NCBI GenBank assembly: GCA_963786945.1 | Contig: CAWBAO010000001.1 | Coordinates: 65,976 to 129,975 of the forward strand | Length of the DNA: 64,000 nucleotides | Source: an uncultured delta proteobacterium | Lineage (GTDB): Bacteria; Myxococcota; Myxococcia; Myxococcales; Anaeromyxobacteraceae | Direction of reading: 5' to 3' | Shown: piece by piece, positions 1 through 64,000 of the stretch | How positions within the stretch are numbered: position 1 is the stretch's first letter | Layout: the number at the start of each line of letters is the position of its first letter | Translations under genes and position numbers: made by a program | The notes under the pieces: model-generated | Database searches by the model: none | What the model was told of the DNA's origin: nothing | The model's input: the letters and a program-made list of their open reading frames with translations, nothing else

Positions 1-1
1 C

Positions 2-1147
2 GAGGCCACCCGGAGCGTGACCGACCTGGTGGAGGCGATGCACCACCGCATCGGCGCCGGACCCGACCTCCTCGGCCGCCCGCTGCTCGGCCTCACCCGC
101 CTCTTCACCGCGCCGATCTACGGGGGCATCCGGGGCGTGACCGGGCTGGTGGGCGCCGGCATCGACCGCGCCCTCGCCCAGCTCGCGCCGCTGTCCGGCG
201 AGCGGGCCCCCGGGCCCGAGCGCCAGGCGCTGATCGCCGCGCTCAACGGCGTCCTCGGCGACCACCTGGAAGCGACGGCCAACCCGCTCGCGATCGAGAT
301 GAGGCTGTGCCACGGTGGCCACCCGCTGGAGCTCGAGCGGACCGCCCTGCGGGCGGCCTTCCCCGAGGCCGGCGGCAAGCTCCTCGTCCTGGTCCACGGC
401 TCCTGCCTCGATGACCTGCAGTGGAATCGGCAGGGGCACGACCACGGCGCGGCGCTCGCCCGCGACCTCGGGTTCACGCCCATCTACCTCCACTACAACA
501 GCGGCCTGCACATCTCGACGAACGGGCGCGCCCTCGCCGCGCTGCTCGAGCAGCTCGTCGCCGAGTGGCCGGTGCCGGCCGACGAGCTCGTGATCCTCGC
601 CCACAGCATGGGCGGCCTGGTGTCACGGAGCGCCTGCCACTCCGGGGAGGCCGCGGGCCACGGCTGGCGCCGGCGGCTGCGCGGGCTGGTCTGCCTCGGC
701 TCGCCCCACCACGGCGCGCCGCTCGAGCGCGGCGGCCACTGGGTCGACCTGCTGCTCGGCGTCAGCCGGTACAGCGCCCCGCTGGCGAGGCTCGGGATGA
801 TCCGCAGCGCCGGCGTCACGGACCTGCGCTTCGGCAACGTGCTGGACGAGCACTGGGAGGGGCGGGATCGCTTCGCCCACGCGGGCGACGTCCGCGGCCG
901 GCTGGAGCTGCCCGCCGGCGTGGCGTGCTACGCGATCGCCGCGACGCGGACGCCCCGCGACGCCGGCGGCAGGTACGCCAGCGACGGCCTGGTCCCGGTG
1001 GACAGCGCGCTGGGACGCCACCAGGAGCCGCGGCTCCAGCTCGGCTTCCCCGAGGCGCACCAGTGGATCGGCTTCGGCATGGGCCACCTCGACCTGCTCG
1101 GCCGGGCCGAGGTGTACGCCACCATCCGGGCGTGGCTCTCGCCGTGA
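2..1147 (+). CDS. alpha/beta-fold hydrolase (lipase/esterase-like), probably 5'-truncated at the window edge
   Basis: Track ORF 17..1147 stays open back to nt 2. It has the nucleophile elbow ILAHSMGG (GxSxG) and a VLVHGS HG-type motif. Third codon positions are GC-rich. Confidence 0.75.
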   Translation, partial: EATRSVTDLVEAMHHRIGAGPDLLGRPLLGLTRLFTAPIYGGIRGVTGLVGAGIDRALAQLAPLSGERAPGPERQALIAALNGVLGDHLEATANPLAIEMRLCHGGHPLELERTALRAAFPEAGGKLLVLVHGSCLDDLQWNRQGHDHGAALARDLGFTPIYLHYNSGLHISTNGRALAALLEQLVAEWPVPADELVILAHSMGGLVSRSACHSGEAAGHGWRRRLRGLVCLGSPHHGAPLERGGHWVDLLLGVSRYSAPLARLGMIRSAGVTDLRFGNVLDEHWEGRDRFAHAGDVRGRLELPAGVACYAIAATRTPRDAGGRYASDGLVPVDSALGRHQEPRLQLGFPEAHQWIGFGMGHLDLLGRAEVYATIRAWLSP

Positions 1148-1178
1148 GCCGTCGACGGACGCTCGCCGGGCCGTCCAC

Positions 1179-1652
1179 TCAGCGCGCGGGCGCCTCCCAC
1201 CACGGCCACCCCCCGCGGTGCACCGGCCGCTCCGGGGCGCGGGCGTGCTCGATGATCTCGCCGGCCAGCGTCTGGCTGTGGAGGGCGATGTCGTCGACGC
1301 TCAGCATCCCCACCAGCTGCCGCGCCGAGTCGAAGACCACCGCCCGCCGCACCGCTCGCTCCTCCATGCGCGCCGCGGCCTCGGCCAGGTCCTCGTCGTC
1401 GGCGCACTCGACCACGTACGCGGTCATCGCGCCGCGCACGTTGGCGACCGCGGGGTCGCGCCCGGCCGCGATGGCGCGCACCACGATGTCGCGGTCGGTG
1501 ATGAAGCCGATCACGCGGCCATCCGCGCGGCCGTCGGCGCAGACCACCAGCGCGCCCACGTCGAACTCCCGCATCCGCCGGGCCGCCGCCACCAGCGGCT
1601 CGTCGGGACCGATCGGCTCGACACGTCTCGTCATCGCGTCCCTGACCAGCAT
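1179..1652 (-). CDS. CBS domain pair protein
   Basis: Two CBS-like halves are present (DVGALVVCADG...GFITDRDIV and VRRAVVFDSARQLVGMLSVDDI). The ATG at 1652 is preceded by AGGAGG. The upstream 60 codons of track ORF 1179..1832 look non-coding. Confidence 0.85.
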   Translation of the reverse strand: MLVRDAMTRRVEPIGPDEPLVAAARRMREFDVGALVVCADGRADGRVIGFITDRDIVVRAIAAGRDPAVANVRGAMTAYVVECADDEDLAEAAARMEERAVRRAVVFDSARQLVGMLSVDDIALHSQTLAGEIIEHARAPERPVHRGGWPWWEAPAR

Positions 1653-1878
1653 GGCCTCACCTCCTGGCGCCCCGCGCCTCGAGCGCCCGCTTCCGGCTGG
1701 ATCCTGACGCCGGCCGCCGGCCTCGGCCTGCCCCTTCCGCGCCTCGCGTTGGGGCGACTCGAAGGCCTGAGCGCACCGGGCGCGCTTGCTTGCCCCGTCC
1801 GCCGGCGCCGCCCCTTCCGGGCCGCCCGGCAACCGCGTGCGCCGCCTAGACTGCGGGCACTCGCCGGCGGGAGGTCAC

Positions 1879-2880
1879 ATGCCAAAGCTCCGCTCTGTCG
1901 CGCTCCTGGTCGCCTCGCTCCTCGCGCTCGGTCCACCGGCCGACGCCCAGGAGCCGATCCAGGGAGCCGTGGACGCCGCCTGGGCGAAGTACCGGGCCCT
2001 CGACGAGGGCAAGAACGCCGACTACATCCCGGCCCTCGCCAAGGTCGACCCCAGGCTCTTCGGCATCGCCCTGGTCACCGTGGACGGGAAGGTCTTCAAG
2101 AAGGGGGACGTGGCCTCCCCGTTCTCGATCCAGTCGATCTCCAAGGTCTTCACGCTGGCCAGCGCGCTCGAGACGGCCGGGGACGAGGCCGTCCTGGAGA
2201 AGGTCGGCGTGGACGCGACCGGGCAGGTCTTCAACTCCATCGTGGCCATCGAGCAGCACCGGGGGCAGGAGATGAACCCCTTCGTGAACCCCGGCGCCAT
2301 CGCCACCACCAGCCTGGTGGCGGGGAAGACCCCGGAGGAGAAGTGGGCGCGGATCATCGGGATCCACGAGGCCTTCGCCGGACGGAAGCTCGAGGTGAAC
2401 CAGGAGGTCTACAGGTCGGAGTCCGACACCAACGAGCGGAACCGCGCCATCGCCGTGCTCATGCACGCCTACGGGCGGCTCTACGACGACCCCCTCGTGA
2501 CCACCGACCTCTACACGCGCCAGTGCTCCATCTCGGTCACCGCGTCGGACCTGGCGACGATGGCCGCCACGCTCGCCAACGGGGGCAAGAACCCCATCAC
2601 CGGGAAGCAGGTGATCGCCCAGGAGCACGTGCAGCGCGTCCTGGCCGTCATGGCCACCGCCGGCCTCTACGACGACTCGGGCATCTGGCTCTACCGGGTC
2701 GGGCTGCCGGCCAAGAGCGGCGTGGGCGGGGGCCTCATCGCCGTGGCCCCCGGCCGCTTCGGGATCGCCGCCTTCTCGCCACCGCTCGACGCGGCGGGGA
2801 ACAGCGTGCGCGCCCAGAAGGCCATCCGGGACGTGGCGGCGGCGCTCCACGCCAGCCCCTACGACGTGAAGCCCAGGTAG
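1879..2880 (+). CDS. glsA: glutaminase A with N-terminal signal peptide
   Basis: Glutaminase signatures are present (ADYIPALAKVDP, FSIQSISKVFT, NPFVNPGAI, SGVGGG). The ATG at 1879 follows GGGAGG. The N-terminus is hydrophobic and ends in ADAQ. Confidence 0.95.
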   Translation: MPKLRSVALLVASLLALGPPADAQEPIQGAVDAAWAKYRALDEGKNADYIPALAKVDPRLFGIALVTVDGKVFKKGDVASPFSIQSISKVFTLASALETAGDEAVLEKVGVDATGQVFNSIVAIEQHRGQEMNPFVNPGAIATTSLVAGKTPEEKWARIIGIHEAFAGRKLEVNQEVYRSESDTNERNRAIAVLMHAYGRLYDDPLVTTDLYTRQCSISVTASDLATMAATLANGGKNPITGKQVIAQEHVQRVLAVMATAGLYDDSGIWLYRVGLPAKSGVGGGLIAVAPGRFGIAAFSPPLDAAGNSVRAQKAIRDVAAALHASPYDVKPR

Positions 2881-2931
2881 CGGCCCCGCTCACCGGCCCG
2901 GGCCCGAGGTGGCCCTGCTACAATCCCGGCG

Positions 2932-3834
2932 ATGAGCCCTGAGCCCGAGGTGGCCGCCGCGGCCGAGGCGCTGCAGTCCGCACGCGCCCTGGTGGTCACC
3001 GCCGGCGCCGGCATGGGCGTCGACTCGGGCCTGCCCGACTTCCGCGGGGACCAGGGCTTCTGGAAGGCCTACCCGCCCTACGAACGGCTCGGCATCTCCT
3101 TCGTCGAGGCCGCCAACCCCTCCGGGTTCGAGGGGGATCCCGAGTTCGGGTGGGGCTTCTACGGGCACCGGCTGGGGCTCTACCGGGCCACCGTGCCGCA
3201 TCGCGGCTTCTCCATCCTCAGGTCCTGGATCGATTCGCTCGGCCTCGAGTGCTTCGTGGTCACCTCCAACGTGGACGGGCAGTTCCAGGCGGCCGGGTTC
3301 GATCCCGAGCGGATCCACGAGGTGCACGGCTCCATCCACCACCTGCAGTGCACCACGCCGTGCTCGGACGCCATCTGGCCCAACCGGGAGGAGGTCCCGG
3401 TCGACCTCGGCACCATGCGCGCGCTCCACGTGCCGCGCTGTCCCCGCTGCGGGGAGGTGTCGCGCCCCAACATCCTCATGTTCGGCGACTGGGCGTGGCT
3501 GGCCGACCGGTCGCACGGGCAGCAGCGGGCCTTCGAGGCCTGGCTCGCCGGGCTGGGCGACGCGCCGCTCGCCGTGGTGGAGCTGGGCGCCGGCAGCGCC
3601 ATCCCCACCATCCGCATGCTGACCGAGCGGCTGGGGCGGCGAGGCGGCGCCAGGTGCATCCGCATCAACCCGCGCGAGCCCGACATCGAGGCGCCTCACC
3701 TGTCGCTGGCCACGGGCGCGCTCGACGGGGTGGCGGCGATCGACGGGGCACTCGGCCAGCTGGCGTCGCGAGCCGGCCCTCAGCAATCGCTGACGCCCCT
3801 CCAGGCGCGTCACCCCAGGGGCGGCGCCGGGTAA
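2932..3834 (+). CDS. SIR2-family NAD-dependent protein deacylase
   Basis: It has the GAGMGVDSGLPDFRG Rossmann/NAD motif, the catalytic HG (EVHGS) and a Zn ribbon (CTTPC...CPRC). Confidence 0.9.
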   Translation: MSPEPEVAAAAEALQSARALVVTAGAGMGVDSGLPDFRGDQGFWKAYPPYERLGISFVEAANPSGFEGDPEFGWGFYGHRLGLYRATVPHRGFSILRSWIDSLGLECFVVTSNVDGQFQAAGFDPERIHEVHGSIHHLQCTTPCSDAIWPNREEVPVDLGTMRALHVPRCPRCGEVSRPNILMFGDWAWLADRSHGQQRAFEAWLAGLGDAPLAVVELGAGSAIPTIRMLTERLGRRGGARCIRINPREPDIEAPHLSLATGALDGVAAIDGALGQLASRAGPQQSLTPLQARHPRGGAG

Positions 3835-3910
3835 GGACCGGTCCCATGGCCCTGTCCACCGCGGCGGCCGGCGGTCCCCTGGCACTGGCCCCGCTGATGC
3901 GGGATCGGCC

Positions 3911-4816
3911 TTGAGCCGCCCGGCGCCTCGCCGTCTCGAGACCGCGCTGCTGACCGCGGCCACGCTGGTCGCCTTCGCCTTCAACTCCATCCTCACCCGC
4001 CTGGCGCTGGGCCGGGGGACCATCGACGCCGCCGGGTTCACCGCGGTCCGGCTCGCCGCCGGCGCGCTGGTCCTGGCGGTGCTGGCCCGCGGGGCCGCGG
4101 GCTCCTGGCGACCGCTGCGCCCACGGGGGCTGGTGGGTCCACTGACCCTCTTCGCCTATGCCGCGCCCTTCTCCTTCGCCTACCTGCGCATCGGCGCGGC
4201 GACCGGGGCCCTGGCGCTCTTCGGGACGGTGCAGCTCACCATGATCGGATGGGACGTGGCACACGGGGCGCGCCCGGCGGCGCGCACCTGGCTGGGGATC
4301 ATCCTCGCCATGCTCGGGCTCTCGGCGCTCACGCTGCCGGCGGCCGGCCGGCCGGATCCGCTCGGCCTCCTGCTCATGGTGGTGGCGGGCGTGGCCTGGG
4401 CCGCGTACTCGCTCCAGGGCCGGCGCGCCACCGATCCGCTGGCGGCCAACGCGCGGGCGTTCCTCTGGAGCCTCCCGCTGGCGCTCCTGCTCGCCGCCGT
4501 CACCGCCGGCCCGGCCGCCTGGAGCGGCGGCGGGCTGGCGCTGGCCGCCACCTCGGGAGCCGTGACCTCTGGGCTCGGCTACGCCGTCTGGTATCGCGCG
4601 CTCCAGGGGCTGACGGCCACCCGGGCCGCCATCGTCCAGCTCGGCGTCCCCGTCATCGCGGCGCTGTCCGCGGTGGCGCTGCTCGGCGAGTCGCTCGACC
4701 TCCGCCTGGTCTCGAGCGGCGTCATGGTGATCGGCGGGGTGGCCCTGGCCCTCACCGCCCGACCCGGGCGCTCCCGCGCCGACGCCGGCCGGCCCGTGCC
4801 GGGCCTCGAGTCCTAG
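3911..4816 (+). CDS. DMT/EamA-family transporter
   Basis: About 10 hydrophobic helices form two EamA-like halves. The TTG start is uncertain. Confidence 0.8.
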   Translation: MSRPAPRRLETALLTAATLVAFAFNSILTRLALGRGTIDAAGFTAVRLAAGALVLAVLARGAAGSWRPLRPRGLVGPLTLFAYAAPFSFAYLRIGAATGALALFGTVQLTMIGWDVAHGARPAARTWLGIILAMLGLSALTLPAAGRPDPLGLLLMVVAGVAWAAYSLQGRRATDPLAANARAFLWSLPLALLLAAVTAGPAAWSGGGLALAATSGAVTSGLGYAVWYRALQGLTATRAAIVQLGVPVIAALSAVALLGESLDLRLVSSGVMVIGGVALALTARPGRSRADAGRPVPGLES

Positions 4817-4832
4817 TGCCCCACCCCAGGCA

Positions 4833-5798
4833 CTACCGCTCCACCGTCGCCATCAGGGCCGGCAGGTAGCGGTCGCCCGCCACGCGCCCGGCCAGCGGCT
4901 CCAGGTCGGCCAGGTCCTCGGGGAGGAGGACCAGGTCGAGGGCGCCGAGGTTCTCGTCGAGCCGGGCCCGGCGCCGGGTCCCGGGGATGGGGACCACGTC
5001 CTCGCCCCGGGCCAGGACCCAGGCCAGCGCCACCTGGGCGGGCGTGGCGCCCTTCCGGGCGGCGACGCGGCGGATCACCTCGAGGATGGCCTGGTTGGCC
5101 CTGGCGTTCTCCGCCGCGAAGCGCGGGACGTTGTGGCGGAAGTCCCCGGGCTCCAGCTCGCGCTCGTCCTTGAAGGAGCCGGCCAGGAAGCCGCGCCCCA
5201 GCGGGCTGAAGGGCACGAAGCCGACGCCCAGCTCCCGGCAGGTCGGCAGGATCCGCTCCTCGACGCCCCGCTCGAAGACCGAGTACTCGCTCTGCAGCGC
5301 GGCGATGGGGTGGACCTGGTGGGCGCGGCGCAGCGTGTCCGGGCCGACCTCGGACAGGCCGAGGAAGCGGACCAGCCCGTCCTCCACCAGCCGCTTCATG
5401 CCGCCCACCGACTCCTCGATGGGCACCTTCGGGTCCTTGCGGTGGAGGTAGAAGAGATCGATGACGTCGACCGAGAGGCGCCGCAGCGACGCCTCGGCCG
5501 CGCGCCGGGCGTTGGCCGGGCTCCCGTCGGCGCCGCCGTGGATGCCGAACTTGGTGGCCAGGACCACCTGCTCCCGCCGCCCCCGGATGGCCTTGCCGAC
5601 CAGCACCTCGTTGGTGAACGGCCCATAGACCTCGGCGGTGTCGAGCAGCGTGACGCCGCGGTCGAGCGCACGCTGGATGGTGGCGATGCCCTCCGCCTCG
5701 TCCACCTCCTCGGGGCGCACGTAGCCGTGGGTCATGCCCATGCAGCCGAGCCCCATGGCCCCCACCTCCAGCCCCCCGCCGAGCCGCCTGGTCTTCAT
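4833..5798 (-). CDS. aldo/keto reductase
   Basis: This is the C-terminal 321 aa of track ORF 4833..7247, with AKR motifs (LGCMGM, LDTAEVYG, ATKFG, DLFYLHR, IPGTRR). The ATG at 5798 is preceded by GGGAGG. The upstream 480 aa are R/G/P-rich shadow. Confidence 0.95.
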   Translation of the reverse strand: MKTRRLGGGLEVGAMGLGCMGMTHGYVRPEEVDEAEGIATIQRALDRGVTLLDTAEVYGPFTNEVLVGKAIRGRREQVVLATKFGIHGGADGSPANARRAAEASLRRLSVDVIDLFYLHRKDPKVPIEESVGGMKRLVEDGLVRFLGLSEVGPDTLRRAHQVHPIAALQSEYSVFERGVEERILPTCRELGVGFVPFSPLGRGFLAGSFKDERELEPGDFRHNVPRFAAENARANQAILEVIRRVAARKGATPAQVALAWVLARGEDVVPIPGTRRRARLDENLGALDLVLLPEDLADLEPLAGRVAGDRYLPALMATVER

Positions 5799-5873
5799 GG
5801 AACCTCCCGTCCCTCCCCTGTATATCGGAGGAGGCGCCCGCCGGCCGCGGCGCCGCACATCCTCTCCAGGAGA

Positions 5874-6908
5874 ATGACCTTGCCGACACTCCAGGTGGCG
5901 CTCCTCGAGGGCTGCGAACCGGCGCGCTTCGCCCGCGTCGAGGCCGGGCTCCTGGCGCGGGGCCATCCGCTGCCCATCCTGGTGATCGCACGGCTCACGG
6001 CGCCCGCGCTCCTGCTGGGGCGGCACCAGCGGGCGGCCAGCGCGATCGACCTGGCGGCCGCCCGGGCCCGGGGCCTGCCGGTGATGCGTCGCGCCGGCGG
6101 CGGCCGCACCCTGCTGGTGGGCGAGGGAACCGTCGGCCTCTTCCTGCACACGCCTCCCGGGATGCCGCTCTCGGCGGCGCCGTTCCCGCCCGACCGGACC
6201 ACCAACCGCTACGTCCGCGGGCTGCTGGCGGCGCTCCGCAGCCTGGGGGCGCGGCAGGCCGCCTGGTTCGGGCGGGACTTCGTGTCGGCCGGCGGGAGGC
6301 AGCTGGCCGCGGTCTCGCAGGAGGCGACGCCGGACGGCGCGGTGGCGCTGGAGGCCCTGCTCTCGGTCTCGCGCCCGCTCCAGCCACCCCCGGAGCTGCT
6401 GCGCGCCAGGCCCCACTCGGATCCCCGGGCCGGCGGCCCGGCCCCGGTGTCGCTGGCGGAGCTGGCGACCCGGACCCCCGGCTTCGACGAGGTGGCCGCC
6501 GCCCTCATGGCCGGCTGGGGTGGGGCCGGGGGGCCGGAGCCCGAGCCGGTCGACGGCGAACTCCCCGAGGCGGAGCTGCCACCGGCCGAGGAGGACGAGG
6601 CCGGACTCTCGGCCAGCGGCCCCGTCGAGATCCCCATCGGCTTCCTGGAGGCGCTCACCGCCGCGGCCTCGGGGCGGCTGGTCGGGCCTCGCCTGCGCGG
6701 CGACTTCATCGCCCCGGCCACGGCCGTGGCCGCCCTGGAGGGCTCGCTCGACGGGGCGCCGATCGACGCGGCCGAGGTGGGCCGCCGGGTCAACGAGGCC
6801 TTCCACGGACCGGGCGCCTTCATCCAGGGCGTGATGGAGCTCGACGCGGTGGCGCGCGCCGTGCTGGCCGCCGGCCGGCTCGCCGCCGGGAGCACCGGGG
6901 TGGCCTGA
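5874..6908 (+). CDS. lipoate/biotin protein ligase (BPL/LplA)-family protein, divergent
   Basis: This is the in-frame tail of ORF 5133..6908. It resembles the LplA/LipB catalytic core (LLLGRHQ...VMRRAGGGRTLLVGEGTVGLFL). The ATG at 5874 follows AGGAG. Confidence 0.7.
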   Translation: MTLPTLQVALLEGCEPARFARVEAGLLARGHPLPILVIARLTAPALLLGRHQRAASAIDLAAARARGLPVMRRAGGGRTLLVGEGTVGLFLHTPPGMPLSAAPFPPDRTTNRYVRGLLAALRSLGARQAAWFGRDFVSAGGRQLAAVSQEATPDGAVALEALLSVSRPLQPPPELLRARPHSDPRAGGPAPVSLAELATRTPGFDEVAAALMAGWGGAGGPEPEPVDGELPEAELPPAEEDEAGLSASGPVEIPIGFLEALTAAASGRLVGPRLRGDFIAPATAVAALEGSLDGAPIDAAEVGRRVNEAFHGPGAFIQGVMELDAVARAVLAAGRLAAGSTGVA

Positions 6909-6953
6909 GCCGAGGGGGCGCGTTCCTTTCCTCCCGGGTCCTTTGATGCCAGC

Positions 6954-7559
6954 ATGCTCGCCGTGCCCGAGCCGCTGGTCCGTGCCCGTCACCTGAAGAG
7001 CGTGCTCGCCGCCGTGGACCGGCAGCCGCGGCGGCAGGAGCTGCATGCCCGGATCGGGGCGACCCTGGTGGCCGCCATCGAGGAGGCAGCCGGCACCGAC
7101 TGGCTGCCGATCGGCCACGACGTGGCCATGGCCGGCGCGCTGGAGGCGGTCCTCGGCCCGGAGGGGCTGGCCACCTTCAACCGCGAGATGATGCTGCAGT
7201 CGCTGCGCGGGCCGCTGCTGCGCTCCCTGGTGGACCTGGCCACCCACTTCCTCGGGCTCGACGCCGGGGCCTGGGCCAGCTGGATCCCCAGGGGCTGGGT
7301 GCTCATGTTCCAGGGGTTCGGCCGCTGGACCATCGTCCGGCGCGGCGAGGGCGAGGTGATGCTGACGCTGGCCGAGCTGCCGCCGGTGTGCGCCGCGGAT
7401 CCCGTCTGGCCCCGCTCGGTCGCGAGCACCCTCTCGGGCGTCCTGCCCGCGGTGGGCGCCACGGGGACGGTGGAGCTGGACTCGGTCGACCCGCTGCAGG
7501 GGATCGCCGTCTACACCATGCGCTGGCGGGCGGGCCGGCCGGCGCCCCCCGGCGCGTAG
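6954..7559 (+). CDS. hypothetical protein, distant paralog of 42850..43485
   Basis: It shares blocks with the second copy (EP.VRA.HLK, AIEEAA...LP, PRGW, G.VEL). It has good GC3 and no recognisable catalytic motif. Confidence 0.55.
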   Translation: MLAVPEPLVRARHLKSVLAAVDRQPRRQELHARIGATLVAAIEEAAGTDWLPIGHDVAMAGALEAVLGPEGLATFNREMMLQSLRGPLLRSLVDLATHFLGLDAGAWASWIPRGWVLMFQGFGRWTIVRRGEGEVMLTLAELPPVCAADPVWPRSVASTLSGVLPAVGATGTVELDSVDPLQGIAVYTMRWRAGRPAPPGA

Positions 7560-7586
7560 GCGGCAAGCGGCGCGGCGCCCCGGCGC

Positions 7587-8138
7587 TCACCCGCCGTCGT
7601 GCTCGAGCTCGCCCTGCCAGTACTCGAAGTCGCGGAAGAACTGCCTCCAGGACGGGGGTGCGTCGGGGCGGAACAGGAAGGTGAGCCGCAGCGCCTCCGG
7701 CAGCCACTTCGGCTTCTCCGGCACCGCGACCAGGCGCAGGCCCGCCTGGTCCGGCGTCCGACCGCCCTTCCGCTGGTTGCAGGGCGAGCAGGCGATGACG
7801 ACGTTCTCCCAGGTGGTGGCCCCGCCCAGCGACCGGGGGATGACGTGATCGTAGGTGGCCTGGGGCCGGGAGACCTTGTGGCCGCAGTACTGGCAGCGCC
7901 CCTTGTCCCTCGCGAAGACGTTCTCGCGGGAGAACTTCACCGCCTGCTTCCGGTGGTGGAACTTGCGCAGGAACCGGATGACGCTGGGGACCTTGATCTC
8001 CAGCGTGACCGAGCGGACCCGGCGGTCCTCGTACTCCTCGACGACCTCGACCTTGCCGAGCCAGACCAGGGTCACGGCCCGCTGCCACGGCACGTGGGCG
8101 ACGGGCACGTAGGCGGATGACAGGACCAGGGTGTCCAT
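7587..8138 (-). CDS. HNH endonuclease
   Basis: It has a CQYCG...HVIP...[16 protein letters not shown]/Zn-finger core. The ATG at 8138 lies 7 nt from AGGAG. A GTG at 8144 is an alternative start. Confidence 0.9.
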
Positions 8139-8213
8139 CGCCACGCTCCTCTCGAGGGTGACGATGGTACCCCAGCGTGGCGCCTCGGTGCCGCCCCCGG
8201 GCCGCCGGTCCCG

Positions 8214-10322
8214 TCAGGCCTCCCGGATCGGCAGCCGCCGGACCCGCCTGCCGGTGGCCGCGAAGAGGGCGTTGGCCACGGCCGGCGCCAGGGGTGGCAG
8301 CCCGGGCTCGCCGATGCCGCCCGGCGGCTCCCGGCTCGGCACCAGGTGCACCTCGACGGCCGGCATCTCGTGGATGCGGAGCGGCTCCTGGTCGTCGAAG
8401 TTGCCCTGCACCACGGCGCCCCGGGCAAGCGTGATCTCCCCGCGCAGGACGGCGGAGAGGCCGTAGGCGATGGCCCCCTCCACCTGGTGCTCGACGCTGT
8501 CCGGGTTGAGCGCGACGCCGAGATCGACGGCGGCCACCACCCGGTGGACCCGGAGGCGCCCCTTCTCGACCGACACCTCCGCCACCTCGGCCACGTGGCT
8601 GCCGAAGGAGGTGTGGCAGGCGATGCCACGGCCGTGCCCCTGCGGCAGCGCCCTCCCCCAGCCGGCCTTCTCGGCGGCGAGCTGCAGGGCCCCCCGCAGC
8701 CGGTGGCCCGCCGGCAGGTGCTCCAGCCGGAAGGCGAGCGGATCCTTCCCGGCGGCCGCCGCCAGCTCGTCGATGAAGCACTCCTCGGGGAAGGCGTTCT
8801 GCGAGGCGTAGACCGAGCGCCACCAGCCGAACCGGAGCCCCACCTCCGGCATGGCGGCCTCCACCCGGATCGCCCCCGCGCCGTAGGGGAAGCCGATGGC
8901 CCCCTCCAGGACGTCGGGCGAGCCGCCCCCCCTGGCCGCCGCGCCGAAGAGCTGCTTGCCGATGGAGGGCGTCCGCACCCGGTGGTGCCACGCCACCAGC
9001 CGGCCGGCGGCGTCGAGCCCGGCCCGCAGCTCGTTGCGCCCGGCCGGGCGGTAGTAGTCGTGGCGCATGTCGTCCTCGCGCGTCCAGACCACCTGCACCG
9101 GCTCGCCGACCGCCTTCGACACCAGCGCCGCCTCCACCGGGACGTCGGTCATGGAGCGCCGGCCGAACCCGCCGCCCAGGAAGGTGACGTGGACCTTGAC
9201 CTTCTCCGGCTCGAGGCCCAGCGCCCTGGCGACGTCCGACTGCGCCCAGGTCGGCGCCTGGGTCGGCGCCCAGAGCTCGGCCGAGCCCGCGCGCACGTGG
9301 GCCGTGCAGTTCATCGGCTCCATGGTGGCGTGGGCCAGCAGCGGCAGCTCGTAGGTGGCCTCGAGCCGCCTGGCCGCGGCGGCCAGCGCCTCCTCCAGCT
9401 GCCCCTCGCTGCGCGCCGGTGACTTCTCCAGCGGCGCCTCGGCGAGCAGCCGCTGCAGCGCGGCCGAGTCGAGCGCGCCGTTCGGCCCGGCCTCGAAGGT
9501 GGCCGCCAGCGCCTCGCGCCCCTGGAGCGCCGCCCAGGTCGAGTCGGCCACCACGGCGACGCCGCTCGGCACCTCGACGACGTGGCGCACGCCCGGCACC
9601 TTCCTGGCCCGGGCGGCGTCGAAGCTCGCCACCGTGCCACCTACCACCGGCGGGCGGGCCACCACGGCGAAGCGCAGGCCGGGGACGCGGACGTCGATGC
9701 CGAAGCGGGCGCGTCCCCGGACCTTGTCGGGCGTGTCGAGCCGGGGCACCTTCGTGCCGATGAGCCGCCAGTCCTTCGGGTCCTTGAGCGGCGGGTTGGG
9801 CGGGACCGCCTCCCTGGAGGCGGCGGCCGCCAGCGCGCCGTAGCCGAGCTTCCGGCCCGTCGGGCCGTGGATCACGAAGCCCTGGTCGGCCCGGCAGGTG
9901 GCGCGGTCCACGCCCCATTGCCTGGCGGCGGCCGACACCAGCATCTCCCGGGCGGTCGCGCCGGTCCGGCGGAGCGGGTCGAAGAACTGGCGCACGCTGC
10001 GCGAGCCCCCGGTGCTCATCGGGCCGAACCGCTTCACGTCGGCGTCGGCCTGCACCACCCGGACGCGCTTCCAGTCGGCCTCCAGCTCCTCCGCCACCAG
10101 CACCGCCATCCCGGTGAAGGTCCCCTGGCCCATCTCCGACTTGGCGAGGAAGACCGTCACCGCGCCGGCCGGATCGACGCGCAGGTAGGCGTCGGGCTCG
10201 AACGCGGCCGGCTCGGCCGCCTCGGCGCTGGAGGGGAGGTGGAGCCCGAGCCACAGGCCCGCGCCCGTCCCGGCCGTGACCTTGAGGAAGTCGCGGCGGC
10301 TCAGCTTGCGGATGGCGGTCAT
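8214..10322 (-). CDS. molybdopterin-dependent oxidoreductase large subunit (IorB / aldehyde oxidase family) with Tat signal
   Basis: This is the in-frame tail of ORF 8214..10862. It has an SRRDFLK twin-arginine motif and a xanthine-dehydrogenase-family Mo-binding region. Its ATG at 10322 overlaps the stop of the upstream 2Fe-2S gene (ATGA). Confidence 0.92.
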
Positions 10323-10780
10323 GGCCGGCCTCCGGCGGCGGCCCGGATGGCCCTGCGGATCCGGTTGTAGGTGCCGCAGCGGCAGAGCAGGCCGCGCATG
10401 GCCTCGTCGATGTCGGCGTCGGTCGGGTGCGGGGTGCGGGCCAGCAGCGCCGCCGCGGCCATGAGCTGCCCGGACTGGCAGTAGCCGCACTGCGGCACCT
10501 CCTCCGCGGCCCAGGCCTTCTGGAGCGGGTGGTCGCCGTCGCTGGAGAGCCCCTCGATGGTGGTGACGCGGTGGCCCACCGCCTCGGCGGCGGGCGTGTG
10601 GCAGGACTGCACCGCCTTCCCGTCGAGGAGCACGGTGCAGGCGCCGCACTCGCCGATGCCGCAGCCGTACTTGGTGCCGGTGAGGCCGATGGAGTCGCGC
10701 AGGACCCAGAGCAGCGGCGTGCCGGGCGCGACCTCCACGGTGTGGCTCTTGCCGTTCACCACGAGCTTCAGTCGGGCCAT
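10319..10780 (-). CDS. (2Fe-2S)-binding small subunit (IorA-like)
   Basis: Cys clusters [12 protein letters not shown] and CGYCQSG...CRCGTY are present. The ATG at 10780 is preceded by GGGAGG. Confidence 0.95.
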
Positions 10781-10921
10781 GGGGCCTCCCACGGGGCGGC
10801 GGGTGGTGAGCGACTCTATGCTCGCCAGGGGCGCGGGCGGCAACCATGTCGGGGTCCTCCATGTGGGAGCCCCACCGCGCGCCAGGGGCCGGGCTAGGAT
10901 GGGCTTTCCCGGGAGGCGGAC

Positions 10922-11518
10922 GTGAAGGTGGCTGGCATCGTCCTGGCGGCTGGTCGGTCGACCCGCATGGGTCGAAACAAGCTCCTGCTGCGCTTCGAGG
11001 GCGAGAGCCTCGTCCGCCGAGCCGCCAGGACGGCCCTCCAGGCCGGGCTCGACCCGGTCCTCGTCGTCGTCGGTCACGAGGCGGAGCAGGTCGGGGCCGA
11101 GCTCGCCGGGCTCCCCTGCGTGGCCGTCTCCAACGGGCGGCACGACCTCGGCATGAACACCTCGCTCGACGCCGGGGTGGGGGCGGTGCCCGCCGACGCC
11201 GACGCCGCCGTCGTGGTCCTCGCCGACATGCCGCTGGTCACCGCCGACATGCTGCGGACCCTGGTGGCCCGCCACCAGGCGACCGGGGCCGCGCTGGTGG
11301 CCTCGCGCTACGGCGCCGCCGTCGCGCCGCCGGCGCTCTACGGGCGGGCCGTCTTCCACGAGCTCGGGGGCGGACGGGGCGACGGGCGCGGGCGCGAGCT
11401 GCTGCGCCGCCGCCAGGAGGAGGTGGCCTGGGTCGACTGGCCGGCCGCCGCCCTCGCCGACGTCGACGAGCCCGGGGATCTCCCCCGGGCCTGGCCCACC
11501 GACGCGGAGCGGCCATGA
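10922..11518 (+). CDS. molybdenum cofactor cytidylyltransferase-like nucleotidyltransferase (MocA family)
   Basis: It has a [14 protein letters not shown]-terminal motif. It is divergent from the Mo-enzyme genes and overlaps the xdhC-like gene by ATGA. Confidence 0.85.
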
Positions 11519-12555
11519 GCGACGACGCCGACGTGCTGGAGGTGGCCCGCGGGTGGCGCGCCGAGGGGCTCGGGGTGGCGCTGGCGACGGTGGTGAGCAC
11601 CTGGGGCTCCGCGCCGCGCCCGGCGGGCAGCCTGCTGGCGGTGAACGGGCGGGGGGACTTCGCGGGCTCGGTCTCGGGCGGCTGCGTGGAGGCGGCCGTG
11701 ATCACCGAGGCCGGCCTCGCCCTCGCCGACGGCCGGGCGCGCCTGCTGGAGTACGGCGTCTCGAACGAGCGCGCCTTCGAGGCCGGGCTGGCCTGCGGCG
11801 GGCGGATCCAGGTCCACGTGCAGCGGCTCGGCGACGACGCCGTCCTGGCGCCGCTGCTGGCGGCCATCTCCGCTCGCCGGCCGGTGGTGCTGGCCACCGA
11901 CCTGTCGCGCGGAGGGCTCCGGCTGGTGGACCCGCTCGCGCCGGATCGCGCCGCCGAGCCCGGGCTGGCCGCGGCGGCGCTGGCGGCCGTGGCGCGCGAC
12001 GAGTCCGCCCGGGTGGAGATGCCCGGTGGCGCGTGGCTCGTGCGCCCCTTCGTCCCGCGCACCCGGCTGGTGATCTTCGGCGCCGTGCACGTCGCCCAGG
12101 CGCTCGCCCCCATGGCCCGGCTGGCCGGGGTCGAGCCCGTGGTGGTCGACACGCGGCCGGCCTTCGCGACGGCGGCGCGCTTCGAGGGGGTGCCCATGGT
12201 CTGCGCCCCGGCCGACCAGGCCCTGGCCAGGGTCGGGCTCGATCGCCACACCGCCGTGGTGACCCTGACGCACCGGCCGGAGCTGGACGACGCCGCGCTG
12301 GCCGCGGCGCTCCGCTCCGAGGCCTTCTACGTCGGGGCCCTCGGCAGCCGGAAGACGCAGGCGGCGAGGCGGGAGCGGCTGCGCGGCCTCGGCTTCGGCG
12401 ACGGCGACCTGGCGCGGATCCACGGGCCGGTCGGGCTGGCCATCGGCGCGCGCTCCCCCGCCGAGATCGCGGTCGCCATCCTGGCGGAGCTGGTCGCCGC
12501 GCTCCGCGCCACGCCGCAGGCCCCGAGGACGGGGCCCGAGGTCGCCATCGGCTAG
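11515..12555 (+). CDS. XdhC/CoxI-family molybdoenzyme maturation protein
   Basis: This is the tail of ORF 10846..12555. It has the XdhC N-domain ([15 protein letters not shown]...GSVSGGCVE) and a Rossmann-like C-domain ([13 protein letters not shown]). Confidence 0.9.
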
Positions 12556-12564
12556 ACTGCGGCG

Positions 12565-13002
12565 ATGGCCACGAAGCCCTCACCCCGGCGCGCCGCGTAC
12601 CCGTGGTTCCGCCCCGTCACCACCCGCTGGATGGACAACGACGCCTACGGGCACGTCAACAACGCGCACTACTACTCGTACTTCGACACCGTCATCAATC
12701 AGTACCTGATCGAGCGCGGCGGGCTCGACCTCCACGCCAGCCCGGTGGTCGGCTTCGTGGTCAGCTCGAGCTGCGACTTCTTCCGCCCGGTGGCCTACCC
12801 CGGTGGCCTCGAGGTCGGGGTGCGGGTGGACCGGATGGGGAAGAGCTCGGTCCACTACGGGGTGGCCCTGTTCGCCGCCGGGGACGACGCGGCGCGGGCG
12901 GCCGGCCAGGTGGTCCACGTCTTCGTGGATCGGGCCACCTCGACGCCGGCGCCGATCCCGGCACCAATCCGCCAGGCGCTCGAGGCCATCGCCGGCCCGT
13001 AG
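12565..13002 (+). CDS. acyl-CoA thioesterase (4HBT/YbgC-like hotdog fold)
   Basis: It has a [18 protein letters not shown] motif and is about 145 aa long. Confidence 0.85.
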
Positions 13003-13021
13003 CGGCGGGCGTCCGGCGCCG

Positions 13022-14887
13022 TCACTTCTCCGTCAGGTTCAGCGTCCCGTCCCACCCCGGGGCCGGGGGGTGGTCCCGCAGCCGCCCGATCCGCTGGATG
13101 AACAGGCGGGACGGGCCATCCGCCGGGTCGATGGCCAGGCACCGCTCGAAGGTGGCCAGCGCCTCGCCCCAGCGCTGGGCGCGGTACTCGACCAGCCCCG
13201 CCTCGAAGAGGGTCCGGAGCTCGGCCACCCGGGCCGGGAGGCTCCCCCGGGTCCCCAGCAGCTCGTAGATCCGCACCGGGTCGGTCTTGCCGACCACGCG
13301 GATCAGGTCAATCTCCCGGACCTCGATGGCGTCGCCGGCCAGGGTGCGGGTCTCCTCGTTGACGAGCAGCCGCGTGCCGTACTGGCCGTTGACCGACTCG
13401 AGCCGCGAGGCCAGGTTGACGGTGTCGCCGATGACCGTGTAGCTGCGCGAGTTCTCCGAGCCGATGGAGCCGACGGTGACGTCCCCGGTGGCGATCCCCA
13501 TGCGCACCCGGATGGCCGGGAGGTTCCTGCGGACGCCGAGGATCTCGGGGAGCATGGCCTGGAACTGGGGGATGCGGGCCTGCTGCTCCAGGGCGGCCAG
13601 GCAGGCCAGCGTCGCCTCCTCCTCCGCCGGCGCGAAGGGCGGGCCCCAGAAGGCCATCACCGAGTCCCCGATGTACTTGTCGATGACGCCCTGGCGGACG
13701 CGGATGGGCTCGGCCATCAGGCTGAAGTACTGGTTGAGGAGCTTCACCGCGCCGGTCGGCGTCAGCCCCTCGCAGAGGGCGGTGAAGCCCTCCATGTCGG
13801 AGAAGAAGACCGTCATCCGCTGGCGCGCGCCGCTCAGGGCCACCTGGCCCTGGCCGAGGATCTCCTGCACCACCCGCGGGTCGACGTACTTCCCGAAGGT
13901 GGCCTTGATGGCCTCCTTCTGCCTCAGCTCGCCCACCATGTGGTTGAAGGAGTCGGCCAGCTGGCCAATCTCGTCGGCGGTCCGGATGGGCACCTGGACG
14001 TCGAGGTTCCCGGTCCGCACCGACCTGGTCACGGTCAGCAGCTCGCGCATGGGCCGGACCAGGCTGCGGGTGATCATGGCGGCGAAGAGGATCCCCAGCG
14101 CGCAGGCCACCGCGGTGATCGACCAGCTCATCCACTGGGTCCGCAGCTCCATCCGCTCGGTGAGCCGCGCCGACTCCTGGGTGCCGGCGTGCAGCAGGCT
14201 GGTGATGGCGGTGATGCGTCGGCTGGCGTCGATGCGGCTCTCGTCGAGCTGCTCCTGCAGGAGCGCCACCACGCCCTCGTCCGGGCTCCGGGCCTGGCCC
14301 AGGGTGTCCTCGAAGTCGCCGTGCAGCCTGGCCCGGGCCGGCCCGATGTTCTCGACGTCGGCCTTGATCTGCGAGAGCCGGGCCACCTCGTCCGGGTCCC
14401 GGCGGACGTGATCCAGGGCCAGCGCCTCGTCGACCAGGGCGGCGGCCCGCGCCAGCTTGGCCTCGGTGCAGAGCCGGATCACCCGGTAGGCGAGGAGCTG
14501 CCGCTCGCCCCGGTCGGCGTGGGCCTCGCGCAGCTTCCTCATGACCGGCCGCAGGGAGTCGCTGTGGCAGTCGCCGGCCTCCTTGAACAGCTCGGCCGCC
14601 TCCCGCTCCCCGGCCTCCCGGGCCACCGGCGGCCGGAGCCGGACCACCCGCTCCATGAGGAGGTTCTCGCGCAGGCCGTGGGCCCGCACGTCGCCCATGA
14701 TCTGGTCGAGCGCGATGTAGGTGTTGGAGAGCAGCCCGAGCTGCTGCCCCACCCGCCGCATGTTGATCGAGGTGAGCAGGGTGACGACGATCATCAGCGC
14801 CAGCAGCGCCAACGCGATGCCGAAGATCTTGTAGCTGATGGGTCGGCGGACGTCCTGTTCGTCGGGCGCGGACGGCATGGGCGCCAC
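13022..14887 (-). CDS. class III adenylate/guanylate cyclase with membrane sensor, HAMP and a C-terminal TPR-like tail
   Basis: It has an N-terminal TM helix and a HAMP domain ([14 protein letters not shown]). The cyclase core shows [10 protein letters not shown] and [12 protein letters not shown]. Confidence 0.92.
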
Positions 14888-14940
14888 CAGCCTACCGCAG
14901 AGCGCCCGCCCGGGGTTGCGCCGGGGCCGTTGGCCCGGTA

Positions 14941-15981
14941 GTGCTTGGCCCCATGCTCGGCATCCTGCTCGTCAACCTCGGCACGCCCGACGACCCCTCC
15001 CCGCCCGCGGTGCGCCGCTACCTCCGCGAGTTCCTCTCCGATCCGCGGGTCGTCGACATCAACCCGGTGGCCCGCAAGCTCCTGCTGGAGCTGGTGATCC
15101 TGCCCCGGCGGCCCCGGGTCAGCGCCGCCGCCTACGCCAAGATCTGGAGCCGCGAGGGGTCGCCGCTGCTGGCCTTCTCGCGGGCCCTGGAGGCCAGGGT
15201 GCGCGAGGCGCTCGGGCCCGGGCACCTCGTCGAGCTGGCGATGCGCTACGGCCGCCCCTCCATCCCCGACGCGCTGGAGCGGCTGCGGGCCGGTGGCGCC
15301 GGCCGGCTGGTGGTGGCGCCGCTCTACCCGCAGTACGCCTCGTCGTCGACCGGCTCCTCGCTCGAGGCGGTCTTCGCGGCGCTGGCCCGCCAGCCGGTGG
15401 TGCCGGCGGTGTCGGTGCTGCCCCCCTTCTACGACGACCCGGGGTTCATCGCCGCCTTCGCCGCGGTGGGCGCGCCGGTGGTGGCGCGCGAGCAGCCCGA
15501 CCACGTCCTCTTCAGCTTCCACGGCCTTCCCGAGCGCCACGTGCAGGCGTCCGACCACTCCGGCCGCCACTGCCTCCAGTCGGCCGGGTGCTGCGACGTG
15601 ATGGGCGTGGCCAACCGCGACTGCTACCGGGCCCAGTGCTTCGCCACGGCGCGGGCGCTGTCGGCCCGGCTCGGGCTGCAGCCCGGGACCTGGAGCGTCA
15701 GCTTCCAGTCGCGCCTGGGCCGGACCCCCTGGATCAAGCCCTACACCGACCTGCGGCTCGAGGAGCTGGCGCGGGAGGGGAAGCGGCGGCTCTGCGTCTT
15801 CTCCCCGGCCTTCGTGGCCGACTGCCTGGAGACGCTGGAGGAGATCGGGATGCGCGCCGAGGAGCAGTTCAAGGCGGCCGGCGGCGAGCGGCTCGCCCTG
15901 GTCCCCTCGCTCAACGCCAGCGACGCCTGGGTCGAGGCCCTGGTCGCGATGCTGCGCCGCACCGCCGGGGCGCCGGCGTAG
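14941..15981 (+). CDS. hemH: ferrochelatase
   Basis: It has ILLVNLGTPD, YLREFLSDPRVV, PLYPQY and SFHGLPE motifs. The start is either GTG 14941 or ATG 14953. Confidence 0.95.
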   Translation: MLGPMLGILLVNLGTPDDPSPPAVRRYLREFLSDPRVVDINPVARKLLLELVILPRRPRVSAAAYAKIWSREGSPLLAFSRALEARVREALGPGHLVELAMRYGRPSIPDALERLRAGGAGRLVVAPLYPQYASSSTGSSLEAVFAALARQPVVPAVSVLPPFYDDPGFIAAFAAVGAPVVAREQPDHVLFSFHGLPERHVQASDHSGRHCLQSAGCCDVMGVANRDCYRAQCFATARALSARLGLQPGTWSVSFQSRLGRTPWIKPYTDLRLEELAREGKRRLCVFSPAFVADCLETLEEIGMRAEEQFKAAGGERLALVPSLNASDAWVEALVAMLRRTAGAPA

Positions 15982-16035
15982 GAGGCCGTCGAGAGCGCCG
16001 GTCCGAAGCACCGTCAGGTGACGGCTCGTGGCGAG

Positions 16036-18464
16036 TTACTGGATCGTCCCCGTCGAGGCCGCGAGCTTGTCGATGAGCGGCTGCATGACCGACGCCGGGA
16101 CGCCGGACCTGTTCATCGAGGACCCGACGAAGGTGGTCATGGCGGCGGCGAGGCCGGTCGTCCCCGCCGTCGACTGCATCATGGTCCCGCCGCCCATCAT
16201 CCCGCCGCCCATGCCGCCCATGGCGATGGAGGTGGAGCCCATCATCCCGTTCATGAGGCCATCCGAGGCGTCCTTCATCATCGCGGTCACCACCCCCGAG
16301 GAGGAGACGCTCATCCCGATGCTCTTGGCGTACTGCGACATGGCGGCGATGGACATCCCGTAGTCCGTCTGGTCCTGGGTCGCGCCCGAGCCAGAGCCGG
16401 CCATCGCCGGGTCCATCGGCGACGTCATGAGGATGTCGCCGGCCATGAAGTAGTTGCCCACCGCCGTGTTGGCCGCCCCCGCGTTCGCCGCGGTCATCCC
16501 GCCGGACATGTTCTGCGCCATGGCCTGGGCCATCGACGTGAGCGGCGTCACCTGGACGCCGGTCGTCGTCGAGCCGGCGGAGACCGACGGAACGCAGCTC
16601 GTCAGCACGTCGCCGGACTGCATGATCATGTTGGTCCCGGTGGCCGGGTCCATGAAGGTCCCGCCGGTCATCTGCAACATCACCGTCCCTGCGTAGGCGC
16701 CGAGCGGGACGCTGAAGTTGCCCGTGGCGTCGACGGGGCTCGAGCCAATCATCGGCCCCATCGTGCCGTTGGTCACGGCGTAGGCCGTCACGGTCCCCGA
16801 GGACGTCCCGCCCATGAAGGCGGTGCCGGTCATGGTCCCGTGGGGGCTGACCGTCGCCACCGGCGCCGGGGAGCTGCCCGTTCGACCCCGCGAGCTGGGT
16901 CATGAGCGCCTGCATGTCCGCTGCCGTCACGCCGGACTTGTTCATCGCGGAGCCGACGAAGGTGCCCATCGCCGTGGAGAGGCCGGAGGTGCCGGCCGTG
17001 GACGACATCATCCCGCCCATCATTCCGCCCATGCCCGCCATCGAGATGGCGGTCCCGCCCATCATCCCGTCCATGACGCCGTCCGAGGCGTCGTTCGTCA
17101 TGGCGGTGACCATCCCGGAGGACGACGTGTTCATCCCGATGGTCTTCGCGTACTGGGACATCGCCGCGATGGACATGCCGTAGTTCTTCTGGTTCTGGGT
17201 GGCGGAGGTGCCGGAGCCCACGACCATCGGGTTCATGGGCACGGTGTGCAGGATGTCGGTCACCGAGAAGTAGGTCCCGACCGCGGTGTGCGTGGTGGCG
17301 ATGTTGGCGTCGGTCATGCCGCCGGTCATGGCCTTCGCCCTGGCGCACGCCATGCTGGTCAGCGGCGTCATCTGGATGCCGGTCGTCGTCGAGCCGGCGG
17401 CGACGGCCGGGACGCACGCCACCATCACGTCGCCGGGGAGCATGGACATCGCCGTGCTCGTCGCCTCGTCGGTGTACGTCCCCCCCGTCATCTGGAGCAT
17501 CACGGAGCCCGCGTAGGTTCCGAGCGGCACGCTGAAGTGGCCCATGCCATCGGTGGTCGCGCTGCCGAGCTGGGCCCCCATCATGCCGTTCGCGATGGCG
17601 TAGGCGGTCACGGTGGCGCCGCCGACCGGCCCCTTCATCGCGGTGCCGGACATCATCCCGGTCGTGGTCCCCCCGCTGCCGATCTGGCCGCCCGAGCCGT
17701 TGAGCTTGTTCACCAGCGGCCTGCATGTCCGTCATGGTCACGCCGGACTTGTTCATCGCCGAGTTGACGAACGCGGACATCGCCGTCGCCAGCCCCGTCG
17801 TCCCGGCGGTGGCCTGCATCATCGTGCCGCCCATCATCCCGCCACCCATGGTGAGGGAGGACGTGCCCATCTTGCCGTCCATGACGCCATCCGAGGCGTC
17901 GTCCATCATGGCGGTGACCACGCCCGAGGAGGAGGGCATCCCGATGGTCTTCGCGTACTGGGACATGGCCGCATTGGCCATGCCGTAGTTCTTCTGGTCC
18001 TGCGTCGCGCCGGTCCCCGAGCCGGCCACCATGGGGTTCATCGGCACGGTGTGGAGGATGTCGCTCACCGAGAAGTAGGCGCCCATGTCGGCGTTCGCGG
18101 CGACCATGTTGGCGTCGGTGATGCCCCCGCTCATGTGGTGCACGCGGGCGTGGGCCATCGAGGTGACCGGGGTGACCTGGATGCCTGAGGTCGACCCGCC
18201 CACGGCGGCCGAGGGAATGGCGCAGGCCATCACGTCCCCGGGCTGCATGGTCATCGTCGTCCCCGTGGCCTCGTCCGTGTAGGTGCCACCGGTCGCCTGG
18301 AGCATCATCGGGCCCGAGTAGGTGCCGACGGAGACCGAGAAGTTCCCCGTCGAGTCGGTGGTGCCCCCGCCGATCTGCGCGCCCATGGTGCCGTTGGTGA
18401 CGGCGTAGGCGGTGACGGTGGCGCCGCTCACGGGGCCTTTCACGACGGTGCCGCTCACGGTGTA
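16036..18464 (-). repeat. three tandem, diverged Met-rich modules of about 285 aa (about 860 nt each)
   Basis: Each module has GATVTAYA..NG.MG...TD..G.FSV..G.Y.G...LQ.TGG.Y.DEATG, then ILHTVPMNPMV.GSG..ATQ.Q.NYGM..AAMSQYAK.IGM, then a MGGMGG/MMGG tract and AMNKSGV...MQ. The copies are clearly diverged at the amino-acid level. Confidence 0.85.
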
Positions 18465-19226
18465 GGCGCAGGTCACCGCGATGCTCGCCACGTCACCGCT
18501 CCCGACGGTCCCGCTTCCGCCGCTCACCGAGCAGGTCTGCGACGGCGACGCCGGCTGGGTCTTCACGCTCACGGCGTAGGCGCTGCCCGACGCCATCGCG
18601 CTGCCGAACGCGAACGTGGTGGCGCCGGCCGGGACCGCGAGGTCCGCCTGACCCGCCATCGAGAGCACGAGCCCGGTGCCGGCGAGGCCGCTCACCGTGC
18701 CACCGACCAGGAACTGGCTGGTCGAGCAGTTCACCACGACGTTCATGACGTTGGCTCCGCCCATCATTCCGGTGCCCCCGCCCACCGTGCAGGTCTGCGC
18801 CGGACTCGAGGGCTGCGTCGCCACGGTCACCGCGTAGGAGGTGCCGCTCGGCATCGGGCTCGGGAAGGCGAAGGTCGTCGCCCCGGACGTCACCGGCAGG
18901 TTCGACTGGCCCGGCATGGCGAGCGCCAGCCCCGAACCGAGAAGGCCGACGACCGTCCCACCCACCGTGTACGAGCTGGTGACGCACGTGACGGCCACGT
19001 TCGTCATGTTTCCGCTGCCCATCATGCCGGTCCCGTTCGCCACCGTGCAGGTCTGCGCGGGAGACGTCGGCTGGTGAAAGACGGTCACGGCGAACGCGGC
19101 GCCGCTCGCCATGGGCATGCTGAAGGCGAAGGCGCCGTTGGCCGAGATGGCCAGGTCGTTCCCGCCGTTGTTCCGCAGCACCAGGGTGGCGCCGGTGGCC
19201 AGTCCGGTCACCGTGCCGCCCACCGT
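18465..19226 (-). repeat. three tandem Ig-like/beta-sandwich repeats of about 85 aa inside the lipoprotein
   Basis: The pattern GGTV.GL.G.GL.L....L.V..GATTFAF....SG.AYAV.V.TQP.SPAQTC.V..G.G occurs three times. Confidence 0.8.
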
Positions 19227-19483
19227 TCCGGAGCCCGGCGGCGTCGTGGTGCCGCTGCTGCTTCCGCCGCCACAGGCGAACAGGAGGAGGGAGGAACCAA
19301 CCACCGCCACCAGCGTCGAGGTTCGGATCTTCATGTGATGCCTTTCAGTCGGGCCGACCACCGCCCGCTCAGCCGACATGGGCGGGCCTATATGCGGCGG
19401 GGAGCGCCAGCGCCCGGTTCGATGGAGCCCGTCCGGCTCCCCGGAACCCGCGGACCGCACCCGGGTGGAACACCCGGCACGGG

Positions 19484-19507
19484 ACAAAGTTCCCGCTGGA
19501 GGGAACC
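19484..19507 (-). terminator. possible weak intrinsic terminator after the GH15 gene
   Basis: On the minus strand GGTTCCC-TCCAGC-GGGAACT is followed by TTGT, about 42 nt after the TAG at 19549. The stem is short and the U-tract is short. Confidence 0.3.
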
Positions 19508-19548
19508 ACACGGGATCGCGACGACAAGCGTCTGCTTCCTCCCGGCAC

Positions 19549-21915
19549 CTACCCGACCTTCACGGAGAAGTCGGCGCCTTCCCAGCGCCCCGCCTCCGGC
19601 CAGAAGAAGGTGAACGTCACCTCGAAGCCTGCGGCCAGCGCCTCGGTGGGCAGGTCGGCGACGTGCACCCCGAGCCCGGTGGCGCGGGTCGGGAGATCGC
19701 GGACCGTCCTCCAGCCGTCCACGCTCCAGTGCGCCAGGGCCGGGGCCAGGGTCTCCAGCCGCAGCGTCCGGCCCGCGGGCATCTGGCGGATCTTGTGGTT
19801 GAAGCGCCAGGCCACGTGGCTCGAACGGGTCCCGCGCCTCACGTAGCGCTCCAGGGGCTGCGGCGGCGTGTCGAAGACCGCCCCGTCCGCCAGCGAGCGC
19901 ACCAGCTTCAGGTGCTCGGCGTGGGCCCACACCAGCGGCATGGCCGAGCCGGCCGGGCGGCCGAAGAAGAGCTCCCGCCCGGGGATGTCGGCCGAGTCCC
20001 AGGACTGCTCGGGCAGGAGGCCGCCCTCGCCGGCCAGCGCCTCCATGGTGGCGAGGAGCCGCTCGGCCTCGGCCCGGTCGCCCGCGGCGAGGGCGTGCAT
20101 GGCCCGCTCCCCGGTGAGCAGCGGCCAGGCCCGGCCGATCCCGGTGCCGTCGAAGGGGCTGCCGTCCTCGTGCTCGCCGTAGCCGTCGCCGTTGTAGCGG
20201 TGCCAGGACGGGCCGACGGGCGTCTCGACCCGGAGCAGCGCGTCGATGGCCCGGACCGTGTTGCGCACCCGCGGATCGGCGGCGGAGCGCAGGCCGAAGC
20301 GGACCAGCGCCAGCGCGTCGGCGCTCACGATGGCGTCCGACCGGCCCACCGCCTCGGCGAGCGGGCGGTTCTTCAGCGCCACGGCCTGGTCGCCCTCCTC
20401 GACGCCCGCCGGGGCGATGCGCACGTAGTAGCCGTCGACGCCGACCCGGCGGGCCAGCTCGGTGCCCTGCACGTAGAGCCAGCGCTCGATGCGGTCGTTC
20501 CAGGCGTCGGCGGTCTCGCGCAGGTAGGGGGCCAGCCCCGGCTCACCGGCCAGCTCCGCGAGGTCGGCGGCGGCCAGCAGCGCCGCGATCTCGGCCGCCA
20601 GCGTGAAGGGCGTGTACCCGCCGTCCTCCTCCCAGCGGTCCTGCTGGGTGACCGGGCCGTTGCGCACCAGGTAGGAGGCCGCCCGCCGGACCATGGGCCA
20701 GAAGCCCCGCGCCGAGAGGTCGCCCTCCCGGAGCGCCCCCTCGCGCCGCGCCAGGTCGACGAGGAGGATGGGCAGCGCGGTCTCGTCCATCTGCACGCCC
20801 TCCCAGTAGGGGCGCCCCTCGGCCCACATGTTCTGCGGCCAGTGGCCGTCCTGGTCCTGGGTGGCCGCCAGGTAGACCAGGGCCTCCCGCGCCTCCGCCC
20901 TGGCCCCGGCCGCGAGGAAGCCCCCGGCCGCCTCGACCATGTCGCGCGGCCAGACCAGGTGGTAGCCGCCCAGGTCGCCGTCCCCCTTGGAGAAGCCCCA
21001 CGGCACCGCCAGGCTCGCCAGGATGGCCCCGGGGAGGCGCTTCGACTGGTGGACCTTCACCACCATGGCGCTGGTGGCGAAGCGCGGCCGGTCGGGGAAC
21101 GGCCGCAGGCCCTCGTGCCACCTCAGCCAGGGGCCGGTGTAGGCGTCGAGGAGCGCGTCGAAGCCCTCGGCGAGCGCCGCCCGCGCCTGGTGCGCCGCCT
21201 CCTCGGGGCTGCGCCCCCAGGCGAGCGCCAGGACCAGCTCCCCGCCGCGGGTCTCCAGCTCGCCCGAGAGCGCCACGTTGCCGTCCCGGGCGCTGTCGAA
21301 GCGCTCGCGGAGCTCGCCGTCGCGCAGGAGCTCGTGCCACCCGTCCGACGACCCGACGAAGCCCGCCGAGCGCGCCCGGAAGCCGGTGCTGCTCAGCAGG
21401 CACAGGGCCTGGCCATCCCGCGACGCGAACAGCGCCGGCTCGCCCCTGGCGTCCCCCACCCACCCGCTGTTGCCGGCGCCGTGGTTGTCGAGGTGCGGCG
21501 CCAGCAGGGCGAAGACCCGGTAGTCCTCGAGCCGCCCGCGCAGCGGCGTGAACCGGATCCGCTGGAGCACCACCGGCCGCTGCGGGTCGGCGATGATCTC
21601 CTTCTCGATGCGGTACCTCCCCTGGGTGCAGGTGTTGGTGAGCCGGTAGGCCGGGACCCCGGGCCGGGGGCAGGTGATCTCGTGGGTGGCGTGGCGCTTC
21701 TCCTCCGAGAAGAAGCCCCCCGGCGCGGTCACCACCAGCCCCAGGTCGCGCGTGGCCGCCTGGTCCATGCGCGGCGCGTAGACCTCGTTGAGGATCCCGT
21801 GCGAGATGGTGAACCAGATGGCGCTCCCGCCGAGCGCGGTGCCGACGCCGCTCTTGCTCGCCGAGGTCCAGCGCGCGGGGATTCCAGGCCAGCCGGGGGC
21901 GGGGCGCTCGTCCAT
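19549..21915 (-). CDS. GH15 glucoamylase / glucodextranase-like glycoside hydrolase
   Basis: This is the in-frame tail of ORF 19549..22338. It has an N-terminal beta-sandwich plus an (alpha/alpha)6 region (LVWPRD, WEE..G.T.FT). The ATG at 21915 is preceded by AGGAG, 8 nt after the SDR stop. Confidence 0.92.
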   Translation of the reverse strand: MDERPAPGWPGIPARWTSASKSGVGTALGGSAIWFTISHGILNEVYAPRMDQAATRDLGLVVTAPGGFFSEEKRHATHEITCPRPGVPAYRLTNTCTQGRYRIEKEIIADPQRPVVLQRIRFTPLRGRLEDYRVFALLAPHLDNHGAGNSGWVGDARGEPALFASRDGQALCLLSSTGFRARSAGFVGSSDGWHELLRDGELRERFDSARDGNVALSGELETRGGELVLALAWGRSPEEAAHQARAALAEGFDALLDAYTGPWLRWHEGLRPFPDRPRFATSAMVVKVHQSKRLPGAILASLAVPWGFSKGDGDLGGYHLVWPRDMVEAAGGFLAAGARAEAREALVYLAATQDQDGHWPQNMWAEGRPYWEGVQMDETALPILLVDLARREGALREGDLSARGFWPMVRRAASYLVRNGPVTQQDRWEEDGGYTPFTLAAEIAALLAAADLAELAGEPGLAPYLRETADAWNDRIERWLYVQGTELARRVGVDGYYVRIAPAGVEEGDQAVALKNRPLAEAVGRSDAIVSADALALVRFGLRSAADPRVRNTVRAIDALLRVETPVGPSWHRYNGDGYGEHEDGSPFDGTGIGRAWPLLTGERAMHALAAGDRAEAERLLATMEALAGEGGLLPEQSWDSADIPGRELFFGRPAGSAMPLVWAHAEHLKLVRSLADGAVFDTPPQPLERYVRRGTRSSHVAWRFNHKIRQMPAGRTLRLETLAPALAHWSVDGWRTVRDLPTRATGLGVHVADLPTEALAAGFEVTFTFFWPEAGRWEGADFSVKVG

Positions 21916-21923
21916 GGTGGCTC

Positions 21924-22706
21924 CTACCCGCCGTGCGCGAAGTCGGGGTAGTCGGTCATGGCGCCGTCCGCGTAGACGGTGCTGCCGGTCAGGTAGGAGG
22001 CCGCGTCGGAGACCAGGAAGGTGGCCACCCGCGCGATCTCGTCGGGCTCGCCCATCCGGCCCAGCGGGATCTTGGTCAGCAGGTCCGCCAGGCTGGCGGG
22101 ATCGCTCCAGACCGCCCGGTTGATGGGGGTGCGGATGGCCCCGGGCGCCAGGGCGAGCACGCGCACCCCGAAGGGCGCCGCCTCCTGGGCCATGGTCTTG
22201 GTCAGCATGGAGAGGCCGGCCTTGGACGCCGCGTAGGCGCCGTACCCGCCCCAGGCGATCTTCTCGTGGACCGAGGTCAGGTTGAGGACGACGCCGCGGC
22301 GCTGCGCCACCATGCGCTTCAGCGCCTCGCGCGCGCACAGGAAGCCACCCACCAGGTTGACGTGGAGCACCCGCGCCCAGGCCTCCGGCCCGGCCTCCCA
22401 GGTGAGCGCCCGCGGGCCGTCGATGCCGGCGTTGTTGACGAGGGCGTCGAGCCCCCCCCAGGCCTGGTCGATGGCCGCGAACATCCGGCTCACCTGGCCG
22501 GCGTCCGAGACGTCGGCCTGGAGCGCCATGGCCTCGCCGCCGGCCCGGCGGATCCCCGCCGCGACCTCCTCGGCCGCCTCGGGCTGCACCACGTAGTTGA
22601 CGCAGACCCGGGCCCCGGCGGCCGCGAGGCCGGTGGCGATGCTCGCCCCGATCCCCGAGTTGGCGCCCGTCACCAGCGCCCGCATGCCCTTGATGGAGAT
22701 CTCCAC
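21924..22706 (-). CDS. SDR-family oxidoreductase (glucose 1-dehydrogenase-like)
   Basis: It has TGANSGIG, NNAG and the YAASK catalytic motif. Confidence 0.92.
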   Translation of the reverse strand: MEISIKGMRALVTGANSGIGASIATGLAAAGARVCVNYVVQPEAAEEVAAGIRRAGGEAMALQADVSDAGQVSRMFAAIDQAWGGLDALVNNAGIDGPRALTWEAGPEAWARVLHVNLVGGFLCAREALKRMVAQRRGVVLNLTSVHEKIAWGGYGAYAASKAGLSMLTKTMAQEAAPFGVRVLALAPGAIRTPINRAVWSDPASLADLLTKIPLGRMGEPDEIARVATFLVSDAASYLTGSTVYADGAMTDYPDFAHGG

Positions 22707-22808
22707 GTTGCCTCCCTCACGTCGGTGCCGTTCATCCCGGTGATGCGCCAGGCCAGGGGGCCCACCACGGTCGAGCCCCCTGGCCCGTCACGCGCGTGCC
22801 GCCTCCTT

Positions 22809-23450
22809 TCACGGCCGCGCCGTCTTCTCCCGTTGCTCGTCGGCGCTGACCTGGGCGGTGATGTCGCGGGGCGTCCCGCCCGGGTGGAGCCCGGCGCGGC
22901 GGTTCTGCTGCCAGCACGCCTCGTCGTGCTGGGCGCAGATGGGCAGCTCCTTCCCGTAGGTGACCAGCTCGAGCCGCTGCGCCGGGACGCCCAGCTCCTG
23001 CAGGTAGGTGCTCACCGCGGCGGCGCGCCGCTGGCCGAGCGCCAGGTTGTACTCGACGGTGCCGCGCTCGTCGGCGTTGCCGGTGATGAGCACGTGGGCC
23101 GGCTGGTTGGCCCGGATGCAGCGGGCCGCCCGCTGCAGCAGCGTGAACTCGTCCGGGTGGATGACGGCCTCGTCGAAGTCGAAGTGGACCCGGGTCAGGC
23201 CGCAGGCGGCCAGGGACGGGGTGATGGCGGTGCAGGCCCCGTCGGTGCAGAGCTGGTCGCTGGTGCACTCCATGTCAGTCGCGCAGCTGACCTTGAGGGC
23301 GGGGGCCGGTGGCGTGGGCGCGGGCGGCGCGGCCACGGCCACCGGGGACGGGGGCGGTGCGGGGGCCTCGGCCTGGACCACCGGCTTCTGGTGGGCGCAG
23401 GCGGTGACGGAGGTGGCGGCGAGCACGGCGACGGCGAGCTTCCTGAACAT
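22809..23450 (-). CDS. OmpA/Pal-family peptidoglycan-associated lipoprotein with Pro-rich linker and Cys-rich insert
   Basis: It has a lipobox (VTAC) and a PAPPPSP linker. A CATDMECTSDQLCTDGAC segment precedes the OmpA-C motifs (GNADERGT.EYN..LGQRRA). Confidence 0.85.
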   Translation of the reverse strand: MFRKLAVAVLAATSVTACAHQKPVVQAEAPAPPPSPVAVAAPPAPTPPAPALKVSCATDMECTSDQLCTDGACTAITPSLAACGLTRVHFDFDEAVIHPDEFTLLQRAARCIRANQPAHVLITGNADERGTVEYNLALGQRRAAAVSTYLQELGVPAQRLELVTYGKELPICAQHDEACWQQNRRAGLHPGGTPRDITAQVSADEQREKTARP

Positions 23451-23497
23451 GTCGATCTCCCTTCGGTGTGATGGTTCGATACGGCGTTCCTGCTGCG

Positions 23498-24952
23498 TCA
23501 GCCGAGCGCCACGGGGACGAAGATCCGCACCTCGCCGCGCTGGACCAGGATGGCCACCTGCTTGCCCGCCTTGGCCACCAGCGAGCGGAGCTGCTCGACC
23601 CCGGTGACCGGCGTCCCGCTCACCGAGAGCACCACGTCACCGGGCTGGATGCCGGCCCGCGCCGCGGGTCCGCTCACGCCCTCGACCACCACGCCGCCCT
23701 TGATGTCGGCCTGGCGCTCCTCCTCGGGCGTGATGGGCCGGACCGTGACCCCCAGCCGGCCGTGCTGCGCCGGGCCGTCGGCGCTCGCCACCTGGGCGTC
23801 CTTCGACTCGCCGACCACCACGGCGATCTCCTGGTGGTGACCCTTGCGCCACACGTCCAGGTCGGCGCGGGCACCGGGCTTGATGTCGGCGACCCGCTGC
23901 GGCAGGTCGGACGAGGTGGTGATCGCCTGGCCGTCCAGCGAGAGGATCACGTCACCCGGCTGCAGGCCCGCCCTGGCCGCCGGGCTGCCGTCCTCCACCG
24001 AGCTCACCAGCGCGCCCGATGGCCCGGGCAGGCCGAAGGACTGGGCCAGGGCCTGGTTCACGTCCTGGATGGTCACGCCCATCCTCCCCCGGGTCACCTT
24101 GCCGTGGGCCAGCAGCTGCCCCTCCACCTTCATGGCCACGTCGATGGGGATGGCGAAGGAGAGCCCCATGTACCCACCGGACTGGGAGTAGATCTGCGAG
24201 TTGATGCCGATGACCTCCCCCGCCAGGTTGAAGAGCGGGCCGCCGGAGTTGCCGGGGTTGACGGCCACGTCGGTCTGCAGGAAGGGCACGTACCCCTCGT
24301 TGGGCAGCGAGCGCGCCCGGGCCGAGACGATCCCGGCGGTGGCGGTGTTCTCGAAGCCGAAGGGGGCGCCGATGGCCAGCACCCACTCGCCGACCTTGGT
24401 GCGGGCCGGGTCTCCCAGCTTCACGGTGGGGAGCCCCTTGGCGTCGATGCGCAGCACCGCCACGTCGGTGGCCTTGTCGAGGCCGACCACCCTGGCCGGG
24501 AACTCCCGCCAATCGGTGAGCTTGACCGTGATCTCGGTGGCGTCGGCCACCACGTGGGCGTTGGTGAGGATGACGCCGTCGGCGCCGACGATGAAGCCCG
24601 AGCCGAGCCCGCGCATGGGGACGCTCCCCTGCGGATGCGGGCCGCCGAAGTGCTGGAAGAACTTCCAGAAGGGGTCGTCGGGGTCGGCCTGGCCGAACGA
24701 CGGGCCCTGGAACTCCGCCTTCTTCATGCCCGACGTGCTGACGTTGACCACGGCGGGGCCGTACTGCTTGACGATGGCGCTGAAGTCCGGAAGCGACATG
24801 GTGGCGGCCACGGCGGGCGTGGCGGCGGCGGGCGCCGTGGGCTCGGCGGCCTGGGCGCGCCAGGCGATGGGGCGGCCGGCGACGGCGACTCCGGCCACCA
24901 CCATCACCAGGGTGGCCACGACGACTGCTGCGAGCCGGGTGTACTTGGACAT
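23498..24952 (-). CDS. DegP/DegQ (HtrA)-family periplasmic serine protease with two PDZ domains
   Basis: It has TNAHVV, D.AVL and GNSGGPL catalytic-triad motifs plus two PDZ-like segments. Confidence 0.95.
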   Translation of the reverse strand: MSKYTRLAAVVVATLVMVVAGVAVAGRPIAWRAQAAEPTAPAAATPAVAATMSLPDFSAIVKQYGPAVVNVSTSGMKKAEFQGPSFGQADPDDPFWKFFQHFGGPHPQGSVPMRGLGSGFIVGADGVILTNAHVVADATEITVKLTDWREFPARVVGLDKATDVAVLRIDAKGLPTVKLGDPARTKVGEWVLAIGAPFGFENTATAGIVSARARSLPNEGYVPFLQTDVAVNPGNSGGPLFNLAGEVIGINSQIYSQSGGYMGLSFAIPIDVAMKVEGQLLAHGKVTRGRMGVTIQDVNQALAQSFGLPGPSGALVSSVEDGSPAARAGLQPGDVILSLDGQAITTSSDLPQRVADIKPGARADLDVWRKGHHQEIAVVVGESKDAQVASADGPAQHGRLGVTVRPITPEEERQADIKGGVVVEGVSGPAARAGIQPGDVVLSVSGTPVTGVEQLRSLVAKAGKQVAILVQRGEVRIFVPVALG

Positions 24953-25032
24953 GTTGGGCTCCTTGCGGTTCCGGGCTGGGCTCGATGCCCACCCCTCGCA
25001 CTGAGCCCTACGCGCGGCGCCTTAAGGGAGTC

Positions 25033-26382
25033 TTAGGACGGGCCGTCCCGGTTGGGTGCCGGCGCTGTCGCCCCGACGTCGGGGGGGAACCGGACCCGCG
25101 CCGCCAGGCCGCCGCCGGGGGCGTCGCCGAGCGTCACCTCGGCGCCGTGTCGCCGGGCGATGGCCTGGACGATGGCCAGCCCCAGCCCCGTGCCCGGCTC
25201 CCCGGTCCCCTCGCGCCGGTAGAAGCGGTCGAAGACGCGCTGGCGCTCCTCCACCGGGATGCCACCCCCGGAGTCGGCGACCTCGAGGTAGGGGCGGTCC
25301 CCGTCGAGGCCGGCGGAGACGTCCACCCGCCCGCCGCGCGGCGTGTAGCGGATGGCGTTGTCCACGAGGTTGGCGAGCAGCGTGCGGAGCGCGTCGGCGT
25401 CGCCCTCGACCTGGGCCCGGCCGTCCACCGTGGTGGCGCCGAGATCGATCCCCTTCCCCTCGGCGAGGACCGCGTGGTCGGCCACCGCCGCCCCGACCAG
25501 CTCGCCGAGCGGGACCCGGCCCGCGGCCGGCGCCGGCGGCGTGCCGGGCTCGAGGCGCGCCAGGGTGAGGAGCTGCTGCACCAGGTGGGTGGCCCGCTCC
25601 AGCCCCGCCGCCACCTCGCCCAGCGCCGCGGCGCGCTGCGCCTCGCCGCCGGCCCGCTCGGCGAGCTGCACCTGGAGCTTCAGCGCCGCCAGCGGCGTGC
25701 GCAGCTGGTGGGCCGCGTCGGCCACGAAGGCCCGCTGCGCCTCCAGGGCCGAGCGGAGCCGGCCCAGCAGGCCGTTCAGGGAGCGCACCAGCGGCGCCAC
25801 CTCGGCGGGGGCGCCCTCCGCGTCGAAGGGCTCGAGCGCGGCGGGGGTGCGCGCCTCGGCGGCCCGGGCCAGCCGGTCGAGCGGCGCGAGCCCGCGCCCC
25901 ACCAGCCACCAGACCAGCAGCGCCAGCAGCGGGAGCAGGACCAGCAGCGGCGACAGGGTCCGCGAGGCGGCCGCGAAGGCCAGCCGATCCCGCACCGCGA
26001 GCGGCTGCGCCACCTGGATCACCAGGCTGCCGAGCGCGGCCGAGTAGACGCGCCAGGGGCCGGAGCCGGTCGCCACCGTGGCGAAGCCCAGCTCGGCCAC
26101 CTCCGGGAGGCCGGATCCCGGGCGCGACAGGTAGAGCCGCTGCCCGTCCACCCCCCAGACCTGGATGACGAAGTCGAAGCCCTGGCCGGCGTCGCCCATC
26201 TCGCCGGCGGCCCGATCCCAGGCCTGGTCCCGCAGGGAGAGCGCGATCTGGCGGAGGTGGTAGTCGAAGATCTGGTCGATGCCGCTGCGGGCCTGGCGAT
26301 AGGTGGCCAGCCCTCCCACCAGCGTGACCAGGGTGACGCCGCCCAGCAGCGCCCACACCAGCGCGCGGCGCAGCGACCTCAC
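25033..26382 (-). CDS. two-component sensor histidine kinase
   Basis: It has an H-box (FVADAAHQLRTPL) and N/G boxes (NAIRYT, DSGGGIP, GTGLGLAIV). The GTG at 26382 overlaps the response-regulator stop (GTGA). The track ATG at 26430 would overlap by 52 nt. Confidence 0.9.
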   Translation of the reverse strand: MRSLRRALVWALLGGVTLVTLVGGLATYRQARSGIDQIFDYHLRQIALSLRDQAWDRAAGEMGDAGQGFDFVIQVWGVDGQRLYLSRPGSGLPEVAELGFATVATGSGPWRVYSAALGSLVIQVAQPLAVRDRLAFAAASRTLSPLLVLLPLLALLVWWLVGRGLAPLDRLARAAEARTPAALEPFDAEGAPAEVAPLVRSLNGLLGRLRSALEAQRAFVADAAHQLRTPLAALKLQVQLAERAGGEAQRAAALGEVAAGLERATHLVQQLLTLARLEPGTPPAPAAGRVPLGELVGAAVADHAVLAEGKGIDLGATTVDGRAQVEGDADALRTLLANLVDNAIRYTPRGGRVDVSAGLDGDRPYLEVADSGGGIPVEERQRVFDRFYRREGTGEPGTGLGLAIVQAIARRHGAEVTLGDAPGGGLAARVRFPPDVGATAPAPNRDGPS

Positions 26383-27041
26383 GGCTGCCTCGGGACGACG
26401 TAGCCGACGCCGCGCAGGGTCTTGATCCACTCCGGGCCGAGCTTCTTCCGCAGGGCGTGGACGTGCACCTCCACCGCGTTGCTCTCCACCTGCTCGGACC
26501 CGCCGTAGAGCCGCTCCTCCAGGCGGGTGCGGGAGAGCGGCCGGCCCGGGTGCTCGAGCAGGGCCTGCAGGAGCGCGAACTCGCGCGCCGAGAGCGCCAC
26601 CGGGCTCCCGTCGAGGCGGACCTCGTGCGCGGCCGGGTCGAGCACCAGCCGACCGTGCTCGATGGCCGGCGCCGCCCGGCCCGCCCGGCGCCGCTGCAGC
26701 GCCCGGATCCGCGCCGCCAGCTCGTCGAGGTCGAAGGGCTTGGTCAGGTAGTCGTCGGCGCCGGCGTCCAGCCCGGCCACGCGGTCGGCGACGGCGTCCT
26801 GGGCGGTGAGCACCAGCACCGGCACCTGGGCGCCCCGGCGCCGCAGGTCACGCAGCACCTCCAGCCCGCCCTTGCGCGGCAGCCCGAGGTCGAGCAGCAC
26901 CGCCTCGTACGGCTCGCCGGCGAGGGCCTCCTCGGCGGCGGGCCCGTCCTTCACCCAGTCCACCGCGTGCCCCTGCTGGCGGAGGGCGCGTTCGACCGTG
27001 GCGCCGAGCATGCGGTCGTCTTCGACGAGGAGCAGCCTCAT
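26379..27041 (-). CDS. OmpR-family response regulator
   Basis: It has a receiver domain (LLVEDD...LLDLGLP...LTA) and a winged-helix C-terminus (LRGVGY). Confidence 0.95.
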   Translation of the reverse strand: MRLLLVEDDRMLGATVERALRQQGHAVDWVKDGPAAEEALAGEPYEAVLLDLGLPRKGGLEVLRDLRRRGAQVPVLVLTAQDAVADRVAGLDAGADDYLTKPFDLDELAARIRALQRRRAGRAAPAIEHGRLVLDPAAHEVRLDGSPVALSAREFALLQALLEHPGRPLSRTRLEERLYGGSEQVESNAVEVHVHALRKKLGPEWIKTLRGVGYVVPRQP

Positions 27042-27182
27042 GGAGGTGGTGAGGATGATAGCGCGATCGGCGCCGCCGCCGCGCCTCGTCGGGGGCGCCC
27101 CGCTTGATGCCGGCAGCGCGTCCCGCCTCGTCGTATGGGGTGGTCGGCCGCAGGCCGGTGCACGTCACCCGAGGAGCGGAGC

Positions 27183-27992
27183 ATGAGACCGTATCGTGTC
27201 ACCCACCACATCAGCCTCCGCAAGTACGACCCGCGCGACACCGGCGGCTACCAGGCCCGGGAGCAGGCGGCGGAGCGCACCGAGCAGCTGCGGCAGAAGC
27301 TCGACGCGCTCCAGGAGCGGCTCTACGCGGAGGGCCGCCGCTCGGTCCTGGTCGTCCTGCAGGGCATCGACACCGCCGGCAAGGACGGGACCATCCGGCA
27401 CGTCATGAGCGGCGTCAACCCGCAGGGCTGCGTGGTCACCTCCTTCAAGCCGCCCACCCCCCTGGAGGCGTCGCACGACTTCCTGTGGCGCGTCCACGCC
27501 GCCTGCCCGCCGCGCGGCTACATCGGCATCTTCAACCGCTCCCACTACGAGGACGTGCTCGTCACCCGGGTCCACGGCACCATCACCGACCGCGAGGCCC
27601 ACCGCCGCCTGGACGAGATCCGGGAGTTCGAGCAGCTGCTCACCGAGCAGGGCACCCGCATCCTGAAGTTCTTCCTCCACGTCTCCCGGGAGGAGCAGCG
27701 GGAGCGGCTGCTGGCCCGGCTCGACGACCCCGCCAAGCGCTGGAAGTTCAGCCCGCAGGACCTGCGGGAGCGGGGCTACTGGAAGGCCTACCAGTCGGCC
27801 TTCGAGAAGGCCCTCGCCGCCACCAGCACCGACGCCGCCCCCTGGTACGTGGTCCCGGCCGATCACAAGTGGTACCGGGACCTGGTGGTGGCCGGCCACC
27901 TGGTGCGGGCCCTCGAGGAGATGGATCCCCGTCCGCCCACGCCGGCCGGGATGGACTGGAAGAAGCTGCGCCGGCGCCTCGAGGAGGCCTAG
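27183..27992 (+). CDS. ppk2: polyphosphate kinase 2 family protein
   Basis: It has a GIDTAGKDG Walker-A-type motif, FNRSHYEDV and PWYVVPAD.KWYR. The ATG at 27183 follows GAGGAG. Confidence 0.92.
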   Translation: MRPYRVTHHISLRKYDPRDTGGYQAREQAAERTEQLRQKLDALQERLYAEGRRSVLVVLQGIDTAGKDGTIRHVMSGVNPQGCVVTSFKPPTPLEASHDFLWRVHAACPPRGYIGIFNRSHYEDVLVTRVHGTITDREAHRRLDEIREFEQLLTEQGTRILKFFLHVSREEQRERLLARLDDPAKRWKFSPQDLRERGYWKAYQSAFEKALAATSTDAAPWYVVPADHKWYRDLVVAGHLVRALEEMDPRPPTPAGMDWKKLRRRLEEA

Positions 27993-30440
27993 GTGCCGGC
28001 CCCCGACGCCGCCGCCGGCCTCGCCGCCGCGTCCCTGCCGGACACCCTGGCCGCGCTCCGCGTCGACCCGGCCGCCGGGCTGTCGCGCGCCGAGGTGGAG
28101 GCCCGCCGCCGGCAGCACGGCTACAACGAGGTCGCCGAGCGGCGGGGCCACCCGGTGCTGGCCTTCCTCGGCAAGTTCTGGGGCCTGTCGGCGTGGATGC
28201 TCGAGCTCATCATCCTGCTCTCCGCCTTCCTGAAGAAGTACTCGGACCTGGTCGTGGTGAGCGCGCTGCTGGTGATCAACGCGGTGCTGAGCTTCACCCA
28301 GGAGCGGCGGGCCGCCGGCGTGGTGGCCACGCTGCAGCGCCGGCTGCAGGTCGGGGCGCGGGTGCTGCGGGAGGGGGCCTGGGAGGTCGTGCCGGCCCGG
28401 GAGCTGGTCCCCGGCGACGTCATCCGGGTGCGCTCCGGCGACTTCATCCCCGCCGACGTCAAGCTCCTCTCCGGCACGGTCAGCGTCGACCAGTCGGCCC
28501 TCACCGGCGAGTCGCAGGACGTCGAGGTGGCGCCCGGCGGGATCCTCTCCTCGGGCGGGGTGGTCCGCCGCGGCGAGGGCAATGGGGTGGTGCTCCTCAC
28601 CGGCGCCAGCACCTCCTTCGGCCACACCACCGAGCTGGTCCGGGAGGCCCGCCCCCGGCTGCACATCGAGGCGGTCATCGCCAGGGTGGTCCGCTGGCTC
28701 TTCGTGATCGTCGGCGTGCTCCTGGCCGTGGTGGTGGCGCTCTCCCTCGCCCGCGGCGCCCCGCTGCTGGAGATGATCCCCCTCGTGCTCGTCCTCCTCA
28801 TGAGCGCCGTGCCGGTGGCCCTCCCGGTCATGTTCACCGTCAGCATGGCGGTCGGCTCCCGCGAGCTGGCCCGCCACGGGGTGCTGGTGACCCGGCTGAG
28901 CGCCGCCGAGGACGCCGCCACCATGGACGTGCTCTGCGTCGACAAGACCGGCACCGTCACCATGAACCAGCTGGCGGTGACCGGGGTGACCCCGCTGGAC
29001 CAGGCCACCGACCTCGACGTGCTCCGCGCCGGCGCCAGCGCCTCCCAGGAGGCCAACCAGGACCCCATCGACCGGGCCTTCCTGGCCGCCGCCCGGGAGC
29101 GGCGGGCCTTCGAGGGCGTCCCGCCCGTCACCCCCATCTCCTTCAAGCCCTTCGACCCGCTGACCCGGCGCACCGAGGCGGTGGTCGAGCAGGGCGGCCA
29201 GCGCCAGCGGGTGGTGAAGGGCGCGGTGCGCCCCGTGGCCGAGGCCTGCGGGCTCGCGCCCCGGGACGTCGAGGCGCTCGAGGCCCGCGCCGTCGAGTCC
29301 GCCGCCCACGGGTACCGGACGCTGGCGGTGGCCGCCGGGCCCGAGGCCGGCGCCGCCCGGCTGCTGGGGCTGGTGGCGCTCTACAATCCGCCGCGCCCCG
29401 AGGCCGGCGCCCTCATCGCGGCCCTGCGCGACCGGGGCGTGCCCGTCAAGATGCTCACCGGCGACGCCCTGCCGGTGGCCCGGGAGATCGCCCGGGGCGT
29501 GGGGCTCCCCAACATCCGGCGGGTCGCCGACCTCAAGGCGGCCAGCGCCCAGCCCGGCAACGAGGCCGTCGACCTGCTGGCCGGTGCCGACGGCTTCGCC
29601 GAGGTCTATCCGGAGGACAAGTTCATCGTGGTGAAGCACCTCCAGGCCAGCGGCCACGTCACCGGGATGACCGGCGACGGCGTCAACGACGCCCCGGCCC
29701 TGCGCCAGGCCGAGGTGGGGATCGCCGTCAGCAACGCCACCGACGTGGCCAAGGGGGCCGCCAGCGTGGTCCTGACCGAGCCCGGGCTCACCAACATCCT
29801 GGCCCTGGTCGAGCAGGGGCGCTCCATCTACCAGCGCATCCTCACCTGGATCGTCAACAAGGTGAGCCGCACCATCCTCAAGTCGGCCTTCGTGGCCATC
29901 GCCTACGTGGTCACCGGCCGCTTCGTGGTCTCGGCCTTCGCCATGCTGCTGCTCACCTTCATGACCGACTTCGCCAAGATCGCGCTCTCCACCGACTCGG
30001 TGCGGGCCTCCCGGCGGCCGGAGACCTGGAACATCGGCGGCTTCATCTCGGTGGCGGTGGTCCTGGGCGTGGCCATGGTCGCCGAGGCCCTCCTCCTGCT
30101 GCGCCTGGCCTGGACGCCCTTCGGCCTGGGGGCCGAGCACGGCCCGCTCCACACCTTCAGCTTCCTGCTCCTGCTCTACCTGGCGGTCTTCTCGGTGATC
30201 TCGGCGCGCGAGCGCGGCCACTTCTGGGCGACGCCACCCAGCCGGACGCTCGCCGCCGCGCTGGCGGTGGAGGCGGCGGTCGGCGCGGCGGTCGCGCTGG
30301 TGGGGCTGCCGGGGCTCCCACCGCTGCCCGGGTGGCAGGTGCTGGCGGTCATCGGCTCCACGGCCCTGGTCTCCCTGGTGGTCAACGATGCGCTGAAGGT
30401 GGCGATGATCCGGTGGCGCGTCCCCTCGGCGGCCGCCTAG
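27993..30440 (+). CDS. P-type ATPase, plasma-membrane H+-ATPase (P3A)-like
   Basis: It has DQSALTGES, CVDKTGTVTMNQL and MTGDGVNDAPAL motifs and is 815 aa. The GTG start directly abuts the PPK2 stop. Confidence 0.93.
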   Translation: MPAPDAAAGLAAASLPDTLAALRVDPAAGLSRAEVEARRRQHGYNEVAERRGHPVLAFLGKFWGLSAWMLELIILLSAFLKKYSDLVVVSALLVINAVLSFTQERRAAGVVATLQRRLQVGARVLREGAWEVVPARELVPGDVIRVRSGDFIPADVKLLSGTVSVDQSALTGESQDVEVAPGGILSSGGVVRRGEGNGVVLLTGASTSFGHTTELVREARPRLHIEAVIARVVRWLFVIVGVLLAVVVALSLARGAPLLEMIPLVLVLLMSAVPVALPVMFTVSMAVGSRELARHGVLVTRLSAAEDAATMDVLCVDKTGTVTMNQLAVTGVTPLDQATDLDVLRAGASASQEANQDPIDRAFLAAARERRAFEGVPPVTPISFKPFDPLTRRTEAVVEQGGQRQRVVKGAVRPVAEACGLAPRDVEALEARAVESAAHGYRTLAVAAGPEAGAARLLGLVALYNPPRPEAGALIAALRDRGVPVKMLTGDALPVAREIARGVGLPNIRRVADLKAASAQPGNEAVDLLAGADGFAEVYPEDKFIVVKHLQASGHVTGMTGDGVNDAPALRQAEVGIAVSNATDVAKGAASVVLTEPGLTNILALVEQGRSIYQRILTWIVNKVSRTILKSAFVAIAYVVTGRFVVSAFAMLLLTFMTDFAKIALSTDSVRASRRPETWNIGGFISVAVVLGVAMVAEALLLLRLAWTPFGLGAEHGPLHTFSFLLLLYLAVFSVISARERGHFWATPPSRTLAAALAVEAAVGAAVALVGLPGLPPLPGWQVLAVIGSTALVSLVVNDALKVAMIRWRVPSAAA

Positions 30441-30512
30441 GAGGCCGCCGCGGCGCCACCGGTCGCCGAACCTCCCCGGCGGCGCCTGGCTCCAACCGGG
30501 CGGAGACCCCAG

Positions 30513-30779
30513 ATGCCACTCGAGCCCGCCCCGAACCCGTCCCCCCCGCCCGCCCCGACCACGCCCACCCCCTCGGGGCTCGCCGCCTGGCTGCGGCGCG
30601 GCGGCTGGCGCCCGCTGGCCCTCGGCGCCCTGGGCGCCGCGGCGGCCGGGATCTACGCCCAGCTCGTCGGGTGCCGCACCGGGGGCTGCGCCCTGCTCTC
30701 CGACGTCCGCAGCGCGGTGGTGGCCGGGGCGCTGGTGGGGCTGGCCCTGGGCTGGCCGTCGCCGCCGAAGCAGGGCTGA
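30513..30779 (+). CDS. small 2-TM membrane protein with GCxTGGC motif and Pro-rich N-terminus
   Basis: It has an ATG start, two hydrophobic helices flanking VGCRTGGCAL, and good GC3. I could not recognise a family with confidence. Confidence 0.45.
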   Translation: MPLEPAPNPSPPPAPTTPTPSGLAAWLRRGGWRPLALGALGAAAAGIYAQLVGCRTGGCALLSDVRSAVVAGALVGLALGWPSPPKQG

Positions 30780-30788
30780 TCCGGGCCG

Positions 30789-31394
30789 TCAGGGCACCTG
30801 CCCCAGCCCCTCGCGCGCCGAGACCTGGTCCGGGGCGTAGAGCAGCACCGCCTCGAAGGCCTCGCGCGCCTCCTTGTTGCGCCCCTGCTTGAGCAGCGAC
30901 CACCCCAGCCCGGTGCGCATCTCGGCGCTGGCCGGCCAGCCCGCCAGGGCCCGCCGGTAGAGCGCCTCGGCCCGGGCCCACTGGGCCTGGCTGTACTGGA
31001 TCCAGGCCAGCCGCGACACGGCGGTGAAGTCGCCGGGCGCCAGCGCCAGGGCCTCCTCGCCCATCCGCTCGGCGTCCTTCCAGCGGCGCAGCGCCATGAG
31101 CGGGAGCATGGCCCCGAGCCGGGCCTCCACCGCAGACGGCTCCAGCGCCACCGCCCGCTGGTAGGCCTCGGCCGACGGGGCGTGCTGGCCGGCCAGGTGG
31201 AGGAGCCACCCCTTGCGGAGCTGGGCCACGTAGGTCCCGCCCGCCGGCCCCAGCCGCTCCAGGAGCTGGACGGCGCCGCCGTAGTCGCCGCGGGCCTCGG
31301 CCAGGTAGGACTGCCGGTAGATGTCGGGGACGCCGTCGGCCGCACCGGCGGCCGGGGCGAGGAGCAGCAGGGCGAGCGGCAGGGCGATGCGCAT
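30789..31394 (-). CDS. secreted TPR-repeat protein
   Basis: This is the tail of ORF 30789..31838. It has a signal peptide (MRIALPLALLLLAPAAGA) and repeated TPR-like A..Y..AL...P helices. GAGGTG lies 7 nt upstream of the ATG at 31394. Confidence 0.75.
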   Translation of the reverse strand: MRIALPLALLLLAPAAGAADGVPDIYRQSYLAEARGDYGGAVQLLERLGPAGGTYVAQLRKGWLLHLAGQHAPSAEAYQRAVALEPSAVEARLGAMLPLMALRRWKDAERMGEEALALAPGDFTAVSRLAWIQYSQAQWARAEALYRRALAGWPASAEMRTGLGWSLLKQGRNKEAREAFEAVLLYAPDQVSAREGLGQVP

Positions 31395-31414
31395 GGCGGG
31401 CACCTCGGTGTGGT

Positions 31415-32542
31415 TCAGAAGGAGAAGGAGAGGCCGGCGGAGAGCCGGGTGGCCGTGGTGTCGGCCGGGGGATCCGAGGGGGGCTGGGGCCGCCAGTCCT
31501 CCAGGTCGGCGCCCAGCCAGGCGCGGGCGTGGTGGCCCAGCGGGAGGGAGGCCTGGAGCCGCACCGCCCACCGGAGCTCGTCGGGGACGTCGTAGAGCAC
31601 CCGCGCCTCGAGGTCGGCCGGCCGGAGCTGCGGGCCGTACTCGCCCGAGAGCGCGAGGCTCCACGGGCCGCGCCACTCGACGCCGGCCAGCGCGGCCGTG
31701 GTGGTGGCGCCATCGGCCAGCTGGGTGCGGACCCCGGCGCGGAGCGCCAGGTGCTCGCCGAGCGGCAGCGCCGCCGTCCCCTCCAGCTGGTAGACCGTCA
31801 GGTCCTCGTACCAGCTGGTCGCCGCCACGGCCCGCCATTCCAGCCCGTACCGGACCATGGCCGAGAGGCCGGCGACGACGCCTCCGTAGCCGGAGATCTG
31901 CTCGACGCCCGCCGTGGTGGTCGCCGCCCGGGAGATGGCCGCGCCCCGCAGCGCCACCTGCCAGCCCGGCGAGGCCAGGCCGAGCGAGAGGTGGAGCTCG
32001 TGCTGGAGCGTCGCCCCGGCGGTGGTGCCGCCGCCCTGCATGCGCCCGCGCCCTCCGCCGCTGGTGAGGCTGGAGGGCGTGCCGAGCATCCGGTACAGCC
32101 CGCCCACGGTCCAGCGATCGGCGAGCTGGGCATCGACGGTGAGCACGCCGGCGTAGAGATCGCTCCCGGCCGACGGGCCGGAGTAGCTGGTGCCGGCGCC
32201 GTAGATCCCGATCCAGACCTGGTCGGGCGCGCCCCGGCCCAGCTGCGCGTCCTCGAGGCCACGCCGCGCCTCGTCCGAGCCGGGCTCGAGATCCAGGACA
32301 CGGCGGTACTGGGCCTCGGCCGCGGCGTACTCGCCGGCGCGGAGCAGGTAGTAGGCCCGGGCCAGCTGCAGCGGGAGGTCCTGCGGCCAGGTGGCGGCCG
32401 GCCCCTCCAGCGACCTCGCCGCCTCCAGGTAATGGCCGCCGGCGGCCTGCTGGCGGGCGCCCGCGAGGGCGTCCTCGTAGGCGTCGGCCCGGACCGCGGC
32501 CGGGGCGAGGAGCAGCAGCAGCAGCGCCACGGCCCTACCCAT
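31415..32542 (-). CDS. outer-membrane protein: N-terminal TPR region plus C-terminal beta-barrel-like domain
   Basis: It has a signal peptide (MGRAVALLLLLLAPAAVRA) followed by TPR-like helices. After that come alternating amphipathic strands ending in LSFSF, the terminal-Phe OMP signature. The ATG at 32542 follows GAGGAGG and overlaps the upstream gene by 8 nt. Confidence 0.7.
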   Translation of the reverse strand: MGRAVALLLLLLAPAAVRADAYEDALAGARQQAAGGHYLEAARSLEGPAATWPQDLPLQLARAYYLLRAGEYAAAEAQYRRVLDLEPGSDEARRGLEDAQLGRGAPDQVWIGIYGAGTSYSGPSAGSDLYAGVLTVDAQLADRWTVGGLYRMLGTPSSLTSGGGRGRMQGGGTTAGATLQHELHLSLGLASPGWQVALRGAAISRAATTTAGVEQISGYGGVVAGLSAMVRYGLEWRAVAATSWYEDLTVYQLEGTAALPLGEHLALRAGVRTQLADGATTTAALAGVEWRGPWSLALSGEYGPQLRPADLEARVLYDVPDELRWAVRLQASLPLGHHARAWLGADLEDWRPQPPSDPPADTTATRLSAGLSFSF

Positions 32543-34646
32543 CGGCCGCCTCCTCGACCCGCTCGGCCCGGTGGACCCGGGCGCCGAGGCGGACCTCCAG
32601 CGTCCGCGGGCCACCGGCGTCGAGGACCGCCAGCGTCTCGATGGGCTGGCGCCCGGCCCGGCCGCGACCGCGGACCTCGAGCAGCGCGCCGCGGCGCACC
32701 GCCTCGAGCGCCAGCGGGATGCCGCCCTCCGGGAGGAACGGCTCGGCCAGATCGGTCAGCCAGCGCACCCAGGCCGGCCGCAGGCGGCGGCGCGGCAGGA
32801 CGTCGTCCCAGGCCAGGCCGGGGGTCACCTCGTAGGGGACGCGCGGGGCGGCCGCGGCCAGCAGGTGGAGCACGCTCTCCCGCCGGCCGGTGTGGTCGAA
32901 GACCACGAACTGCCGCCCCTGGTTCTCGTACCAGAGCACCGCCCCCAGCGACGGCGACTCCAGCGTCAGCTCGCCCATCAGGCCGATGTGCGAGCCCACC
33001 GTCTCGCGGTGGACCCGGCCCGAGGGGCTGCGCACCTCGAAGGTGAGCTCCTGCCCGAGCGGGAAGGCGAAGGGGGCGGCGGCCTCGTCGCGGCGCTCCA
33101 GCGCCCGCACCGCCTGGCCCTCCCCCGGCACCAGCCAGCGGTGGAGCACCTGGCCCTCCTCGTCGCCGGTCACCACGTCGGAGAGCGTCAGCTCCAGGGT
33201 GGGGGCGCCGATGCGGGCGGTGGCCTGCAGCTGGAAGTGGAGGTGCGGCACGAAGGACCGGCCGCTGTTCCCGCAGCGGGCCAGCCGGGCCCCCTGCCGC
33301 ACCAGCTGCCCCTCGCGCACCTCGACCGAGCCGGGGGCCAGGTGGGCCACCAGCGAGAAGAGCCCCGGGCCGTGCTGCAGCAGGACCAGGTTGCCGTAGG
33401 GCTCGCGCGCGTTGCGCTCGCCGACCGCGTTGTCGGGGACGTCGGCCACCACCTTCACCACCGTGCCGTCGGCGGCGGCCAGCACCGGGAGGCGGTAGCA
33501 GCGGTAGTCGCGGACCTCCGCGCCGGCGCCGGTGTGGGTGCTGCCCCCGGCGCCGGCCACCTCGAAGTCGAGGGCGTAGCGCCAGGGGCCCTGGTGGGTG
33601 TGCTTCCCGTCCACGCCCTGCGTCACCGTCCAGCGCCCGGCGAAGGGCGGCGCGAAGCGCACCCCGAAGCCGGGGCCGAAGCGGGCCAGGCGGGTCCGGT
33701 AGTAGGCCAGGTTGGCCTCCGGGGTGCCGGCCACGAAGTCCACGGCCTTGGGGGCGCCGTCGCGGGTCCGCTGGCGCATGGCGGCCAGGGCCACCAGCAT
33801 GGTCACGTTGAAGGGGAGGATCAGGACCGGCAGGCCCAGCGGCCGGAGCAGCGCCAGGGCCCCGGCGGTGCCGAGCGAGGTGAGGAGCGCCGCCGCGCCG
33901 GCCAGCAGGAAGGCGGCCCGCTGCGGCACGAACCAGACCCCCCCGAGGGCCAGCGCCGCCAGCATGGCGTTGGCGTTCAGCACCAGCAGCGCCGGGTCGC
34001 TGGCGAAGGTGAAGACCCAGGTCGAGAGGGCGTGCGCCACGGCGAAGCCGAGCGCGGTGAGGAGGGTGGCGATGCGGCTGTGCAGGACCAGCGCCGCCAG
34101 CACCACGGCGCCGGCCAGGACGGTGGGCGAGAAGAAGATCACCCCCAGGCTGCGCAGGAAGAGGTCGGCGACCTCGGGCAGCCAGGCCGGGCCGTGGGCG
34201 GGGATGAGCTCGGGCGCGGCCCGGGCCACGATGCCCACGTAGGGGGCGGCCGCCAGCGAGAGCCAGGTGACCAGCACGAACGGGAGGGAGAGGAGCGGCA
34301 GGTAGAAGACCGCCCCCAGGGCCGACTCCAGCGCCGCCTCCAGGAACACCACCGCCACCACCGAGAGCAGCAGCAGGGCGGCGGTCCCCGGCCCGGGCTC
34401 GAAGAAGGTCCCCACCGCCAGGCCGACCAGCAGCGGGTTGTAGCCGTAGCGGCCGTGCGACGCGGCCGTCTCGGAGAAGCGGAGCAGCCGCACCAGCCCG
34501 TGGCCGGCCAGCACCGCCACCAGCCCGTGCAGGCCGGCGCGTGGCGACAGCGCCGAGGCGAGGAGCAGCAGCGCCCCCACGCCGCGGTGATCGGCGAAGA
34601 GGACCTGCGCGTAGGCGGAGAGGGTCGCGGAGGTCAGCCCAGCCAC
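32535..34646 (-). CDS. urea-transporter-family (UT) membrane domain fused to an M23 (LytM) peptidase domain plus a ~230-aa uncharacterised C-terminal domain
   Basis: This is the tail of ORF 32535..35987. The first ~300 aa are polytopic and UT-like (SAYAQVLF...GYNPLLVGLA). The M23 core follows (GNLVLLQHG...S..AHL...G..V..G..L..CGNSGRS..PHLHFQL). The GTG at 34646 follows GAGGAGG and overlaps the decarboxylase gene by 13 nt. Confidence 0.85.
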   Translation of the reverse strand: MAGLTSATLSAYAQVLFADHRGVGALLLLASALSPRAGLHGLVAVLAGHGLVRLLRFSETAASHGRYGYNPLLVGLAVGTFFEPGPGTAALLLLSVVAVVFLEAALESALGAVFYLPLLSLPFVLVTWLSLAAAPYVGIVARAAPELIPAHGPAWLPEVADLFLRSLGVIFFSPTVLAGAVVLAALVLHSRIATLLTALGFAVAHALSTWVFTFASDPALLVLNANAMLAALALGGVWFVPQRAAFLLAGAAALLTSLGTAGALALLRPLGLPVLILPFNVTMLVALAAMRQRTRDGAPKAVDFVAGTPEANLAYYRTRLARFGPGFGVRFAPPFAGRWTVTQGVDGKHTHQGPWRYALDFEVAGAGGSTHTGAGAEVRDYRCYRLPVLAAADGTVVKVVADVPDNAVGERNAREPYGNLVLLQHGPGLFSLVAHLAPGSVEVREGQLVRQGARLARCGNSGRSFVPHLHFQLQATARIGAPTLELTLSDVVTGDEEGQVLHRWLVPGEGQAVRALERRDEAAAPFAFPLGQELTFEVRSPSGRVHRETVGSHIGLMGELTLESPSLGAVLWYENQGRQFVVFDHTGRRESVLHLLAAAAPRVPYEVTPGLAWDDVLPRRRLRPAWVRWLTDLAEPFLPEGGIPLALEAVRRGALLEVRGRGRAGRQPIETLAVLDAGGPRTLEVRLGARVHRAERVEEAADG

Positions 34647-35980
34647 CCCGGCACCTCCTCCTGCGCCAGCAGCGTCTCCACCGACTCGCGCCGGCGGATC
34701 AGCCCGGGCTCGCCGCGCCGCGAGATCATCACCACGGCCGGGCGCTCGGTGATGAACTGCATCCACTGGGTCACGTTGTAGGCCCCGACGTTGCGGACCA
34801 CGATGCGGTCCCCGGGCGTGAGCGGCGGGAAGAGCAGCTGGTCGCGCACCACGTCGATGGCCATGCAGAGCGGCCCGTAGAGCACGGTCGGCTCCGGCGT
34901 CCCGGCGAACTCCTGCGCCGGCACCACGTCGTGCCGGTACCAGAAGGCCGTGAACAGGGAGTTGACCCCGGCGTCGAGGACCACCGCCCGGCGGCCATCC
35001 GCCAGCCGCTTGTTGGCGTGGACCGTGGTGATCAGGGAGCCGGCCTCGTCCACCAGGGCGCGCCCGGTCTCCAGGAAGATGACCGGCTCCTTCCCGCCGG
35101 GGAGCGCCAGCGCCGCCAGCCCCTCGGCGATGGCCTCGGCGTACTGGGCGAAGGAGGGCGTCACCTCCTCGCCGGGCAGGTACTGCGCGTGCAGCGTGTT
35201 GCGGGAGGCGAAGCCGCCGCCCAGGTCGATCCACTCGACCAGCACCCCGTGGTCCCGGGCCAGCCCGTTGGCCAGCTCGGCCAGCTTGCGCGCCTCCTGG
35301 CGGTAGGCGTCCACGTCCTGCACGAAGGTGCCGATGTGGGCGTGCAGGCCGGCCAGCTGGAGCACGCCGCCGGCCAGGATCCGGCGGACGGCGTCGAGCG
35401 CCTGCCCCGACTCGAGGTTGAAGCCGAAGCGCGACCAGGGCGGCGTGCCGGGGAGGGCCATGTTGACCCGGATGGCCACCTTGGGCCGGAGCTCCAGCCG
35501 GCGGGCCACGACCTCGGCGCGGGCCAGCTCGTCGAAGTGGTCGAGGTGGACCCGGGCGCCGGCGCGGAAGGCCTTCTCCAGGGCCGCCTCCGGCTTGTAG
35601 GGCCCGTTGAAGATGACCTCGGTGCCCGGCACGTGGCGCAGCGCCTTGTCGAGCTCCATCTCGCTCACCACCTCGGCCAGCGAGCCCTCGCGGTGCATCA
35701 CCTTGCAGATGGCGTCGAGGTAGTTGGTCTTGTAGGACCACGCCAGCCTGGCGGTCGGCAGCCGCGCCACCAGGGCCTCGCGCAGCTCGCGGTGGCGGGA
35801 CACCAGCGTCTTCTCGCTGAAGACGAAGAGCGGGGAGCCGTACCGCTCCACCAGGGCGGCCACCGGGACCCCGTCGATCTCGGTGAGGGGGCGCATGCTG
35901 GTGGCCCGGGAGAGCTTGTTCATCAGCCCGGGCTGGTGGCGCACCAGGGTGGGGCGGTCGTAGGCGGGCCTGGCGGTCAT
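34634..35980 (-). CDS. PLP-dependent decarboxylase, Orn/DAP/Arg decarboxylase (group IV) family
   Basis: It has a SYKTN PLP-lysine region, HIGT, a GGGF glycine loop, and a C-terminal beta-barrel with a GPLC motif. The ATG at 35980 overlaps the ATP-grasp stop (ATGA). Confidence 0.9.
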   Translation of the reverse strand: MTARPAYDRPTLVRHQPGLMNKLSRATSMRPLTEIDGVPVAALVERYGSPLFVFSEKTLVSRHRELREALVARLPTARLAWSYKTNYLDAICKVMHREGSLAEVVSEMELDKALRHVPGTEVIFNGPYKPEAALEKAFRAGARVHLDHFDELARAEVVARRLELRPKVAIRVNMALPGTPPWSRFGFNLESGQALDAVRRILAGGVLQLAGLHAHIGTFVQDVDAYRQEARKLAELANGLARDHGVLVEWIDLGGGFASRNTLHAQYLPGEEVTPSFAQYAEAIAEGLAALALPGGKEPVIFLETGRALVDEAGSLITTVHANKRLADGRRAVVLDAGVNSLFTAFWYRHDVVPAQEFAGTPEPTVLYGPLCMAIDVVRDQLLFPPLTPGDRIVVRNVGAYNVTQWMQFITERPAVVMISRRGEPGLIRRRESVETLLAQEEVPGWLG

Positions 35981-37053
35981 GTGTCACCTCGGGTGCGGGC
36001 CAGCTCGCCCTCGGTGCTGAGCGCCTGGAAGTCGTCCATGGAGGCGATCAGGTCGAGCGAGATGCGGACGAAGAGGGTGCCGGCGCGGAACTCGGTCATG
36101 GGGTCGACCGGCTCGCCGAGCGCCAGCCGGGCCACCGCCCAGGGGAGGTTCTGCCCGGCGCCCGAGGCCAGGTGGCACCAGGCCGGGAAGCGCGGGTTGA
36201 CCTCGATGAGCAGGTAGCGGTCCTCGGGGGTCTTCAGGATCTCCAGCTCGCAGGGGCCGCGCCACGAGGTGGCCGCGAAGAAGCGGCGGGCGGCCTCGAG
36301 GAGGTGGGGGTCATTGACCGCCACGCCGGCCCAGCCCTTCCCCTTGTCGGAGAGCAGCAGCTTCCTCATGGGGACCGCGCCGATCATGCCGCCGCGGCCG
36401 TCGCCGACCGCCACCACGTCGTACTCCTGGCCGGCGTGGAAGCGCTGCACGATGACCGGGAGTCCCCACCTCGCCACCACGGCGTGGAAGGCGGCGGCCG
36501 CCTCGTCCGGGCCATGGACCACGGTGGCGCCGTAGAAGACCCCCTTCACCACCAGCGGGTACGGCAGGTCGGAGGGCAGGCGATAGACCTCGGCCACGTC
36601 GGAGAGGACCTGCTGGACCGGCACGTCGAGGCCGGCCTTCCGCCCCAGCTCGGCGAGCCGCACCTTGGAGCGCAGGTCGTACTGCTCCCGCGTCGGGAGG
36701 AACATCCTGATCCCCAGCTCCCGGAGCTCGGGCTCGAGCGCGATGAACGCCGGCAGCTCGGAGTCGAGCGTCGGGATGATCACGTCGATGTGGCGGCGCT
36801 GGTGGATCTCCCGGAGGCGCGCACCGAGGGCCTCCACGCCCTGGCTCGGGTAGGGGATGAGCAGCCCGGCGTCGAGCCCGATCTCGGTCGAGTAGAGCCC
36901 GGAGTCGAGCGCGTCGTAGGCCAGCCCCAGCACCTTCCCCAGGAAGCCCGGCGCGGCGCGCAGCGATCGGATGACCGCGACGCCGGGGGCCGGGTTGTCC
37001 GTGGCGTTGAGCCCGGTGACCGCCACCGTGAACGACCGGAGCGGATCGCTCAC
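35977..37053 (-). CDS. ATP-grasp domain ligase (carboxylate-amine/peptide ligase type)
   Basis: This is the tail of ORF 35977..37401. It has a pre-ATP-grasp domain (AVTGLNATDNPAPGV), a P-loop-like VVKG region, EYDVV, and LIEVNPRFP Mg/ATP-site motifs. The GTG at 37053 overlaps the PqqD-like stop (GTGA). Confidence 0.85.
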   Translation of the reverse strand: MSDPLRSFTVAVTGLNATDNPAPGVAVIRSLRAAPGFLGKVLGLAYDALDSGLYSTEIGLDAGLLIPYPSQGVEALGARLREIHQRRHIDVIIPTLDSELPAFIALEPELRELGIRMFLPTREQYDLRSKVRLAELGRKAGLDVPVQQVLSDVAEVYRLPSDLPYPLVVKGVFYGATVVHGPDEAAAAFHAVVARWGLPVIVQRFHAGQEYDVVAVGDGRGGMIGAVPMRKLLLSDKGKGWAGVAVNDPHLLEAARRFFAATSWRGPCELEILKTPEDRYLLIEVNPRFPAWCHLASGAGQNLPWAVARLALGEPVDPMTEFRAGTLFVRISLDLIASMDDFQALSTEGELARTRGDT

Positions 37054-37316
37054 GGCTCGGTCCCGGCCGGCAGCCAGCCCTGCTCCCGCATCTGCAGGAG
37101 GTACTCGCGCACGTCGCGGGCCACGTCGGTGCCCGGCTCCACCTCGAAGGCCGCTCGCAGGGCGGCCTCGACGGCCTCGGGGGAGTCGCCGCGCCGCAGC
37201 GCCTCGAGGATGAACCGGCCGGTCTCGTTCAGGCTGTAGGTCTGTCCGCCGTACGGGTCGAAGACGAAGCCGCTCTCGCTCACGGCCAGGTCCCGAAGTC
37301 TGTGCCTCGCGTCCAT
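37050..37316 (-). CDS. PqqD-family protein (RiPP-recognition-element-like peptide chaperone)
   Basis: It is 88 aa. The pattern GFVFDPYGGQTYSLNETGRFILEALRRGDSPEAV...DVREYLLQMREQG matches the PqqD winged-helix profile as I remember it. The ATG follows GAGGGAG. Confidence 0.75.
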   Translation of the reverse strand: MDARHRLRDLAVSESGFVFDPYGGQTYSLNETGRFILEALRRGDSPEAVEAALRAAFEVEPGTDVARDVREYLLQMREQGWLPAGTEP

Positions 37317-37486
37317 GGTGGACTCCCTCGCAGATCATCTGAACCCGCCGGAGCCCACATGGTTCCACAGCGCGCCTGCGGCATCGGGTCGCACGGCGCA
37401 AGCCGCCAGGGAGCGCGGACGCTGGTGCAGCGCGCGATCGAGGACGAGGCGGGCGATCCCGGCGCGAGCGCGCCGAGGAGCACCGG

Positions 37487-37963
37487 TCAGATGGTCACGG
37501 TCTGCGCCGGCGGGAACAGCGGCAGCGGCGGCGGCGCCCCGAGCGGCGGATGGCCGGGCGGCAGGCGCGGCAACGCGCGGACTGGCGGGTGGCCCGGGGG
37601 AAGGCGCAGCGCGGCCCCGACGGGCGGGTGGCCCGGCGGGAGGTCCGGCTCGATCGCGATGGGCGGGTGGCCGGGCGGGAGGCCTGGAACGGCCGCGACG
37701 GGCGGGTGGCCGGGCGGGAGCCCCCTCATGGCCCCGATGGGCGGGTGGCCGGGCGGGAGGCACCCGGCGCCGTCGAGGGTCGGGGCGGCGTCGGAGCTCG
37801 CCGCGACTCCCATTCCGGCCAGGCAGGCGGCGACGATCAAGGCCCGAGCGCCGGCGCGCCGGTTCAGCCACGGCCGCCGTTCCGTGAGGCCACCGCCCGG
37901 TCCTGCTGCCGTCGCCAGCGCCAGACCGTCCACCCGCCCTCGACCACTCGCCGTCGTCGCCAT
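37487..37963 (-). CDS. exported His/Pro repeat protein (6 x LPPGHPP), candidate substrate/precursor of the downstream operon
   Basis: The ATG at 37963 lies 6 nt after GAGGAGG. It has a Tat-like TERRPWLN motif, then the hydrophobic ALIVAACLAGMGVAA and SSDA-A. Six exact LPPGHPP heptads follow. All nucleotide differences between the heptads are at third positions of this frame. Confidence 0.7.
   Translation of the reverse strand: MATTASGRGRVDGLALATAAGPGGGLTERRPWLNRRAGARALIVAACLAGMGVAASSDAAPTLDGAGCLPPGHPPIGAMRGLPPGHPPVAAVPGLPPGHPPIAIEPDLPPGHPPVGAALRLPPGHPPVRALPRLPPGHPPLGAPPPLPLFPPAQTVTI
37544..37759 (-). repeat. six-unit 39-nt (13-aa) tandem coding repeat, invariant LPPGHPP plus variable hexapeptide
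   Basis: The plus strand shows GGGCGGGTGGCCGGGCGGGAG-type 21-mers every 39 nt. The variable spacers are IGAMRG, VAAVPG, IAIEPD, VGAALR, VRALPR and LGAPPP. Confidence 0.95.
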
Positions 37964-38109
37964 GGCTCGCCTCCTCGGGACTGCGCCTGCACCCGCCCAC
38001 CAGCCGAGACCGGATCGCGTCAGTCCGCGCCTCCGCTCTCATGCCGTCGGACGGGCGCCGCCACCACCTGATCGGCGTGGCCGGCCCACGTCCCTGAAGG
38101 GGGTAGGGG

Positions 38110-39678
38110 TCAGGGCGCCGTGGTGAACGGCCAGCCGTCGCTCTGGGCGATCCGGTAGGCCGGCGCCGTCGCGTAGAACCCCCCCGGACCGGCGGCCTCC
38201 TCCACCGTCGAGAAGGCGGAGCTGCCGCGAATCCGCCAGGTGAAGAGGGTGCTCGGGGGGAGCGGGAAGGCCGCCGGGATGGTCAGCGACTGGGCCGCGG
38301 TGAGGACGTCATAGCCCGGCGTCCCGACCGGCCCACGGAACGAGGCCACGTAGACGGACGGATCGGGCATCGAGTGCCACCTGAACGTCGTCCCGGGCGC
38401 GACCCCCGTCGCCCCGGCGGCCGGCTGGTCCTGGGTGGGGAGGCCCCCGAAGACGATCGCCACCCCCGCCGCGTCGGGGGCGAGGCCGTGCCGGTGCACC
38501 TCCTGGTAGGCCATCCCCGCGTAGTCCTGCCGGGCCACGAGGTCGATGGTGCTGCCGAGGACGGCGGGCGTGGGGATGCTGAACGGCGAGGTGAAGCCGT
38601 TGGAGGGGAAGGAGGACGGATCGCCCGGCGGCGGGAGGACCCGGATCCGCGCGCCGTCCTGGAAGACGGCGAACACGCTGATCCCCACCGTGTTGTAGGG
38701 CGGGTTCACGATGGTCCCACCGATCGACTTGGCGGCGACCACGCCGAGCGCGAGGTCCTGCCCGGAGAGCGCCGCGCCGTCCACCAGCGTCACGCCGGCG
38801 CGGAAGCCGTAGCCGTCGTAGCCCACCGGCCGCTTGCCGGCGTCGACCGTCCACTGGAGCGCGTGGAGCTGGCCCGCCACCGACGAGGGGCCGGCCCACC
38901 GGGTCCCGAGCAGGAAGGTGGAGGCGCCGGCCTGGACCGGGCAGGTTCCGGTCGCCTCGGCGGACTTGAAGGTGACGCCCGCCTCGCGCCCGGCGGGCTG
39001 GGGGAAGCCGGCGCCGCCGGAGAGCGCGCCGGTCACGTCGACGCTGCGCGGGTAGCCCGGATCGGCGTCCAGGAAGAGGACCAGCGTCGGGTCCATCCTC
39101 CGCAGGCCCGGGTAGGCGCTGGTGAGCAGCCCGTCGGGCGCGGTGGCGGTGATGTCATAGGGCACCGTCACGCCGGGGAGCGAGAAGGCCCCCTGGGCGT
39201 CGGTGGTGGCACTGGCGGATCCCACCCGCACCGAGGCTCCCGCGACCGGGGCGCCGCCCGGGGCGATCACCTTCCCGGCCAGGACCTGGACGGCCGGATC
39301 GATGGTGATGGTCGCCGAGGCCGTCAGGCCTCCCACCGTGGCGGTCAGGGTCGCCGTGGTCATCGTGGCGACGGTGGCCGGCGGCGTGTAGAGCACCGGG
39401 ACGCCCTGGGTCCGGTCGAGGCTGCCCGGGCCGACGAGGGTCCAGTTCACCATCTCCGTGCAGTTGCTCGCGCCACCGCCGAAGCTGATGGCCGCCCCGC
39501 CCGCCGTCACCCGCGCCGACGACGGGTAGATGCCGGCCACGGAACCGGCAGGGCACCCTCCCCCGCCGTCGTCGCTGCCGCCTGCCGAGCAGCCCGCCAG
39601 GCATGCGACCAGCAGCAGGGCTCCCTTCGACGCGATCCGGGTCATGGCCGCCACCTTTCGTGCGCGGATCGCCTTCAT
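38110..39678 (-). CDS. lipoprotein of unknown function with carboxypeptidase-regulatory-like beta-sandwich segment
   Basis: It has a lipobox (LLLVACLAGC) and a segment GKVIAPGGAPVAGASVRVGSASATTDAQGAFSL. The start is ATG 39678 or ATG 39645. Confidence 0.7.
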   Translation of the reverse strand: MKAIRARKVAAMTRIASKGALLLVACLAGCSAGGSDDGGGGCPAGSVAGIYPSSARVTAGGAAISFGGGASNCTEMVNWTLVGPGSLDRTQGVPVLYTPPATVATMTTATLTATVGGLTASATITIDPAVQVLAGKVIAPGGAPVAGASVRVGSASATTDAQGAFSLPGVTVPYDITATAPDGLLTSAYPGLRRMDPTLVLFLDADPGYPRSVDVTGALSGGAGFPQPAGREAGVTFKSAEATGTCPVQAGASTFLLGTRWAGPSSVAGQLHALQWTVDAGKRPVGYDGYGFRAGVTLVDGAALSGQDLALGVVAAKSIGGTIVNPPYNTVGISVFAVFQDGARIRVLPPPGDPSSFPSNGFTSPFSIPTPAVLGSTIDLVARQDYAGMAYQEVHRHGLAPDAAGVAIVFGGLPTQDQPAAGATGVAPGTTFRWHSMPDPSVYVASFRGPVGTPGYDVLTAAQSLTIPAAFPLPPSTLFTWRIRGSSAFSTVEEAAGPGGFYATAPAYRIAQSDGWPFTTAP

Positions 39679-39926
39679 CCGCTCCCACCGCGGGAAAGCG
39701 TGGCAGCAGTGGCCCGGGGCGGCGACAGGAAGTCAGGGTGCCGCTCCCGCGTGCGACGGATCCGCGACGTCGTGAAGGGCGGGGACGCTCCTTGCCCCCT
39801 GAAAGGCATGCGCTTCGGGTCTCCTCCTGGACCCATCCGAGCCGCTGCGAATTGGGTGACGCCCGGCCTCGCGGGTCGACAGAACTCCCATTCCTCCCGG
39901 TGGCGCCTTCGCAGGTGAGGTGAGGC

Positions 39927-40925
39927 ATGGACAGGGCTCCGCGGACCGACCTGCGACCCCTCGATCCGCGGCCGTCGCGGCTCCTCGGCGACACCTTCCT
40001 CGCCGACGTCCAGGCCGGGCTGGCCCGCCGGCCGCGCGCGCTCCCGTCGAAGTACTTCTACGACGACAGGGGAAGCCGCCTCTTCCAGTGGATCAGCAGG
40101 CTGCCCGACTACTACCTGACGCGGGTCGAGCGGGAGATCCTCGACCGCCACGGAGGGGCCATCGTCGCGCCGCTGTGCGGACGGCCCTGCACCGTCGTCG
40201 ACCTCGGCGCCGGGGACGGGCACAAGACCCTGCGGCTGCTCCGGCGGCTGGCACGGGCCGGGACCGGCGTGGCCTATGCCCCGGTCGACCTCTCCCCGGC
40301 GGCGCTCGAGGAGGCGGCCGGCCGGGTGCGTGCCCGGCTGCCCGGCTTGCCGGTGCGGCCGGTTCGAGCCACCTACGCGAGCGCGCTGCGGCAGCTCGCC
40401 GGCCTGCCGCAGGCCGATCCGAGGCTGGTCCTCTTCCTCGGCTCCAGCATCGGCAACCTCGAGCATGCCGCCGCGCGCTCCACGCTGCTCGAGCTTCGCC
40501 GCGCGCTCCGCCCCGGCGACCACCTGCTGGTCGGCTTCGATCTCGTCAAGCCCTGGTCGCTGCTCCACCGCGCCTACGACGACCCGCCCGGCGTGACGCG
40601 CGCCTTCAACCTCAACCTGCTGGCGCGCATCAACCGGGAGCTCGGCGCCGACTTCGACCTCTCGGCGTTCCGGCACGTCGCCACCTGGGATCCGGTGCGG
40701 CCGGCCATGGAGAGCTGGCTCGAGTCCACCCGGTCCCAGGTCGTCCGGCTCGCCGGCCGCCCCTACCGGTTCGCGCCGGGCGAGCGGATCCACACCGAGA
40801 TCTCCTGCAAGTACTCCGACGCGCAGGTCACGGCGTTCGGCGCCGACGCGGGCTTCACCGAGGCGGGCCGCTTCTCCGACCCGGACCGGTGGTTCGTCGA
40901 CGCGCTCTGGAGGGTCGACCCGTGA
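39927..40925 (+). CDS. egtD: L-histidine N-alpha-methyltransferase (ergothioneine biosynthesis)
   Basis: It has LPSKYFYDDRGS.LF..I..LP.YYLTR.E..IL, DLGAGDG and GSSIGN motifs typical of EgtD. Confidence 0.92.
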   Translation: MDRAPRTDLRPLDPRPSRLLGDTFLADVQAGLARRPRALPSKYFYDDRGSRLFQWISRLPDYYLTRVEREILDRHGGAIVAPLCGRPCTVVDLGAGDGHKTLRLLRRLARAGTGVAYAPVDLSPAALEEAAGRVRARLPGLPVRPVRATYASALRQLAGLPQADPRLVLFLGSSIGNLEHAAARSTLLELRRALRPGDHLLVGFDLVKPWSLLHRAYDDPPGVTRAFNLNLLARINRELGADFDLSAFRHVATWDPVRPAMESWLESTRSQVVRLAGRPYRFAPGERIHTEISCKYSDAQVTAFGADAGFTEAGRFSDPDRWFVDALWRVDP

Positions 40926-40951
40926 GCACCAATCTCGCGCGGCCAGGAAGC

Positions 40952-41329
40952 TCAGGCGTCCTGGTGGATGCAGAGGATGTTGCCCTCCGGATCCCGGAAC
41001 CAGGCCGCCCGCTCCCCGCCCAGGACGCAGACGCCGTCGTGGGTCTTGAGGCCCGGGAGATCGTAGTCCTCGAAGCGGACGCCCCTGGAGCGCAGCGCCT
41101 TCATCTCGGCGGCGATGTCCGGGACCTCGAAGGACAGGGCCGTGTGGTCGGCGCGCGTGGGCGTGGTCCGCTGGTAGAGCGCGAAGGCGTGGCCGTCGGT
41201 CTCGTAGCGGGCCTCGCCGTTGGGCGGGACCCGGGCCTGGGGAAGACCCAGGGTCTGCTCGTAGAAGCTCCGTGCGCGCGCCATGTCCACGACCGGCAGC
41301 ATGGCGATGGCCTTGGCGACCTTCAGCAT
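40952..41329 (-). CDS. VOC/glyoxalase-family protein
   Basis: It is 125 aa with a FY...LG start and a C-terminal F.DPEGN motif. Confidence 0.85.
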   Translation of the reverse strand: MLKVAKAIAMLPVVDMARARSFYEQTLGLPQARVPPNGEARYETDGHAFALYQRTTPTRADHTALSFEVPDIAAEMKALRSRGVRFEDYDLPGLKTHDGVCVLGGERAAWFRDPEGNILCIHQDA

Positions 41330-41477
41330 GTGGGCACCTCCGGTGGCTCGAGTGCGGCCTCACCTACCCGGCTCGAGGGCCCGGCTCAACGCACGGATGG
41401 GGCCGGCCGCACGGGGCGTCAACGTGGCGTGACGGCCCGGACGGGAGCCCCGGCCACCGCCACCGGCGAGGCCGGCC

Positions 41478-42735
41478 ATGGCTGAGCCGGCGCGGGGCCG
41501 GCCCCTGGACGGGCCAGGCGCGCTGGCCGAGCGGCTGGCCCGGGTGCGGGCCCAGACCTCGCGGCTGTGCGCCCCCCTGGCCGTCGAGGACTACGTGGTC
41601 CAGTCGATGCCGGACGCCAGCCCGGCCAAGTGGCACCTGGCCCACACCTCCTGGTTCTTCGAGACCTTCGTGCTCGGGCCGCACCTGCCCGGGTTCCAGC
41701 CGTGGCGGGCCACCTGGGCGCCGCTCTTCAACTCCTACTACGTGGCCGCCGGTCCCCGGCATCCGCGCGCCGAGCGCGGGCTGCTGACGCGCCCCACCGT
41801 CGCCGAGGTGCAGGCCTACCGGGCCTGGGTGGACGAGCGGATGCAGGCGTTCCTGGCATCGCCCGCGGCCGATCGGCCCGAGGTGGCCGCGCTGGTGGAG
41901 CTGGGGCTGCACCACGAGCAGCAGCACCAGGAGCTGCTGCTCACCGACCTCCTGCACGCGTTCTCGATGAACCCGCTCAAGCCGGCCTACCTGGAGGCGA
42001 CGCCGCCGCCCTCGACCGCCGCGCCGCTCCGCTGGCTGGAGCGGCCGGGCGGCCTGGTGCGGATCGGCCGGGAGCAGGCGGGATTCGCCTTCGACAACGA
42101 GCGCCCGGCGCCACCTGGTGCACCTCGAGCCCTTCCGGCTCGCCTCGCGGCCGGTCAGCGCCGGCGAGTTCGCGGAGTTCATCGCCGACGGGGGCTACCG
42201 GCGGCCCGGGCTGTGGCTGTCCGACGGCTTCGCCGCCGCGCAGGCGGGCGGCTGGCAGGCCCCGCTCTACTGGGAGCGCCGCGACGGTGCGTGGCGCCGC
42301 TTCACGCTCCACGGCGACGTCGCGGTCGACCCGGCCGCACCGGTCACGCAGGTGAGCTACTACGAGGCCGATGCCTTCGCCCGCTGGGCCGGGGCGCGCC
42401 TGCCGACCGAGGCCGAGTGGGAGAGCGTGGCCGGGGAGCAGCCGGTGGCCGGCCAGTTCGTGGAGGACGGCGTCCTGGTGGCGGTCGCGGCGGGCGGTGC
42501 GGCCCCCCTCTTCGGCGGCGCCTGGACCTGGACGGGGAGCCCGTACGTCGCCTACCCCGGCTTCACCCCCGCGCCCGGGGCCGTGGGCGAGTACAACGGC
42601 AAGTTCATGGTGAACCAGCTGGTCCTGCGCGGCGGCTCGTGCCTCTCGCCTCGCGACCACCTGCGCGCCACCTACCGCAACTTCTTCCCGCCACACGCCC
42701 GCTGGCAGCTCGCGGGCATCCGGCTGGCCCGCTGA
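41478..42735 (+). pseudogene. egtB: ergothioneine biosynthesis sulfoxide synthase EgtB, interrupted by a single-base frame break near 42108
   Basis: The N-terminal half (frame of 41478) has the DinB-like KWHLAHTSWFFETFVL and runs to ...FAFDNERP. The C-terminal half (frame of 42118) continues RHLVHLEPFRLASRPVS...YNGKFMVNQLVLRGGS...TYRNFF (FGE-sulfatase domain). Skipping one G at ~42108 joins them. Confidence 0.85.
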
Positions 42736-42849
42736 GGCGCACGGTGGGGACGACCCCGCGGGCGAGCCTGCGGCGAGGGTGCTGCACGGACTGACCGTCG
42801 CTGCTGGGCGCTGGACACCCGGCCCCCGCTCGGACAGACTCCGGCTGCC

Positions 42850-43485
42850 ATGGCGCCTGCCACCGAGCCGCGGGTGCGCGCCTCGCACCTCAAGGAGGAC
42901 CTGGAGGCGTTCCGCGTCCTCGGCGCCGCCGGCGAGGCCGGCGCCCGCGCGCGCCTTCGCCCGGAGACCATCCGGGCCATCGAGGAGGCCGCCCGGGTGG
43001 AGTTCCTGCCGGTGGCCGTCAAGGCGGAGCTGGCCGAGGCGGTCTTCGCCGAGGCCGGTGAGCCGGGGGCGCGGCGCTGGGCGCGCGAGGCGCTGCTCCT
43101 CTCCCTGCAGGGGCTCTACCGGCCGCTGGTGGCGGCCATCCTGGCCGTCGCCGACCCGACCCCCACCACCATCCTCAGGCTGAGCTTCCCGCGCGGCTGG
43201 CAGGCCTCCTACCGCGACTGCGGCGAGTTCGCCGTGGAGGAGCCGGCCCCCGGCCAGACCCGCCTGGTGCTGCGCGGCGTGCCCCCGGCCCTGCGCATCC
43301 GCTCCTACCTGGCCGCGCTCTGCGGGACGCTCGAGGCCATCTGGGAGGTCTCGAGCTACACCGGCGAGGTCGAGCTGGAGCGCTGGGGGCCCGCCGTGGA
43401 GGAGGCCGCCTGGCTCATGGGGTGGCGGCGCAAGGAGCGGCCGGCCGCGCCAGGGCCAGGGTCGCCGGGCCGGTCGTCGCCCTGA
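42850..43485 (+). CDS. hypothetical protein, distant paralog of 6954..7559
   Basis: See 6954..7559 for the shared sequence blocks. The low-complexity C-terminal tail makes the true stop uncertain. Confidence 0.55.
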   Translation: MAPATEPRVRASHLKEDLEAFRVLGAAGEAGARARLRPETIRAIEEAARVEFLPVAVKAELAEAVFAEAGEPGARRWAREALLLSLQGLYRPLVAAILAVADPTPTTILRLSFPRGWQASYRDCGEFAVEEPAPGQTRLVLRGVPPALRIRSYLAALCGTLEAIWEVSSYTGEVELERWGPAVEEAAWLMGWRRKERPAAPGPGSPGRSSP

Positions 43486-43666
43486 CCTCCCACGCCGCGG
43501 GGCCGCCAGGCGCCCGCGCCACGTCGTAGGCGAAGCTGCCCGCCAGCGCGGCCCAGGCCAGGAACAGGGCCAGTCCGCCCGCCAGGCCGGTCCGGTGGCC
43601 GCGCCTCGGCTGCACGGCGCGCGCGGCCGGGTTCGTCATCGGGTGCATCAGGATCGCTGCGTTCAT
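43415..43666 (-). CDS. small hypothetical single-TM protein, divergent from the LysR gene
   Basis: The ATG at 43666 lies 6 nt after GGAGG. It has one hydrophobic helix (GLAGGLALFLAWAALAGSFAY). Its 3' end overlaps the convergent gene, so its length is uncertain. Confidence 0.4.
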   Translation of the reverse strand: MNAAILMHPMTNPAARAVQPRRGHRTGLAGGLALFLAWAALAGSFAYDVARAPGGPAAWEVRATTGPATLALARPAAPCAATP

Positions 43667-43746
43667 GGTGACCTCCGTGCCGGCCGCCGCGGGACCCCTC
43701 TGGTCTCCTGCCGGGTGCGGCGGCTCCGGCTAGGACAGGTGTAGCC

Positions 43747-44700
43747 ATGGCGACCATCCGGCAGAAGGCGCAGCCTCGCGCCGCCCCCGCGCAGGAACGC
43801 CGCAGCCACCTCGACTGGGGCCACCTGCGCTTCTTCCTCGAGCTGGTGCGGACCGGGAGCCACGCCCGCGCCGCCGGGCGCCTGGGCGTGGACCGCAACA
43901 CCGTGGCGCGCCACGTGGCGGCGCTGGAGGTGGAGCTGGGGCTGCCGCTCTTCGAGCGCGGGCCGCAGGGCTGGATCCAGACGGTGGCCGGCCAGGAGCT
44001 GGCCGAGCTGGCCGGCCGGGTCGAGGAGGACGTGCTGGCCCTGGCCCGCCACGCCGACGCCCGCGATCCGGCGCTGCGCGGCACGGCGCGGCTCACCACC
44101 GTGCCCCACCTGGCCACCCACCTGCTGGCCCCCGAGCTCCCGGCGCTGCGCCGGCGCCACCCCGAGCTGCTGCTGGAGGTGCTCGCCGACGCCCGGGCCT
44201 TCGACCTGTCGCGCCGGGAGGCCGACGTGGCGATGCGCCTGGGCCGCCCCGGCGACTCGGGCCTGGTGGCGCGTCGGCTGTCCGAGCTGGCCTTCGCCTT
44301 CTACGCGGCCGCCGCCACCGAGGCCGGGCGCCGCGGCGCGGTGGACACCGGCACCGACCCCTTCCTGGCCGACCACACCGACCTGCCGCAGGAGCGCTGG
44401 CTCGACCAGCTGGCGCCCCAGCCCCGGGTCGTCTTCCGCTGCAACAGCACCACCGCGCTCCACGCCGCGGCGCGCGACGGTCTCGGCGTGGTCCTGCTCC
44501 CCTGCTACATCGGCGACGCCGACCCGGTGCTGCGGCGGCTCGACGGGCCGGAGCCGCCCTCGCAGGAGATCTGGCTGCTGGTGCACGGCGACCTGCGCCG
44601 CACGCCGAGGGTCCGGGCCGTCATCGACTGGGTGGACGAGCTGGTGGGGCGGGCGAGACCGGCGCTGCTGGGGCGGCGCGACCCTCACGGACCGGCTTGA
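43747..44700 (+). CDS. LysR-family transcriptional regulator
   Basis: It has an HTH (FFLELVRTGSHARAAGRLGVDRNTVARHVAALE) and a LysR substrate-binding domain. Confidence 0.92.
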   Translation: MATIRQKAQPRAAPAQERRSHLDWGHLRFFLELVRTGSHARAAGRLGVDRNTVARHVAALEVELGLPLFERGPQGWIQTVAGQELAELAGRVEEDVLALARHADARDPALRGTARLTTVPHLATHLLAPELPALRRRHPELLLEVLADARAFDLSRREADVAMRLGRPGDSGLVARRLSELAFAFYAAAATEAGRRGAVDTGTDPFLADHTDLPQERWLDQLAPQPRVVFRCNSTTALHAAARDGLGVVLLPCYIGDADPVLRRLDGPEPPSQEIWLLVHGDLRRTPRVRAVIDWVDELVGRARPALLGRRDPHGPA

Positions 44701-44788
44701 ATCCCTTGCATTCGCGGCTCCAATCGGCCGACACTTTTCTCCCCGCTGCGCCACCCCCGAGCGCCCGAACCAGGAGCCAAGGAAACCC

Positions 44789-46099
44789 ATGAACAGGTCA
44801 AAGACGGCGTTGTCCCGATGGTCCTGTGCCCTCTCCCTCCTCCTCTTCTCCACCACCGCCCTCGCCCAGGCTCCGGCCGCGGCCCCGGCCGAGCAGAAGC
44901 CCTTCAAGATCGGCGTGGTCACCTTCCTCTCCGGCGCCGCCGCCGGCCCGTTCGGCGTCCCGGCCCGCAACAGCGCCGAGGTGCTGGTCGAGGCCCTCAA
45001 TGCCGGCAAGGTGCCCGGCGCCTATGCCAAGAAGGGGCTGGGCGGCCGCCCCATCGAGCTGGTCTTCATCGACGAGGCCGGCGGCGCCACCAAGCAGGTG
45101 AGCGAGTACCGCGACATCGTGCAGCGCCAGAACGTCGACGCCGTGATCGGCTACATCTCGAGCGGCGACTGCCTGGCGGTGGCGCCGGTGGCCGAGGAGC
45201 TGAAGAAGCTCACCCTCCTCTTCGACTGCGGCACGCCGCGCATCTTCGAGGACGGCAACTACAAGTACGTCTTCCGCACCGCGCCGCACGCCACCCTCGA
45301 CAACGTGGCGGCGGCCCGCTACGTGCTCGAGGTGAAGCCCAAGCTGAAGAAGGTCGCGGGCATCAACCAGAACTACGCCTGGGGCCAGGACTCCTGGAAC
45401 GACTTCGAGGCCGCCCTCAAGGCGCTCAAGCCCGACGTCACGGTCACGACCTCGCAGATGCCCAAGCTCGGCGCAGGCCAGTACGGCGCCGAGATCTCGG
45501 CCCTGATGGCCGGCAGCCCCGAGGTGATCCACTCCAGCTTCTGGGGTGGCGACCTCGACGCCCTCGTCCTGCAGGCCGCCCCGCGCGGGCTCTTCAAGAA
45601 GAGCACGGCGGTGCTCACCGCCGGCGAGACCGCCATGTACAAGCTGGCCGGGCAGCTCCCCGACGGCACGCTCATCGGCGCCCGCGGCGCCAACGGCGTC
45701 TTCGCGCCGGACAACGAGCTCAACCGCTGGTTCCGGACCACCTACACGGACCGCAACAGCCTGCCGCCCGTCTACCCGTCCTACCGCATGGCCCAGGCCA
45801 TCCTCGGCCTCAAGAGCGCGTACGAGAAGGCCCAGGGCGCCGGCGCCGAGGCGCCGTCCCAGGACCAGGTCATCGCCGCCTTCGAGGGGCTGACGTTCGA
45901 GTCGCCGAGCGGGACGGTCAAGATGGCGCTCGGGAAGGGCCACCAGGCCGTGTCGGAGGCGGTCTACGGCACCGTGAAGAACGTGGGCGGGAAGATCACC
46001 TTCGTGAACGTCAAGCGCTACCCGGCCGACCAGGTGCTGCCGCCGGAGGGCGTGAAGAGCGCCGACTGGATCAAGACCGCGCTCAAGCCCGCCAGGTAG
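44789..46099 (+). CDS. ABC transporter substrate-binding protein (Liv/amide-urea type, Peripla_BP_6-like)
   Basis: It has a signal peptide ending in ALAQA and KIGVVTFLSGAAAGPFG. It precedes the Liv-type permease genes. Confidence 0.9.
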   Translation: MNRSKTALSRWSCALSLLLFSTTALAQAPAAAPAEQKPFKIGVVTFLSGAAAGPFGVPARNSAEVLVEALNAGKVPGAYAKKGLGGRPIELVFIDEAGGATKQVSEYRDIVQRQNVDAVIGYISSGDCLAVAPVAEELKKLTLLFDCGTPRIFEDGNYKYVFRTAPHATLDNVAAARYVLEVKPKLKKVAGINQNYAWGQDSWNDFEAALKALKPDVTVTTSQMPKLGAGQYGAEISALMAGSPEVIHSSFWGGDLDALVLQAAPRGLFKKSTAVLTAGETAMYKLAGQLPDGTLIGARGANGVFAPDNELNRWFRTTYTDRNSLPPVYPSYRMAQAILGLKSAYEKAQGAGAEAPSQDQVIAAFEGLTFESPSGTVKMALGKGHQAVSEAVYGTVKNVGGKITFVNVKRYPADQVLPPEGVKSADWIKTALKPAR

Positions 46100-46138
46100 G
46101 CGCGCCCCGACCACGTCCACCAGGAGGGCTGGCGTCAC

Positions 46139-47035
46139 ATGAGCACGCTCATCGCCGTCCTGGTGGACGGGGTCATCTACGCCTCGTGGCTCTTCATCAT
46201 CGCCGCGGGGCTGACCATCATCTACGGCGTCATGCGCATCCTCAACATGGCGCATGGCAGCCTCTACGCCCTGGGCGCCTACACCGCCGCCTCGCTGGCC
46301 GGCGCCTGGCTCCGGGCCGGCTTCCCGCCCATGTGGAGCTACGCCGTGCTGGTGGTGTCGGCGCTGCTGGTGGGACTGGTGGTGGGGCCGCTCATCGAGC
46401 GTGGGCTGCTGCGCTTCTGCTACGGCCGGGACGAGGTGGTGCTGGTGCTGGTCACCTACGCCCTCTTCCTCATCCTCGAGGACGCCATGAAGCTGGTGTG
46501 GGGGGTCGAGGCCTGGTTCGTCTCCGAGCCCTACGGCCTGCTCGGCATCGTCGAGTTCGGGCCGCTCTCCTACCCGGTCTACAGCGCGGTGATGGTGGTG
46601 GCGGCCGTGGCGGTCGGCCTGGCGCTCCGCTGGGGCATCTACGGCACCCGGCAGGGCAAGCTGCTGGTGGCGGTGATCCACGACCGGGAGGTGAGCGCGG
46701 CGCTGGGCATCAACGTGAACCGCATCTTCCTGGTGACCTTCATGATGGGCACCACGCTGGCGGCGCTGGGCGGCGCGCTCACCGCCCCGACCGTCTCGGT
46801 GGTGCCGGGGATGGGGGTCGAGACCATCGTGCTGGCCTTCGCCGTGGTGGTGATCGGCGGCCTGGGGAGCATGCCCGGGGCCGCCATCGGCTCGATCATC
46901 GTCGGGCTGGTCCGTTCCGGCGCGGTGCACTGGCTGCCGGAGGTCGAGCTCTTCAGCATCTACCTGGTCATGGCCCTGGTCCTGGCCTTCCGGCCCCGCG
47001 GCCTGTTCGTCGCGGTCGAGGCGCGCAAGATATGA
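46139..47035 (+). CDS. branched-chain amino acid-type ABC permease (LivH-like)
   Basis: It is a polytopic protein with an N.AHGS.Y.LGAY motif. Confidence 0.9.
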   Translation: MSTLIAVLVDGVIYASWLFIIAAGLTIIYGVMRILNMAHGSLYALGAYTAASLAGAWLRAGFPPMWSYAVLVVSALLVGLVVGPLIERGLLRFCYGRDEVVLVLVTYALFLILEDAMKLVWGVEAWFVSEPYGLLGIVEFGPLSYPVYSAVMVVAAVAVGLALRWGIYGTRQGKLLVAVIHDREVSAALGINVNRIFLVTFMMGTTLAALGGALTAPTVSVVPGMGVETIVLAFAVVVIGGLGSMPGAAIGSIIVGLVRSGAVHWLPEVELFSIYLVMALVLAFRPRGLFVAVEARKI

Positions 47036-47976
47036 CCTCGTCGCGGCGCACGGTCCAGGGGCTGGCGGTGACGCTGCTGGTGGCGGGCGTGGCCGCACCC
47101 TTCCTGCCCCGCTGGGCCGGCTTCCTCATCACCATCGCCATCGCCAAGGCGCTGGTGGCGCTGGGGCTCCTGCTCCTGATGCGCACCGGCCTGGTCTCCT
47201 TCGGGCAGGGGCTCTACTTCGCCATCGGCGCCTACTCCGCCGGGATCGGGGCCGACGCGCTCAAGCTCACCGACGCGGTGCCCATGGTGCTGCTGGGCGC
47301 GGTGGCCGCGGGGCTGGTGGCCGCGCTGCTGGGGCTGCTGCTGGCCCGCTACCGCACCATCTTCTTCGCCATGCTCAGCCTGGCCTTCTCCATGATCCTC
47401 TACGGGCTGCTGGTGAAGTCCTCGGCGCTGGGCTCGACCGACGGCTTCAACGTCGCCGCCAGGACCGTGTTCGGGCTGGACGTGGCCGGTCCGGTGGGCC
47501 GCTTCGGCGTCTACGGGCTGGCGGCGCTGGTGGCCTTCCTCGGCGCCGTGGGGGTCGACCGCTACCTGCGCACCCACCTCGGCCGCCTGGCCCCGGCCAT
47601 CCGCGACAACGAGCTGCGCGTCGAGTACATGGGCGCCTCGGTCCGCAACGTGGTGCACCTGCACCTGGTCATCGCCGCGGTCCTGGCCGGCGCCGGCGGC
47701 GCGCTCACCGCGCTGGCGGTGGGCCACGTCGACCCGGAGACCGCCTACTGGACCACCTCCGGCGAGTTCGTCTTCGTGGCCATCCTCTCCGGGACCTCCA
47801 GCGTGGCCGCCCCGTTCGCCGGCTCGCTCCTGCTCGAGCTGCTGCGGAGCTTCGCCTACGAGCACGCCCCCAACACCTGGCAGCTGGTGATGGGCGGCGT
47901 GATGCTGGCGGTCATCCTCTTCCTGCCGGAGGGGCTCTGGTCGGTGTTCCGGCGGCGCCGCAGGAGCGCGACATGA
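47032..47976 (+). CDS. branched-chain amino acid-type ABC permease (LivM-like)
   Basis: This is the tail of ORF 44818..47976. It has GLVSFGQG.YFAIGAY, and its start overlaps the LivH-like stop (ATGA). Confidence 0.9.
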   Translation: MTSSRRTVQGLAVTLLVAGVAAPFLPRWAGFLITIAIAKALVALGLLLLMRTGLVSFGQGLYFAIGAYSAGIGADALKLTDAVPMVLLGAVAAGLVAALLGLLLARYRTIFFAMLSLAFSMILYGLLVKSSALGSTDGFNVAARTVFGLDVAGPVGRFGVYGLAALVAFLGAVGVDRYLRTHLGRLAPAIRDNELRVEYMGASVRNVVHLHLVIAAVLAGAGGALTALAVGHVDPETAYWTTSGEFVFVAILSGTSSVAAPFAGSLLLELLRSFAYEHAPNTWQLVMGGVMLAVILFLPEGLWSVFRRRRRSAT

Positions 47977-48746
47977 CCGCCATCCTGAGGACCACCGGCC
48001 TCACCAAGACCTTCGGCGCGGTGACCGCCGCCAACGCCCTCGACGTCTCCATCGAGGCCGGCAGCGTGGTGGGGCTGATCGGCGGCAACGGCGCCGGCAA
48101 GACCACCTTCATCAACCTGGTGACCGGCTACCTCAAGCCCACCGCCGGCAAGGTCCACTTCGACGGGCGGGACATCACCGGCCAGCCCCCCCGGCGAATC
48201 ACCCGGCTCGGCCTGTGCCGCTCGTTCCAGATCCCCCAGGTCTTCGACAGCCTGACCGCGTACGAGAACCTGCTGGTCGGGCTGGGCATCGTCGCCATGG
48301 GGCGCAAGGCCTTCGTCGGCAGCGCCCTCGGCCAGCAGCCTCCCGAGGCCGTGGCCGAGGAGATGCTGCAGCGCTTCCGGCTCGGACCCTACCGCGACCA
48401 GCTGGCCAGCACCCTGCCGGAGGGGGTGCGCAAGCTCCTCGACATCGCCATGGCCCTGGCGGTGAAGCCCCGCATCCTGCTCCTCGACGAGCCCACCAGC
48501 GGCGTCTCCGCCGACGAGAAGTTCACCCTCATGGACCTGGTGCTCGAGGCCATCCGCGCCGAGGGCGTGACGGTGCTCTTCGTCGAGCACGACATGGAGG
48601 TGGTGCGGCGCTACGTGCAGCGCATCCTGGCCTTCTACGAGGGGCGCATCATCGCCGACGGGGCCCCGGCCGAGGTGATGGCCCACCCCGAGGTGCGCCG
48701 CCTGGTGGTGGGCGAGGCCCGCCAGGACGGGGAGGGGTCGTGCTGA
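47973..48746 (+). CDS. ABC transporter ATP-binding protein (LivG-like)
   Basis: It has a Walker A (GGNGAGKTT) and a Walker B (LLLDEPTSG). Its start overlaps the upstream stop (ATGA). Confidence 0.9.
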   Translation: MTAILRTTGLTKTFGAVTAANALDVSIEAGSVVGLIGGNGAGKTTFINLVTGYLKPTAGKVHFDGRDITGQPPRRITRLGLCRSFQIPQVFDSLTAYENLLVGLGIVAMGRKAFVGSALGQQPPEAVAEEMLQRFRLGPYRDQLASTLPEGVRKLLDIAMALAVKPRILLLDEPTSGVSADEKFTLMDLVLEAIRAEGVTVLFVEHDMEVVRRYVQRILAFYEGRIIADGAPAEVMAHPEVRRLVVGEARQDGEGSC

Positions 48747-49393
48747 GCATCGAGGCCCTCGACGTCTCCATCAAGTCGGTCCGCATCCTGCGCGGCGTCT
48801 CGCTGCGGCTGGCCCCGGGGCAGATGGCCGGGTTGATCGGCCGCAACGGCGCGGGCAAGACCACCCTGATGCGCGCCATCATCGGCGCCCTCCCGGCCAG
48901 CGCCGGGACCATCACCCTGGCGGGGAAGCCGCTCGACGGGATCAGCTCCTTCCAGCGGGCCCGCCTCGGCATCGGCTACATGCCGGAGGACCGCCGCATC
49001 ATCCCCCAGCTCTCCATCGAGGAGAACATCCTCCTGCCGGCCTGGGCCTCGGGCGCGCCCGCCGCGGCCGAGCGGCTGGCCCGCATCTACCAGCTCATCC
49101 CCGAGGTGGCCGGCTGGAAGGAGCGCAAGGGGCTCCAGCTCTCCGGCGGCCAGCAGAAGCTGGCGGCGCTGGCCCGGGCCTTCATGAGCGGCACCCGGGT
49201 CCTGCTCCTCGACGAGCCCTTCGAGGGCGTGGCCCCGGTGCTGGCCCAGCGGCTGGCCGAGGTGGTGGGGCAGCTCCGCACCGAGGGGATCTCGGTCCTG
49301 CTCTCGGAGTCCGACCTGTCCCACTCCAGGAAGCTGCTCGACGTGGTCTACCAGATCGATCGCGGGCAGGTGCACGGCCCGCCCCCGGCCTGA
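48740..49393 (+). CDS. ABC transporter ATP-binding protein (LivF-like)
   Basis: This is the tail of ORF 48215..49393. It has GRNGAGKTT, LSGGQQK and LLLDEP motifs. The GTG at 48740 overlaps the LivG-like stop region. Confidence 0.9.
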   Translation: MLSIEALDVSIKSVRILRGVSLRLAPGQMAGLIGRNGAGKTTLMRAIIGALPASAGTITLAGKPLDGISSFQRARLGIGYMPEDRRIIPQLSIEENILLPAWASGAPAAAERLARIYQLIPEVAGWKERKGLQLSGGQQKLAALARAFMSGTRVLLLDEPFEGVAPVLAQRLAEVVGQLRTEGISVLLSESDLSHSRKLLDVVYQIDRGQVHGPPPA

Positions 49394-49413
49394 CCCGGGA
49401 AGGAGCGACCCAC

Positions 49414-50541
49414 ATGAAGACCACCGCCGCCGTGCTGCGCGCCGTCACCACCGCCCGCCCCTACGCCGACTCCCGGCCGCTCCAGCTCGAGGAGGTCGAG
49501 CTGGGCGCGCCACGCGCCGGCGAGCTGCTGATCCGGGTGGAGGCGGCCAGCGTCTGCCACTCGGACGTCTCGGTGGTGGACGGCTCGCGGGTCCGCCCGC
49601 TGCCCATGGCGCTGGGCCACGAGGCCGCCGGCGTGGTCGAGGAGGTCGGCCCCGGGGTGCGCGACGTCAAGCCGGGCGACCACGTGGTGCTCACCTTCGT
49701 GCCCAGCTGCGGGACCTGCCCCGAGTGCTCCTCGGGGCGGCCGGCGCTCTGCACGCCGGGGGCGGCCGCCAACGGCGCCGGCACGCTGCTGCACGGCCCG
49801 TCCCTGCTCCGCGACCGCGGCGGCCAGGTCATCCACCACCACCTCGGCGTCTCCGGCTTCGCGCGCCACGCCGTGGTGGCCCGCGAGTCGGCGGTGGTGA
49901 TCCCCGCCGACGTGCCGCTCGCCACCGCGGCGCTCTTCGGCTGCGCCGTGCTCACCGGCGCCGGCGCGGTGCTCAACACCGCCGCGGTCCGCCCCGGCCA
50001 GTCGGTGGCCGTCTTCGGCCTCGGCGGGGTCGGGCTGGCCTCGGTGATGGCGGCCAACGTGGCCGGGGCGGCGACCATCGTGGCGGTGGACCCGGTCGAG
50101 GCCAAGCGGCGGCTGGCCCTGGAGCTGGGGGCCACCCACGCCTTCGGGCCCGAGGAGGCCGAGGCCGCGGTGAAGGACCTGACCGGCGGCGGCGCCGAGG
50201 TCAGCTTCGAGGCGGCCGGCGTGCCCGCGGTGCTCGAGGCCGCCTTCCGCTCGACGCGCCGCGGAGGGACCACGGTGGCCATGGGGCTGCCGCACCCCTC
50301 CCGCACCCTGACCCTGCCGGCGCTGGCCTTCGCCGGGCTGGGCCAGTCCCTGGTCGGCTCCTACATGGGGTCCTCCTCCCCGCAGCGGGACATCCCCCGC
50401 TACCTCGCGCTGTGGAAGAAGGGGCGGCTGCCGGTGGATCGCCTGCAGAGCGCCACCCTTCCTCTCGACCAGATCAACGAGGCCTTCGAGGCCCTGGCGG
50501 CCGGCGCGGCGGTGCGCCAGGTCCTGCGCCCCCAGGGCTGA
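49414..50541 (+). CDS. zinc-dependent alcohol dehydrogenase family protein
   Basis: It has the CHSD...GHEAAGVVEEVG Zn site, a structural-Zn Cys cluster (CGTCPEC...C) and GLGGVG. Confidence 0.9.
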   Translation: MKTTAAVLRAVTTARPYADSRPLQLEEVELGAPRAGELLIRVEAASVCHSDVSVVDGSRVRPLPMALGHEAAGVVEEVGPGVRDVKPGDHVVLTFVPSCGTCPECSSGRPALCTPGAAANGAGTLLHGPSLLRDRGGQVIHHHLGVSGFARHAVVARESAVVIPADVPLATAALFGCAVLTGAGAVLNTAAVRPGQSVAVFGLGGVGLASVMAANVAGAATIVAVDPVEAKRRLALELGATHAFGPEEAEAAVKDLTGGGAEVSFEAAGVPAVLEAAFRSTRRGGTTVAMGLPHPSRTLTLPALAFAGLGQSLVGSYMGSSSPQRDIPRYLALWKKGRLPVDRLQSATLPLDQINEAFEALAAGAAVRQVLRPQG

Positions 50542-50577
50542 GCCACCCGCCTTCCCGTCCCAGCAGAGGAGACCACC

Positions 50578-51942
50578 ATGGCCATCGAGACCCTGAACCC
50601 CGCCACCGGCGAGCTGCTCAAGACCTTCCCCGAGATGGAGCCGCCCGAGGTGGACCGCATCCTCACCGCCGCCGTGGCGGCCCAGCGCGACTGGGCGCGC
50701 CGGCCCTTCTCCGAGCGCGCCGTCCCCATGCGCAAGGTGGCCCAGCTGCTGCGCGAGCGGGCCCAGGACTACGGCCGGATCATGGCGCTGGAGATGGGCA
50801 AGCCCCTCAAGGACGGCGCCGCCGAGGTGACCAAGTGCGCCTGGGTCTGCGAGTACTACGCCGAGCAGGCCGAGCGGCAGCTGGCGCCGCGCCCCGAGCC
50901 GAGCGACGCCGGCCAGAGCTACGTGCGCTACGACCCGCTGGGCGTGGTCCTGGCCGTCATGCCCTGGAACTTCCCCTTCTGGCAGGTGTTCCGCTTCATC
51001 GCCCCGCACCTGATGGCCGGGAACGGCGGCGTGCTCAAGCACGCCTCCAACGTCCCGCAGTGCGCGCTGGCCATCGAGCAGGTCATGCACGACGCCGGCT
51101 TCCCCCCGGCGCTCTTCCGCACCGTGCTGGTCGGCGCCCGCCGGGTGCGCGCCCTCATCATGGACGACCGCATCGCGGCGGTCACCATCACCGGCAGCGA
51201 GCCGGCCGGGCGGCAGGTGGCGGCCGCCGCCGGCGAGGCGCTCAAGCCCTCGGTCATGGAGCTGGGCGGATCGGACCCCTTCATCGTGCTGGCCGACGCC
51301 GACCTGGACGCGGCCGCCAAGGTGGCGGCGGTGGCCCGCACCATCAACGCCGGCCAGAGCTGCATCTGCGCCAAGCGGTTCATCGTGGAGGCCCCGGCCT
51401 ACGACGCCTTCCTGGAGAAGCTCACCGCGGCCATGAAGGCGGTGCGCATGGGCGACCCCACCGAGGCCACCTCCGACATCGGCCCGCAGGCGCGCCGCGA
51501 GCTGCGCGACGAGCTGCACGGGCAGGTGACCCAGGCCATCGCCGAGGGGGCCCGGCCGCTGCTGGGCTGCCAGGTGCCGCCCGGCCCGGGGGCCTTCTAC
51601 CCGCCCAGCGTGCTGGCCGACGTCAAGCCCGGCACCCTGGCGGCGCGCGAGGAGCTCTTCGGCCCGGTGGCGGCGGTGATGAAGGCCCGGGACGCCGACG
51701 ACGCGGTGGCCATCGCCAACGACTCCCGCTTCGGGCTGGGCGCCTCGCTCTGGACCAGCAGCGCCGCGACCATCGAGCGGCTGGTGCCGCGCATCGAGGC
51801 CGGCGCCGTCTTCGTGAACGGGATGGTGAAGAGCGACCCCCGCCTCCCCTTCGGCGGCGTGAAGTGCTCGGGCTACGGCCGCGAGCTGGGGCTGGAGGGC
51901 ATCCGCGCCTTCGTCAACGTGAAGACGGTCTGGGTGAAGTAG
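50578..51942 (+). CDS. NAD(P)-dependent aldehyde dehydrogenase (succinate-semialdehyde dehydrogenase-like)
   Basis: It has PWNFPFWQ, ITGS, ELGG and GQSCI catalytic-Cys motifs. Confidence 0.93.
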   Translation: MAIETLNPATGELLKTFPEMEPPEVDRILTAAVAAQRDWARRPFSERAVPMRKVAQLLRERAQDYGRIMALEMGKPLKDGAAEVTKCAWVCEYYAEQAERQLAPRPEPSDAGQSYVRYDPLGVVLAVMPWNFPFWQVFRFIAPHLMAGNGGVLKHASNVPQCALAIEQVMHDAGFPPALFRTVLVGARRVRALIMDDRIAAVTITGSEPAGRQVAAAAGEALKPSVMELGGSDPFIVLADADLDAAAKVAAVARTINAGQSCICAKRFIVEAPAYDAFLEKLTAAMKAVRMGDPTEATSDIGPQARRELRDELHGQVTQAIAEGARPLLGCQVPPGPGAFYPPSVLADVKPGTLAAREELFGPVAAVMKARDADDAVAIANDSRFGLGASLWTSSAATIERLVPRIEAGAVFVNGMVKSDPRLPFGGVKCSGYGRELGLEGIRAFVNVKTVWVK

Positions 51943-51955
51943 CCGGGGAGCGCGC

Positions 51956-52249
51956 ATGGCCTTCGTCGTCATCGCCAGCTGGAAGGCCAGGGCCGGCGAG
52001 GAGGGGCGCATCCGGGCCATCCTCGAGCGGATGGCCGCCGCCTCCCGCCGGGAGCCCGGGTGCCAGGCCTACCAGGCCCAGGTCTCCCTCCAGGACCCGA
52101 CCCGGTTCCTCCTCTACGAGCGGTACGCGGACGCCGGGGCCTTCGACGCGCACAAGGCCAGCGAGCACTTCCAGCGGCTGGTGGTCGGCGACGCCCTGCC
52201 GCTCCTCGAGGCCAGGGAGGTCTCCACCTGGCAGCCCCTCGGGGACTGA
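51956..52249 (+). CDS. antibiotic-biosynthesis-monooxygenase (ABM) fold protein
   Basis: It is 97 aa. The pattern EPGC..Y.....DP..F.LYE.Y.D..A...H..S.HF is present. Confidence 0.8.
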   Translation: MAFVVIASWKARAGEEGRIRAILERMAAASRREPGCQAYQAQVSLQDPTRFLLYERYADAGAFDAHKASEHFQRLVVGDALPLLEAREVSTWQPLGD

Positions 52250-52283
52250 GGCAGCTGGCCGGCGGCGGGCGCGGCCGGGCCGG

Positions 52284-53288
52284 TCAGGCCGAGGTCGGGC
52301 GCTCCCGCCCCTTGAACACCCGGAAGAGGAGCCAGAGGCTGGGGAGGAGCGTGAGCGCACCGGCCGCCAGCGCGCCGAGCAGCAGCGCCATGGTCCGCTC
52401 CGGCGCCACCGCGGAGGCCAGCGTCACGTCGGGCACCACGAGGAACGGGTACTGCGCCGCGCCCCACCCGGCCACGATGAGCGAGGCCTGCGCCGCGGCC
52501 AGCAGGCGCGCCAGGCGGTAGCGGCGGGTGAGGAGGGCGGCCAGCGCGCCGCTGGCGGCCGCGCCGGTGGCCAGCTGGAGCGGGATCGACCAGGGCCGGG
52601 CGGTCAGCCCCTCGAAGACCAGGGGCGCCTCGCGCGCCGAGAGCGCCGCGGCGGCGGCCGCCGCCAGGAAGGTGGCCAGGCCGGCCCCCAGGGCGCGCCG
52701 CCGGAAGTCCTCCCGCAGGTCCCCCTCCGCCTCCACCGTCAGGTAGACCGCGGCCAGGAGGGCGAAGAGGGCCGCCGCCAGGAGGCCGGTCGAGACCGTG
52801 AACGGGGTGAGCCAGGCCAGCGGCGACGAGGTCGGGGTGCCGTCGGCCGCCACCCGGAGCCGGCCGGAGGCAAGCGCCCCCACCACCGCGCCCAGGGTGA
52901 GCGGCGCCAGCACGCTCGACGCCGAGAACACCAGGCCCCAGCGCGCCTGGGTGGCGTCCCGGCCGGCGGAGGCGCGGAAGGCGAAGGCCGAGCCGCGCAG
53001 CACGATGCCGAAGAGGAGCAGCGTCAGGGGCACGAAGGCGGTGGTGGAGACGGCGGCGAAGGCGGCGGGGAAGCCGGTGAAGAGCACCACCACCACGAGG
53101 ATGAGCCAGACGTGGTTGGCCTCCCAGATGGGCCCGATGGCGCGCTCCACCAGCGCGCGCTGGGCCGCCTTGCGGGGACCGGCCGCCAGCAGGTCCCAGA
53201 TGCCGCCGCCGAAGTCGGCGCCGCCGAGGAGCGCGTAGAGGATCAGCGACCCCAGCATCGCCAGCCCCGCGGCCGTCGCCAGGGTCAT
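52284..53288 (-). CDS. cydB: cytochrome d ubiquinol oxidase subunit II
   Basis: This is the tail of ORF 52284..55793. It has GGADFGGGIWDL and WEANHVWLI motifs. The ATG at 53288 overlaps the cydA stop (ATGA). Confidence 0.9.
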   Translation of the reverse strand: MTLATAAGLAMLGSLILYALLGGADFGGGIWDLLAAGPRKAAQRALVERAIGPIWEANHVWLILVVVVLFTGFPAAFAAVSTTAFVPLTLLLFGIVLRGSAFAFRASAGRDATQARWGLVFSASSVLAPLTLGAVVGALASGRLRVAADGTPTSSPLAWLTPFTVSTGLLAAALFALLAAVYLTVEAEGDLREDFRRRALGAGLATFLAAAAAAALSAREAPLVFEGLTARPWSIPLQLATGAAASGALAALLTRRYRLARLLAAAQASLIVAGWGAAQYPFLVVPDVTLASAVAPERTMALLLGALAAGALTLLPSLWLLFRVFKGRERPTSA

Positions 53289-54604
53289 GGGCCCACCGCC
53301 GGGGCGGGCGCCGGCGCCGTCTCGCGGAACTGGCGGCGGAGCAGGGTGGCGGTGACCGCGCCCAGCAGGAGGTAGAGCGCGGCGAAGCCGGCCAGCGGGA
53401 CCCAGACGTGGCCGATGGGGGTGACCGCGTCGGCGGTCCGCTGCACGCCCCACACGGTGAAGGGCTGGCGCCCCCACTCGGTGACCAGCCAGCCCGCCTC
53501 GAGGGCCAGGAAGCCGGCCGGGCCGGCGGCGGCCAGGGCGGTGAGGAGCCAGCGCCGGGTCGGCAGGGCGCGCCGGCGCCACCACAGGACGGCGACCACC
53601 AGCCCGAGCCCCGCCAGGCCCGTGCCCAGCGCCACCATGACCTCGAAGGCCAGGTGCACCTTGAGCGGGTCGGGCCAGCGATCGCGCGGGAAGTCGAGGA
53701 GCCCGCGCACCTCCGCGTCCGGGTCGTGGAAGGCGAGCAGCGAGAGGCCGGCGGGGATGTCGATGGACCAGGGCGTGGTGGCGGTGGCCGCGTCCGGCAG
53801 GCCGCCGATCCGCAGCGGCGCCCGCCGCGAGGTCTCGAAGTGCCCCTCCAGCGCGGCCAGCTTGACCGGCTGCGTGACGGCGATGCGCCGGGCCGAGAGG
53901 TCCCCGGAGAGCGGCTGGAGCAGCGCCGCCACCACCGCCAGCGGGAGCGCGGTGGAGAGGGCGGCGCGGTGGAAGGCGTCGGCCGGGGCGCGGCGCAGGT
54001 AGAAGGCGTGCACCCCCACCACGGCGAAGGCGGTGGCGGCGTAGGACGACACCAGCACGTGGAGCACCTGCTCCGCCCACCCCGGCGGGAACATGGCCGC
54101 CACCGGGTCGACGTGGGTGGCCCGCCCCGCCAGCAGGTCGAAGCCGGCCGGGTGGTTCATCCAGGCGTTGGCCAGGGTGACGAAGAAGGCGCTCAGCGCG
54201 CCGGAGAGCGCCACCAGCGCGGCGGCGGCCAGGTGCAGGCGCGGCGAGGCCCGCTCGCGGCCGTAGAGGTAGATGCCGAGGAAGATGGCCTCGGCGAAGA
54301 AGGCGAAGCCCTCGAGCGAGAAGGGCATCCCGATGATGGGGCCGGCGAAGGCCATGAAGCGAGGCCAGAGCAGCCCGAGCTCGAAGGAGATGACCGTGCC
54401 CGAGACCGCCCCGACCGCGAAGAGGATGGAGACCCCCTTGGCCCAGCGGCGGGCCAGCTCCAGGTAGATCGGGTCGCCGGTCCGCCGCCAGCGGAGCTCG
54501 GCCAGGACCATGAGGAGCGGCATGGCCACGCCGACCGCGGCGAAGACGATGTGGAAGGCCAGGCTCAGGCCGAAGAGCCACCGCGCCGCCAGCAGGTTGG
54601 TCAT
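53285..54604 (-). CDS. cydA: cytochrome ubiquinol oxidase subunit I
   Basis: It has R..F..S...H..FA, GTVISFE.G..W and EGF.FF.EA.FLG motifs. At 439 aa it is the short Q-loop type. Confidence 0.93.
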   Translation of the reverse strand: MTNLLAARWLFGLSLAFHIVFAAVGVAMPLLMVLAELRWRRTGDPIYLELARRWAKGVSILFAVGAVSGTVISFELGLLWPRFMAFAGPIIGMPFSLEGFAFFAEAIFLGIYLYGRERASPRLHLAAAALVALSGALSAFFVTLANAWMNHPAGFDLLAGRATHVDPVAAMFPPGWAEQVLHVLVSSYAATAFAVVGVHAFYLRRAPADAFHRAALSTALPLAVVAALLQPLSGDLSARRIAVTQPVKLAALEGHFETSRRAPLRIGGLPDAATATTPWSIDIPAGLSLLAFHDPDAEVRGLLDFPRDRWPDPLKVHLAFEVMVALGTGLAGLGLVVAVLWWRRRALPTRRWLLTALAAAGPAGFLALEAGWLVTEWGRQPFTVWGVQRTADAVTPIGHVWVPLAGFAALYLLLGAVTATLLRRQFRETAPAPAPAVGP

Positions 54605-54631
54605 GTGGCGTCCATCCGGCCCTGGGAGGCG

Positions 54632-55162
54632 CTACGCCGGCGCCGGCCGCCCCAGCCTCATCACGGCGCGCCGCTCGCGGTACTGGCTCCGCACCCAGAG
54701 GTACTCGTCGTTGGTGAGCACCAGCTCCCGGGAGATCTCGCGGATGGACTCCTCCTCCGCCACCGAGATGTCCTCCTCGGCCGCCGAGACGGCGAAGAGG
54801 CTCTGCAGGACGGCGAGCTTCTCCTCGCGCGAGGCGAGGTCGCGCAGCTCCCGGGCGGCCAGGAAGTTCTCGGTGGCGCCGGTGAGCTGGTTCTGCTCCG
54901 CGGCCAGGCGCGCCACGGCGGCCGCCTGCTCCGGCGGCAGCCCGCCCCAGGTGGCCAGCTCGCGCTCCATGCGCGCCAGCTCGGCGTCGCCGACCACGGC
55001 GTCGACGTTGGCCACGCGCGCCAGCAGGAAGGCGAAGAGGGCCAGGTAGCGCGACCGCTCCGGGCCGAGGGGCAGGAGCGGGGCCATCAGCGCCTCGATG
55101 GGATCCAGCTCGCCCGGGCGGCCGCCGTCCGGCGCCAGCCCGAGCCAGGAGAGCAGCGACAT
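54632..55162 (-). CDS. TerB-like (tellurite-resistance-fold) protein
   Basis: The ATG at 55162 gives MSLLSWLG. The helical pattern LA.VA.VD......E...M...L and LF.VSAAEEDIS..EE..IREI resembles TerB/DUF533-type proteins. The upstream 40 codons of the track ORF were rejected. Confidence 0.65.
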   Translation of the reverse strand: MSLLSWLGLAPDGGRPGELDPIEALMAPLLPLGPERSRYLALFAFLLARVANVDAVVGDAELARMERELATWGGLPPEQAAAVARLAAEQNQLTGATENFLAARELRDLASREEKLAVLQSLFAVSAAEEDISVAEEESIREISRELVLTNDEYLWVRSQYRERRAVMRLGRPAPA

Positions 55163-55274
55163 GCGCCTTGGATAACCGCCCGCGGCGCGGCGGTCGAGCG
55201 AAAAGTCCGCGCCCGGCCCTTCGGCGGGGCCCCGGCCGGAGAGCCGGGAGCGGGCCGCCGGGTATGCTCTGCGC

Positions 55275-55802
55275 ATGTCCACCCTCCTCGTCCCCGAGGC
55301 GCCGATCTGGGCGCTGGTCCTCCGCGGTGTCGTCGTCTACCTCGTCCTGGTCGCCGCGCTCCGGCTCTCGGGACGGCGCGAGCTGGCCCAGATGACCAGC
55401 TTCGACCTGGTCCTGCTCCTGCTGGTGTCGAACGCGGTGCAGAACGCGCTCAACGCCGGCGACAACTCGCTGGGCGGCGGCCTGGTGAGCGCCGCCACCC
55501 TGTTCCTCCTCAACCGCGCGGTGGGATACGCCACCTGGCGCTGGCGCTGGTTCGAGCGGCTGGTGCAAGGGCGCCCGCTGCGGCTGGTCTCCGACGGGCG
55601 GGTCCACGCCGAGGCGCTGCGCCGGGAGCAGCTCACGCTGGCGGAGCTCCGATCGGCGCTCCGCAAGCAGGGGATCGCCCACATCGGCGACTGCCAGCGG
55701 GTCGTCCTCGAGCCGGACGGGACGCTGACCGCCATCCGCGTCGGCGTGGAGCCGCGCCCGTTCCCGGAGGTGGCGCACCCGGACCGCTGGCACCGGGCCT
55801 GA
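55275..55802 (+). CDS. DUF421 (YetF)-family membrane protein
   Basis: It has N-terminal TM helices with R..GRRE..Q.T.FD and a C-terminal L..ELR..LR..G domain. Confidence 0.8.
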   Translation: MSTLLVPEAPIWALVLRGVVVYLVLVAALRLSGRRELAQMTSFDLVLLLLVSNAVQNALNAGDNSLGGGLVSAATLFLLNRAVGYATWRWRWFERLVQGRPLRLVSDGRVHAEALRREQLTLAELRSALRKQGIAHIGDCQRVVLEPDGTLTAIRVGVEPRPFPEVAHPDRWHRA

Positions 55803-55826
55803 GCTCGCGTCCCGCCCTCGCTCCGG

Positions 55827-56840
55827 CTAGGCGGGGGCCGCCGTGGCCTCCAGCTCGAAGAGCAGCTGCAGGGCGCGCCGCAGCTCCGGCTCGTTCTCCC
55901 TGAGGTAGTCCGCCAGCCGCCGGTCCGAGAGCTGCTCCACCACGGCCTCGAACTGCCGCGCGAACGTGCGCGAGCCGGGCAGGGGCGCCGTGAGCAGCGA
56001 GAAGAGCCTGCCCGAGGTGCTCAGCAGCCTGGCCAGGCGGCGGGTCTGCTTGAGCAGGTGGTGCCGCCCGTCCATGGAGGCGTAGAGGTCCGCCAGGCTG
56101 TCGTGGCTCGCCAGCGTCCCCAGGAACTCGCGCAGCCGGGGGTGGCGGTCGGCGGCGCGCAGCCAGGCCTGCTCCGGCGCACCCGCCATGTCGTCGAGCC
56201 GCTCGAAGAGCTTCCCCAGCTCGTCGCGGGCGGTGCGCCAGTCGAGCCGGCCCTCCTCCCAGGGCTCGTACACGTGCGTGACGATGGCCTCGGCGGCCAC
56301 CACGCCGCCGGCCAGGTCGATGAGGTAGTGCTGCTTGGTGGTGAGCGTGGAGGCCGTGATCAGGCTGGCCCAGAGCATCAGCGCGTCGCTCTGCTGTCGC
56401 GGCAGGTGGTGCGACAGGGCCAGGGCCAGCAGCATGGAGTGGCCCACGTGGACGCTGGGGAAGGTGTTGGCCGGGGGGTCGGCCTCGTGGAGCGTGCGCC
56501 AGGCCGCCTCCAGCCGCGGGTCGTCGTCGTGGATGGTGGGCCGCGGGTAGGTGGAGGGGAACTTGAGGAAGGAGCGGTAGGAGACCAGCGCGTCGAGGGC
56601 CACGCAGCTCAGCAGGCGCCCGGTGCGGCGCAGGTTGCCGCCGTCGAAGGCGGCCAGGAAGCAGTAGGGGAAGAAGGAGAGGTAGAGCCAGAGCGAGCGG
56701 GGCAGCGGCGGCAGGATCGTGTCCTTCGGCGTGAAGAGCGACACGTTGCGCAGCCGCGAGGCGACTCGGTTCACGGCGAGGTAGGCGAGCGTCTCGACTT
56801 CGAAGAACGCGACCAGCGCCAGCAGCAGCGGATACGTCAT
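55827..56840 (-). CDS. PAP2_C / sphingomyelin-synthase-like membrane phosphotransferase with ~150-aa soluble C-terminal extension
   Basis: This is the tail of ORF 55827..57245 with an ATG at 56840. It is polytopic and carries FPSVHVGHS and TKQHYLIDLAGG (the SGH and HYxxD motifs of the PAP2_C/SMS/IPC-synthase group). Confidence 0.7.
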   Translation of the reverse strand: MTYPLLLALVAFFEVETLAYLAVNRVASRLRNVSLFTPKDTILPPLPRSLWLYLSFFPYCFLAAFDGGNLRRTGRLLSCVALDALVSYRSFLKFPSTYPRPTIHDDDPRLEAAWRTLHEADPPANTFPSVHVGHSMLLALALSHHLPRQQSDALMLWASLITASTLTTKQHYLIDLAGGVVAAEAIVTHVYEPWEEGRLDWRTARDELGKLFERLDDMAGAPEQAWLRAADRHPRLREFLGTLASHDSLADLYASMDGRHHLLKQTRRLARLLSTSGRLFSLLTAPLPGSRTFARQFEAVVEQLSDRRLADYLRENEPELRRALQLLFELEATAAPA

Positions 56841-56973
56841 GTGCGGCCCCCCAGGGCCCGCGGCGCAGCAACCATCCGGGTGCATCATATCTCCCGCCGC
56901 CGCGACAATGTGCCCGGGGCCCAACTGGCTTCGGCACCCAGGGTGGAGGCTATGCTGCGCCGTCGCCGCGCCG

Positions 56974-57750
56974 ATGACCGCCTCCGCCCCCACCTCGGTG
57001 ACGCCGCCCGGCCCGGTCCTCTCGGTCCGCGACCTGCGCCGCACCTTCGGCGCCACCGTGGCCGTGGCCGGCGTGAGCTTCCACGTCGACCGGGGGGAGA
57101 TCGTCGGGCTCCTCGGCCCCAACGGCGCCGGGAAGACCACCACCATCGACATGGTCCTCGGCGTCCTCGCGGCCAGCGCCGGCTCGGTGCGCATCGAGGG
57201 GCTCGACGTCGCCGTCCACCGCGCCGCGGCGCTGGAGCGCACCAACTTCGCCGCGGTCTACGCGCCGCTGCCGGGCAACCTGACCGTGGCCCAGAACCTG
57301 CGCGTCTTCGGCCTCTTCTACGGCGTGCGCGGCCTCGGCGCCCGCATCGAGCGGCTCCTCGACGAGCTCGACCTGCGGCGCTTCCGCGACGTGCGCTGCG
57401 GCGTCCTCTCCTCGGGCGAGCAGACCCGGGTCGGGCTGGCCAAGGCGCTCCTCAACGATCCCCGGCTGCTCCTGCTCGACGAGCCGACGGCGTCGCTCGA
57501 TCCGGCGGCGGCGCGCGACGTCCGGGCCCGCATCCGCGCCCTCGCCCGGCAGGGGACCATGGGCGTGCTCTGGACCTCCCACAACATGCGCGAGGTCGAG
57601 GAGGTCTGCGACCGGGTCCTGTTCCTCGCCAGCGGCCGCATCCTGCTGGAGGGCAACCCTCGCACCCTGCCCGGCGAGCACGGCGTGGCCACCCTCGACG
57701 ACCTCTTCGTGGCCGTGGCCCACCACCCCCTGCAGGCGGAGCCGGGGTGA
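56974..57750 (+). CDS. ABC transporter ATP-binding protein (ABC-2 type exporter)
   Basis: It has GPNGAGKTT, SSGEQTR and LLLDEPTASLD motifs, with an ATG at 56974. Confidence 0.9.
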   Translation: MTASAPTSVTPPGPVLSVRDLRRTFGATVAVAGVSFHVDRGEIVGLLGPNGAGKTTTIDMVLGVLAASAGSVRIEGLDVAVHRAAALERTNFAAVYAPLPGNLTVAQNLRVFGLFYGVRGLGARIERLLDELDLRRFRDVRCGVLSSGEQTRVGLAKALLNDPRLLLLDEPTASLDPAAARDVRARIRALARQGTMGVLWTSHNMREVEEVCDRVLFLASGRILLEGNPRTLPGEHGVATLDDLFVAVAHHPLQAEPG

Positions 57751-58559
57751 TGGGCCCGCGCCCCCGCCGCGTCGGCGCCGTGGTGCTCCGCCAGCTCTAC
57801 CTGCTGCGCGGCAGCCCGGCCCGCGTCCTCCCGCTCTTCGCCTGGGCGGCGGTGGACATCGTGCTGTGGGGCTTCATCACCCGCTACCTCGACACCCTGC
57901 TGGCGCCGCGCCTCGGCCTCGCCACCCTGCTCCTCAGCGCCGTCCTGCTCTGGGACTTCTTCACCCGGGTCATGCACGGCGTGGCCATGGCCTTCCTGGA
58001 GGACGTCTGGTCGCGCAACTTCCTCAACGTCTTCGCCAGCCCCCTCACGGTCTCCGAGTACGTCCTCGGCCTGGTGGCCTCGAGCGTGCTCACCAGCGCC
58101 GTCGGCCTGGCGGTGATGGTCGCCCTGGCCGGCGCCGCCTTCGGCCTCTCCATGCTCGCCTGGGGGGCGGCCCTCGCCCCGTTCCTGCTGGTGCTCTTCC
58201 TCACCGGCATCGCCTTCGGCGTCGCTGCGGCGGCCGTGGTGCTCCGCTTCGGCCCGGCCTCGGAGTGGCTGGTCTGGCCGGTCCCGGCGCTGCTCTCCCC
58301 CTTCGCCGGCGTCTTCTACCCGGTGGCCACGCTCCCCGGCTGGATGCAGGCGGTCGCCCGGCTGCTCCCGCCCTCCTACGTCTTCGAGGGCATGCGCGCG
58401 GTGGTGGCGGGCGGGCCGGTCGACGGGGCCCTGCTCGCCACCGGCGGCGCCCTGGCCATCCTCCTCGTGGTCCTGGCCGCCTGGCTCTTCGCCCGCACCC
58501 ACCGCCACTGCGTCCGCTCCGGCCTGCTGGCGCGCTACAGCGCCGAGACGGTGAGCTGA
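57750..58559 (+). CDS. ABC-2 family transporter permease
   Basis: This is the tail of ORF 56058..58559. It has six hydrophobic helices. The ATG shares one base with the ATPase stop (TGATG). Confidence 0.8.
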   Translation: MGPRPRRVGAVVLRQLYLLRGSPARVLPLFAWAAVDIVLWGFITRYLDTLLAPRLGLATLLLSAVLLWDFFTRVMHGVAMAFLEDVWSRNFLNVFASPLTVSEYVLGLVASSVLTSAVGLAVMVALAGAAFGLSMLAWGAALAPFLLVLFLTGIAFGVAAAAVVLRFGPASEWLVWPVPALLSPFAGVFYPVATLPGWMQAVARLLPPSYVFEGMRAVVAGGPVDGALLATGGALAILLVVLAAWLFARTHRHCVRSGLLARYSAETVS

Positions 58560-58657
58560 TGGCCCGGGCGGGGCGGGCGGGTGCGGCCAGATGCCGCCCC
58601 GCCGCGGGCCGATCCGCCCACCGCATCGGTGGGAGAATCGCGGCGCGAGGTCGTGCC

Positions 58658-59269
58658 ATGGCGACGATGTCCGAGCCGGTGATGACGGTGGCCGAGTCGA
58701 TCCGGAGCCGCCGAGCCATCCGCTCCTACGCCCCCACGCCGGTGGAGCGGGCCACGGTGATGAAGCTGCTCGAGGCCGCGGTGCTCGCCCCCACGGCGGT
58801 CCACGAGGAGCCCTGGAGCTTCCTGGTGATCCAGGATCGGGCCCTGCTCCGCCGCCTCTCCGACCGGGCCAAGGCCATGATGGCGGTGGAGGCCACCGGC
58901 CACGAGCAGGCGCTCGATGCGCCCGCCCGGGCCCGGCAGCGCCGGCGCAAGGACCTGGTGGCCGACCCGGAGTTCAACATCTTCTACGACGCGGGGACGC
59001 TGGTGGCGGTCTGCGCCAGGCCCGTGGGGCAGTTCGTGGTCGCCGACTGCTGGCTGGCCGCCGAGAACCTGATGCTCATGGCCTGCGCCATGGGGCTCGG
59101 CACCTGCCCCATCGGCTTCGCCCTCCCCGTCCTCAACGCGCCGGAGGTCAAGGCGGAGCTCGGCATCCCCGCCGACGTCGAGGCGGTGGCGCCCATCATC
59201 GTCGGGTACCCGAGCGGAAGCCCGCCCCGCGGGCACCGCAGGCCACCCCAGATCAGCGCCTGGCGATGA
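58658..59269 (+). CDS. nitroreductase family protein
   Basis: This is the tail of ORF 57866..59269. It has RRAIRSY....V and A.LAPTA..EPW.F motifs, with an ATG at 58658. Confidence 0.85.
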   Translation: MATMSEPVMTVAESIRSRRAIRSYAPTPVERATVMKLLEAAVLAPTAVHEEPWSFLVIQDRALLRRLSDRAKAMMAVEATGHEQALDAPARARQRRRKDLVADPEFNIFYDAGTLVAVCARPVGQFVVADCWLAAENLMLMACAMGLGTCPIGFALPVLNAPEVKAELGIPADVEAVAPIIVGYPSGSPPRGHRRPPQISAWR

Positions 59270-59282
59270 CCGGCCGTGCCGG

Positions 59283-60689
59283 CTAGACCCGGAGGCGATC
59301 GCCGGGCTTCGGCGCGTGCACCGTCGGGAACCCGCGCCCGGTGAGCAGCCCGGCCAGCACGCGCTGGGCGGGGGGCTCGCCGTGCACCAGGATGACCTGG
59401 CGGAGCCTCCCCCGCTTGCGCACCGCCTCGGCGTACTCGATGAGCCCGGCCTGGTCGGCGTGGGCGGAGAACCCGTCCAGCACCACCACCTCGGCCGCCA
59501 GGGGGTGCATCACGCCGAAGATGCGCACCTCGCTGCGCCGCTCCACCAGCCGGCGCCCCAGGGTGTGCTGGGCCTGGAAGCCGACGATGAGGACGGTGTT
59601 CCTCTCGCTCTCGATGGCGGTGCGCAGGTGGTGCAGGACGCGCCCGGCCTCGCACATCCCGCTGGCGGAGATGACGATGCAGGGCGCCTCGCGGGCGTCG
59701 ATGGCCTTCGACGCCTCGACGTCGGAGACGTACTCCAGCCCCTCGAAGTCGAAGGGGGACTGGCCGCTGCGGAGCAGCTCGAAGGTCTCGTGGTCGTAGC
59801 AGTCGGGGTGGAGCTTGAAGACGTCGGTGAGCTTCACGGTCAGCGGCGAGTCCACGTAGACCGGCATGGCCGGGATCCGGTCGGCCATGCGCAGCCGCTT
59901 CAGCTCGTAGATGATCTCCTGGGCGCGCTCCAGGGCGAAGGACGGGATGATCACCTTGCCGCCGCGGGCGTGGGTGCGCGTCACCGCCTCGGCCAGCGCG
60001 TCCGTGGTCTCGGCGAAGGAGCCGTGGAGCCGATCGCCGTAGGTGCTCTCGGTGAGCAGGGCGTGCACGCCGTCCGGGACCTGCGGGTCGCGCAGGATGG
60101 GCAGGTGCGGCCGCCCCAGGTCGCCGGTGAAGGCCAGCCGCGTGTGCGCCCCGTCGTCCTCGATGTCGAGCACCACCACGGCGCTGCCCAGCACGTGCCC
60201 GGCGTCGAGGAAGGTCAGGGTGACGCCCGGCGCCACCTCGTGCCGGCGCTGGTAGGGCACCGAGACCACCTGCCCGAGCAGCCCGGCCACGTCGTCCTGG
60301 TCGTAGAGCGGCTCGACCGGCTCCAGGTCGAGGTGGTCGCGCTCGATGAGCCGCTGGATGTGCCTGGCGTCGGCCAGCTGGATCCCGGCGGCGTCCTCCA
60401 GCATGGGGATGCACAGGTCGCGCGTGGCCGGGGTGGCGAAGACCGGGCCGCGGTAGCCCCGCCGGTGGAGGATGGGCAGGGCGCCGGAGTGGTCGATGTG
60501 GGCGTGGGAGAGGACCACCGCGTCGAGGGCCTCCACGTCGATGGGCAGGGTCTTGTTGCGCTGCGTGGCCTCTCGGCGGTGCCCCTGGAAGAGCCCGCAG
60601 TCGAGCAGCACGGTGGCGCGCCGGGTGCGCAGCAGGTGCTTGGAGCCGGTGACGGTCTGGGCGGCGCCGATGAACTCGAGCTCGATCAC
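59283..60689 (-). CDS. MBL-fold beta-CASP RNA-metabolising hydrolase
   Basis: This is the tail of ORF 59283..61247. It has HAHIDHSG, the beta-CASP region and C-terminal SAHAD. The GTG at 60689 overlaps the LOG stop (GTGA). Confidence 0.9.
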   Translation of the reverse strand: MIELEFIGAAQTVTGSKHLLRTRRATVLLDCGLFQGHRREATQRNKTLPIDVEALDAVVLSHAHIDHSGALPILHRRGYRGPVFATPATRDLCIPMLEDAAGIQLADARHIQRLIERDHLDLEPVEPLYDQDDVAGLLGQVVSVPYQRRHEVAPGVTLTFLDAGHVLGSAVVVLDIEDDGAHTRLAFTGDLGRPHLPILRDPQVPDGVHALLTESTYGDRLHGSFAETTDALAEAVTRTHARGGKVIIPSFALERAQEIIYELKRLRMADRIPAMPVYVDSPLTVKLTDVFKLHPDCYDHETFELLRSGQSPFDFEGLEYVSDVEASKAIDAREAPCIVISASGMCEAGRVLHHLRTAIESERNTVLIVGFQAQHTLGRRLVERRSEVRIFGVMHPLAAEVVVLDGFSAHADQAGLIEYAEAVRKRGRLRQVILVHGEPPAQRVLAGLLTGRGFPTVHAPKPGDRLRV

Positions 60690-61480
60690 GGGAGCGCCCC
60701 CCCGGGGCCGCCGCGCTGGCCCGGCGTGGCCGAGCGCGCGAAGGCCGGCGTGGTGGCCTCGGGCGGCCCGGCCAGCTCCTGCCTGAGGACGGCCAGCGCC
60801 GCGGCCGGGTCGTCGACGAAGCGGAACAGCCCGAGGTCCTCCGGGGAGATCATGCCGTGGCGCACCAGCGCGTCGAAGTCGATGATCTCGCGCCAGTAGC
60901 CCGACCCGTAGAGCAGGATGACGATGCGGCGATCGAGCTTGTGGGTCTGCGAGAGCATGAGGATCTCCATCAGCTCGTCGAGGGTCCCGAAGCCGCCGGG
61001 GAAGGCCACCACGGCGCGCGCCAGGTGCGCGAACCAGAGCTTGCGCATGAAGAAGTAGTGGAACTCGAAGCAGAGCTCGCGCGTCACCCAGGGGTTGGGG
61101 CGCTGCTCGTGCGGCAGGCCGATGTTGAGGCCGATGGTCCGGCCGGCGGCCTCGGAGGCGCCGCGGTTGGCGGCCTCCATGATCCCGCCGGCGCCGCCCG
61201 AGCAGACGATGAAGCGCTGGGCGCCGGGGGGCAGCGACTTGGACCACTCGGTGCAGAGGCGCGCCAGCTCGCGCGCCTCGGCGTAGTAGCGCCCCATCGG
61301 CCCGTCCTCGCGCAGCCGCGCCGAGCCGAAGAAGACGATGGTGTCGTGGATGCGCTCCCGCTGGAAGCTGCGCAGCGGCTCCAGGTACTCGGCCAGGATG
61401 CGCAGGGGCCGCGCCTCGTCGCTGTCGAGGAAGGCCTGGTCGTGGTAGGCGAGCCTCAGCTGGTTGCCGTGGTTGGCCAT
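60686..61480 (-). CDS. LOG-family (TIGR00730-type) nucleotide phosphoribohydrolase
   Basis: It has GGAGGIMEA and PGGFGTLDE motifs. Confidence 0.9.
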   Translation of the reverse strand: MANHGNQLRLAYHDQAFLDSDEARPLRILAEYLEPLRSFQRERIHDTIVFFGSARLREDGPMGRYYAEARELARLCTEWSKSLPPGAQRFIVCSGGAGGIMEAANRGASEAAGRTIGLNIGLPHEQRPNPWVTRELCFEFHYFFMRKLWFAHLARAVVAFPGGFGTLDELMEILMLSQTHKLDRRIVILLYGSGYWREIIDFDALVRHGMISPEDLGLFRFVDDPAAALAVLRQELAGPPEATTPAFARSATPGQRGGPGGALP

Positions 61481-61555
61481 GCGTCGGCTCCCCTTCCTGC
61501 CGGGCTGGGTCCGGCCAGGACTCCGTGCGGGTGGGCGTGCCGGGCGCGCATCAGG

Positions 61556-62323
61556 TCACCGGTCCCGGCGGATGGGCAGGCTGGCGAGGAACAGGGCGGC
61601 GGCCGCGATGATGATGACCGGCCCCGAGGGCCGCCCGAAGCGCGCCGCCACCGCCTCGCCGGCCAGGGTCGAGACCAGGGCGACGCCGACCGAGATGGCC
61701 AGCATCTCGGTGAGCCCGCGCGCCAGGTGCCGGGCGGTGGCGGCCGGGATGATCACCAGCGAGCCCATCAGCAGCACGCCCAGGTAGCGCAGGCCGAGCG
61801 CCACGGTGAGGGCGAAGGCGCCCAGGAAGAGCAGCTCCAGCCGGGCCACCGGGACGCCCGAGGTGCGGGCCAGGTCGGCGGAGACCGACGAGAGCACCAG
61901 CCGGTGGCGCTCGACGAGGACGAAGGCGGCCACGGCGGCGGCCCCGGCCAGCCCCAGCCCCAGCTCCCAGGCGCCCAGCGTGCCCGCCGTGCCCAGCAGC
62001 GCGTCGACCAGCTCCTCGCCGGTCGCCAGCAGGCTGCCGATGGCCAGCGCCAGGGAGAAGACCACCCCCACCACCGTCTCGGTCGAGATCGCCGTCCGCC
62101 GCTCCAGCCCCCAGATGAGCAGCGTCCCGACGAGGAGCGCGGCCACCGCGCCCACCACCGGGTGGACGTGGAAGGCCAGCGCCAGGCCGATGCCCGGGAG
62201 CGCCACGTGCGAGAGGGCGTCGGAGGCCAGCGACATCCGCCGCATCACCGCGAAGCAGCCCACCAGCCCGGCGGCGGTGGCCATGCCGGCCGACAGCAGG
62301 ATCCCGCTCAGGTGCTCAGGCAT
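61556..62323 (-). CDS. metal (Zn/Mn) ABC transporter permease (ZnuB-like)
   Basis: It is a polytopic ABC-3-type protein (DALSHV.LPGI). Its start overlaps the ATPase stop by 8 nt. Confidence 0.88.
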   Translation of the reverse strand: MPEHLSGILLSAGMATAAGLVGCFAVMRRMSLASDALSHVALPGIGLALAFHVHPVVGAVAALLVGTLLIWGLERRTAISTETVVGVVFSLALAIGSLLATGEELVDALLGTAGTLGAWELGLGLAGAAAVAAFVLVERHRLVLSSVSADLARTSGVPVARLELLFLGAFALTVALGLRYLGVLLMGSLVIIPAATARHLARGLTEMLAISVGVALVSTLAGEAVAARFGRPSGPVIIIAAAALFLASLPIRRDR

Positions 62324-63008
62324 GGCGGTGGAACCTGGCCGGCGCGCCGTAGAGCTGCTCGATGGCCGCGGGCGTCAGCACCTGGGACGGCGGGCCGAAG
62401 CAGGGCCGCTCGCGCGAGAGGCAGAGCACGTTGGTGGCGTGGCGGTAGACCACGCTGAGCTCATGGGAGATGAGCAGGAGCGTGAGCTGGTGGGCCTGCT
62501 GGACCCGGTGGATCATCTCGTAGAGCTGCTCCTGCCCCGGCTCGTCGACGCCGGCGGTCGGCTCGTCGAAGAGGAGGACGCTCGGCCTCCCCATCAGCGC
62601 CACCGCGAGCAGCAGCCGCTGGAACTGCCCCCCGGAGAAGGTCCCGATGGGCTGGCCGGCCTGGGCGGCGGCCAGCCCCACCAGCTCGAGCGCGCGGGCG
62701 GCCTCCAGGCCGCCGGACTGCACCACCGCCGCCTTGGCGGCCAGCAGGTCGCGCCCCGTCACCGGCAGGTTGCGGTCGATGTCGAGCTTCTGCGGCACGT
62801 AGCCGATGCGCGTCCCGGGCGCCCAGCGGACCTGGCCGCCGTGGCGGACCGAGCCGATGAGGGCCCGGAACAGGACGGTCTTGCCGGAGCCGTTCGGGCC
62901 GATGATGGCCAGGGTGCTCCCCCGCGGCACGCCGAAGCCGAGGGATCGGATCACCTGGGTCGGTCCGAAGGCCACCGACAGCTCCGTGACCTCGAGCGCC
63001 AGGTCCAT
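62316..63008 (-). CDS. metal ABC transporter ATP-binding protein (ZnuC-like)
   Basis: The ATG at 63008 gives MDLALEV. It has GPNGSGKT, FSGGQFQR and LLFDEPTAGVD motifs. Confidence 0.9.
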   Translation of the reverse strand: MDLALEVTELSVAFGPTQVIRSLGFGVPRGSTLAIIGPNGSGKTVLFRALIGSVRHGGQVRWAPGTRIGYVPQKLDIDRNLPVTGRDLLAAKAAVVQSGGLEAARALELVGLAAAQAGQPIGTFSGGQFQRLLLAVALMGRPSVLLFDEPTAGVDEPGQEQLYEMIHRVQQAHQLTLLLISHELSVVYRHATNVLCLSRERPCFGPPSQVLTPAAIEQLYGAPARFHRHA

Positions 63009-63081
63009 GCACGCAGCGTACCTCCCCGCCGCGCCGCGGGCACGACGCGCGGCTTCTGGCCGCAGGCCCGCCGGCGCCCGG

Positions 63082-63315
63082 TCAGCCGGGCAGGTGGCGC
63101 GCCAGCATCCTGGCCACCGAGAGCGGCCCGTCGAAGCCATCGGCGCAGTCGAGCTGGATCACGTCCGAATCGGGCAGCTCCGGGATCCGGGTGGGCGCGA
63201 CCAGGAGGAGCGCCGCCGGGACCAGCCAGCGGAGCCAGGACAGCATCTGGGAGAGCCGGCGCCGGTCCGCGGTGGGCCGGACCACGATCACCAGCTTCGG
63301 TGTGGACGGCGTCAT
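63082..63315 (-). CDS. questionable small ORF upstream of the znuC-like gene
   Basis: It is an ATG ORF of 77 aa with a weak SD and no recognisable motif. Confidence 0.25.
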   Translation of the reverse strand: MTPSTPKLVIVVRPTADRRRLSQMLSWLRWLVPAALLLVAPTRIPELPDSDVIQLDCADGFDGPLSVARMLARHLPG

Positions 63316-63521
63316 GTCCTTGAGAACCTCGGGGGCGTCCGGAGGATTCCGCCCTCCACCAGCGGTCCTCCTGACTACGCGCCGGGCCGGGGGATCTTTC
63401 GTGGCCCCCGGGCTGGGCGTCCGGAGGCCCGATATCCCACGGGTATTCGAGGCCGGCCGGCCACCGCGACTGCCCGGTCCAGGTGGGCACGGGGACGGCG
63501 GGAAGGTGCTACGGTCCTCCC

Positions 63522-64000
63522 TTGGCGATTCCCCTCCTGACCCGCGCGCGGCGGGCCCTGCGCGGCGTGGCGTTGCGCGGGCTGGTCGCGCTCTTCGCGG
63601 GCCTGCCCCTGCGCACCGCCCTGGCGCTGGCCTCCGGGCTGAGCTGGTGCGGGTGGCGCCTGGCCGGCCAGACCCGGCGTCGCATGCTGGCGCACCTCGC
63701 CATCGCCTTCCCCGCCCTCTCCGCGGCCGAGCGGGAGGCGCTCGGGCAGGCCAGCCTGCGCCACCTCGCCTGGCTGGTCGCCGAGATGCTGTCGGTCCGC
63801 AGCTACGACTCGGCGCTGGAGCGCTACGTGAGCTTCGCCCCCGGAGCGGAGGCCCGCCTCCGCCAGGTGATGGCCGAGGGGCGCGGGCTGGTCATGGTCT
63901 CCGGGCACATCGGCCACTGGGAGCTGCTGGCTCGCCGGCTGGTCCGGGCCGGCATCCCCTGCGCCACCGTGGCCCGCAGCGGCACCAACCCGATCGTGCA
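63522..64000 (+). CDS. lysophospholipid/lipid A acyltransferase (LpxL/HtrB family), 3'-truncated at the window edge
   Basis: This is my own translation and is not in the track, because there is no stop before the edge. It reads LAIPLLTRARR...NLAIAFP-like AHLAIAFPALS...GLVMVSGHIGHWELL (the HxxxxE acyltransferase motif). The TTG start is uncertain. Confidence 0.65.
   Translation, partial: MAIPLLTRARRALRGVALRGLVALFAGLPLRTALALASGLSWCGWRLAGQTRRRMLAHLAIAFPALSAAEREALGQASLRHLAWLVAEMLSVRSYDSALERYVSFAPGAEARLRQVMAEGRGLVMVSGHIGHWELLARRLVRAGIPCATVARSGTNPIV

What the first reader, a model, noticed from the sequence alone, without database searches (positions are those of the whole stretch)
16036..19334. 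Giant lipoprotein with three Ig-like repeats and three diverged ~285-aa modules that are extraordinarily methionine-rich
After the lipobox come three repeats of about 85 aa, each with paired Cys. The sequence then repeats a module of about 285 aa three times. By my count the middle module has about 35 Met in about 280 residues (roughly 12%). These include MGGMGGMMGGMM-type tracts and many MxM/MxxM spacings, and there are almost no charged residues. In a genome this GC-rich, the AT-containing ATG codon is disfavoured, so the enrichment must be selected.

Established knowledge: Met-rich MxxM/MGGM tracts bind Cu(I)/Ag(I) in CopA/PcoA-type oxidases, CusF, PcoE and Ctr1. Surface Met can also serve as a sacrificial oxidant sink repaired by Msr systems.

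There are no cop/cus genes next to it, so the function is open.
Basis: partly seen in the sequence, partly recalled or inferred. Interest (0 to 1): 0.65.

Follow-up and report, generated by a model that had tools for sequence, protein, structure and literature searches.

The report
Methionine-recoded tandem lipoprotein, frameshifted here
This locus encodes a large envelope lipoprotein from an undescribed family in which about 40% of the normally Leu/Ile/Val core positions of a folded domain have become methionine. It may be a soft-metal (copper) sponge in anaerobes, but in this sequence the gene is split by two single-base insertions that are probably sequencing errors.

Summary
The methionine enrichment is real. 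The three modules carry 10.4-12.9% Met, against 1.8% in the other genes of the window.

The "giant lipoprotein" is not one ORF here. The span is 3,299 nt and the modules lie in three frames, separated by two single-base insertions at about 17717 and 16856. Intact homologues of 1,082-1,115 aa (80-89% identity) lack both insertions. Modules 2 and 3 still show purifying selection. An unrelated gene, egtB, carries a third such insertion at 42108, so assembly error is the most likely cause.

Each module is about 270 aa and is predicted with confidence as a transthyretin-like β-sandwich followed by six helices (pLDDT 94). It belongs to a large, uncurated lipoprotein N-terminal domain family of 2,237 clusters. 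Ordinary members have 0-3% Met. A single monophyletic clade has 7-16% Met; it occurs in Anaeromyxobacter-like bacteria, Nitrospirae and Desulfobulbales. This clade has 29 conserved Met columns, mostly in place of core Leu/Ile/Val/Phe, plus an inserted MGGMMGG loop.

MxM spacing is depleted and MxxM spacing is not enriched. His is scarce, and the genomic context is not conserved.

The function is unproven. My best guess is an O2-independent thioether Cu(I)/Ag(I) sponge (about 0.35). The rivals are an oxidant sink or a plastic hydrophobic binding module.

The parts
19272..19334 (-). Start codon, signal peptide and lipobox (MKIRTSTLVAVVGSSLLLFAC, Cys21). A GAAAGG Shine-Dalgarno-like motif lies 6 nt upstream of the ATG.
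   Evidence: Read from the sequence and its translation. A Cys after a signal peptide, followed by a Gly-rich stretch, is conserved in the homologues P0001, P0002, P0007, P0011, P0046 and P0112 and in single-module proteins.
18981..19226 (-). β-sandwich (Ig-like) repeat 1, with Cys pair C96/C117 and a GTGMMG motif; 6.1% Met.
   Evidence: Homologous ordinary repeats average 0.56% Met.
18726..18980 (-). β-sandwich (Ig-like) repeat 2, with Cys pair C182/C203; 5.9% Met.
   Evidence: AlphaFold2 gives pLDDT 96.3, all β, with nine strands. There is no significant PDB match: the best E-value is 0.047 and TM-scores to pilin and Ig-like sandwiches are at most 0.59.
18468..18725 (-). β-sandwich (Ig-like) repeat 3, with Cys pair C268/C289; 2.4% Met.
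17663..18467 (-). Met-rich module 1 (β-sandwich plus helical subdomain). It is in frame A down to about 17718; its last helix and linker continue in frame B.
   Evidence: tblastn 66% identity to module 2; 10.4% Met.
17717..17718 (-). Frameshift J1: one extra base (GCC[G]CTGGTG on the minus strand) relative to the intact homologues. It shifts the reading frame from A to B inside the conserved C-terminal helix DMQ(A/P)LVNKL.
   Evidence: DNA alignment with L007 (90.5% nt identity) and L006 shows a single 1-nt gap in both homologues.
16857..17662 (-). Met-rich module 2 (frame B). It has 35 Met in 272 aa and contains the MAGMGGMMGGMM loop.
   Evidence: AlphaFold2 gives pLDDT 94.3 and pTM 0.92, with strands over residues 1-98 and helices at 100-111, 118-131, 156-174, 182-192, 226-236 and 247-259.
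16856..16856 (-). Frameshift J2: one extra base (GGTGG[C]GAC on the minus strand) relative to the intact homologues. It shifts the frame from B to C in the inter-module linker GAGG|(T/A)VSPHG.
   Evidence: DNA alignment. The homologue linkers read QLPGAGGTVSPHGTMTG.
16036..16855 (-). Met-rich module 3 (frame C) and the TAA stop codon (16036-16038).
   Evidence: 12.6% Met.

Best explanation
**Anatomy (shown).** The locus is a stand-alone gene for an envelope lipoprotein. It has a signal peptide and lipobox, three Cys-paired β-sandwich repeats of about 85 aa, and three tandem copies of a domain of about 270 aa. That domain is a transthyretin-like β-sandwich packed against six helices. It belongs to a large, uncurated family that normally sits directly after the lipidated Cys of diverse surface lipoproteins.

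**The Met-rich clade (shown).** The copies here belong to one monophyletic sub-clade. In it, about 43% of the conserved aliphatic core positions of the helical part are Met, and about 28% of those of the sandwich. An MGGMMGG loop has also been inserted.

**State of the gene (inferred).** In this window the gene is interrupted by two single-base insertions. They are most likely assembly errors (about 60%). Otherwise they mark a very recent pseudogenisation (about 35%).

**Function (inferred by analogy, about 0.35).** The intact protein is a thioether-rich binding and buffering module for soft metals, chiefly Cu(I)/Ag(I), in the periplasm or at the cell surface of anaerobes and microaerophiles. 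Clustered Met side chains inside and on the helical subdomain would coordinate the metal without needing O2 or thiols. The three tandem modules would multiply the capacity.

The confidence value given (0.35) is for the functional mechanism; the anatomy and clade assignment stand at about 0.9.
For: **Gene state**
- Intact homologues of 1,082-1,115 aa exist at 80-89% identity and 98-100% coverage.
- The window differs from two of them by exactly two 1-nt insertions.
- Window-lineage substitutions in modules 2 and 3 run 7 N to 15 S, much like the L007 lineage at 10 N to 26 S.
- egtB carries a third single G/C insertion at 42108. Removing it restores a full-length TIGR03440 match of 552 bits.

**Family and clade**
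- 2,237 cluster representatives match at E ≤ 1e-3.
- The ordinary members are fused to PASTA, RCC1, NHL, fn3 or Big_2 domains, and no Pfam model covers the domain itself.
- Met content is bimodal: 105 domains at 0-3%, 199 at 6.7-16%, and none at 4-6%.
- The 29 conserved Met columns are L 27%, I 12%, V 9%, F 5%, A 9% and gap 10% in ordinary members.
- With Met columns masked, all 33 Met-rich domains form one pure neighbour-joining clade among 119 domains.
- The clade is present in Nitrospirae and Desulfurivibrionaceae MAGs of 53-59% GC.

**Fold**
- pLDDT is 94.3. Only the sandwich finds PDB neighbours.

**Metal reading**
- The protein is extracytoplasmic (lipobox).
- From established knowledge, extracytoplasmic Met-rich proteins are mostly Cu(I)/Ag(I) handlers (CueO, CopA/PcoA, CusF, CopC, PcoE/SilE, Ctr1).
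- CopM has been modelled as a 4-helix bundle with Met and His in its lumen acting as a metal sponge (10.1101/013581).
- One homologue lies divergent to an HME-RND efflux operon and a redoxin (L009).
- Another lies beside a second Met-rich lipoprotein with DMDAMMGSMNH-type motifs and about 5 kb from a gene with a faint Cu-oxidase_2 hit (L010).
Against: - No cop, cus or copper-chaperone neighbour is shared by the eleven contexts examined.
- No sequence or fold similarity to any copper-binding family was found.
- There are only 1-4 His per module and no Trp. MxM is depleted and MxxM is not enriched.
- Most conserved Met sit where the ordinary family has buried aliphatic residues. They may therefore be structural rather than metal ligands.
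- The sequencing-error reading cannot be proved without the reads. Four of 94 other Met-rich homologues also carry out-of-frame tails, which could equally reflect real decay.
Confidence: 0.35

Rival explanations
1. Sacrificial oxidant sink. The dense Met residues in the envelope scavenge HOCl, H2O2 or O2-derived oxidants for oxygen-sensitive bacteria and are re-reduced by periplasmic Msr enzymes, as with MrpX/MsrP.
For: - MrpX is a periplasmic Met-rich protein that is oxidised by hypochlorite and recycled by YedY (PMC4436054).
- The Met-rich clade is found in anaerobe and microaerophile lineages.
- A redoxin (AhpC/TSA family) gene lies next to one homologue (L009).
- An ECF sigma factor lies next to a single-module homologue (L011).
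Against: - MrpX is small, 20% Met and 44% charged, and sits in a yedYZ operon. These modules are 5.6-7.3% charged and confidently folded.
- Most of their Met occupy core-type columns, where oxidation would destabilise the fold.
- No msrP, msrQ, msrA or msrB neighbour appears in any context.
Confidence: 0.2
2. Plastic hydrophobic module. Flexible Met side chains replace branched aliphatic residues to give a malleable, polarisable core or pocket, as in calmodulin or the SRP54 M domain. The pocket would bind a hydrophobic or sulfur-containing ligand or a surface (a lipid, a quinone, S0 or a metal-sulfide mineral), or would simply tune the mechanics of a structural stalk.
For: - Met sits at L/I/V/F columns.
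- Met-Met spacing at i,i+4 is mildly raised, consistent with one helix face.
- The ordinary family looks like a generic N-terminal stalk or anchor fused to many kinds of binding domain.
- The host lineages are iron- and sulfur-cycling anaerobes.
Against: - No ligand or partner can be inferred, and the context is not conserved.
- This reading does not explain why the Ig-like repeats and an inserted Gly/Met loop are also Met-enriched.
Confidence: 0.2
3. In this genome the locus is a genuine, recently inactivated pseudogene. Two real frameshift mutations would leave at most a truncated lipoprotein carrying module 1 and a 297-aa out-of-frame tail.
For: - The two insertions are not in homopolymers.
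- Frame A runs on for 297 codons of Arg/Asp/His-rich sequence.
- Four of 94 homologues in other assemblies also have out-of-frame tails.
- Copy number and context vary, which suggests a dispensable and mobile gene family.
Against: - Modules 2 and 3 carry no stop codons or further indels. Their window-lineage substitutions run 7 N to 15 S.
- A conserved housekeeping-type gene, egtB, carries the same kind of single G/C insertion 25 kb away. That points to a systematic assembly error.
- No database protein carries the out-of-frame tail.
Confidence: 0.35
4. Programmed +1 ribosomal frameshifting or transcriptional slippage joins the three frames into one protein.
For: Both shifts run in the same (+1) direction and both lie near module boundaries.
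Against: - There is no slippery or hungry-codon context. GCC-GCT-GGT and GGT-GGC-GAC allow no P-site re-pairing, and no homopolymer is present for slippage.
- Thirteen full-length homologues are in one frame through these sites.
- The frame breaks seen in other homologues fall at different positions.
Confidence: 0.02

Closest known systems
Uncharacterised lipoprotein N-terminal domain family (no Pfam or NCBIfam model): a β-sandwich plus helical domain directly after the lipobox, fused to PASTA, RCC1, NHL, fn3, Big_2 or Flg_new_2 domains
   Same: - Homologous over the full ~260 aa, with HMM E-values down to 1e-48 or better.
- Same position directly after the lipidated Cys in single-module members.
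- Shared invariant D-x-x-D-G-x-x-x-G motif.
   Different: - Ordinary members have 0-3% Met, 7-13% Leu and 7-25% charged residues. They occur once, at the N-terminus of a multidomain protein.
- The clade here has 7-16% Met, 2-6% Leu and an inserted MGGMMGG loop. It occurs alone or as two or three tandem copies.
CopM (DUF305) and other periplasmic Cu(I)/Ag(I) 'sponges' (PcoE/SilE, and the Met-rich inserts of CueO, CopA and PcoA)
   Same: - Extracytoplasmic and Met-rich.
- CopM is modelled as a helical bundle with Met and His pointing into the lumen (10.1101/013581).
- The Gly/Met-rich loop resembles, in composition only, the Met-rich inserts of multicopper oxidases (my own knowledge).
   Different: - No sequence or fold homology.
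- Almost no His.
- No enrichment of linear MxM or MxxM motifs.
- No cop, pco or cus operon context.
MrpX, the periplasmic methionine-rich hypochlorite scavenger (Azospira suillum)
   Same: An exported Met-rich protein whose Met content is its function (PMC4436054).
   Different: - MrpX is small, 20% Met and 44% charged, and is encoded in a yedY1Z1-mrpX operon under SigF/NrsF.
- These modules are folded 270-aa domains with 5.6-7.3% charged residues and no msrPQ neighbour.
Transthyretin-like / CarboxypepD_reg β-sandwich fold
   Same: - Residues 1-98 of the module match transthyretin-like and hydroxyisourate-hydrolase-type sandwiches (Foldseek probability up to 1.0, TMt up to 0.65).
- Some homologues have faint precomputed PF13620 hits.
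   Different: - E-values are only about 1e-3.
- The match covers a third of the module.
- The helical subdomain and the whole-domain architecture have no PDB counterpart (TMq ≤ 0.26).
Csp1/Csp3 copper storage proteins (Cys-lined four-helix bundles) - my own knowledge, not tested here
   Same: Conceptually, a helical core lined with sulfur ligands that could hold many Cu(I) ions.
   Different: - The Csp proteins use Cys thiolates, while this protein would use Met thioethers.
- There is no homology.
- Metal binding by this protein is untested.

Membership tests
Uncurated lipoprotein N-terminal β-sandwich + helical domain family (defined here by the profile built from A1) | Full-length profile match (about 260 positions) to family members | tested here: met
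   2,237 representatives match at E ≤ 1e-3 and 1,168 at E ≤ 1e-10. Ordinary members align over profile positions 2-3 to 250-265.
Uncurated lipoprotein N-terminal β-sandwich + helical domain family | The domain follows a signal peptide and lipobox Cys | tested here: met
   The window has LLLFAC-GGG. Single-module members carry L(A/S)(A/G)CGGGG directly before the domain. Here three Ig-like repeats are inserted between the lipobox and the first module.
Met-rich sub-clade of that family | At least 6.7% Met, with Met at the 29 conserved columns and the inserted MGGMMGG loop | tested here: met
   The window modules have 10.4-12.9% Met. Column analysis is, the bimodal histogram, and the pure neighbour-joining clade with Met columns masked.
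Bacterial lipoprotein (Lgt/LspA substrate) | An n-region with positive charge, a hydrophobic h-region, and a lipobox [LVI][ASTVIF][GAS]C | tested here: met
   MKIRTSTLVAVVGSSLLLFAC was read from the sequence. The Cys is conserved in the homologues. No dedicated predictor was run and lipidation was not tested.
Known copper-binding families (CusF, CopC/PcoC, CopM/DUF305, PcoE/SilE, multicopper oxidase, HMA) | A sequence match to the family model | tested here: not met
   Pfam and NCBIfam scans of the reconstructed protein at E ≤ 1 returned only two sub-threshold, unrelated hits each. The PDB profile search returned no hits at E ≤ 1.
Known copper-binding families | Linear Mets motifs (MxM, MxxM) and His or Trp co-ligands | tested here: not met
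   Over the three modules MxM is seen 3 times against about 11 expected and MxxM 12 times against about 11. There are 1-4 His and no Trp per module.
Known copper-binding families | A cop, cus or pco operon context | tested here: not met
   The window and ten homologue loci share no such neighbour. One locus has an HME-RND operon nearby.
Known copper-binding families | Cu(I)/Ag(I) binding | not testable with these tools
   This needs recombinant protein and metal titration.
MrpX-type methionine-rich oxidant scavenger | A small, highly charged (about 44%), about 20% Met periplasmic peptide encoded with yedYZ (msrPQ) | tested here: not met
   The modules are 270-aa folded domains with 5.6-7.3% charged residues and no msrPQ neighbour.
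Transthyretin-like / CarboxypepD_reg fold (N-terminal third of the module) | A seven- or eight-stranded prealbumin-like sandwich | tested here: inconclusive
   Foldseek probability is up to 1.0, but E is about 1e-3 and TMt is 0.4-0.65. Direct Pfam PF13620 scanning of the reconstructed protein gave no hit.
Ig-like β-sandwich (the ~85-aa repeats) | An all-β sandwich fold similar to solved Ig-like domains | tested here: inconclusive
   The AlphaFold2 model has pLDDT 96.3 and is all β. The best PDB matches are pilin and Ig-like sandwiches, but E ≥ 0.047 and TMq ≤ 0.59.
Programmed +1 frameshift genes (prfB-type) | A slippery or hungry-codon site, with the frameshift conserved in homologues | tested here: not met
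   There is no re-pairing context at either site. The homologues are in one frame. Frame breaks elsewhere fall at other positions.

The most novel reading that the evidence does not exclude
The Met-rich clade is a new kind of metal-storage or buffering domain. An existing β-sandwich and helical-bundle fold would have had its hydrophobic core recoded to methionine so that it can take up several Cu(I)/Ag(I) ions, or other soft-metal ions, in thioether clusters. It would be a Met-based, O2- and thiol-independent counterpart of the Cys-lined Csp copper storage proteins. Anaerobes (Anaeromyxobacter, Nitrospirota, Desulfobulbales) would deploy it in tandem on the envelope, where multicopper oxidases cannot work.
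Probability: 0.2. Interest if true: 0.8.

Novelty: new variant of a known kind. Interest (0 to 1): 0.55.

Why it matters
Copper tolerance in strict anaerobes and microaerophiles is poorly explained, because the classical periplasmic detoxifier (a multicopper oxidase) needs O2. If the metal reading holds, this family would be an oxygen-independent, thioether-based Cu(I)/Ag(I) buffer, built on a principle not seen in solved structures: a core recoded to Met.

Whatever the function, the family is a clean natural experiment in protein evolution. It is a single monophyletic clade in which roughly 30-45% of conserved aliphatic core positions became Met and stayed so across three phyla and a GC range of 53-74%. 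The change therefore runs against mutational bias in the high-GC genomes. The module is small, single-module versions of about 300 aa exist, and it is predicted with high confidence, so it can be taken straight to biochemical tests.

In practical terms, the window contains at least three single-base insertions in coding regions. Any annotation of this assembly should be checked for indel errors.

Tried and rejected
**Searches that found nothing**
- Pfam and NCBIfam scans of the reconstructed protein gave nothing above threshold.
- A PDB sequence-profile search gave no hits.
- Foldseek against the PDB matched only the generic sandwich for the module and gave no significant match for the Ig-like repeat.
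- Exact-sequence look-ups of the window's own ORFs and of A. oryzae P0029 found no record. The source genome and its annotation could therefore not be inspected.
- Two metagenome DNA scans for the J1 site, with or without the extra base, found nothing.
- A protein search with the out-of-frame tail of frame A found nothing at E ≤ 1e-10. No independent record of the frameshift exists.
- The promoter and terminator consensus scan found nothing in 15900-19700.
- A literature search for methionine-rich proteins in Anaeromyxobacter returned no papers.

**Ideas considered and rejected**
- Conserved operon context: eleven loci share no common neighbour.
- Programmed frameshifting: rejected because the sites are not slippery, the homologues are in frame, and breaks in other homologues fall elsewhere.
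- Three separate genes: rejected because modules 2 and 3 would lack signal peptides and homology runs straight across both junctions.
- Low-complexity drift: rejected because of column-wise conservation, purifying selection and a confident fold.
- A second candidate frameshift at about 57750 turned out to be an ordinary boundary between ABC-transporter genes.

**Correction to my own work**
I first placed J2 at the C5 run (16846). The DNA alignment corrected this to 16856. The reconstructed protein used for the searches therefore differs from the true linker by four residues, which does not affect any result.


Full report
**1. What is in the sequence**

On the minus strand, an ATG at 19334 is preceded by GAAAGG 6 nt upstream. 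It opens MKIRTSTLVAVVGSSLLLFAC-GGGSSSG, a lipoprotein-type signal peptide with Cys21. Three repeats of about 85 aa follow. Each has a Cys pair 21 residues apart (C96/C117, C182/C203, C268/C289). Then come three homologous modules, marked by the motif TVTAYA at residues 306, 574 and 847. The period is therefore 268-273 aa, not 285. The modules are 64-68% identical to each other.

The span 16036-19334 is 3,299 nt, which leaves a remainder of 2 on division by 3. The ORF table shows the three modules in three different frames:
- 16830..19511 is genuine protein for about 538 residues counted from the ATG at 19334, then 297 residues of Arg/Asp/His-rich nonsense.
- 15911..17713 carries module 2, then nonsense.
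- 16036..16860 carries module 3.

**2. The frameshifts**

A protein search with a two-base-corrected reconstruction found intact one-frame homologues of 1,082-1,115 aa at 80-89% identity and 98-100% coverage (P0001-P0013). It also found versions without the Ig-like repeats (about 840 aa, e.g. P0046) and an Anaeromyxobacter oryzae entry (P0029).

I aligned the window DNA with the genes for P0001 (L007, 90.5% nt identity) and P0011 (L006). The window shows exactly two 1-nt insertions:
- GCC[G]CTGGTG at about 17717, inside the conserved helix DMQ(A/P)LVNKL.
- GGTGG[C]GAC at 16856, in the linker GAGG|(T/A)VSPHG.

Neither insertion is in a homopolymer, and neither context allows tRNA re-pairing. 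The homologues are in frame at both sites. Four of 94 other Met-rich homologues have out-of-frame tails, but at other positions. Programmed recoding is therefore rejected.

I polarised substitutions using L006 as the outgroup. In modules 2 and 3 the window lineage has 7 nonsynonymous and 15 synonymous changes, against 10 and 26 on the L007 lineage. The regions downstream of the frameshifts have therefore been under purifying selection for essentially all of their history.

A codon-phase scan of the whole window flagged one other anomaly. egtB (41478-42735) is split by a single extra base at 42108 (CCCG[G]CGCC). Removing it gives a full-length EgtB, matching TIGR03440 at 552 bits in one stretch over model positions 2-413.

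That makes three single G/C insertions in 64 kb, two of them in genes that are otherwise well conserved. Assembly indel error is the most economical explanation. I put it at about 60%, with very recent real pseudogenisation at about 35%.

I could not settle this point:
- The window's own ORFs are not in the gene-position index.
- No database protein contains the out-of-frame tail.
- DNA scans of the metagenome collection found nothing.

**3. The methionine enrichment**

Met counts are 28/268, 35/272 and 34/269. The background is 1.83% in 10,298 residues of other high-GC3 ORFs of the window, and the combined binomial P is about 2e-47. Leu is 2-4% and charged residues are 5.6-7.3%. Ig-like repeats 1 and 2 are also enriched (about 6% Met). 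By comparison, 752 homologous repeats from other proteins average 0.56%.

The spacing claim does not hold against composition-preserving shuffles:
- MxM is depleted (3 observed against about 11 expected).
- MxxM is at expectation (12 against 11).
- i,i+4 is mildly raised (17 against 11).

His is scarce (1-4 per module) and Trp is absent.

**4. What the module is**

No Pfam or NCBIfam model matches it, and no PDB sequence matches it. A profile of the three modules, searched against 1.84 billion representatives, found 2,237 clusters at E ≤ 1e-3 and 1,168 at E ≤ 1e-10. These fall into two groups:
- Single-module lipoproteins of about 300 aa, in which the domain follows L(A/S)(A/G)CGGGG directly.
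- Many multidomain proteins in which the domain is N-terminal and is followed by PASTA, RCC1, NHL, fn3, Big_2 or Flg_new_2 domains.

AlphaFold2 on module 2, with an 18-sequence alignment, gave pLDDT 94.3 and pTM 0.92. The model has a β-sandwich over residues 1-98 and six helices over 100-259. Confidence is lower only over the Gly/Met loop. Foldseek against the PDB matched only the sandwich, to transthyretin-like folds, at E about 1e-3 and TMq ≤ 0.26. The overall architecture therefore has no solved counterpart.

One ~85-aa repeat models as an all-β sandwich (pLDDT 96.3) with no significant PDB match. "Ig-like" is acceptable only as a loose description of the fold.

**5. A Met-recoded clade**

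Across 304 domain instances, Met content is sharply bimodal: 105 domains at 0-3%, 199 at 6.7-16%, one at 3-4% and none at 4-6%. This sample is drawn from the top hits of two searches and is therefore biased.

In the Met-rich group, 29 columns are Met in at least 50% of sequences. In ordinary homologues those columns are L 27%, I 12%, V 9%, F 5%, A 9%, M 5% and gap 10% (the inserted MGGMMGG loop), with the rest polar.

I then looked at columns that are at least 70% L/I/V/F/M in ordinary members. In the Met-rich group, Met occupies 43% of these in the helical subdomain (against 5% in ordinary members) and 28% in the sandwich (against 3%).

With all Met-bearing columns masked, the 33 Met-rich domains form one pure clade among 119 in a neighbour-joining tree. 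The clade is not confined to high-GC Anaeromyxobacter-like genomes. Single-module members occur in Nitrospirae MAGs (L001 and L003, 53% GC, 11.7% Met), in a Desulfurivibrionaceae MAG (L004, 59% GC) and in other deltaproteobacterial MAGs.

The enrichment is therefore ancient, inherited, column-specific and maintained against GC pressure. It also changes the picture, from low-complexity metal-binding tracts to a folded domain whose core has been recoded.

**6. Context**

In the window the gene lies between a GH15/glucodextranase gene upstream (same strand, about 215 bp gap) and a convergent ferrochelatase gene. A class III cyclase, an SDR, a DegP-like protease, PPK2 and a P-type ATPase lie further out.

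Ten homologue loci share no neighbour. A few are suggestive:
- L009 is divergent to an HME-RND efflux operon (CzcB-type MFP with Cys/His repeats) and a redoxin.
- L010 sits next to another Met-rich (8.7%) lipoprotein with DMDAMMGSMNH-like motifs.
- L007 is followed 17 bp later by a c-type cytochrome.
- L011 (single module) is next to an ECF sigma factor.

These are anecdotes and do not amount to a pattern.

**7. Mechanism**

These points are shown:
- The architecture, the fold prediction and membership of the family.
- The clade-specific Met recoding.
- Purifying selection.
- An extracytoplasmic lipoprotein targeting signal.

The function is inferred. I favour a thioether-based Cu(I)/Ag(I) binding and buffering role, at about 0.35, for four reasons:
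- Exported Met-rich proteins are overwhelmingly copper or silver handlers (established knowledge).
- CopM offers a precedent for Met and His lining a helical-bundle lumen as a sponge (10.1101/013581).
- Thioethers resist oxidation to disulfides in the envelope.
- The host lineages are anaerobes or microaerophiles, in which Cu(I) predominates and O2-dependent multicopper oxidases cannot act. This last step is inference.

Several facts count against it. There is no copper-gene context and no homology to a copper-binding family. His is scarce and there are no enriched Mets motifs. Most Met also sit at buried-type columns.

The rivals are:
- An MrpX-like oxidant sink (0.2). MrpX is 20% Met, 44% charged and operonic with yedYZ (PMC4436054), which is very unlike these folded, uncharged modules.
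- A plastic hydrophobic ligand- or surface-binding core (0.2).

**8. Novelty and score**

The domain family is uncurated. I found no paper in the library pairing "methionine-rich" with Anaeromyxobacter. The idea of Met-rich envelope proteins is known. A whole-fold Met recoding conserved across phyla, in tandem lipoproteins, is a new variant of that idea. The function is unproven and the copy in this window is disrupted, at least as sequenced. I score interest at 0.55.

Noticed in passing
window 41478-42735 (+), extra base at 42108: The ergothioneine synthase gene egtB is split into two frames by a single extra G/C (CCCG[G]CGCC). Deleting that base restores a full-length EgtB (TIGR03440, 552 bits, model positions 2-413). 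This is a third single-base insertion in the window and suggests assembly indel errors.
   Followed up: yes
window 16022-16360, 16851-17180 and 17704-17985 (+): Antisense ORFs with GC3 above 0.93 lie opposite the Met-rich gene. They arise because the third codon positions coincide in a 74% GC genome. The gene's unusual GC1 < GC2 composition also makes simple frame-plot strand calls fail here.
   Followed up: partly
L010 9545-10096 (+): Directly downstream of the homologue P0112 is a 183-aa lipoprotein (LSLAACGG) with 8.7% Met and motifs such as MQGMGPDMDAMMGSMNH and MSGMGMGGMGSG. It has no Pfam hit. A gene with a faint Cu-oxidase_2 hit lies about 5 kb away.
   Followed up: partly
L009 1-7004: The homologue P0078 is divergent to an HME-RND efflux operon (OEP, ACR_tran, and a CzcB-type MFP with CxEHGVPESxC repeats), two small Cys-rich secreted proteins and an AhpC/TSA-family redoxin. 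A 156-aa His-rich ORF overlaps its start by 4 bp.
   Followed up: partly
L010 7001-9151 (P0112, from a 1.44 Mb contig): Another assembly's copy also has a frameshift, in the β-sandwich of module 3 (…VDATGQLHHPARRL…). In all, 4 of 94 Met-rich homologues show out-of-frame tails, each at a different position.
   Followed up: yes
window 16847-17662 (module 2, residues 191-199); alignment A2: The motif D-x-x-D-G-x-x-x-G (DASDGVMDG here) is invariant across both Met-rich and ordinary family members. It may be a Ca2+-binding or structural turn.
   Followed up: no
L001 4269-5339 (+) and 9005-10792 (+): In a Nitrospirae MAG the single Met-rich module is fused behind an unrelated N-terminal domain of about 325 aa with no Pfam hit. 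A multihaem c-type cytochrome with eight CxxCH motifs lies 3.6 kb upstream.
   Followed up: no
L011 514-1077 (-): The single-module homologue P0128 lies divergent to a CBM48-like gene, an ECF sigma factor gene and a further CBM48-domain gene. This loosely recalls the SigF/NrsF control of mrpX, but it is a single case on a 3.2 kb contig.
   Followed up: no
window 18981-19226 and 18726-18980 (-): Ig-like repeats 1 and 2 carry GTGMMG where ordinary homologous repeats have GSGTVG, and (S/P)(M/P)PM(A/P)SG where the ordinary repeats have TPVASG. The Met recoding therefore extends beyond the 270-aa modules. Repeat 3 is ordinary.
   Followed up: partly
window 27108-30437 (+): A PPK2 polyphosphate kinase gene is followed directly by a P-type cation ATPase gene (Cation_ATPase_N, with no HMA domain, so not a copper P1B-type pump). 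The pair is about 8 kb from the lipoprotein gene.
   Followed up: no

Follow-up and report, generated by a model that had tools for sequence, protein, structure and literature searches.

A widespread six-gene cassette uniting a PqqD-family protein, an ATP-grasp ligase, and a FigC-like decarboxylase, and its possible role in an envelope-spanning small-molecule pathway

The genes for a PqqD-family protein, an ATP-grasp ligase, and a PLP decarboxylase in a 64,000-nt stretch of DNA from an uncultured delta proteobacterium (referred to here as the window) are part of a widespread six-gene cassette. As a widely inherited operon with conserved gene order, whose products span the envelope and include a narrow-pore channel, the cassette differs from a typical peptide natural-product cluster. 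We tentatively favor the reading that it encodes a self-contained envelope-spanning small-molecule pathway and not a classical RiPP cluster. It represents a large uncharacterized system: the cassette-specific ligase occurs in 363 or more genomes at species level, the majority of them from Myxococcota, no curated NCBIfam family covers the cassette, and a literature search found no paper describing it. The combination of a UT channel fused to a cytoplasmic M23 or sirtuin domain with a ligase–decarboxylase pair suggests that the channel transports something other than urea, and the candidate product is an amine- or amide-type metabolite, possibly a polymer. To our knowledge, ligate-then-decarboxylate chemistry has so far been known only from the rhizoferrin and butirosin pathways. 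If the PqqD-family protein binds the tail of an enzyme, as discussed below, the occurrence of PqqD next to tailoring enzymes would no longer imply a RiPP, which matters for genome mining.

Organization and distribution of the cassette

The genes of the cassette in the window, together with two features of the decarboxylase, are as follows.

37050..37316, minus strand: PqqD-family protein of 88 aa, an RRE-type peptide-binding domain (PF05402, E = 8e-14)
35977..37053, minus strand: ATP-grasp ligase of 358 aa, with its GTG start within the GTGA overlap (PF15632, PRK12767-like)
34634..35980, minus strand: FigC/FslC-like PLP decarboxylase of the alanine-racemase fold, 448 aa (PF02784, E = 3e-28; PF00278, E = 2.5e-14)
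35924-35980, minus strand: N-terminal extension of the decarboxylase, residues 1–19, absent from FigC and LysA
35945..35962, minus strand: codons of the leader-like motif Y7-D-R-P-T-L12 of the decarboxylase
32535..34646, minus strand: fusion of a UT-fold channel and an M23 domain, 703 aa (PF03253, E = 4e-44; PF01551, E = 3e-16)
31415..32542, minus strand: secreted TPR protein with a C-terminal outer-membrane beta-barrel-like region (signal peptide; weak TPR_14/TPR_19)
30789..31403, minus strand: secreted TPR protein of 204 aa (signal peptide; several TPR families)

A preliminary description of the window had presented the PqqD, ligase, and decarboxylase genes as a translationally coupled unit of three. 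The coordinates, the shared minus strand, and the overlaps were all confirmed: CCGTGAGCG is the junction with the GTGA overlap and ACATGACC is that with the ATGA overlap, both read directly from the sequence, and a third-position GC of 0.95–1.0 backs the three reading frames. The trio is real, but the unit is larger, the UT-M23, TPR, and outer-membrane genes having been overlooked. The GTG start of the UT-M23 gene at 34646 is preceded by the ribosome-binding site GGAGGAGG, and the gene overlaps the stop of the decarboxylase gene by 13 nt. Since 4-base overlaps are frequent in operons, they carry little weight by themselves, but the tight spacing is kept across related loci. The gap between the PqqD and ligase genes has a median of 0 nt (not above 10 nt in 64 of 79 loci), and that between the ligase and decarboxylase genes a median of −4 nt (10 nt or less in 61 of 73).

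The order PqqD, ligase, decarboxylase, UT-M23, TPR recurs in 72–80 of 80 genome loci, mostly from Myxococcota, and in approximately 65 of 80 metagenome loci, as counted by reading the locus listing; at least 555 decarboxylase relatives were confirmed in metagenomes. The complete genomes with the cassette include that of Sorangium sp. So ce726. Clustering of the ORFs across the 80 genome loci revealed no further conserved gene family. Sister systems possess two ligase modules, with a sirtuin in place of M23. In one locus (P0247), the ATP-grasp and decarboxylase domains form a single fusion protein, still preceded by PqqD. The conserved coupling and this natural fusion indicate that the ligase and the decarboxylase are functionally linked, and the retention of PqqD beside the fusion means that this protein must do more than just tether the two enzymes.

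The decarboxylase and the ligase

The best characterized relative of the decarboxylase is FigC (7kh2; 222 bits, 33% identity), whereas LysA structures scored 131 bits or less. The enzyme carries the SYKTN lysine, the GGG loop, and the Cys-Met loop. The Cys-Met pair of the catalytic loop is shared with FigC, whereas LysA has Cys-Asp/Glu at this position (Cys-Glu in M. jannaschii LysA). That the decarboxylase is the housekeeping LysA of ordinary primary metabolism, with unrelated neighbors, is accordingly very hard to believe: the lysA model TIGR01048 does rank second in NCBIfam, but its score of 208.3 bits lies under the cutoff of 297.9 and FigC is far above any LysA, the DAP-binding residue beside the catalytic Cys is lost, and the gene is in strict synteny with those for PqqD, the ligase, and UT. 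The specialized nature of the enzyme, as proposed earlier, was thus borne out. Both specificity-helix residues of FigC, T327 and Y331, are conserved in the decarboxylase alignment. Because the citrate-binding residues of FigC (H357, R387, and N389) are replaced with I, Q, and M, respectively, in the window enzyme and the cutoff of the FslC model NF041039 is missed (228 bits, cutoff 500), the enzyme is predicted from its sequence to work like FigC but not to be an N-citrylornithine decarboxylase.

FigC belongs to a clade (with SbnH, AcsE, MccE, and BtrK) whose members use tethered amino acids as substrates, that of FigC/FslC being an amino acid tethered via its side chain (PMC7857480). This kinship therefore backs a logic in which ligation is followed by decarboxylation. 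BtrK itself is detectable as a homolog (97 bits).

The match of the ligase to PF15632 is 35 bits, and its K170, E284, N286, and R288 (EVNPRF motif) are invariant. In a Foldseek search with the AF2 model (pLDDT 86), the best match was 2pn1, whose function is unassigned, followed by CPS, biotin carboxylases, L-amino-acid ligases, and Ddl. The best matches in NCBIfam, PDB-sequence, and Foldseek searches (PRK12767, CPS, 2pn1, and L-amino-acid ligases) put the enzyme in no primary-metabolism clade. Two other candidate assignments were rejected on the same searches. The matches of the ligase contained no model or structure of a graspetide (MdnB/MdnC-type) maturase, and they contained no RimK/LysX, as would belong to a LysW/LysX amino-group carrier system; in addition, the small carrier of such a system ends in a conserved acidic C-terminus, whereas the C-termini of the PqqD proteins are unconserved.

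The ligate-then-decarboxylate idea, which had been put forward for the window with a peptide as the carrier, remains the best reading in view of the FigC-like decarboxylase, the unaffiliated ATP-grasp enzyme, the conserved coupling, and the fusion, but its peptide carrier is unsupported. In the rhizoferrin pathway of Francisella (FslA/FslC, or FigA/FigC), side-chain ligation likewise comes first and a PLP decarboxylase of the alanine-racemase fold acts next (PMC7857480). The ligase there is an NIS synthetase, whereas the window cassette has an ATP-grasp enzyme; the MFS exporter of that pathway is missing from the cassette, which has an extra PqqD protein, the UT-M23 fusion, and the TPR proteins. 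The logic of butirosin biosynthesis (BtrI/BtrJ/BtrK/BtrG) is also similar, with an ATP-grasp ligase and then an alanine-racemase-fold decarboxylase acting on side-chain-tethered glutamate. A hydrolase-type enzyme later removes the protecting group in that pathway, and its counterpart in the cassette would be the M23 or sirtuin domain, which is fused to a membrane channel. Unlike the butirosin ligase, the window ligase is not demonstrably BtrJ-like, and the acyl carrier protein of butirosin has no conserved counterpart in the cassette among the 80 genome loci. A PP-binding domain was also absent from the called genes of the listed variant loci.

The PqqD-family protein and the decarboxylase tail

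The solved structures nearest to the PqqD-family protein are the lasso B1 RREs TfuB1 (E = 2e-10) and TbiB1 (E = 1e-6). Its conserved D68, F72, L76, and N30 coincide in the alignment with the leader-groove positions of PbaB1/LppB, which grip [Y/W]xxPx[L/V] (PMC13381572). The helix 3 Asp/Phe/Leu and the strand Asn of the lasso B1 RREs (TfuB1, TbiB1, PbaB1, and LppB), to which it is most similar, are thus kept (PMC13381572, PMC6784204), and the product of 37050..37316 is a PqqD domain with the leader-binding groove residues of an RRE. The cassette differs from lasso systems in having no lasso cyclase, B2 protease, or precursor gene, and the YxxPxL leader motif is here conserved and exposed at one place only, the N-terminus of the 448-aa decarboxylase.

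This N-terminal tail displays the motif [Y/W]-E/D/Q-x-P-x-[L/I/F] in all 74 of 74 genome loci. Every scorable metagenome locus has aromatic-xxP-x-[ILVF] at a fixed distance, the aromatic residue being mostly Y or W and otherwise F. The motif was found in 27 of 35 representatives with a long N-terminus as against 2 of 61 with a short one (chance, 1.2%). Three tail-less relatives (P0252, P0255, and P0259) have neither PqqD nor ligase nearby. The tails are degenerate in two PqqD-containing loci (P0257 and P0270), and in one tail-bearing locus (L122) the 5.6 kb upstream contain neither PqqD nor ligase. Taken by itself, the pattern counts for little, because the same regular expression also matches conserved buried strands (ligase W196, decarboxylase Y47, and M23 Y384). 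The best candidate partner of the PqqD/RRE protein is nevertheless the leader-like tail of the decarboxylase itself, which, judging from these alignments, it could plausibly bind.

As for the peptide that PqqD had been supposed to carry, no conserved precursor gene was found within the cassette or close to it, either across the 80 genome loci or in the window. Searches of the 80 genome loci gave no recurring small ORF of at least 15 aa upstream of PqqD or at least 35 aa anywhere in the flanks, and no recurring motif-bearing ORF of 10–60 aa; no precursor or scaffold-peptide gene was found within the 64,000-nt window. In those variant loci for which the called genes were listed, the operon has no room for a precursor. 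Pearlins and the fosfazinomycin scaffold FzmZ, which has a YxxP motif at its N-terminus, resemble the proposed cassette pathway in that RiPP recognition machinery is reused for a small molecule (PMC13622209). These pathways encode a separate scaffold peptide, whereas none was found in the window cassette.

The channel fusion and the TPR proteins

The fusion protein is composed of a UT domain (residues ~7–289), a basic linker, an M23 domain (~340–480), and a beta-rich C-terminal region (~500–700). In the AF2 model (pLDDT 84), the UT part gave a target TM-score of 0.83 against dvUT (3k3f), and the M23 part matched LytM domains. The M23 residues H351, D360, H425, H435, H468, and H470 (the last two forming HxH) show little or no variation. 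Of the zinc and catalytic motifs, the first departs from the usual pattern, with H-A-L-D spacing as against HxxxD, and the usually conserved H357 is a tyrosine in the window protein. Across loci, UT is fused to M23 or SIR2, and in some M23 is missing altogether. The hydrolase domain is presumably cytoplasmic, because the sirtuin needs NAD and a basic linker is present.

The UT fold is shared with dvUT, a member of the SLC14 family, and the window channel differs from dvUT-type channels by its fusion to a cytoplasmic M23 or sirtuin domain. The UT part scored 95.4 bits against TIGR03441 (urea transporter equivalog), whose cutoff is 274.6, and UT genes of the window type always adjoin the ligase and decarboxylase genes and never urease or urea-carboxylase genes. 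Known UT pores admit neutral solutes the size of urea, which speaks against the passage of an amine, since such a product would be charged.

The TPR/beta-barrel-like protein (31415..32542), which has a signal peptide, ends with ...SFSF. Its gene is present in 39 of the 80 genome loci, lying upstream of PqqD in some and downstream of UT-M23 in others, and the gene for the 204-aa TPR protein is a conserved downstream neighbor in 73 of 80.

Alternative explanations

A true RiPP or scaffold-peptide pathway, in which PqqD binds a [Y/W]xxP precursor whose gene lies elsewhere or has escaped detection because of its short length or variability, seems unlikely to us. Its steps would be side-chain ligation, trimming by the decarboxylase, and release by M23 or the sirtuin, as in scaffold chemistry of the pearlin or fosfazinomycin type. 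An RRE of the lasso B1 type with intact groove residues is consistent with such a pathway, a cytoplasmic peptidase or sirtuin would suit a peptide substrate, and the 21–22-residue YxxP scaffold peptide of the fosfazinomycin cluster was itself missed by earlier mining (PMC13622209). However, the small-ORF searches were empty in the genome loci and the window, the close gene packing leaves no space within the operon, and a peptide would not fit through the narrow UT pore. The carrier might otherwise be the decarboxylase tail, which PqqD would present to the ligase for acylation of K22 with the side-chain carboxyl group of Glu or Asp; the decarboxylase would then process the tethered residue like BtrK on BtrI, and the sirtuin or M23 would remove the N-epsilon-acyl group. 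We consider this quite improbable. K22, located 15 residues past the tail aromatic residue, is invariant in the 74 genome loci and is found at +15 in most metagenome subfamilies, sirtuins are N-epsilon-acyl-lysine deacylases, many M23 enzymes cleave side-chain amine amides, and the BtrJ/BtrK pair is a precedent. On the other hand, K22 aligns with K3 of FigC (MSKLS), which works without PqqD, so that the lysine probably belongs to the fold itself. Its equivalent is missing in several subfamilies, including P0247, P0248, P0254, and L100, and the net chemistry would be the formation of a simple amine at high ATP cost.

The channel and the M23 domain could also suggest an uptake or envelope-editing system, which we regard as improbable. 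In the case of uptake, a small amide or urea-like solute would enter via the outer-membrane barrel and UT and be trapped by ATP-dependent ligation; in the case of editing, peptidoglycan precursors would be modified on the cytoplasmic face, for example at a side-chain-linked residue of the stem peptide. Channels are frequently paired with trapping enzymes, M23 and Ddl-like ligases are cell-wall enzymes, Ddl is among the structural neighbors of the ligase, and the cassette shows broad vertical conservation. In contrast, Mur, Fem, and other cell-wall genes are not conserved nearby in the 80 genome loci, a sirtuin can substitute for M23 or M23 can be absent, and the ligase has no link to urea.

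Proposed pathway

In the self-contained small-molecule pathway that we tentatively favor, the ATP-grasp enzyme would amide-link an amino acid via its side chain to an acceptor, leaving the alpha-amino and alpha-carboxyl groups free. The decarboxylase, which belongs to the FigC type and whose substrate is a prediction, would strip the alpha-carboxylate from the tethered amino acid, resulting in an omega-amino amide unit of the putrescine, cadaverine, GABA, or beta-alanine type. The PqqD/RRE protein would present no separate precursor peptide; instead, it would clamp the aromatic-xxP-x-[ILVF] tail of the decarboxylase, a copy of the lasso-leader recognition motif, and may thereby keep the ligase and the decarboxylase in one complex. 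The cytoplasmic amide hydrolase tethered to the inner-membrane UT channel (M23 in the window cassette and a sirtuin in sister systems) would then cleave an amide and free or unmask the small product at the channel mouth. The product would exit via the channel and the TPR/beta-barrel module, if transport runs outward and not inward.

Two bolder readings, which even taken together appear doubtful, are that the RRE recognizes a leader-like tail built into an enzyme, RiPP recognition machinery then serving to put together a metabolic complex without any ribosomal substrate, or that repeated ligate–decarboxylate cycles build a polyamide. In the latter, more radical reading, the polymer would be of the poly-GABA or poly-beta-alanine type without side chains, a "natural nylon". 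In each cycle, the ligase would place Glu or Asp, through its side-chain carboxyl group, on the terminal amine, and the decarboxylase would restore a terminal amine. The slim chain could thread the slot-like UT pore, be cut from its primer by M23 or the sirtuin, and leave by the TPR protein and an AlgE-like barrel. The counterpart of the TPR/beta-barrel-like protein in one sister system gave a weak match to Alginate_exp.

Operon organization and conservation

The preliminary description had proposed that genes encoding a PqqD-family protein, an ATP-grasp ligase, and a PLP decarboxylase are translationally coupled through GTGA and ATGA overlaps. The junctions in the window read CCGTGAGCG and ACATGACC, and thus both overlaps are real; together with the third-position G+C values of 0.95–1.0, which back all three reading frames, these junctions bear out the proposed coupling. 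The three-gene unit, however, turned out to be incomplete, as it extends on to a gene for a urea-transporter-fold channel (UT) domain joined to an M23 peptidase and to two TPR genes. The decarboxylase stop and the GTG start of the UT-M23 gene overlap by 13 nt, and GGAGGAGG precedes this start.

Genes of the cassette
37050–37316, minus strand: PqqD-family gene (PF05402, E = 8e-14)
35977–37053, minus strand: ATP-grasp ligase gene (GTG start)
34634–35980, minus strand: Orn/DAP/Arg-type PLP decarboxylase gene
GTG start at 34646, minus strand: UT domain joined to M23 peptidase (703 amino acids)
31415–32542: TPR protein with a signal peptide and a beta-barrel-like C-terminus
30789–31403: secreted TPR protein

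A promoter and terminator scan of the window DNA, which has a G+C content of about 74% and is most closely related to Anaeromyxobacter MAGs, found no element, and PADLOC gave no matches to anti-phage defence systems.

A genome scan using the ligase alignment as the query found relatives in 363 species-level genomes, and the best 80 loci were examined. The decarboxylase was present in all 80, PqqD in 79, the TPR protein in 73, and UT-M23 in 72. The hosts were Anaeromyxobacter, Polyangia, Nannocystis, Sorangium sp. So ce726, Bradymonadales, and a few Thermodesulfobacteriota. The cassette genes in these loci lie on one strand in a constant order with median gaps of 0 nt between PqqD and the ligase and −4 nt between the ligase and the decarboxylase, the TPR/barrel gene being located directly upstream of PqqD or after UT-M23. 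ORF clustering revealed no further conserved gene family in the flanks of the 80 genome loci, and no fusion of PqqD to another domain was found in these loci or among the homologs listed. A second scan, seeded with distant relatives of the decarboxylase, gave 80 metagenome loci, about 65 of which (a count read from the locus listing) carry the same core.

Variant systems

The contexts of the distant decarboxylase relatives also provided variants of the cassette. At locus L089, an identical six-gene cassette adjoins a gene whose product carries a Por_Secre_tail domain, used for sorting in type IX secretion, and this neighbor suggests a Bacteroidota-like host. Loci L081–L083 encode a natural ATP-grasp-decarboxylase fusion of 871 amino acids (8001–10616 in L081), which PqqD still precedes; the interdomain linker retains the motif AYVRPSI, and a 637-residue protein without a Pfam match follows in place of UT-M23. 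Sister systems possess either two ATP-grasp paralogs or a single tandem double ATP-grasp protein of 710–719 residues. In the two-ligase systems, a canonical sirtuin takes the place of M23, either fused to the UT domain or following it (L092, 6051–7922; L096, 9337–10986; L084, 3156–5006; and about a dozen metagenome loci), and the sirtuins of L092, L096, and L084 carry a GIPDYRG motif. The outer-membrane protein of L092 (7919–9394) showed a weak match to Alginate_exp (E = 0.001).

The comparison of the variants therefore defines a stable core of PqqD, one or two ligases, the decarboxylase, and the UT channel, accompanied by TPR and outer-membrane proteins. The conserved coupling and the variants establish a functional link between the ligase and the decarboxylase. 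At its C-terminus, the UT channel bears an amide hydrolase domain whose kind varies, M23 or sirtuin. Sirtuins require NAD, and the linker following UT contains many Arg and Lys residues; for these two reasons, we infer that the UT-attached hydrolase faces the cytoplasm. Residues ~500–703 of UT-M23 (32535–33149, minus strand) form a beta-rich C-terminal domain with a confident model (pLDDT ~85–93), for which neither a Pfam match nor a structural match in the top 50 Foldseek matches was found. The domain is present in most UT-M23 homologs with weak sequence conservation.

The decarboxylase and the ligase

With the lysA model, the decarboxylase fell short of the cutoff (208 versus 297.9 bits); its score with the NCBIfam model of FslC was 228 bits. 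Its best match in the PDB was the N-citrylornithine decarboxylase FigC/FslC (7kh2; 222 bits, 33% identity), while the LysA structures scored at most 131 bits and BtrK 97 bits. The tight clustering with LysA that the preliminary description had named as a refuting result was thus not observed, and we regard the identification of the enzyme as a housekeeping LysA as extremely improbable; no second lysA-like gene was found within the window. The enzyme has kept its catalytic lysine and cysteine as well as the glycine loop. A methionine follows the catalytic cysteine, as in FigC; in LysA and ODC this position holds an acidic residue, Asp or Glu, to which the free distal amine binds. The enzyme also retains T327 and Y331, located on the specificity helix of FigC, but at the three positions proposed to contact citrate (H357, R387, and N389 in FigC) it has isoleucine, glutamine, and methionine, respectively (PMC7857480). 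FigC falls in a clade with SbnH, AcsE, MccE, and BtrK, enzymes that decarboxylate an amino acid whose side chain is already linked to another moiety (PMC7857480). The window decarboxylase most likely acts in the same manner on a less charged partner.

The catalytic motifs of ATP-grasp enzymes are invariant across the ligase family. Sequence and structure searches gave only generic neighbors: 2pn1 (function unknown), carbamoyl-phosphate synthetase, biotin carboxylases, Ddl, and the L-amino-acid ligases RizA and BL00235. The ligase does not belong to the graspetide maturases or to the RimK/LysX enzymes, and homology does not point to a particular substrate.

The PqqD groove and the search for a precursor

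The nearest solved relatives of the PqqD family are the lasso B1 RREs (the peptide-binding domain type of PqqD-family proteins) TfuB1 (E = 2e-10) and TbiB1. In PbaB1/LppB, a groove composed of a helix-3 Asp/Gln, a Phe dividing two pockets, a Leu/Met, and a strand Asn holds the leader motif [Y/W]xxPx[L/V/I/F/A] (PMC13381572). D68, F72, L76, and N30 of the PqqD protein align with these groove residues and are invariant or nearly so, and therefore the protein probably binds a [Y/W]xxP-type peptide.

The preliminary description had supposed this peptide to be a RiPP substrate. Four small-ORF searches failed to support the claim: no candidate emerged from ORFs of at least 15 residues located up to 700 nt upstream of PqqD in the 80 genome loci, from all-against-all clustering of ORFs of at least 35 residues in the same loci, from motif-bearing ORFs of 10–60 residues outside known genes in these loci, or from motif-bearing ORFs with coding-like GC3 within the window. 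In many loci, the genes abut each other. We consider a RiPP or scaffold pathway whose precursor is encoded away from the cassette doubtful, though conceivable.

Two local candidates for a precursor were rejected. Directly upstream of PqqD, 37487–37963 (minus strand) encodes a 158-residue protein that begins with a signal-peptide-like segment and contains six to seven 13-residue repeats (LPPGHPPVxAxxx), with a 39-nt tandem DNA repeat at 37519–37761. The gene is not kept beside the cassette in other loci, and its product, with no Pfam or NCBIfam match, may be a periplasmic His/Pro-rich metal-binding protein. The other candidate, a series of short, high-GC3 ORFs at 16–19 kb that mimics a precursor-gene cluster, is antisense to three tandem Met/Gly/Thr-rich secreted paralogs (16036–19300, minus strand; runs such as MMGGTMMQ).

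The N-terminal tail of the decarboxylase

The decarboxylase has approximately 19 extra N-terminal residues compared to FigC and LysA, reading K-P-x-[Y/W]-E-R-P-x-[L/I]-V-R-H-Q-x-G. In 74 of 74 genome loci, the tail contains the motif [Y/W]xxPx[L/I/F]. After clustering at 50% identity, the motif occurred within the first 15 residues in 27 of the 35 representatives whose N-terminal region spans 40–60 residues, versus two of 61 with short N-termini (chance expectation, ~1.2%). In the scorable metagenome loci, aromatic-xxP-x-[ILVF] occurs at a fixed distance of 39–45 residues from the downstream GSP anchor, with Tyr or Trp as the aromatic residue in most loci and Phe in the others, and the rest of the tail diverges. 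The motif-less relatives P0252, P0255, and P0259 have no PqqD or ligase gene nearby.

There were some exceptions: the relatives P0257 and P0270 have a nearby PqqD gene but a degenerate tail, and locus L122 has the tail, with PqqD not found in the 5.6 kb upstream. Conserved buried strands in other parts of the operon proteins match the bare regular expression as well, and covariation between the tail Tyr/Trp and the RRE pocket residues gave no clear signal. We therefore treat binding of the decarboxylase tail by the RRE as a well-motivated hypothesis, possible but somewhat short of probable. A conserved lysine lies 15 residues after the aromatic residue; it aligns with K3 of FigC and is probably part of the fold, and we judge a role as a carrier site very unlikely.

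Proposed mechanism

In the mechanism that we propose as the most likely one, the ligase would attach an amino acid via its side chain and the decarboxylase, of the class indicated by the FigC comparison, would then strip the alpha-carboxylate, with PqqD organizing the enzyme complex through the tail. At the mouth of the channel, M23 or the sirtuin may release or unmask a small product, which would cross the inner membrane via the UT pore and the outer membrane via the TPR/barrel module. The same proteins might instead constitute an uptake or cell-wall editing system, which we judge unlikely. The proposed chemistry resembles that of FslA/FslC and BtrJ/BtrK. The RRE, the hydrolase-fused UT channel, and the outer-membrane module together are a new combination. 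No NCBIfam model specifically names any cassette protein, and the literature search found no paper pairing PqqD with a urea transporter or combining a urea transporter, M23, and ATP-grasp.

Neighboring genes

Upstream of the cassette, 38110–39678 (minus strand) encodes a lipoprotein with a CarboxypepD_reg domain and the lipobox LLVACLAGC; a similar CarboxypepD_reg protein lies near the L092 cassette, which may be a coincidence. Divergent from the lipoprotein gene is an ergothioneine-type pair consisting of an EgtD-like histidine methyltransferase (39927–40925, plus strand; PF10017, E = 2e-98) and an FGE-sulfatase/EgtB-like protein (~41478–42794, plus strand), with a glyoxalase-fold gene between them on the opposite strand. 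An Urt-like ABC transporter 8 kb away was rejected as a cassette part and is treated as unrelated, since synteny with the cassette is not seen in other loci. This region (43747–51942, plus strand) comprises a LysR regulator and then the Urt/Liv-type transporter, for which UrtB to UrtE were the top NCBIfam matches, all below the cutoffs. A Zn-dependent alcohol dehydrogenase and a succinate-semialdehyde-dehydrogenase-like enzyme follow, and the region may serve the uptake and catabolism of amides or amines.

Follow-up and report, generated by a model that had tools for sequence, protein, structure and literature searches.

A family of small exported proteins with LPPGHPP repeats, found mostly in Anaeromyxobacteraceae, carries a candidate periplasmic haem- or metal-binding motif

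Short exposed motifs in which a Cys, His or Tyr ligand is accompanied by Leu, Val, Phe or Tyr bind haem; a Pro residue after the ligand stiffens the backbone and turns it from the porphyrin, and a net negative charge has been reported to disfavour haem binding (PMC6356037). In histidine-rich glycoprotein (HRG), His-Pro-rich tandem repeats of the GHHPH/GHPPH type bind haem as well as Cu, Zn and Ni at approximately 10 sites, and the Pro residues were proposed to project the His residues outward (PMC5372734). In cytochrome c maturation, CcmI contacts both apocytochrome c and apoCcmE (PMC3884852). Among the unclear steps of cytochrome c biogenesis is how the periplasm retains haem and hands it on after export, until the covalent attachment.

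Here we analysed a 64,000-nucleotide stretch of DNA from an uncultured member of the Anaeromyxobacteraceae (hereafter the window), which contains on its minus strand an open reading frame (ORF) for a small protein with six LPPGHPP heptads. A search of the literature with the motif strings found no bacterial paper. The features of the locus are as follows.

37487..37963, minus strand: LPPGHPP-repeat ORF, 158 codons plus stop, with the ATG start codon at 37963-37961 and the stop codon at 37489-37487 (read from the sequence)
37970..37974, minus strand: Shine-Dalgarno sequence GGAGG, 6 nt 5′ of the ATG (read from the sequence)
37862..37963, minus strand: Arg-rich, fast-evolving N-terminal region, residues 1-34 (dN/dS and alignment)
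37790..37861, minus strand: hydrophobic helix ..ARALIVAACLAGMGVAASSD.., residues 35-58 (AF2 and family alignment)
37760..37762, minus strand: Cys68, the single conserved Cys, directly before the first heptad (C-LPPGH; family comparison)
37544..37759, minus strand: six LPPGHPP heptads with a 13-residue period, residues 69-140 (sequence and Tandem Repeats Finder)
37739-37759, 37700-37720, 37661-37681, 37622-37642, 37583-37603 and 37544-37564, minus strand: the individual heptads
37490..37543, minus strand: conserved C-terminal tail LGAPPPLPLFPPAQTVTI, residues 141-158, 18 aa (family consensus)

We conclude that the ORF is a genuine gene encoding a small protein. Its translation was identical to that written out in the original prediction, its GC3 was 0.89, and an identical protein is already on record without a name. 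When the ORF was compared with its orthologue in a related contig (L004), dN/dS in the repeat-plus-tail part was 0.285 in the coding frame versus approximately 1.3 in four other frames, in agreement with the earlier claim that the minus-strand frame is the selected one. Residues 1-67 gave a dN/dS of approximately 1.2 in the same comparison. The antisense frame that reads GGWPGG had a dN/dS of 0.65 over the whole ORF, and we rejected it as the true gene because it is interrupted by a stop codon in the L004 orthologue and the sense frame is the one that the family conserves. The frame is settled because hundreds of homologues have the same start, hydrophobic segment and C-terminal end. Pfam and NCBIfam gave no domain match to the ORF, a PDB sequence search returned a chance match only (E 0.43), Rfam had no match in 36800-38300, and scans for a sigma-70 promoter and an intrinsic terminator found neither.

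The six exact heptads begin at residues 69, 82, 95, 108, 121 and 134. Tandem Repeats Finder detected a 39-nt unit in 6.2 copies with 74% matches (37519-37761), and despite these 74% matches at the DNA level the heptads are 100% identical as protein. The eight codon differences among the six copies, relative to CTC CCG CCC GGC CAC CCG CCC, were all synonymous and at third positions, as had been proposed. Because only approximately 6.3 of the 21 sites in a heptad are synonymous, eight of eight synonymous differences would be unlikely under neutrality (roughly 1e-4 by our own estimate). Since the heptads are identical as protein while their codons differ synonymously, what is conserved is the peptide motif and not the DNA. 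Two other parts of the original description needed narrowing. The rigid 13-residue period is a property of this gene and its closest relatives, whereas the spacing in the wider family ranges from 9 to 29 residues, mostly from 11 to 16, with modes at 13 and 12. The spacers are free to vary only in part: their first residue is V, I or L in 98% of motifs, and the residues preceding the last repeat (..PR-LP[AP]GHPP) are conserved. AF2 predicted no secondary structure in the repeat region.

Upstream of the array, residues 1-34 vary in length and sequence across the family alignment after a typical start of M-[AT]-T-T, and the positive-inside rule suggests that they are cytoplasmic. The helix at residues 35-58, the sole secondary structure in the AF2 model built with the family alignment as input, would be either the core of a signal peptide with a possible S-D-A/A cleavage site or a signal anchor. 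A hydrophobic stretch was found in 114 of 121 family members. The description of the product as a small exported protein therefore stands, because an N-terminal export or anchor segment is predicted. The proposed Tat route, in contrast, is weak, because the twin arginine is not conserved among relatives. RR occurs twice in the window protein, at residues 29-30 and 35-36; close relatives have HR, RS, GR or RA at the aligned positions, and RR lies within 25 residues of the hydrophobic core in only 34 of 114 family members. No Tat-signal model in Pfam or NCBIfam matched at E<=0.01, and a need for Tat is unlikely because the passenger is unstructured in the AF2 model.

Exactly one Cys follows the hydrophobic segment in most small family members (95/114 and 147/183 in two counts). 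This conserved Cys always precedes a motif by 1-4 residues and is followed by Pro in 60 of 147 proteins (41%); Cys68 of the window protein precedes Leu-Pro and is not part of a CP-type haem-regulatory motif. Two conventional assignments of this Cys were rejected. The protein is not a bacterial lipoprotein, because it has no lipobox L-[AS]-[GA]-C and Cys68 lies approximately 10 residues past the hydrophobic core, after D-G-A-G. It is not a c-type cytochrome, because the ORF contains no CXXCH and its single Cys is located 5 residues before a His (C-L-P-P-G-H). The C-terminal tail, with an AF2 pLDDT of approximately 80 over residues 141-158, conforms to the family consensus P-[LVI]-F-P-Q-x-G-T-S-T-[ILT] and in the window protein ends with T-x-T-I at the free C-terminus.

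The window protein is one of a family of small proteins that has no annotation and comes mostly from Anaeromyxobacteraceae, for which we obtained 195 word-search matches and 442 cluster representatives. Members have in common the N-terminal hydrophobic segment, the one conserved Cys, 3-7 copies of the motif and the conserved C-terminal tail. The repeat unit is L-P-[PA]-G-H-P-P-[VI], with residue frequencies of L98%-P-[P79/A10]-G-H-P-P94%-[V55/I34/L9]. His is nearly absent outside the motif (0.8%), and the spacers are rich in Asp and Glu in many subfamilies. In the loci examined, ccm, haem or cytochrome genes never adjoined members of the small family, and neither metal-homeostasis genes nor TPR genes were conserved neighbours. 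In three subfamilies, a gene for a lipase-like hydrolase comes directly after the repeat gene. The window itself contains no ccm gene, and no CXXCH in any ORF of 100 aa or more.

The original prediction had mentioned single LP(P/E)GHPP motifs in deltaproteobacterial TPR proteins. Such proteins are real: they are CcmI/CycH-like cytochrome c maturation proteins with one (L/M)PAGHPP(I/V) in the linker from the TPR to the Ig_CycH domain, and in full-length CcmI-like proteins the motif between the two domains reads (L/M)PAGHPP(I/V)D. The linker motif occurs in Thermoanaerobaculia and Myxococcota-type lineages. An unbiased, motif-free search found it in 6 of 12 informative matches, including nearly all close ones, and it is clade-specific rather than universal. 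A lipoprotein (P0181) combines a lipobox, six copies of MPAGHPPMGG and an Ig_CycH domain (PF23892, 1.9e-11), and is encoded 18 bp after ccmH. All 118 of its homologues that were retrieved and examined had at least one motif, a figure biased by the word-based search. In another protein (P0140), five motifs are fused to a ChaN haem-binding domain (PF04187, 8.4e-48).

A further group, class X, consists of proteins with a signal peptide, 1-5 LPxGHPx motifs, a beta-rich domain and a C-terminal TM segment. In 11 of 12 loci (L092-L103), ccmA comes directly after the class X gene, with ccmB and ccmC next where the contig continues, ccmF upstream and hemA downstream. In the class X protein of L100 and L102, contigs with the same sequence throughout the compared stretch, three copies of ECPV(S/T)HTKA, a Cys-Pro-Val..His motif of the haem-regulatory (CP) type, take the place of the array. 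As two different motifs occupy the same place, a common small ligand is a simpler explanation than a common protein partner. AF2 gave a confident all-beta globular part of approximately 260 residues within the approximately 300 residues that follow the array; Foldseek matched it only to generic beta-sandwiches with a TM score of approximately 0.25 (OST48/Wbp1, M1 aminopeptidase N-domains and pilins).

Across exported proteins from different phyla, the motif forms a tail at either terminus, the tether of a lipoprotein or the linker between two domains, and it adjoins unrelated globular domains. Arrays form free N- or C-terminal tails in class X and in two further proteins (P0173 and P0209), and some fusion relatives are true lipoproteins, with the array separating the lipid anchor from the domain. 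That the motif is independent of position and stands beside unrelated domains argues that it has an intrinsic function rather than serving as a mere spacer. Met often occupies both hydrophobic positions in the fusion variants (MPAGHPPM). NCBIfam gave no names to the fusion partner domains. No haem context was seen for the NxNRWRGQ-domain lipoproteins, the OB-like proteins or the DUF2155 and LolA-like fusions; the gene contexts of two array classes (P0230 and P0197) had no haem link. Judged from these domain fusions and gene orders, the motif is enriched in haem trafficking, in CcmI, the Ig_CycH lipoproteins, class X and the ChaN fusion.

Because the same motif is found in cytochrome c maturation proteins, holding haem or metal ions is the most likely role of the array. 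We tentatively regard the window protein as a periplasmic multi-site haem (or metal) binding protein, a reading that is credible while still short of probable. As in described His-based short haem motifs, its His residues have hydrophobic neighbours, stand in tandem Gly-His-Pro units and, lying in a region with no predicted secondary structure, would be exposed (PMC6356037, PMC5372734). The His ligation of haem, its stoichiometry and the physiological role we infer as follows. The N-terminal hydrophobic segment would take the protein across the inner membrane or anchor it there, leaving the remainder in the periplasm as an unstructured chain stiffened by proline. This chain would display six L-P-P-G-H-P-P-[V/I] octapeptides, preceded by one Cys and followed by the conserved tail, and each unit would act as a short exposed ligand site. 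The invariant His would coordinate haem iron (or else a transition-metal ion), the prolines on either side would keep the backbone extended and away from the ligand, and the Leu and Val/Ile residues would contact the porphyrin. The whole protein may thus bind or buffer periplasmic haem at several sites and hand it off, using a motif that it would have in common with the CcmI linker of some lineages and with the tail of the class X protein from ccmF-ccmABC operons. Several points count against haem: the small family has no ccm, haem or cytochrome genes as neighbours in the loci examined, other array-bearing classes have no haem context, there is one His per 13 residues with no second ligand inside the unit, and the spacers of many subfamilies are acidic, although net negative charge reportedly disfavours haem.

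The motif is strongly constrained at six of its eight positions (L98, P, G, H, P, P94, V/I/L 98), beyond what a simple ligand site usually needs, and a docking motif would also fit. According to this alternative, which we consider rather unlikely, polyproline-II LPPGHPP[VI] segments are recognised by a periplasmic protein such as a Ccm component, a chaperone or a PDZ/TPR/SH3-like domain, and six copies together with a C-terminal beta-strand tail form a multivalent adaptor, decoy or regulator. The conserved free C-terminus (T-x-T-I/L), which resembles strand-addition peptides, and the conservation of a single copy in CcmI linkers are in line with docking. No conserved neighbour gene qualifies as a partner, however; the motif is spread over many unrelated exported proteins of different phyla, and a single protein-binding groove could hardly accommodate both this motif and the chemically different Cys-Pro..His motif that takes its place in class X. 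A related suggestion of the original prediction, that the repeats are ligands for co-encoded TPR domains, was not supported, as no TPR gene was found among the 18 window ORFs scanned, namely ten codon-bias-supported ORFs outside the operon (13.0-31.7 and 42.7-44.7 kb) and eight around the repeat ORF (34.6-42.8 kb).

Multi-His metal binding is established for prion octarepeats and for the His-rich tails of metal chaperones. By analogy, the six His residues, acidic spacers and Cys could form a divalent-metal sponge or chaperone that binds periplasmic Cu, Zn, Ni or Fe(II) through multi-His macrochelates. The invariance of the His and its near absence outside the motif would be expected of such a protein, and the acidic spacers of many subfamilies would suit metal cations better than haem. 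Moreover, MPAGHPPM in the fusion variants provides a Met-His-Met set, and such sets are typical of periplasmic Cu(I) sites. In HRG, the GHHPH/GHPPH repeats bind Cu, Zn and Ni at the same sites as haem (PMC5372734). Against this, the Leu and Val/Ile flanks in the window protein and most of the small family are non-ligating, the density of His is low (1 in 13), none of the conserved neighbours is a metal-homeostasis gene, and the recurring contexts are cytochrome c maturation and a haem-binding domain. The evidence thus points more to haem than to a His-based metal array, which is improbable in our view while still a live rival.

If the array were a passive proline-rich spacer, it would be a semi-rigid tether that sets the tail, as the true functional element, at a fixed distance from the inner membrane. 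The order of an anchor-like N-terminal segment, an unstructured Pro-rich middle and a conserved tail agrees with this, as does the location of the array between the lipid anchor and the domain in lipoprotein fusions. A spacer, however, needs neither an invariant His nor a fixed octapeptide, and would not be expected to occur as free N- or C-terminal tails, as a single conserved copy in CcmI or with variable copy number and spacing. We therefore judge a pure spacer to be quite improbable.

The repeat gene is located 170 bp upstream of a same-strand cassette encoding PqqD (8.1e-14), ATP-grasp, PLP-decarboxylase and transporter/M23 proteins, an arrangement on which a RiPP reading could be built: the heptads, which had been suggested to be six repeated core peptides, would be recognised by PqqD, modified by the ATP-grasp protein and decarboxylase, and then exported. 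The adjacency was repeated only in L090, a 94%-identical contig. Synteny with L004 (88.65% identical) breaks off exactly at the 3′ end of the gene (window 37483), and the cassette is absent beside the family members in L001, L003, L005, L007 and L008. Of 80 Myxococcota loci, 72 kept the order of the four cassette genes, with different genes upstream of them, and none of the 80 had a PxGHP-repeat ORF. On this context evidence, with an export or anchor segment (the AF2 helix 35-58) where a cytoplasmic leader would be expected and heptads that contain no Ser, Thr, Lys, Asp or Glu for ATP-grasp chemistry, we rejected a RiPP precursor as scarcely credible.

Returning to haem (or metal) binding, a broader proposal is possible, if more doubtful. 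From its distribution, [LM]-P-x-G-H-P-x-[VIM] might be an undescribed bacterial periplasmic haem-handling motif that corresponds, with His-Pro, to the Cys-Pro haem-regulatory motif of eukaryotes. In some lineages it would have been built into System I twice, in the CcmI linker and in the tail of the ccmF-ccmABC protein, and the cytochrome-rich, metal-reducing Anaeromyxobacteraceae would have made stand-alone six-site arrays of it for periplasmic haem buffering or hand-over. The role of the disordered CcmI linker is as unclear as the haem transfer step itself, and that of the motif within it is undescribed. If the proposal is true, the presence of the His-Pro motif in CcmI linkers, a ccm-operon protein, a ChaN haem-binding lipoprotein and stand-alone arrays would offer a handle that can be mutated, and a bacterial periplasmic member would be added to the short linear haem- or metal-binding motifs. 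Should metals or a protein partner turn out to be the ligand, the family would still be an unannotated, widely conserved periplasmic module that deserves a name.

Among known systems, CcmI/CycH-like proteins (TPR plus Ig_CycH, PF23892) have the same octapeptide, (L/M)P(A/P)GHPP(I/V), in a periplasmic segment that is likewise predicted to be disordered. They carry one copy (1-6 in lipoprotein forms) between TPR and Ig-like domains and are encoded beside ccm genes, whereas the six copies of the window protein stand without any globular domain, and its gene has no ccm neighbour. It is not a CcmI/CycH member, as the ORF has no Pfam or NCBIfam domain and only the linker motif is common to both. Class X proteins also present their 1-5 LPxGHPx motifs in a predicted disordered periplasmic N-terminal tail; unlike the window protein, they have an all-beta globular part and a C-terminal TM anchor, and in L100 and L102 they carry ECPV(S/T)HTKA.

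Haem-regulatory motifs are similarly short, exposed and unstructured, with a ligand followed by Pro and with hydrophobic flanks, and relatives of the window protein often have a CP dipeptide beside the array. The classical motif is Cys-Pro and, in most studied cases, cytosolic or eukaryotic, whereas the putative ligand of the window protein is a His in G-H-P-P, periplasmic and repeated. HRG shares tandem Gly-His-Pro repeats (GHHPH; GHPPH/GPPPH in rabbit) with no homology: in this protein of vertebrate plasma the units are 5 residues long and contain 2-3 His each, in contrast to one His per 13 residues and hydrophobic flanks in the window protein.

The string LPPGHP also occurs in the helical KLC-type TPR_10/TPR_12 consensus (..ALPPGHPDIA.SLNNLA..), an unrelated source of the same letters that surfaces in motif searches because of this shared string. 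There it belongs to 42-residue helical units, with HPD at the start of a helix, in large NTPase-TPR proteins of the cytoplasm. With no Pfam match, a 13-residue period and no predicted helix in the repeats of the window protein, we regard the likeness as coincidental and not as homology. TonB-type spacers resemble the window protein in having an N-terminal membrane anchor followed by an extended Pro-rich segment; in TonB this segment is (EP)n/(KP)n, with no invariant His, and a folded domain forms the C-terminus, whereas the window protein ends in its 18-aa conserved tail.

Translation of the repeat gene was identical to that in the original prediction, which had placed six LPPGHPP heptads in a small minus-strand ORF; the heptads start at residues 69, 82, 95, 108, 121 and 134.

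37487..37963, minus strand: repeat ORF, 158 codons

Tandem Repeats Finder detected a 39-nt unit in 6.2 copies with only 74% DNA matches, whereas at the protein level all heptads are the same. Relative to the most frequent codon string, the six copies have eight differences, all synonymous and at third positions, confirming that the peptide rather than the DNA is conserved. A GGAGG lies 6 nt 5′ of the ATG, and the GC content at codon positions 1/2/3 is 0.83/0.69/0.89 (74% for the window). In comparison with the orthologue on contig L004 (88.65% DNA identity), the repeat-plus-tail part gave a dN/dS of 0.285 in the repeat-gene frame versus ~1.3 in four other frames. The antisense GGWPGG frame, named beforehand as the competing conserved ORF, gave 0.65 for the complete ORF and is interrupted by a stop in L004. 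These features show that the repeat-gene frame is coding and, as predicted, is the selected one. Rfam gave no match at the repeat-gene region. PPG and HPP each occur six times in the array (37544-37759, minus strand). Because Pro-Pro-Gly ranks with the most potent ribosome-stalling motifs, synthesis of the window protein should depend strongly on elongation factor P.

The gene is real and under selection, and belongs to an unannotated family with an export-type architecture and an unstructured repeat region. The window protein has no relative in Pfam, NCBIfam or PDB, and we found no description of the motif or family in the searchable literature, Pfam or NCBIfam; its exact sequence is already deposited, unnamed, in a contig of 704,663 bp. 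A word-indexed search returned 195 homologues and an exhaustive profile search 442 cluster representatives at E ≤ 1e-3 (96 of them at E ≤ 1e-10). Named homologues carry 'hypothetical protein' and come mostly from Anaeromyxobacteraceae. Small members (~90-190 aa) share one plan:

N-terminus: variable, Arg-rich, typically starting M-[AT]-T-T
hydrophobic segment: usually ~14-20 residues
Cys: exactly one in 147 of 183 members, 1-4 residues ahead of a motif
motif: 3-7 copies, L(98%)-P-[P79/A10]-G-H-P-P(94%)-[V55/I34/L9]
C-terminal tail: conserved P-[LVI]-F-P-Q-x-G-T-S-T-[ILT], reaching the free C-terminus

In 41% of small members Pro follows the single Cys to give a CP dipeptide; the window protein has C-L-P instead. 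His outside the motif amounts to only 0.8% and Lys to 0.2%. Motifs are spaced 9-29 residues apart (11-16 in most cases), so the 13-residue rigid period of the original prediction holds for the window gene and its nearest relatives and not for the wider family. AlphaFold2, run on a 70-sequence alignment, placed a helix at residues 35-58 and no secondary structure elsewhere (mean pLDDT 65.7; ~80 over the last 30 residues), a model that would fit an extended, proline-stiffened chain. The family C-terminus is conserved as T-x-T-I/L. Hydrophobic free C-termini are ligands of PDZ domains, two of which occur in a DegP/HtrA-type serine protease encoded 12.5 kb from the repeat gene (23498-25021, minus strand).

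The Arg-rich N-terminus and hydrophobic helix, read by the positive-inside rule, suggest an N-in orientation with periplasmic repeats, in agreement with the predicted small exported protein. A small-x-small site just past the hydrophobic core, S-D-A↓A, is a plausible predicted signal peptidase cleavage site. The Tat-type signal that had been proposed appears weak, because aligned relatives have HR, RS, GR or RA in place of the twin arginine, RR occurs near the hydrophobic core in only 34 of 114 family members, and no Tat-signal model in Pfam or NCBIfam matched the window protein.

Downstream of the repeat gene lies a four-gene cassette that looks like a peptide-modification cassette:

37050-37316, minus strand: PqqD-family protein, 3′ of the repeat gene
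within 32535-37316, minus strand: ATP-grasp enzyme
within 32535-37316, minus strand: diaminopimelate-decarboxylase-like PLP enzyme
within 32535-37316, minus strand: urea-transporter-like/M23 peptidase fusion

In a 94%-identical contig (L090), the repeat gene and cassette are arranged as in the window, with an extra 82 bp between the repeat gene and pqqD (window 37433 vs L090 1206-1287). Similarity to L004 spans window 42582 down to 37483 and ends at the repeat-gene stop codon, placing the gene at a synteny breakpoint, and the neighbours at five other family loci are quite different from the window's. The cassette ATP-grasp has 296 relatives in Myxococcota. Gene order was kept in 72 of 80 fetched ATP-grasp loci, with a variable upstream gene, often for a TPR protein; in no reading frame did any of the 80 contain a PxGHP-repeat ORF, and the region upstream of the cassette showed no small, conserved ORF that could be a precursor. 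The breakpoint, the differing neighbours and the absence from all 80 loci indicate that the association is accidental. The heptad, in addition, has no residue usable by an ATP-grasp ligase, and we rejected the suggestion that the gene is a RiPP precursor with six repeated core peptides.

In three subfamilies, the repeat gene is followed 3′ on the same strand by a gene for a lipase-like alpha/beta hydrolase (GHSSGG; weak PGAP1/DUF676 matches), which has no obvious signal peptide and is absent from the window (L001 8456-9580; L003 8343-9464; L008 8614-9468). The window also holds ergothioneine biosynthesis genes and three paralogous small ORFs:

39927-40925, plus strand: EgtD, histidine-specific methyltransferase (2.4e-98)
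41478-42794, plus strand: EgtB-like DinB_2 protein
16022-16363, 16851-17183 and 17704-17988, plus strand: three paralogous small ORFs

A glyoxalase-family gene lies on the opposite strand between the first two, and in L004 and a further locus, L005, the trio again lies close to the repeat gene. The small ORFs are coding-like (GC3 0.93-0.98), lie directly 3′ of a ferrochelatase gene (14839-15981) and share ..CM..A.TPDLFI.EPTKV.. and a C-terminal ..PM[VL][FL]AY[CW]D[MI]AA[ML][DA][IM]P; the two that were scanned had no Pfam match.

Longer proteins were among the hits of the exhaustive search as well, and two groups of them are look-alikes. Large NTPase-TPR proteins carry ..ALPPGHPDIA.. in helical TPR_10/12 units. 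Eukaryote-like membrane proteins with HPNVD/HPSID repeats, retrieved through an LP.GHP string, have paired repeats HP[SN][VI]D..I..G..LP.GHP..D..L...[ML]P..HPN.D, probably a different, structured repeat (P0128, P0133, P0138, P0161, P0166, P0172, P0188, P0190, P0205, P0208). The remainder are exported bacterial proteins with an [LM]-P-x-G-H-P-x-[VIM] array beside unrelated globular domains:

P0140: ChaN haem-binding domain (PF04187, 8.4e-48)
P0181: Ig-like domain of cytochrome c biogenesis protein CycH/CcmI (PF23892, 1.9e-11)
P0192: TPRs
DUF2155
LolA-like domain, array C-terminal
two OB-like domains, array between the two
~140-aa domain with NxNRWRGQ
class X: ~300 residues past the array (~260 in a beta-rich globular part), C-terminal TM

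The motif of the window protein is common to CcmI linkers, a ccm-operon protein (class X) and a ChaN lipoprotein. The array serves as free N-terminal tail, lipoprotein tether, C-terminal tail or interdomain linker, and an invariant His and fixed octapeptide are kept in all placements, which argues that it is more than a spacer. The ~140-aa periplasmic domain, which lacks annotation, follows LPxGHPP arrays in lipoproteins as W..P.GW ... GG...N[VI]NRWR.Q.G ... FFK..GP (P0151, P0153, P0178, P0220, P0226, P0230, P0235, P0236, P0240, P0244); P0235 and P0240 have one copy on each side of the array, and kinases and a LysM protein are encoded near one member (L105).

The motif is linked to cytochrome c maturation. 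The gene for P0221, a class X protein, is followed by ccmA, ccmB and ccmC with overlapping stop and start codons. When loci were searched with the globular part only, ccmA was directly 3′ of class X in 11 of 12 loci (including L092, the P0221 contig; the twelfth contig ends there), and ccmB and ccmC came next wherever the contig extends. ccmF lies 5′ (PF16327, PF01578), hemA lies 3′ in L100, and the operon stretches examined contained no ccmE. Class X proteins (L092-L103; e.g., L094 3181-4473; L100 199-1497) have a signal peptide, a predicted disordered tail of LPxGHPx motifs (ECPV(S/T)HTKA in L100 and L102), an all-beta part modelled with confidence and a TM at the C-terminus, and might be a lineage-specific Ccm component.

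P0181, encoded 18 bp past ccmH, has a lipobox, six MPAGHPPMGG units and Ig_CycH. All 118 homologues examined have at least one motif between lipobox and domain (exactly one in fifty), a count inflated by the word-based search. With a motif-free Ig_CycH-only query, 12 hits extended at least 30 residues upstream, and 6 of these had the motif ~20-25 residues ahead of the domain; it is present in nearly all close relatives and missing from more distant ones, indicating a clade-specific element of CcmI. In full-length CcmI-like proteins (TM, coiled coil, TM, TPR, Ig_CycH), the linker has one (L/M)PAGHPP(I/V)D, which accounts for the single motifs mentioned in the original prediction for deltaproteobacterial TPR proteins. 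CcmI, which chaperones apocytochrome c and also contacts apoCcmE, is described as a TPR region, a disordered linker and a C-terminal domain, with no mention of an LPxGHPx-type linker motif (PMC3884852).

In L100 and L102, identical over the compared stretch, the class X tail lacks LPxGHP and has three ECPV(S/T)HTKA copies at the same place, and a CC(P) motif opens several class X tails. A Cys-Pro pair with a hydrophobic residue after it is the hallmark of haem-regulatory motifs, in which Pro rigidifies the backbone and directs it off the porphyrin and nearby L/V/F/Y aid binding (PMC6356037). Such an exchange of two chemically different short motifs would be most simply explained by a common small ligand, haem. 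We tentatively propose, at somewhat less than even odds, that each LPPGHPP unit would present its His as a ligand for haem iron and that the window protein would act as a multi-site periplasmic haem binder or buffer.

Several observations count against the haem proposal. No ccm, haem or cytochrome genes were found beside the small-family members looked at or in the operon around the repeat ORF, and several array-bearing classes had no haem context at the loci inspected. His density in the window protein is low, and many subfamilies have acidic spacers, which are reported to disfavour haem (PMC6356037). A multivalent docking motif is unlikely, the Cys-Pro exchange being hard to square with one protein-binding groove. 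A divalent-metal sponge would match the metal binding of known His-Pro repeats; we consider it somewhat less likely still. Given the His kept in every placement, a passive spacer presenting the conserved tail is quite improbable.

If haem is the ligand, the motif would give an inexpensive and concrete experimental way into how haem is handled in the periplasm and what the CcmI linker does, and the work also exposes an uncharacterised protein, class X, embedded in ccm operons. Binding of haem or metals is already known for exposed short motifs of the His/Cys-Pro type and for His-Pro units in tandem. A vertebrate analogue with Gly-His-Pro tandem repeats is histidine-rich glycoprotein (GHHPH; rabbit GHPPH), whose repeats bind haem and Cu/Zn/Ni at ~ten sites and whose Pro residues have been proposed to push the His side chains outward (PMC5372734).
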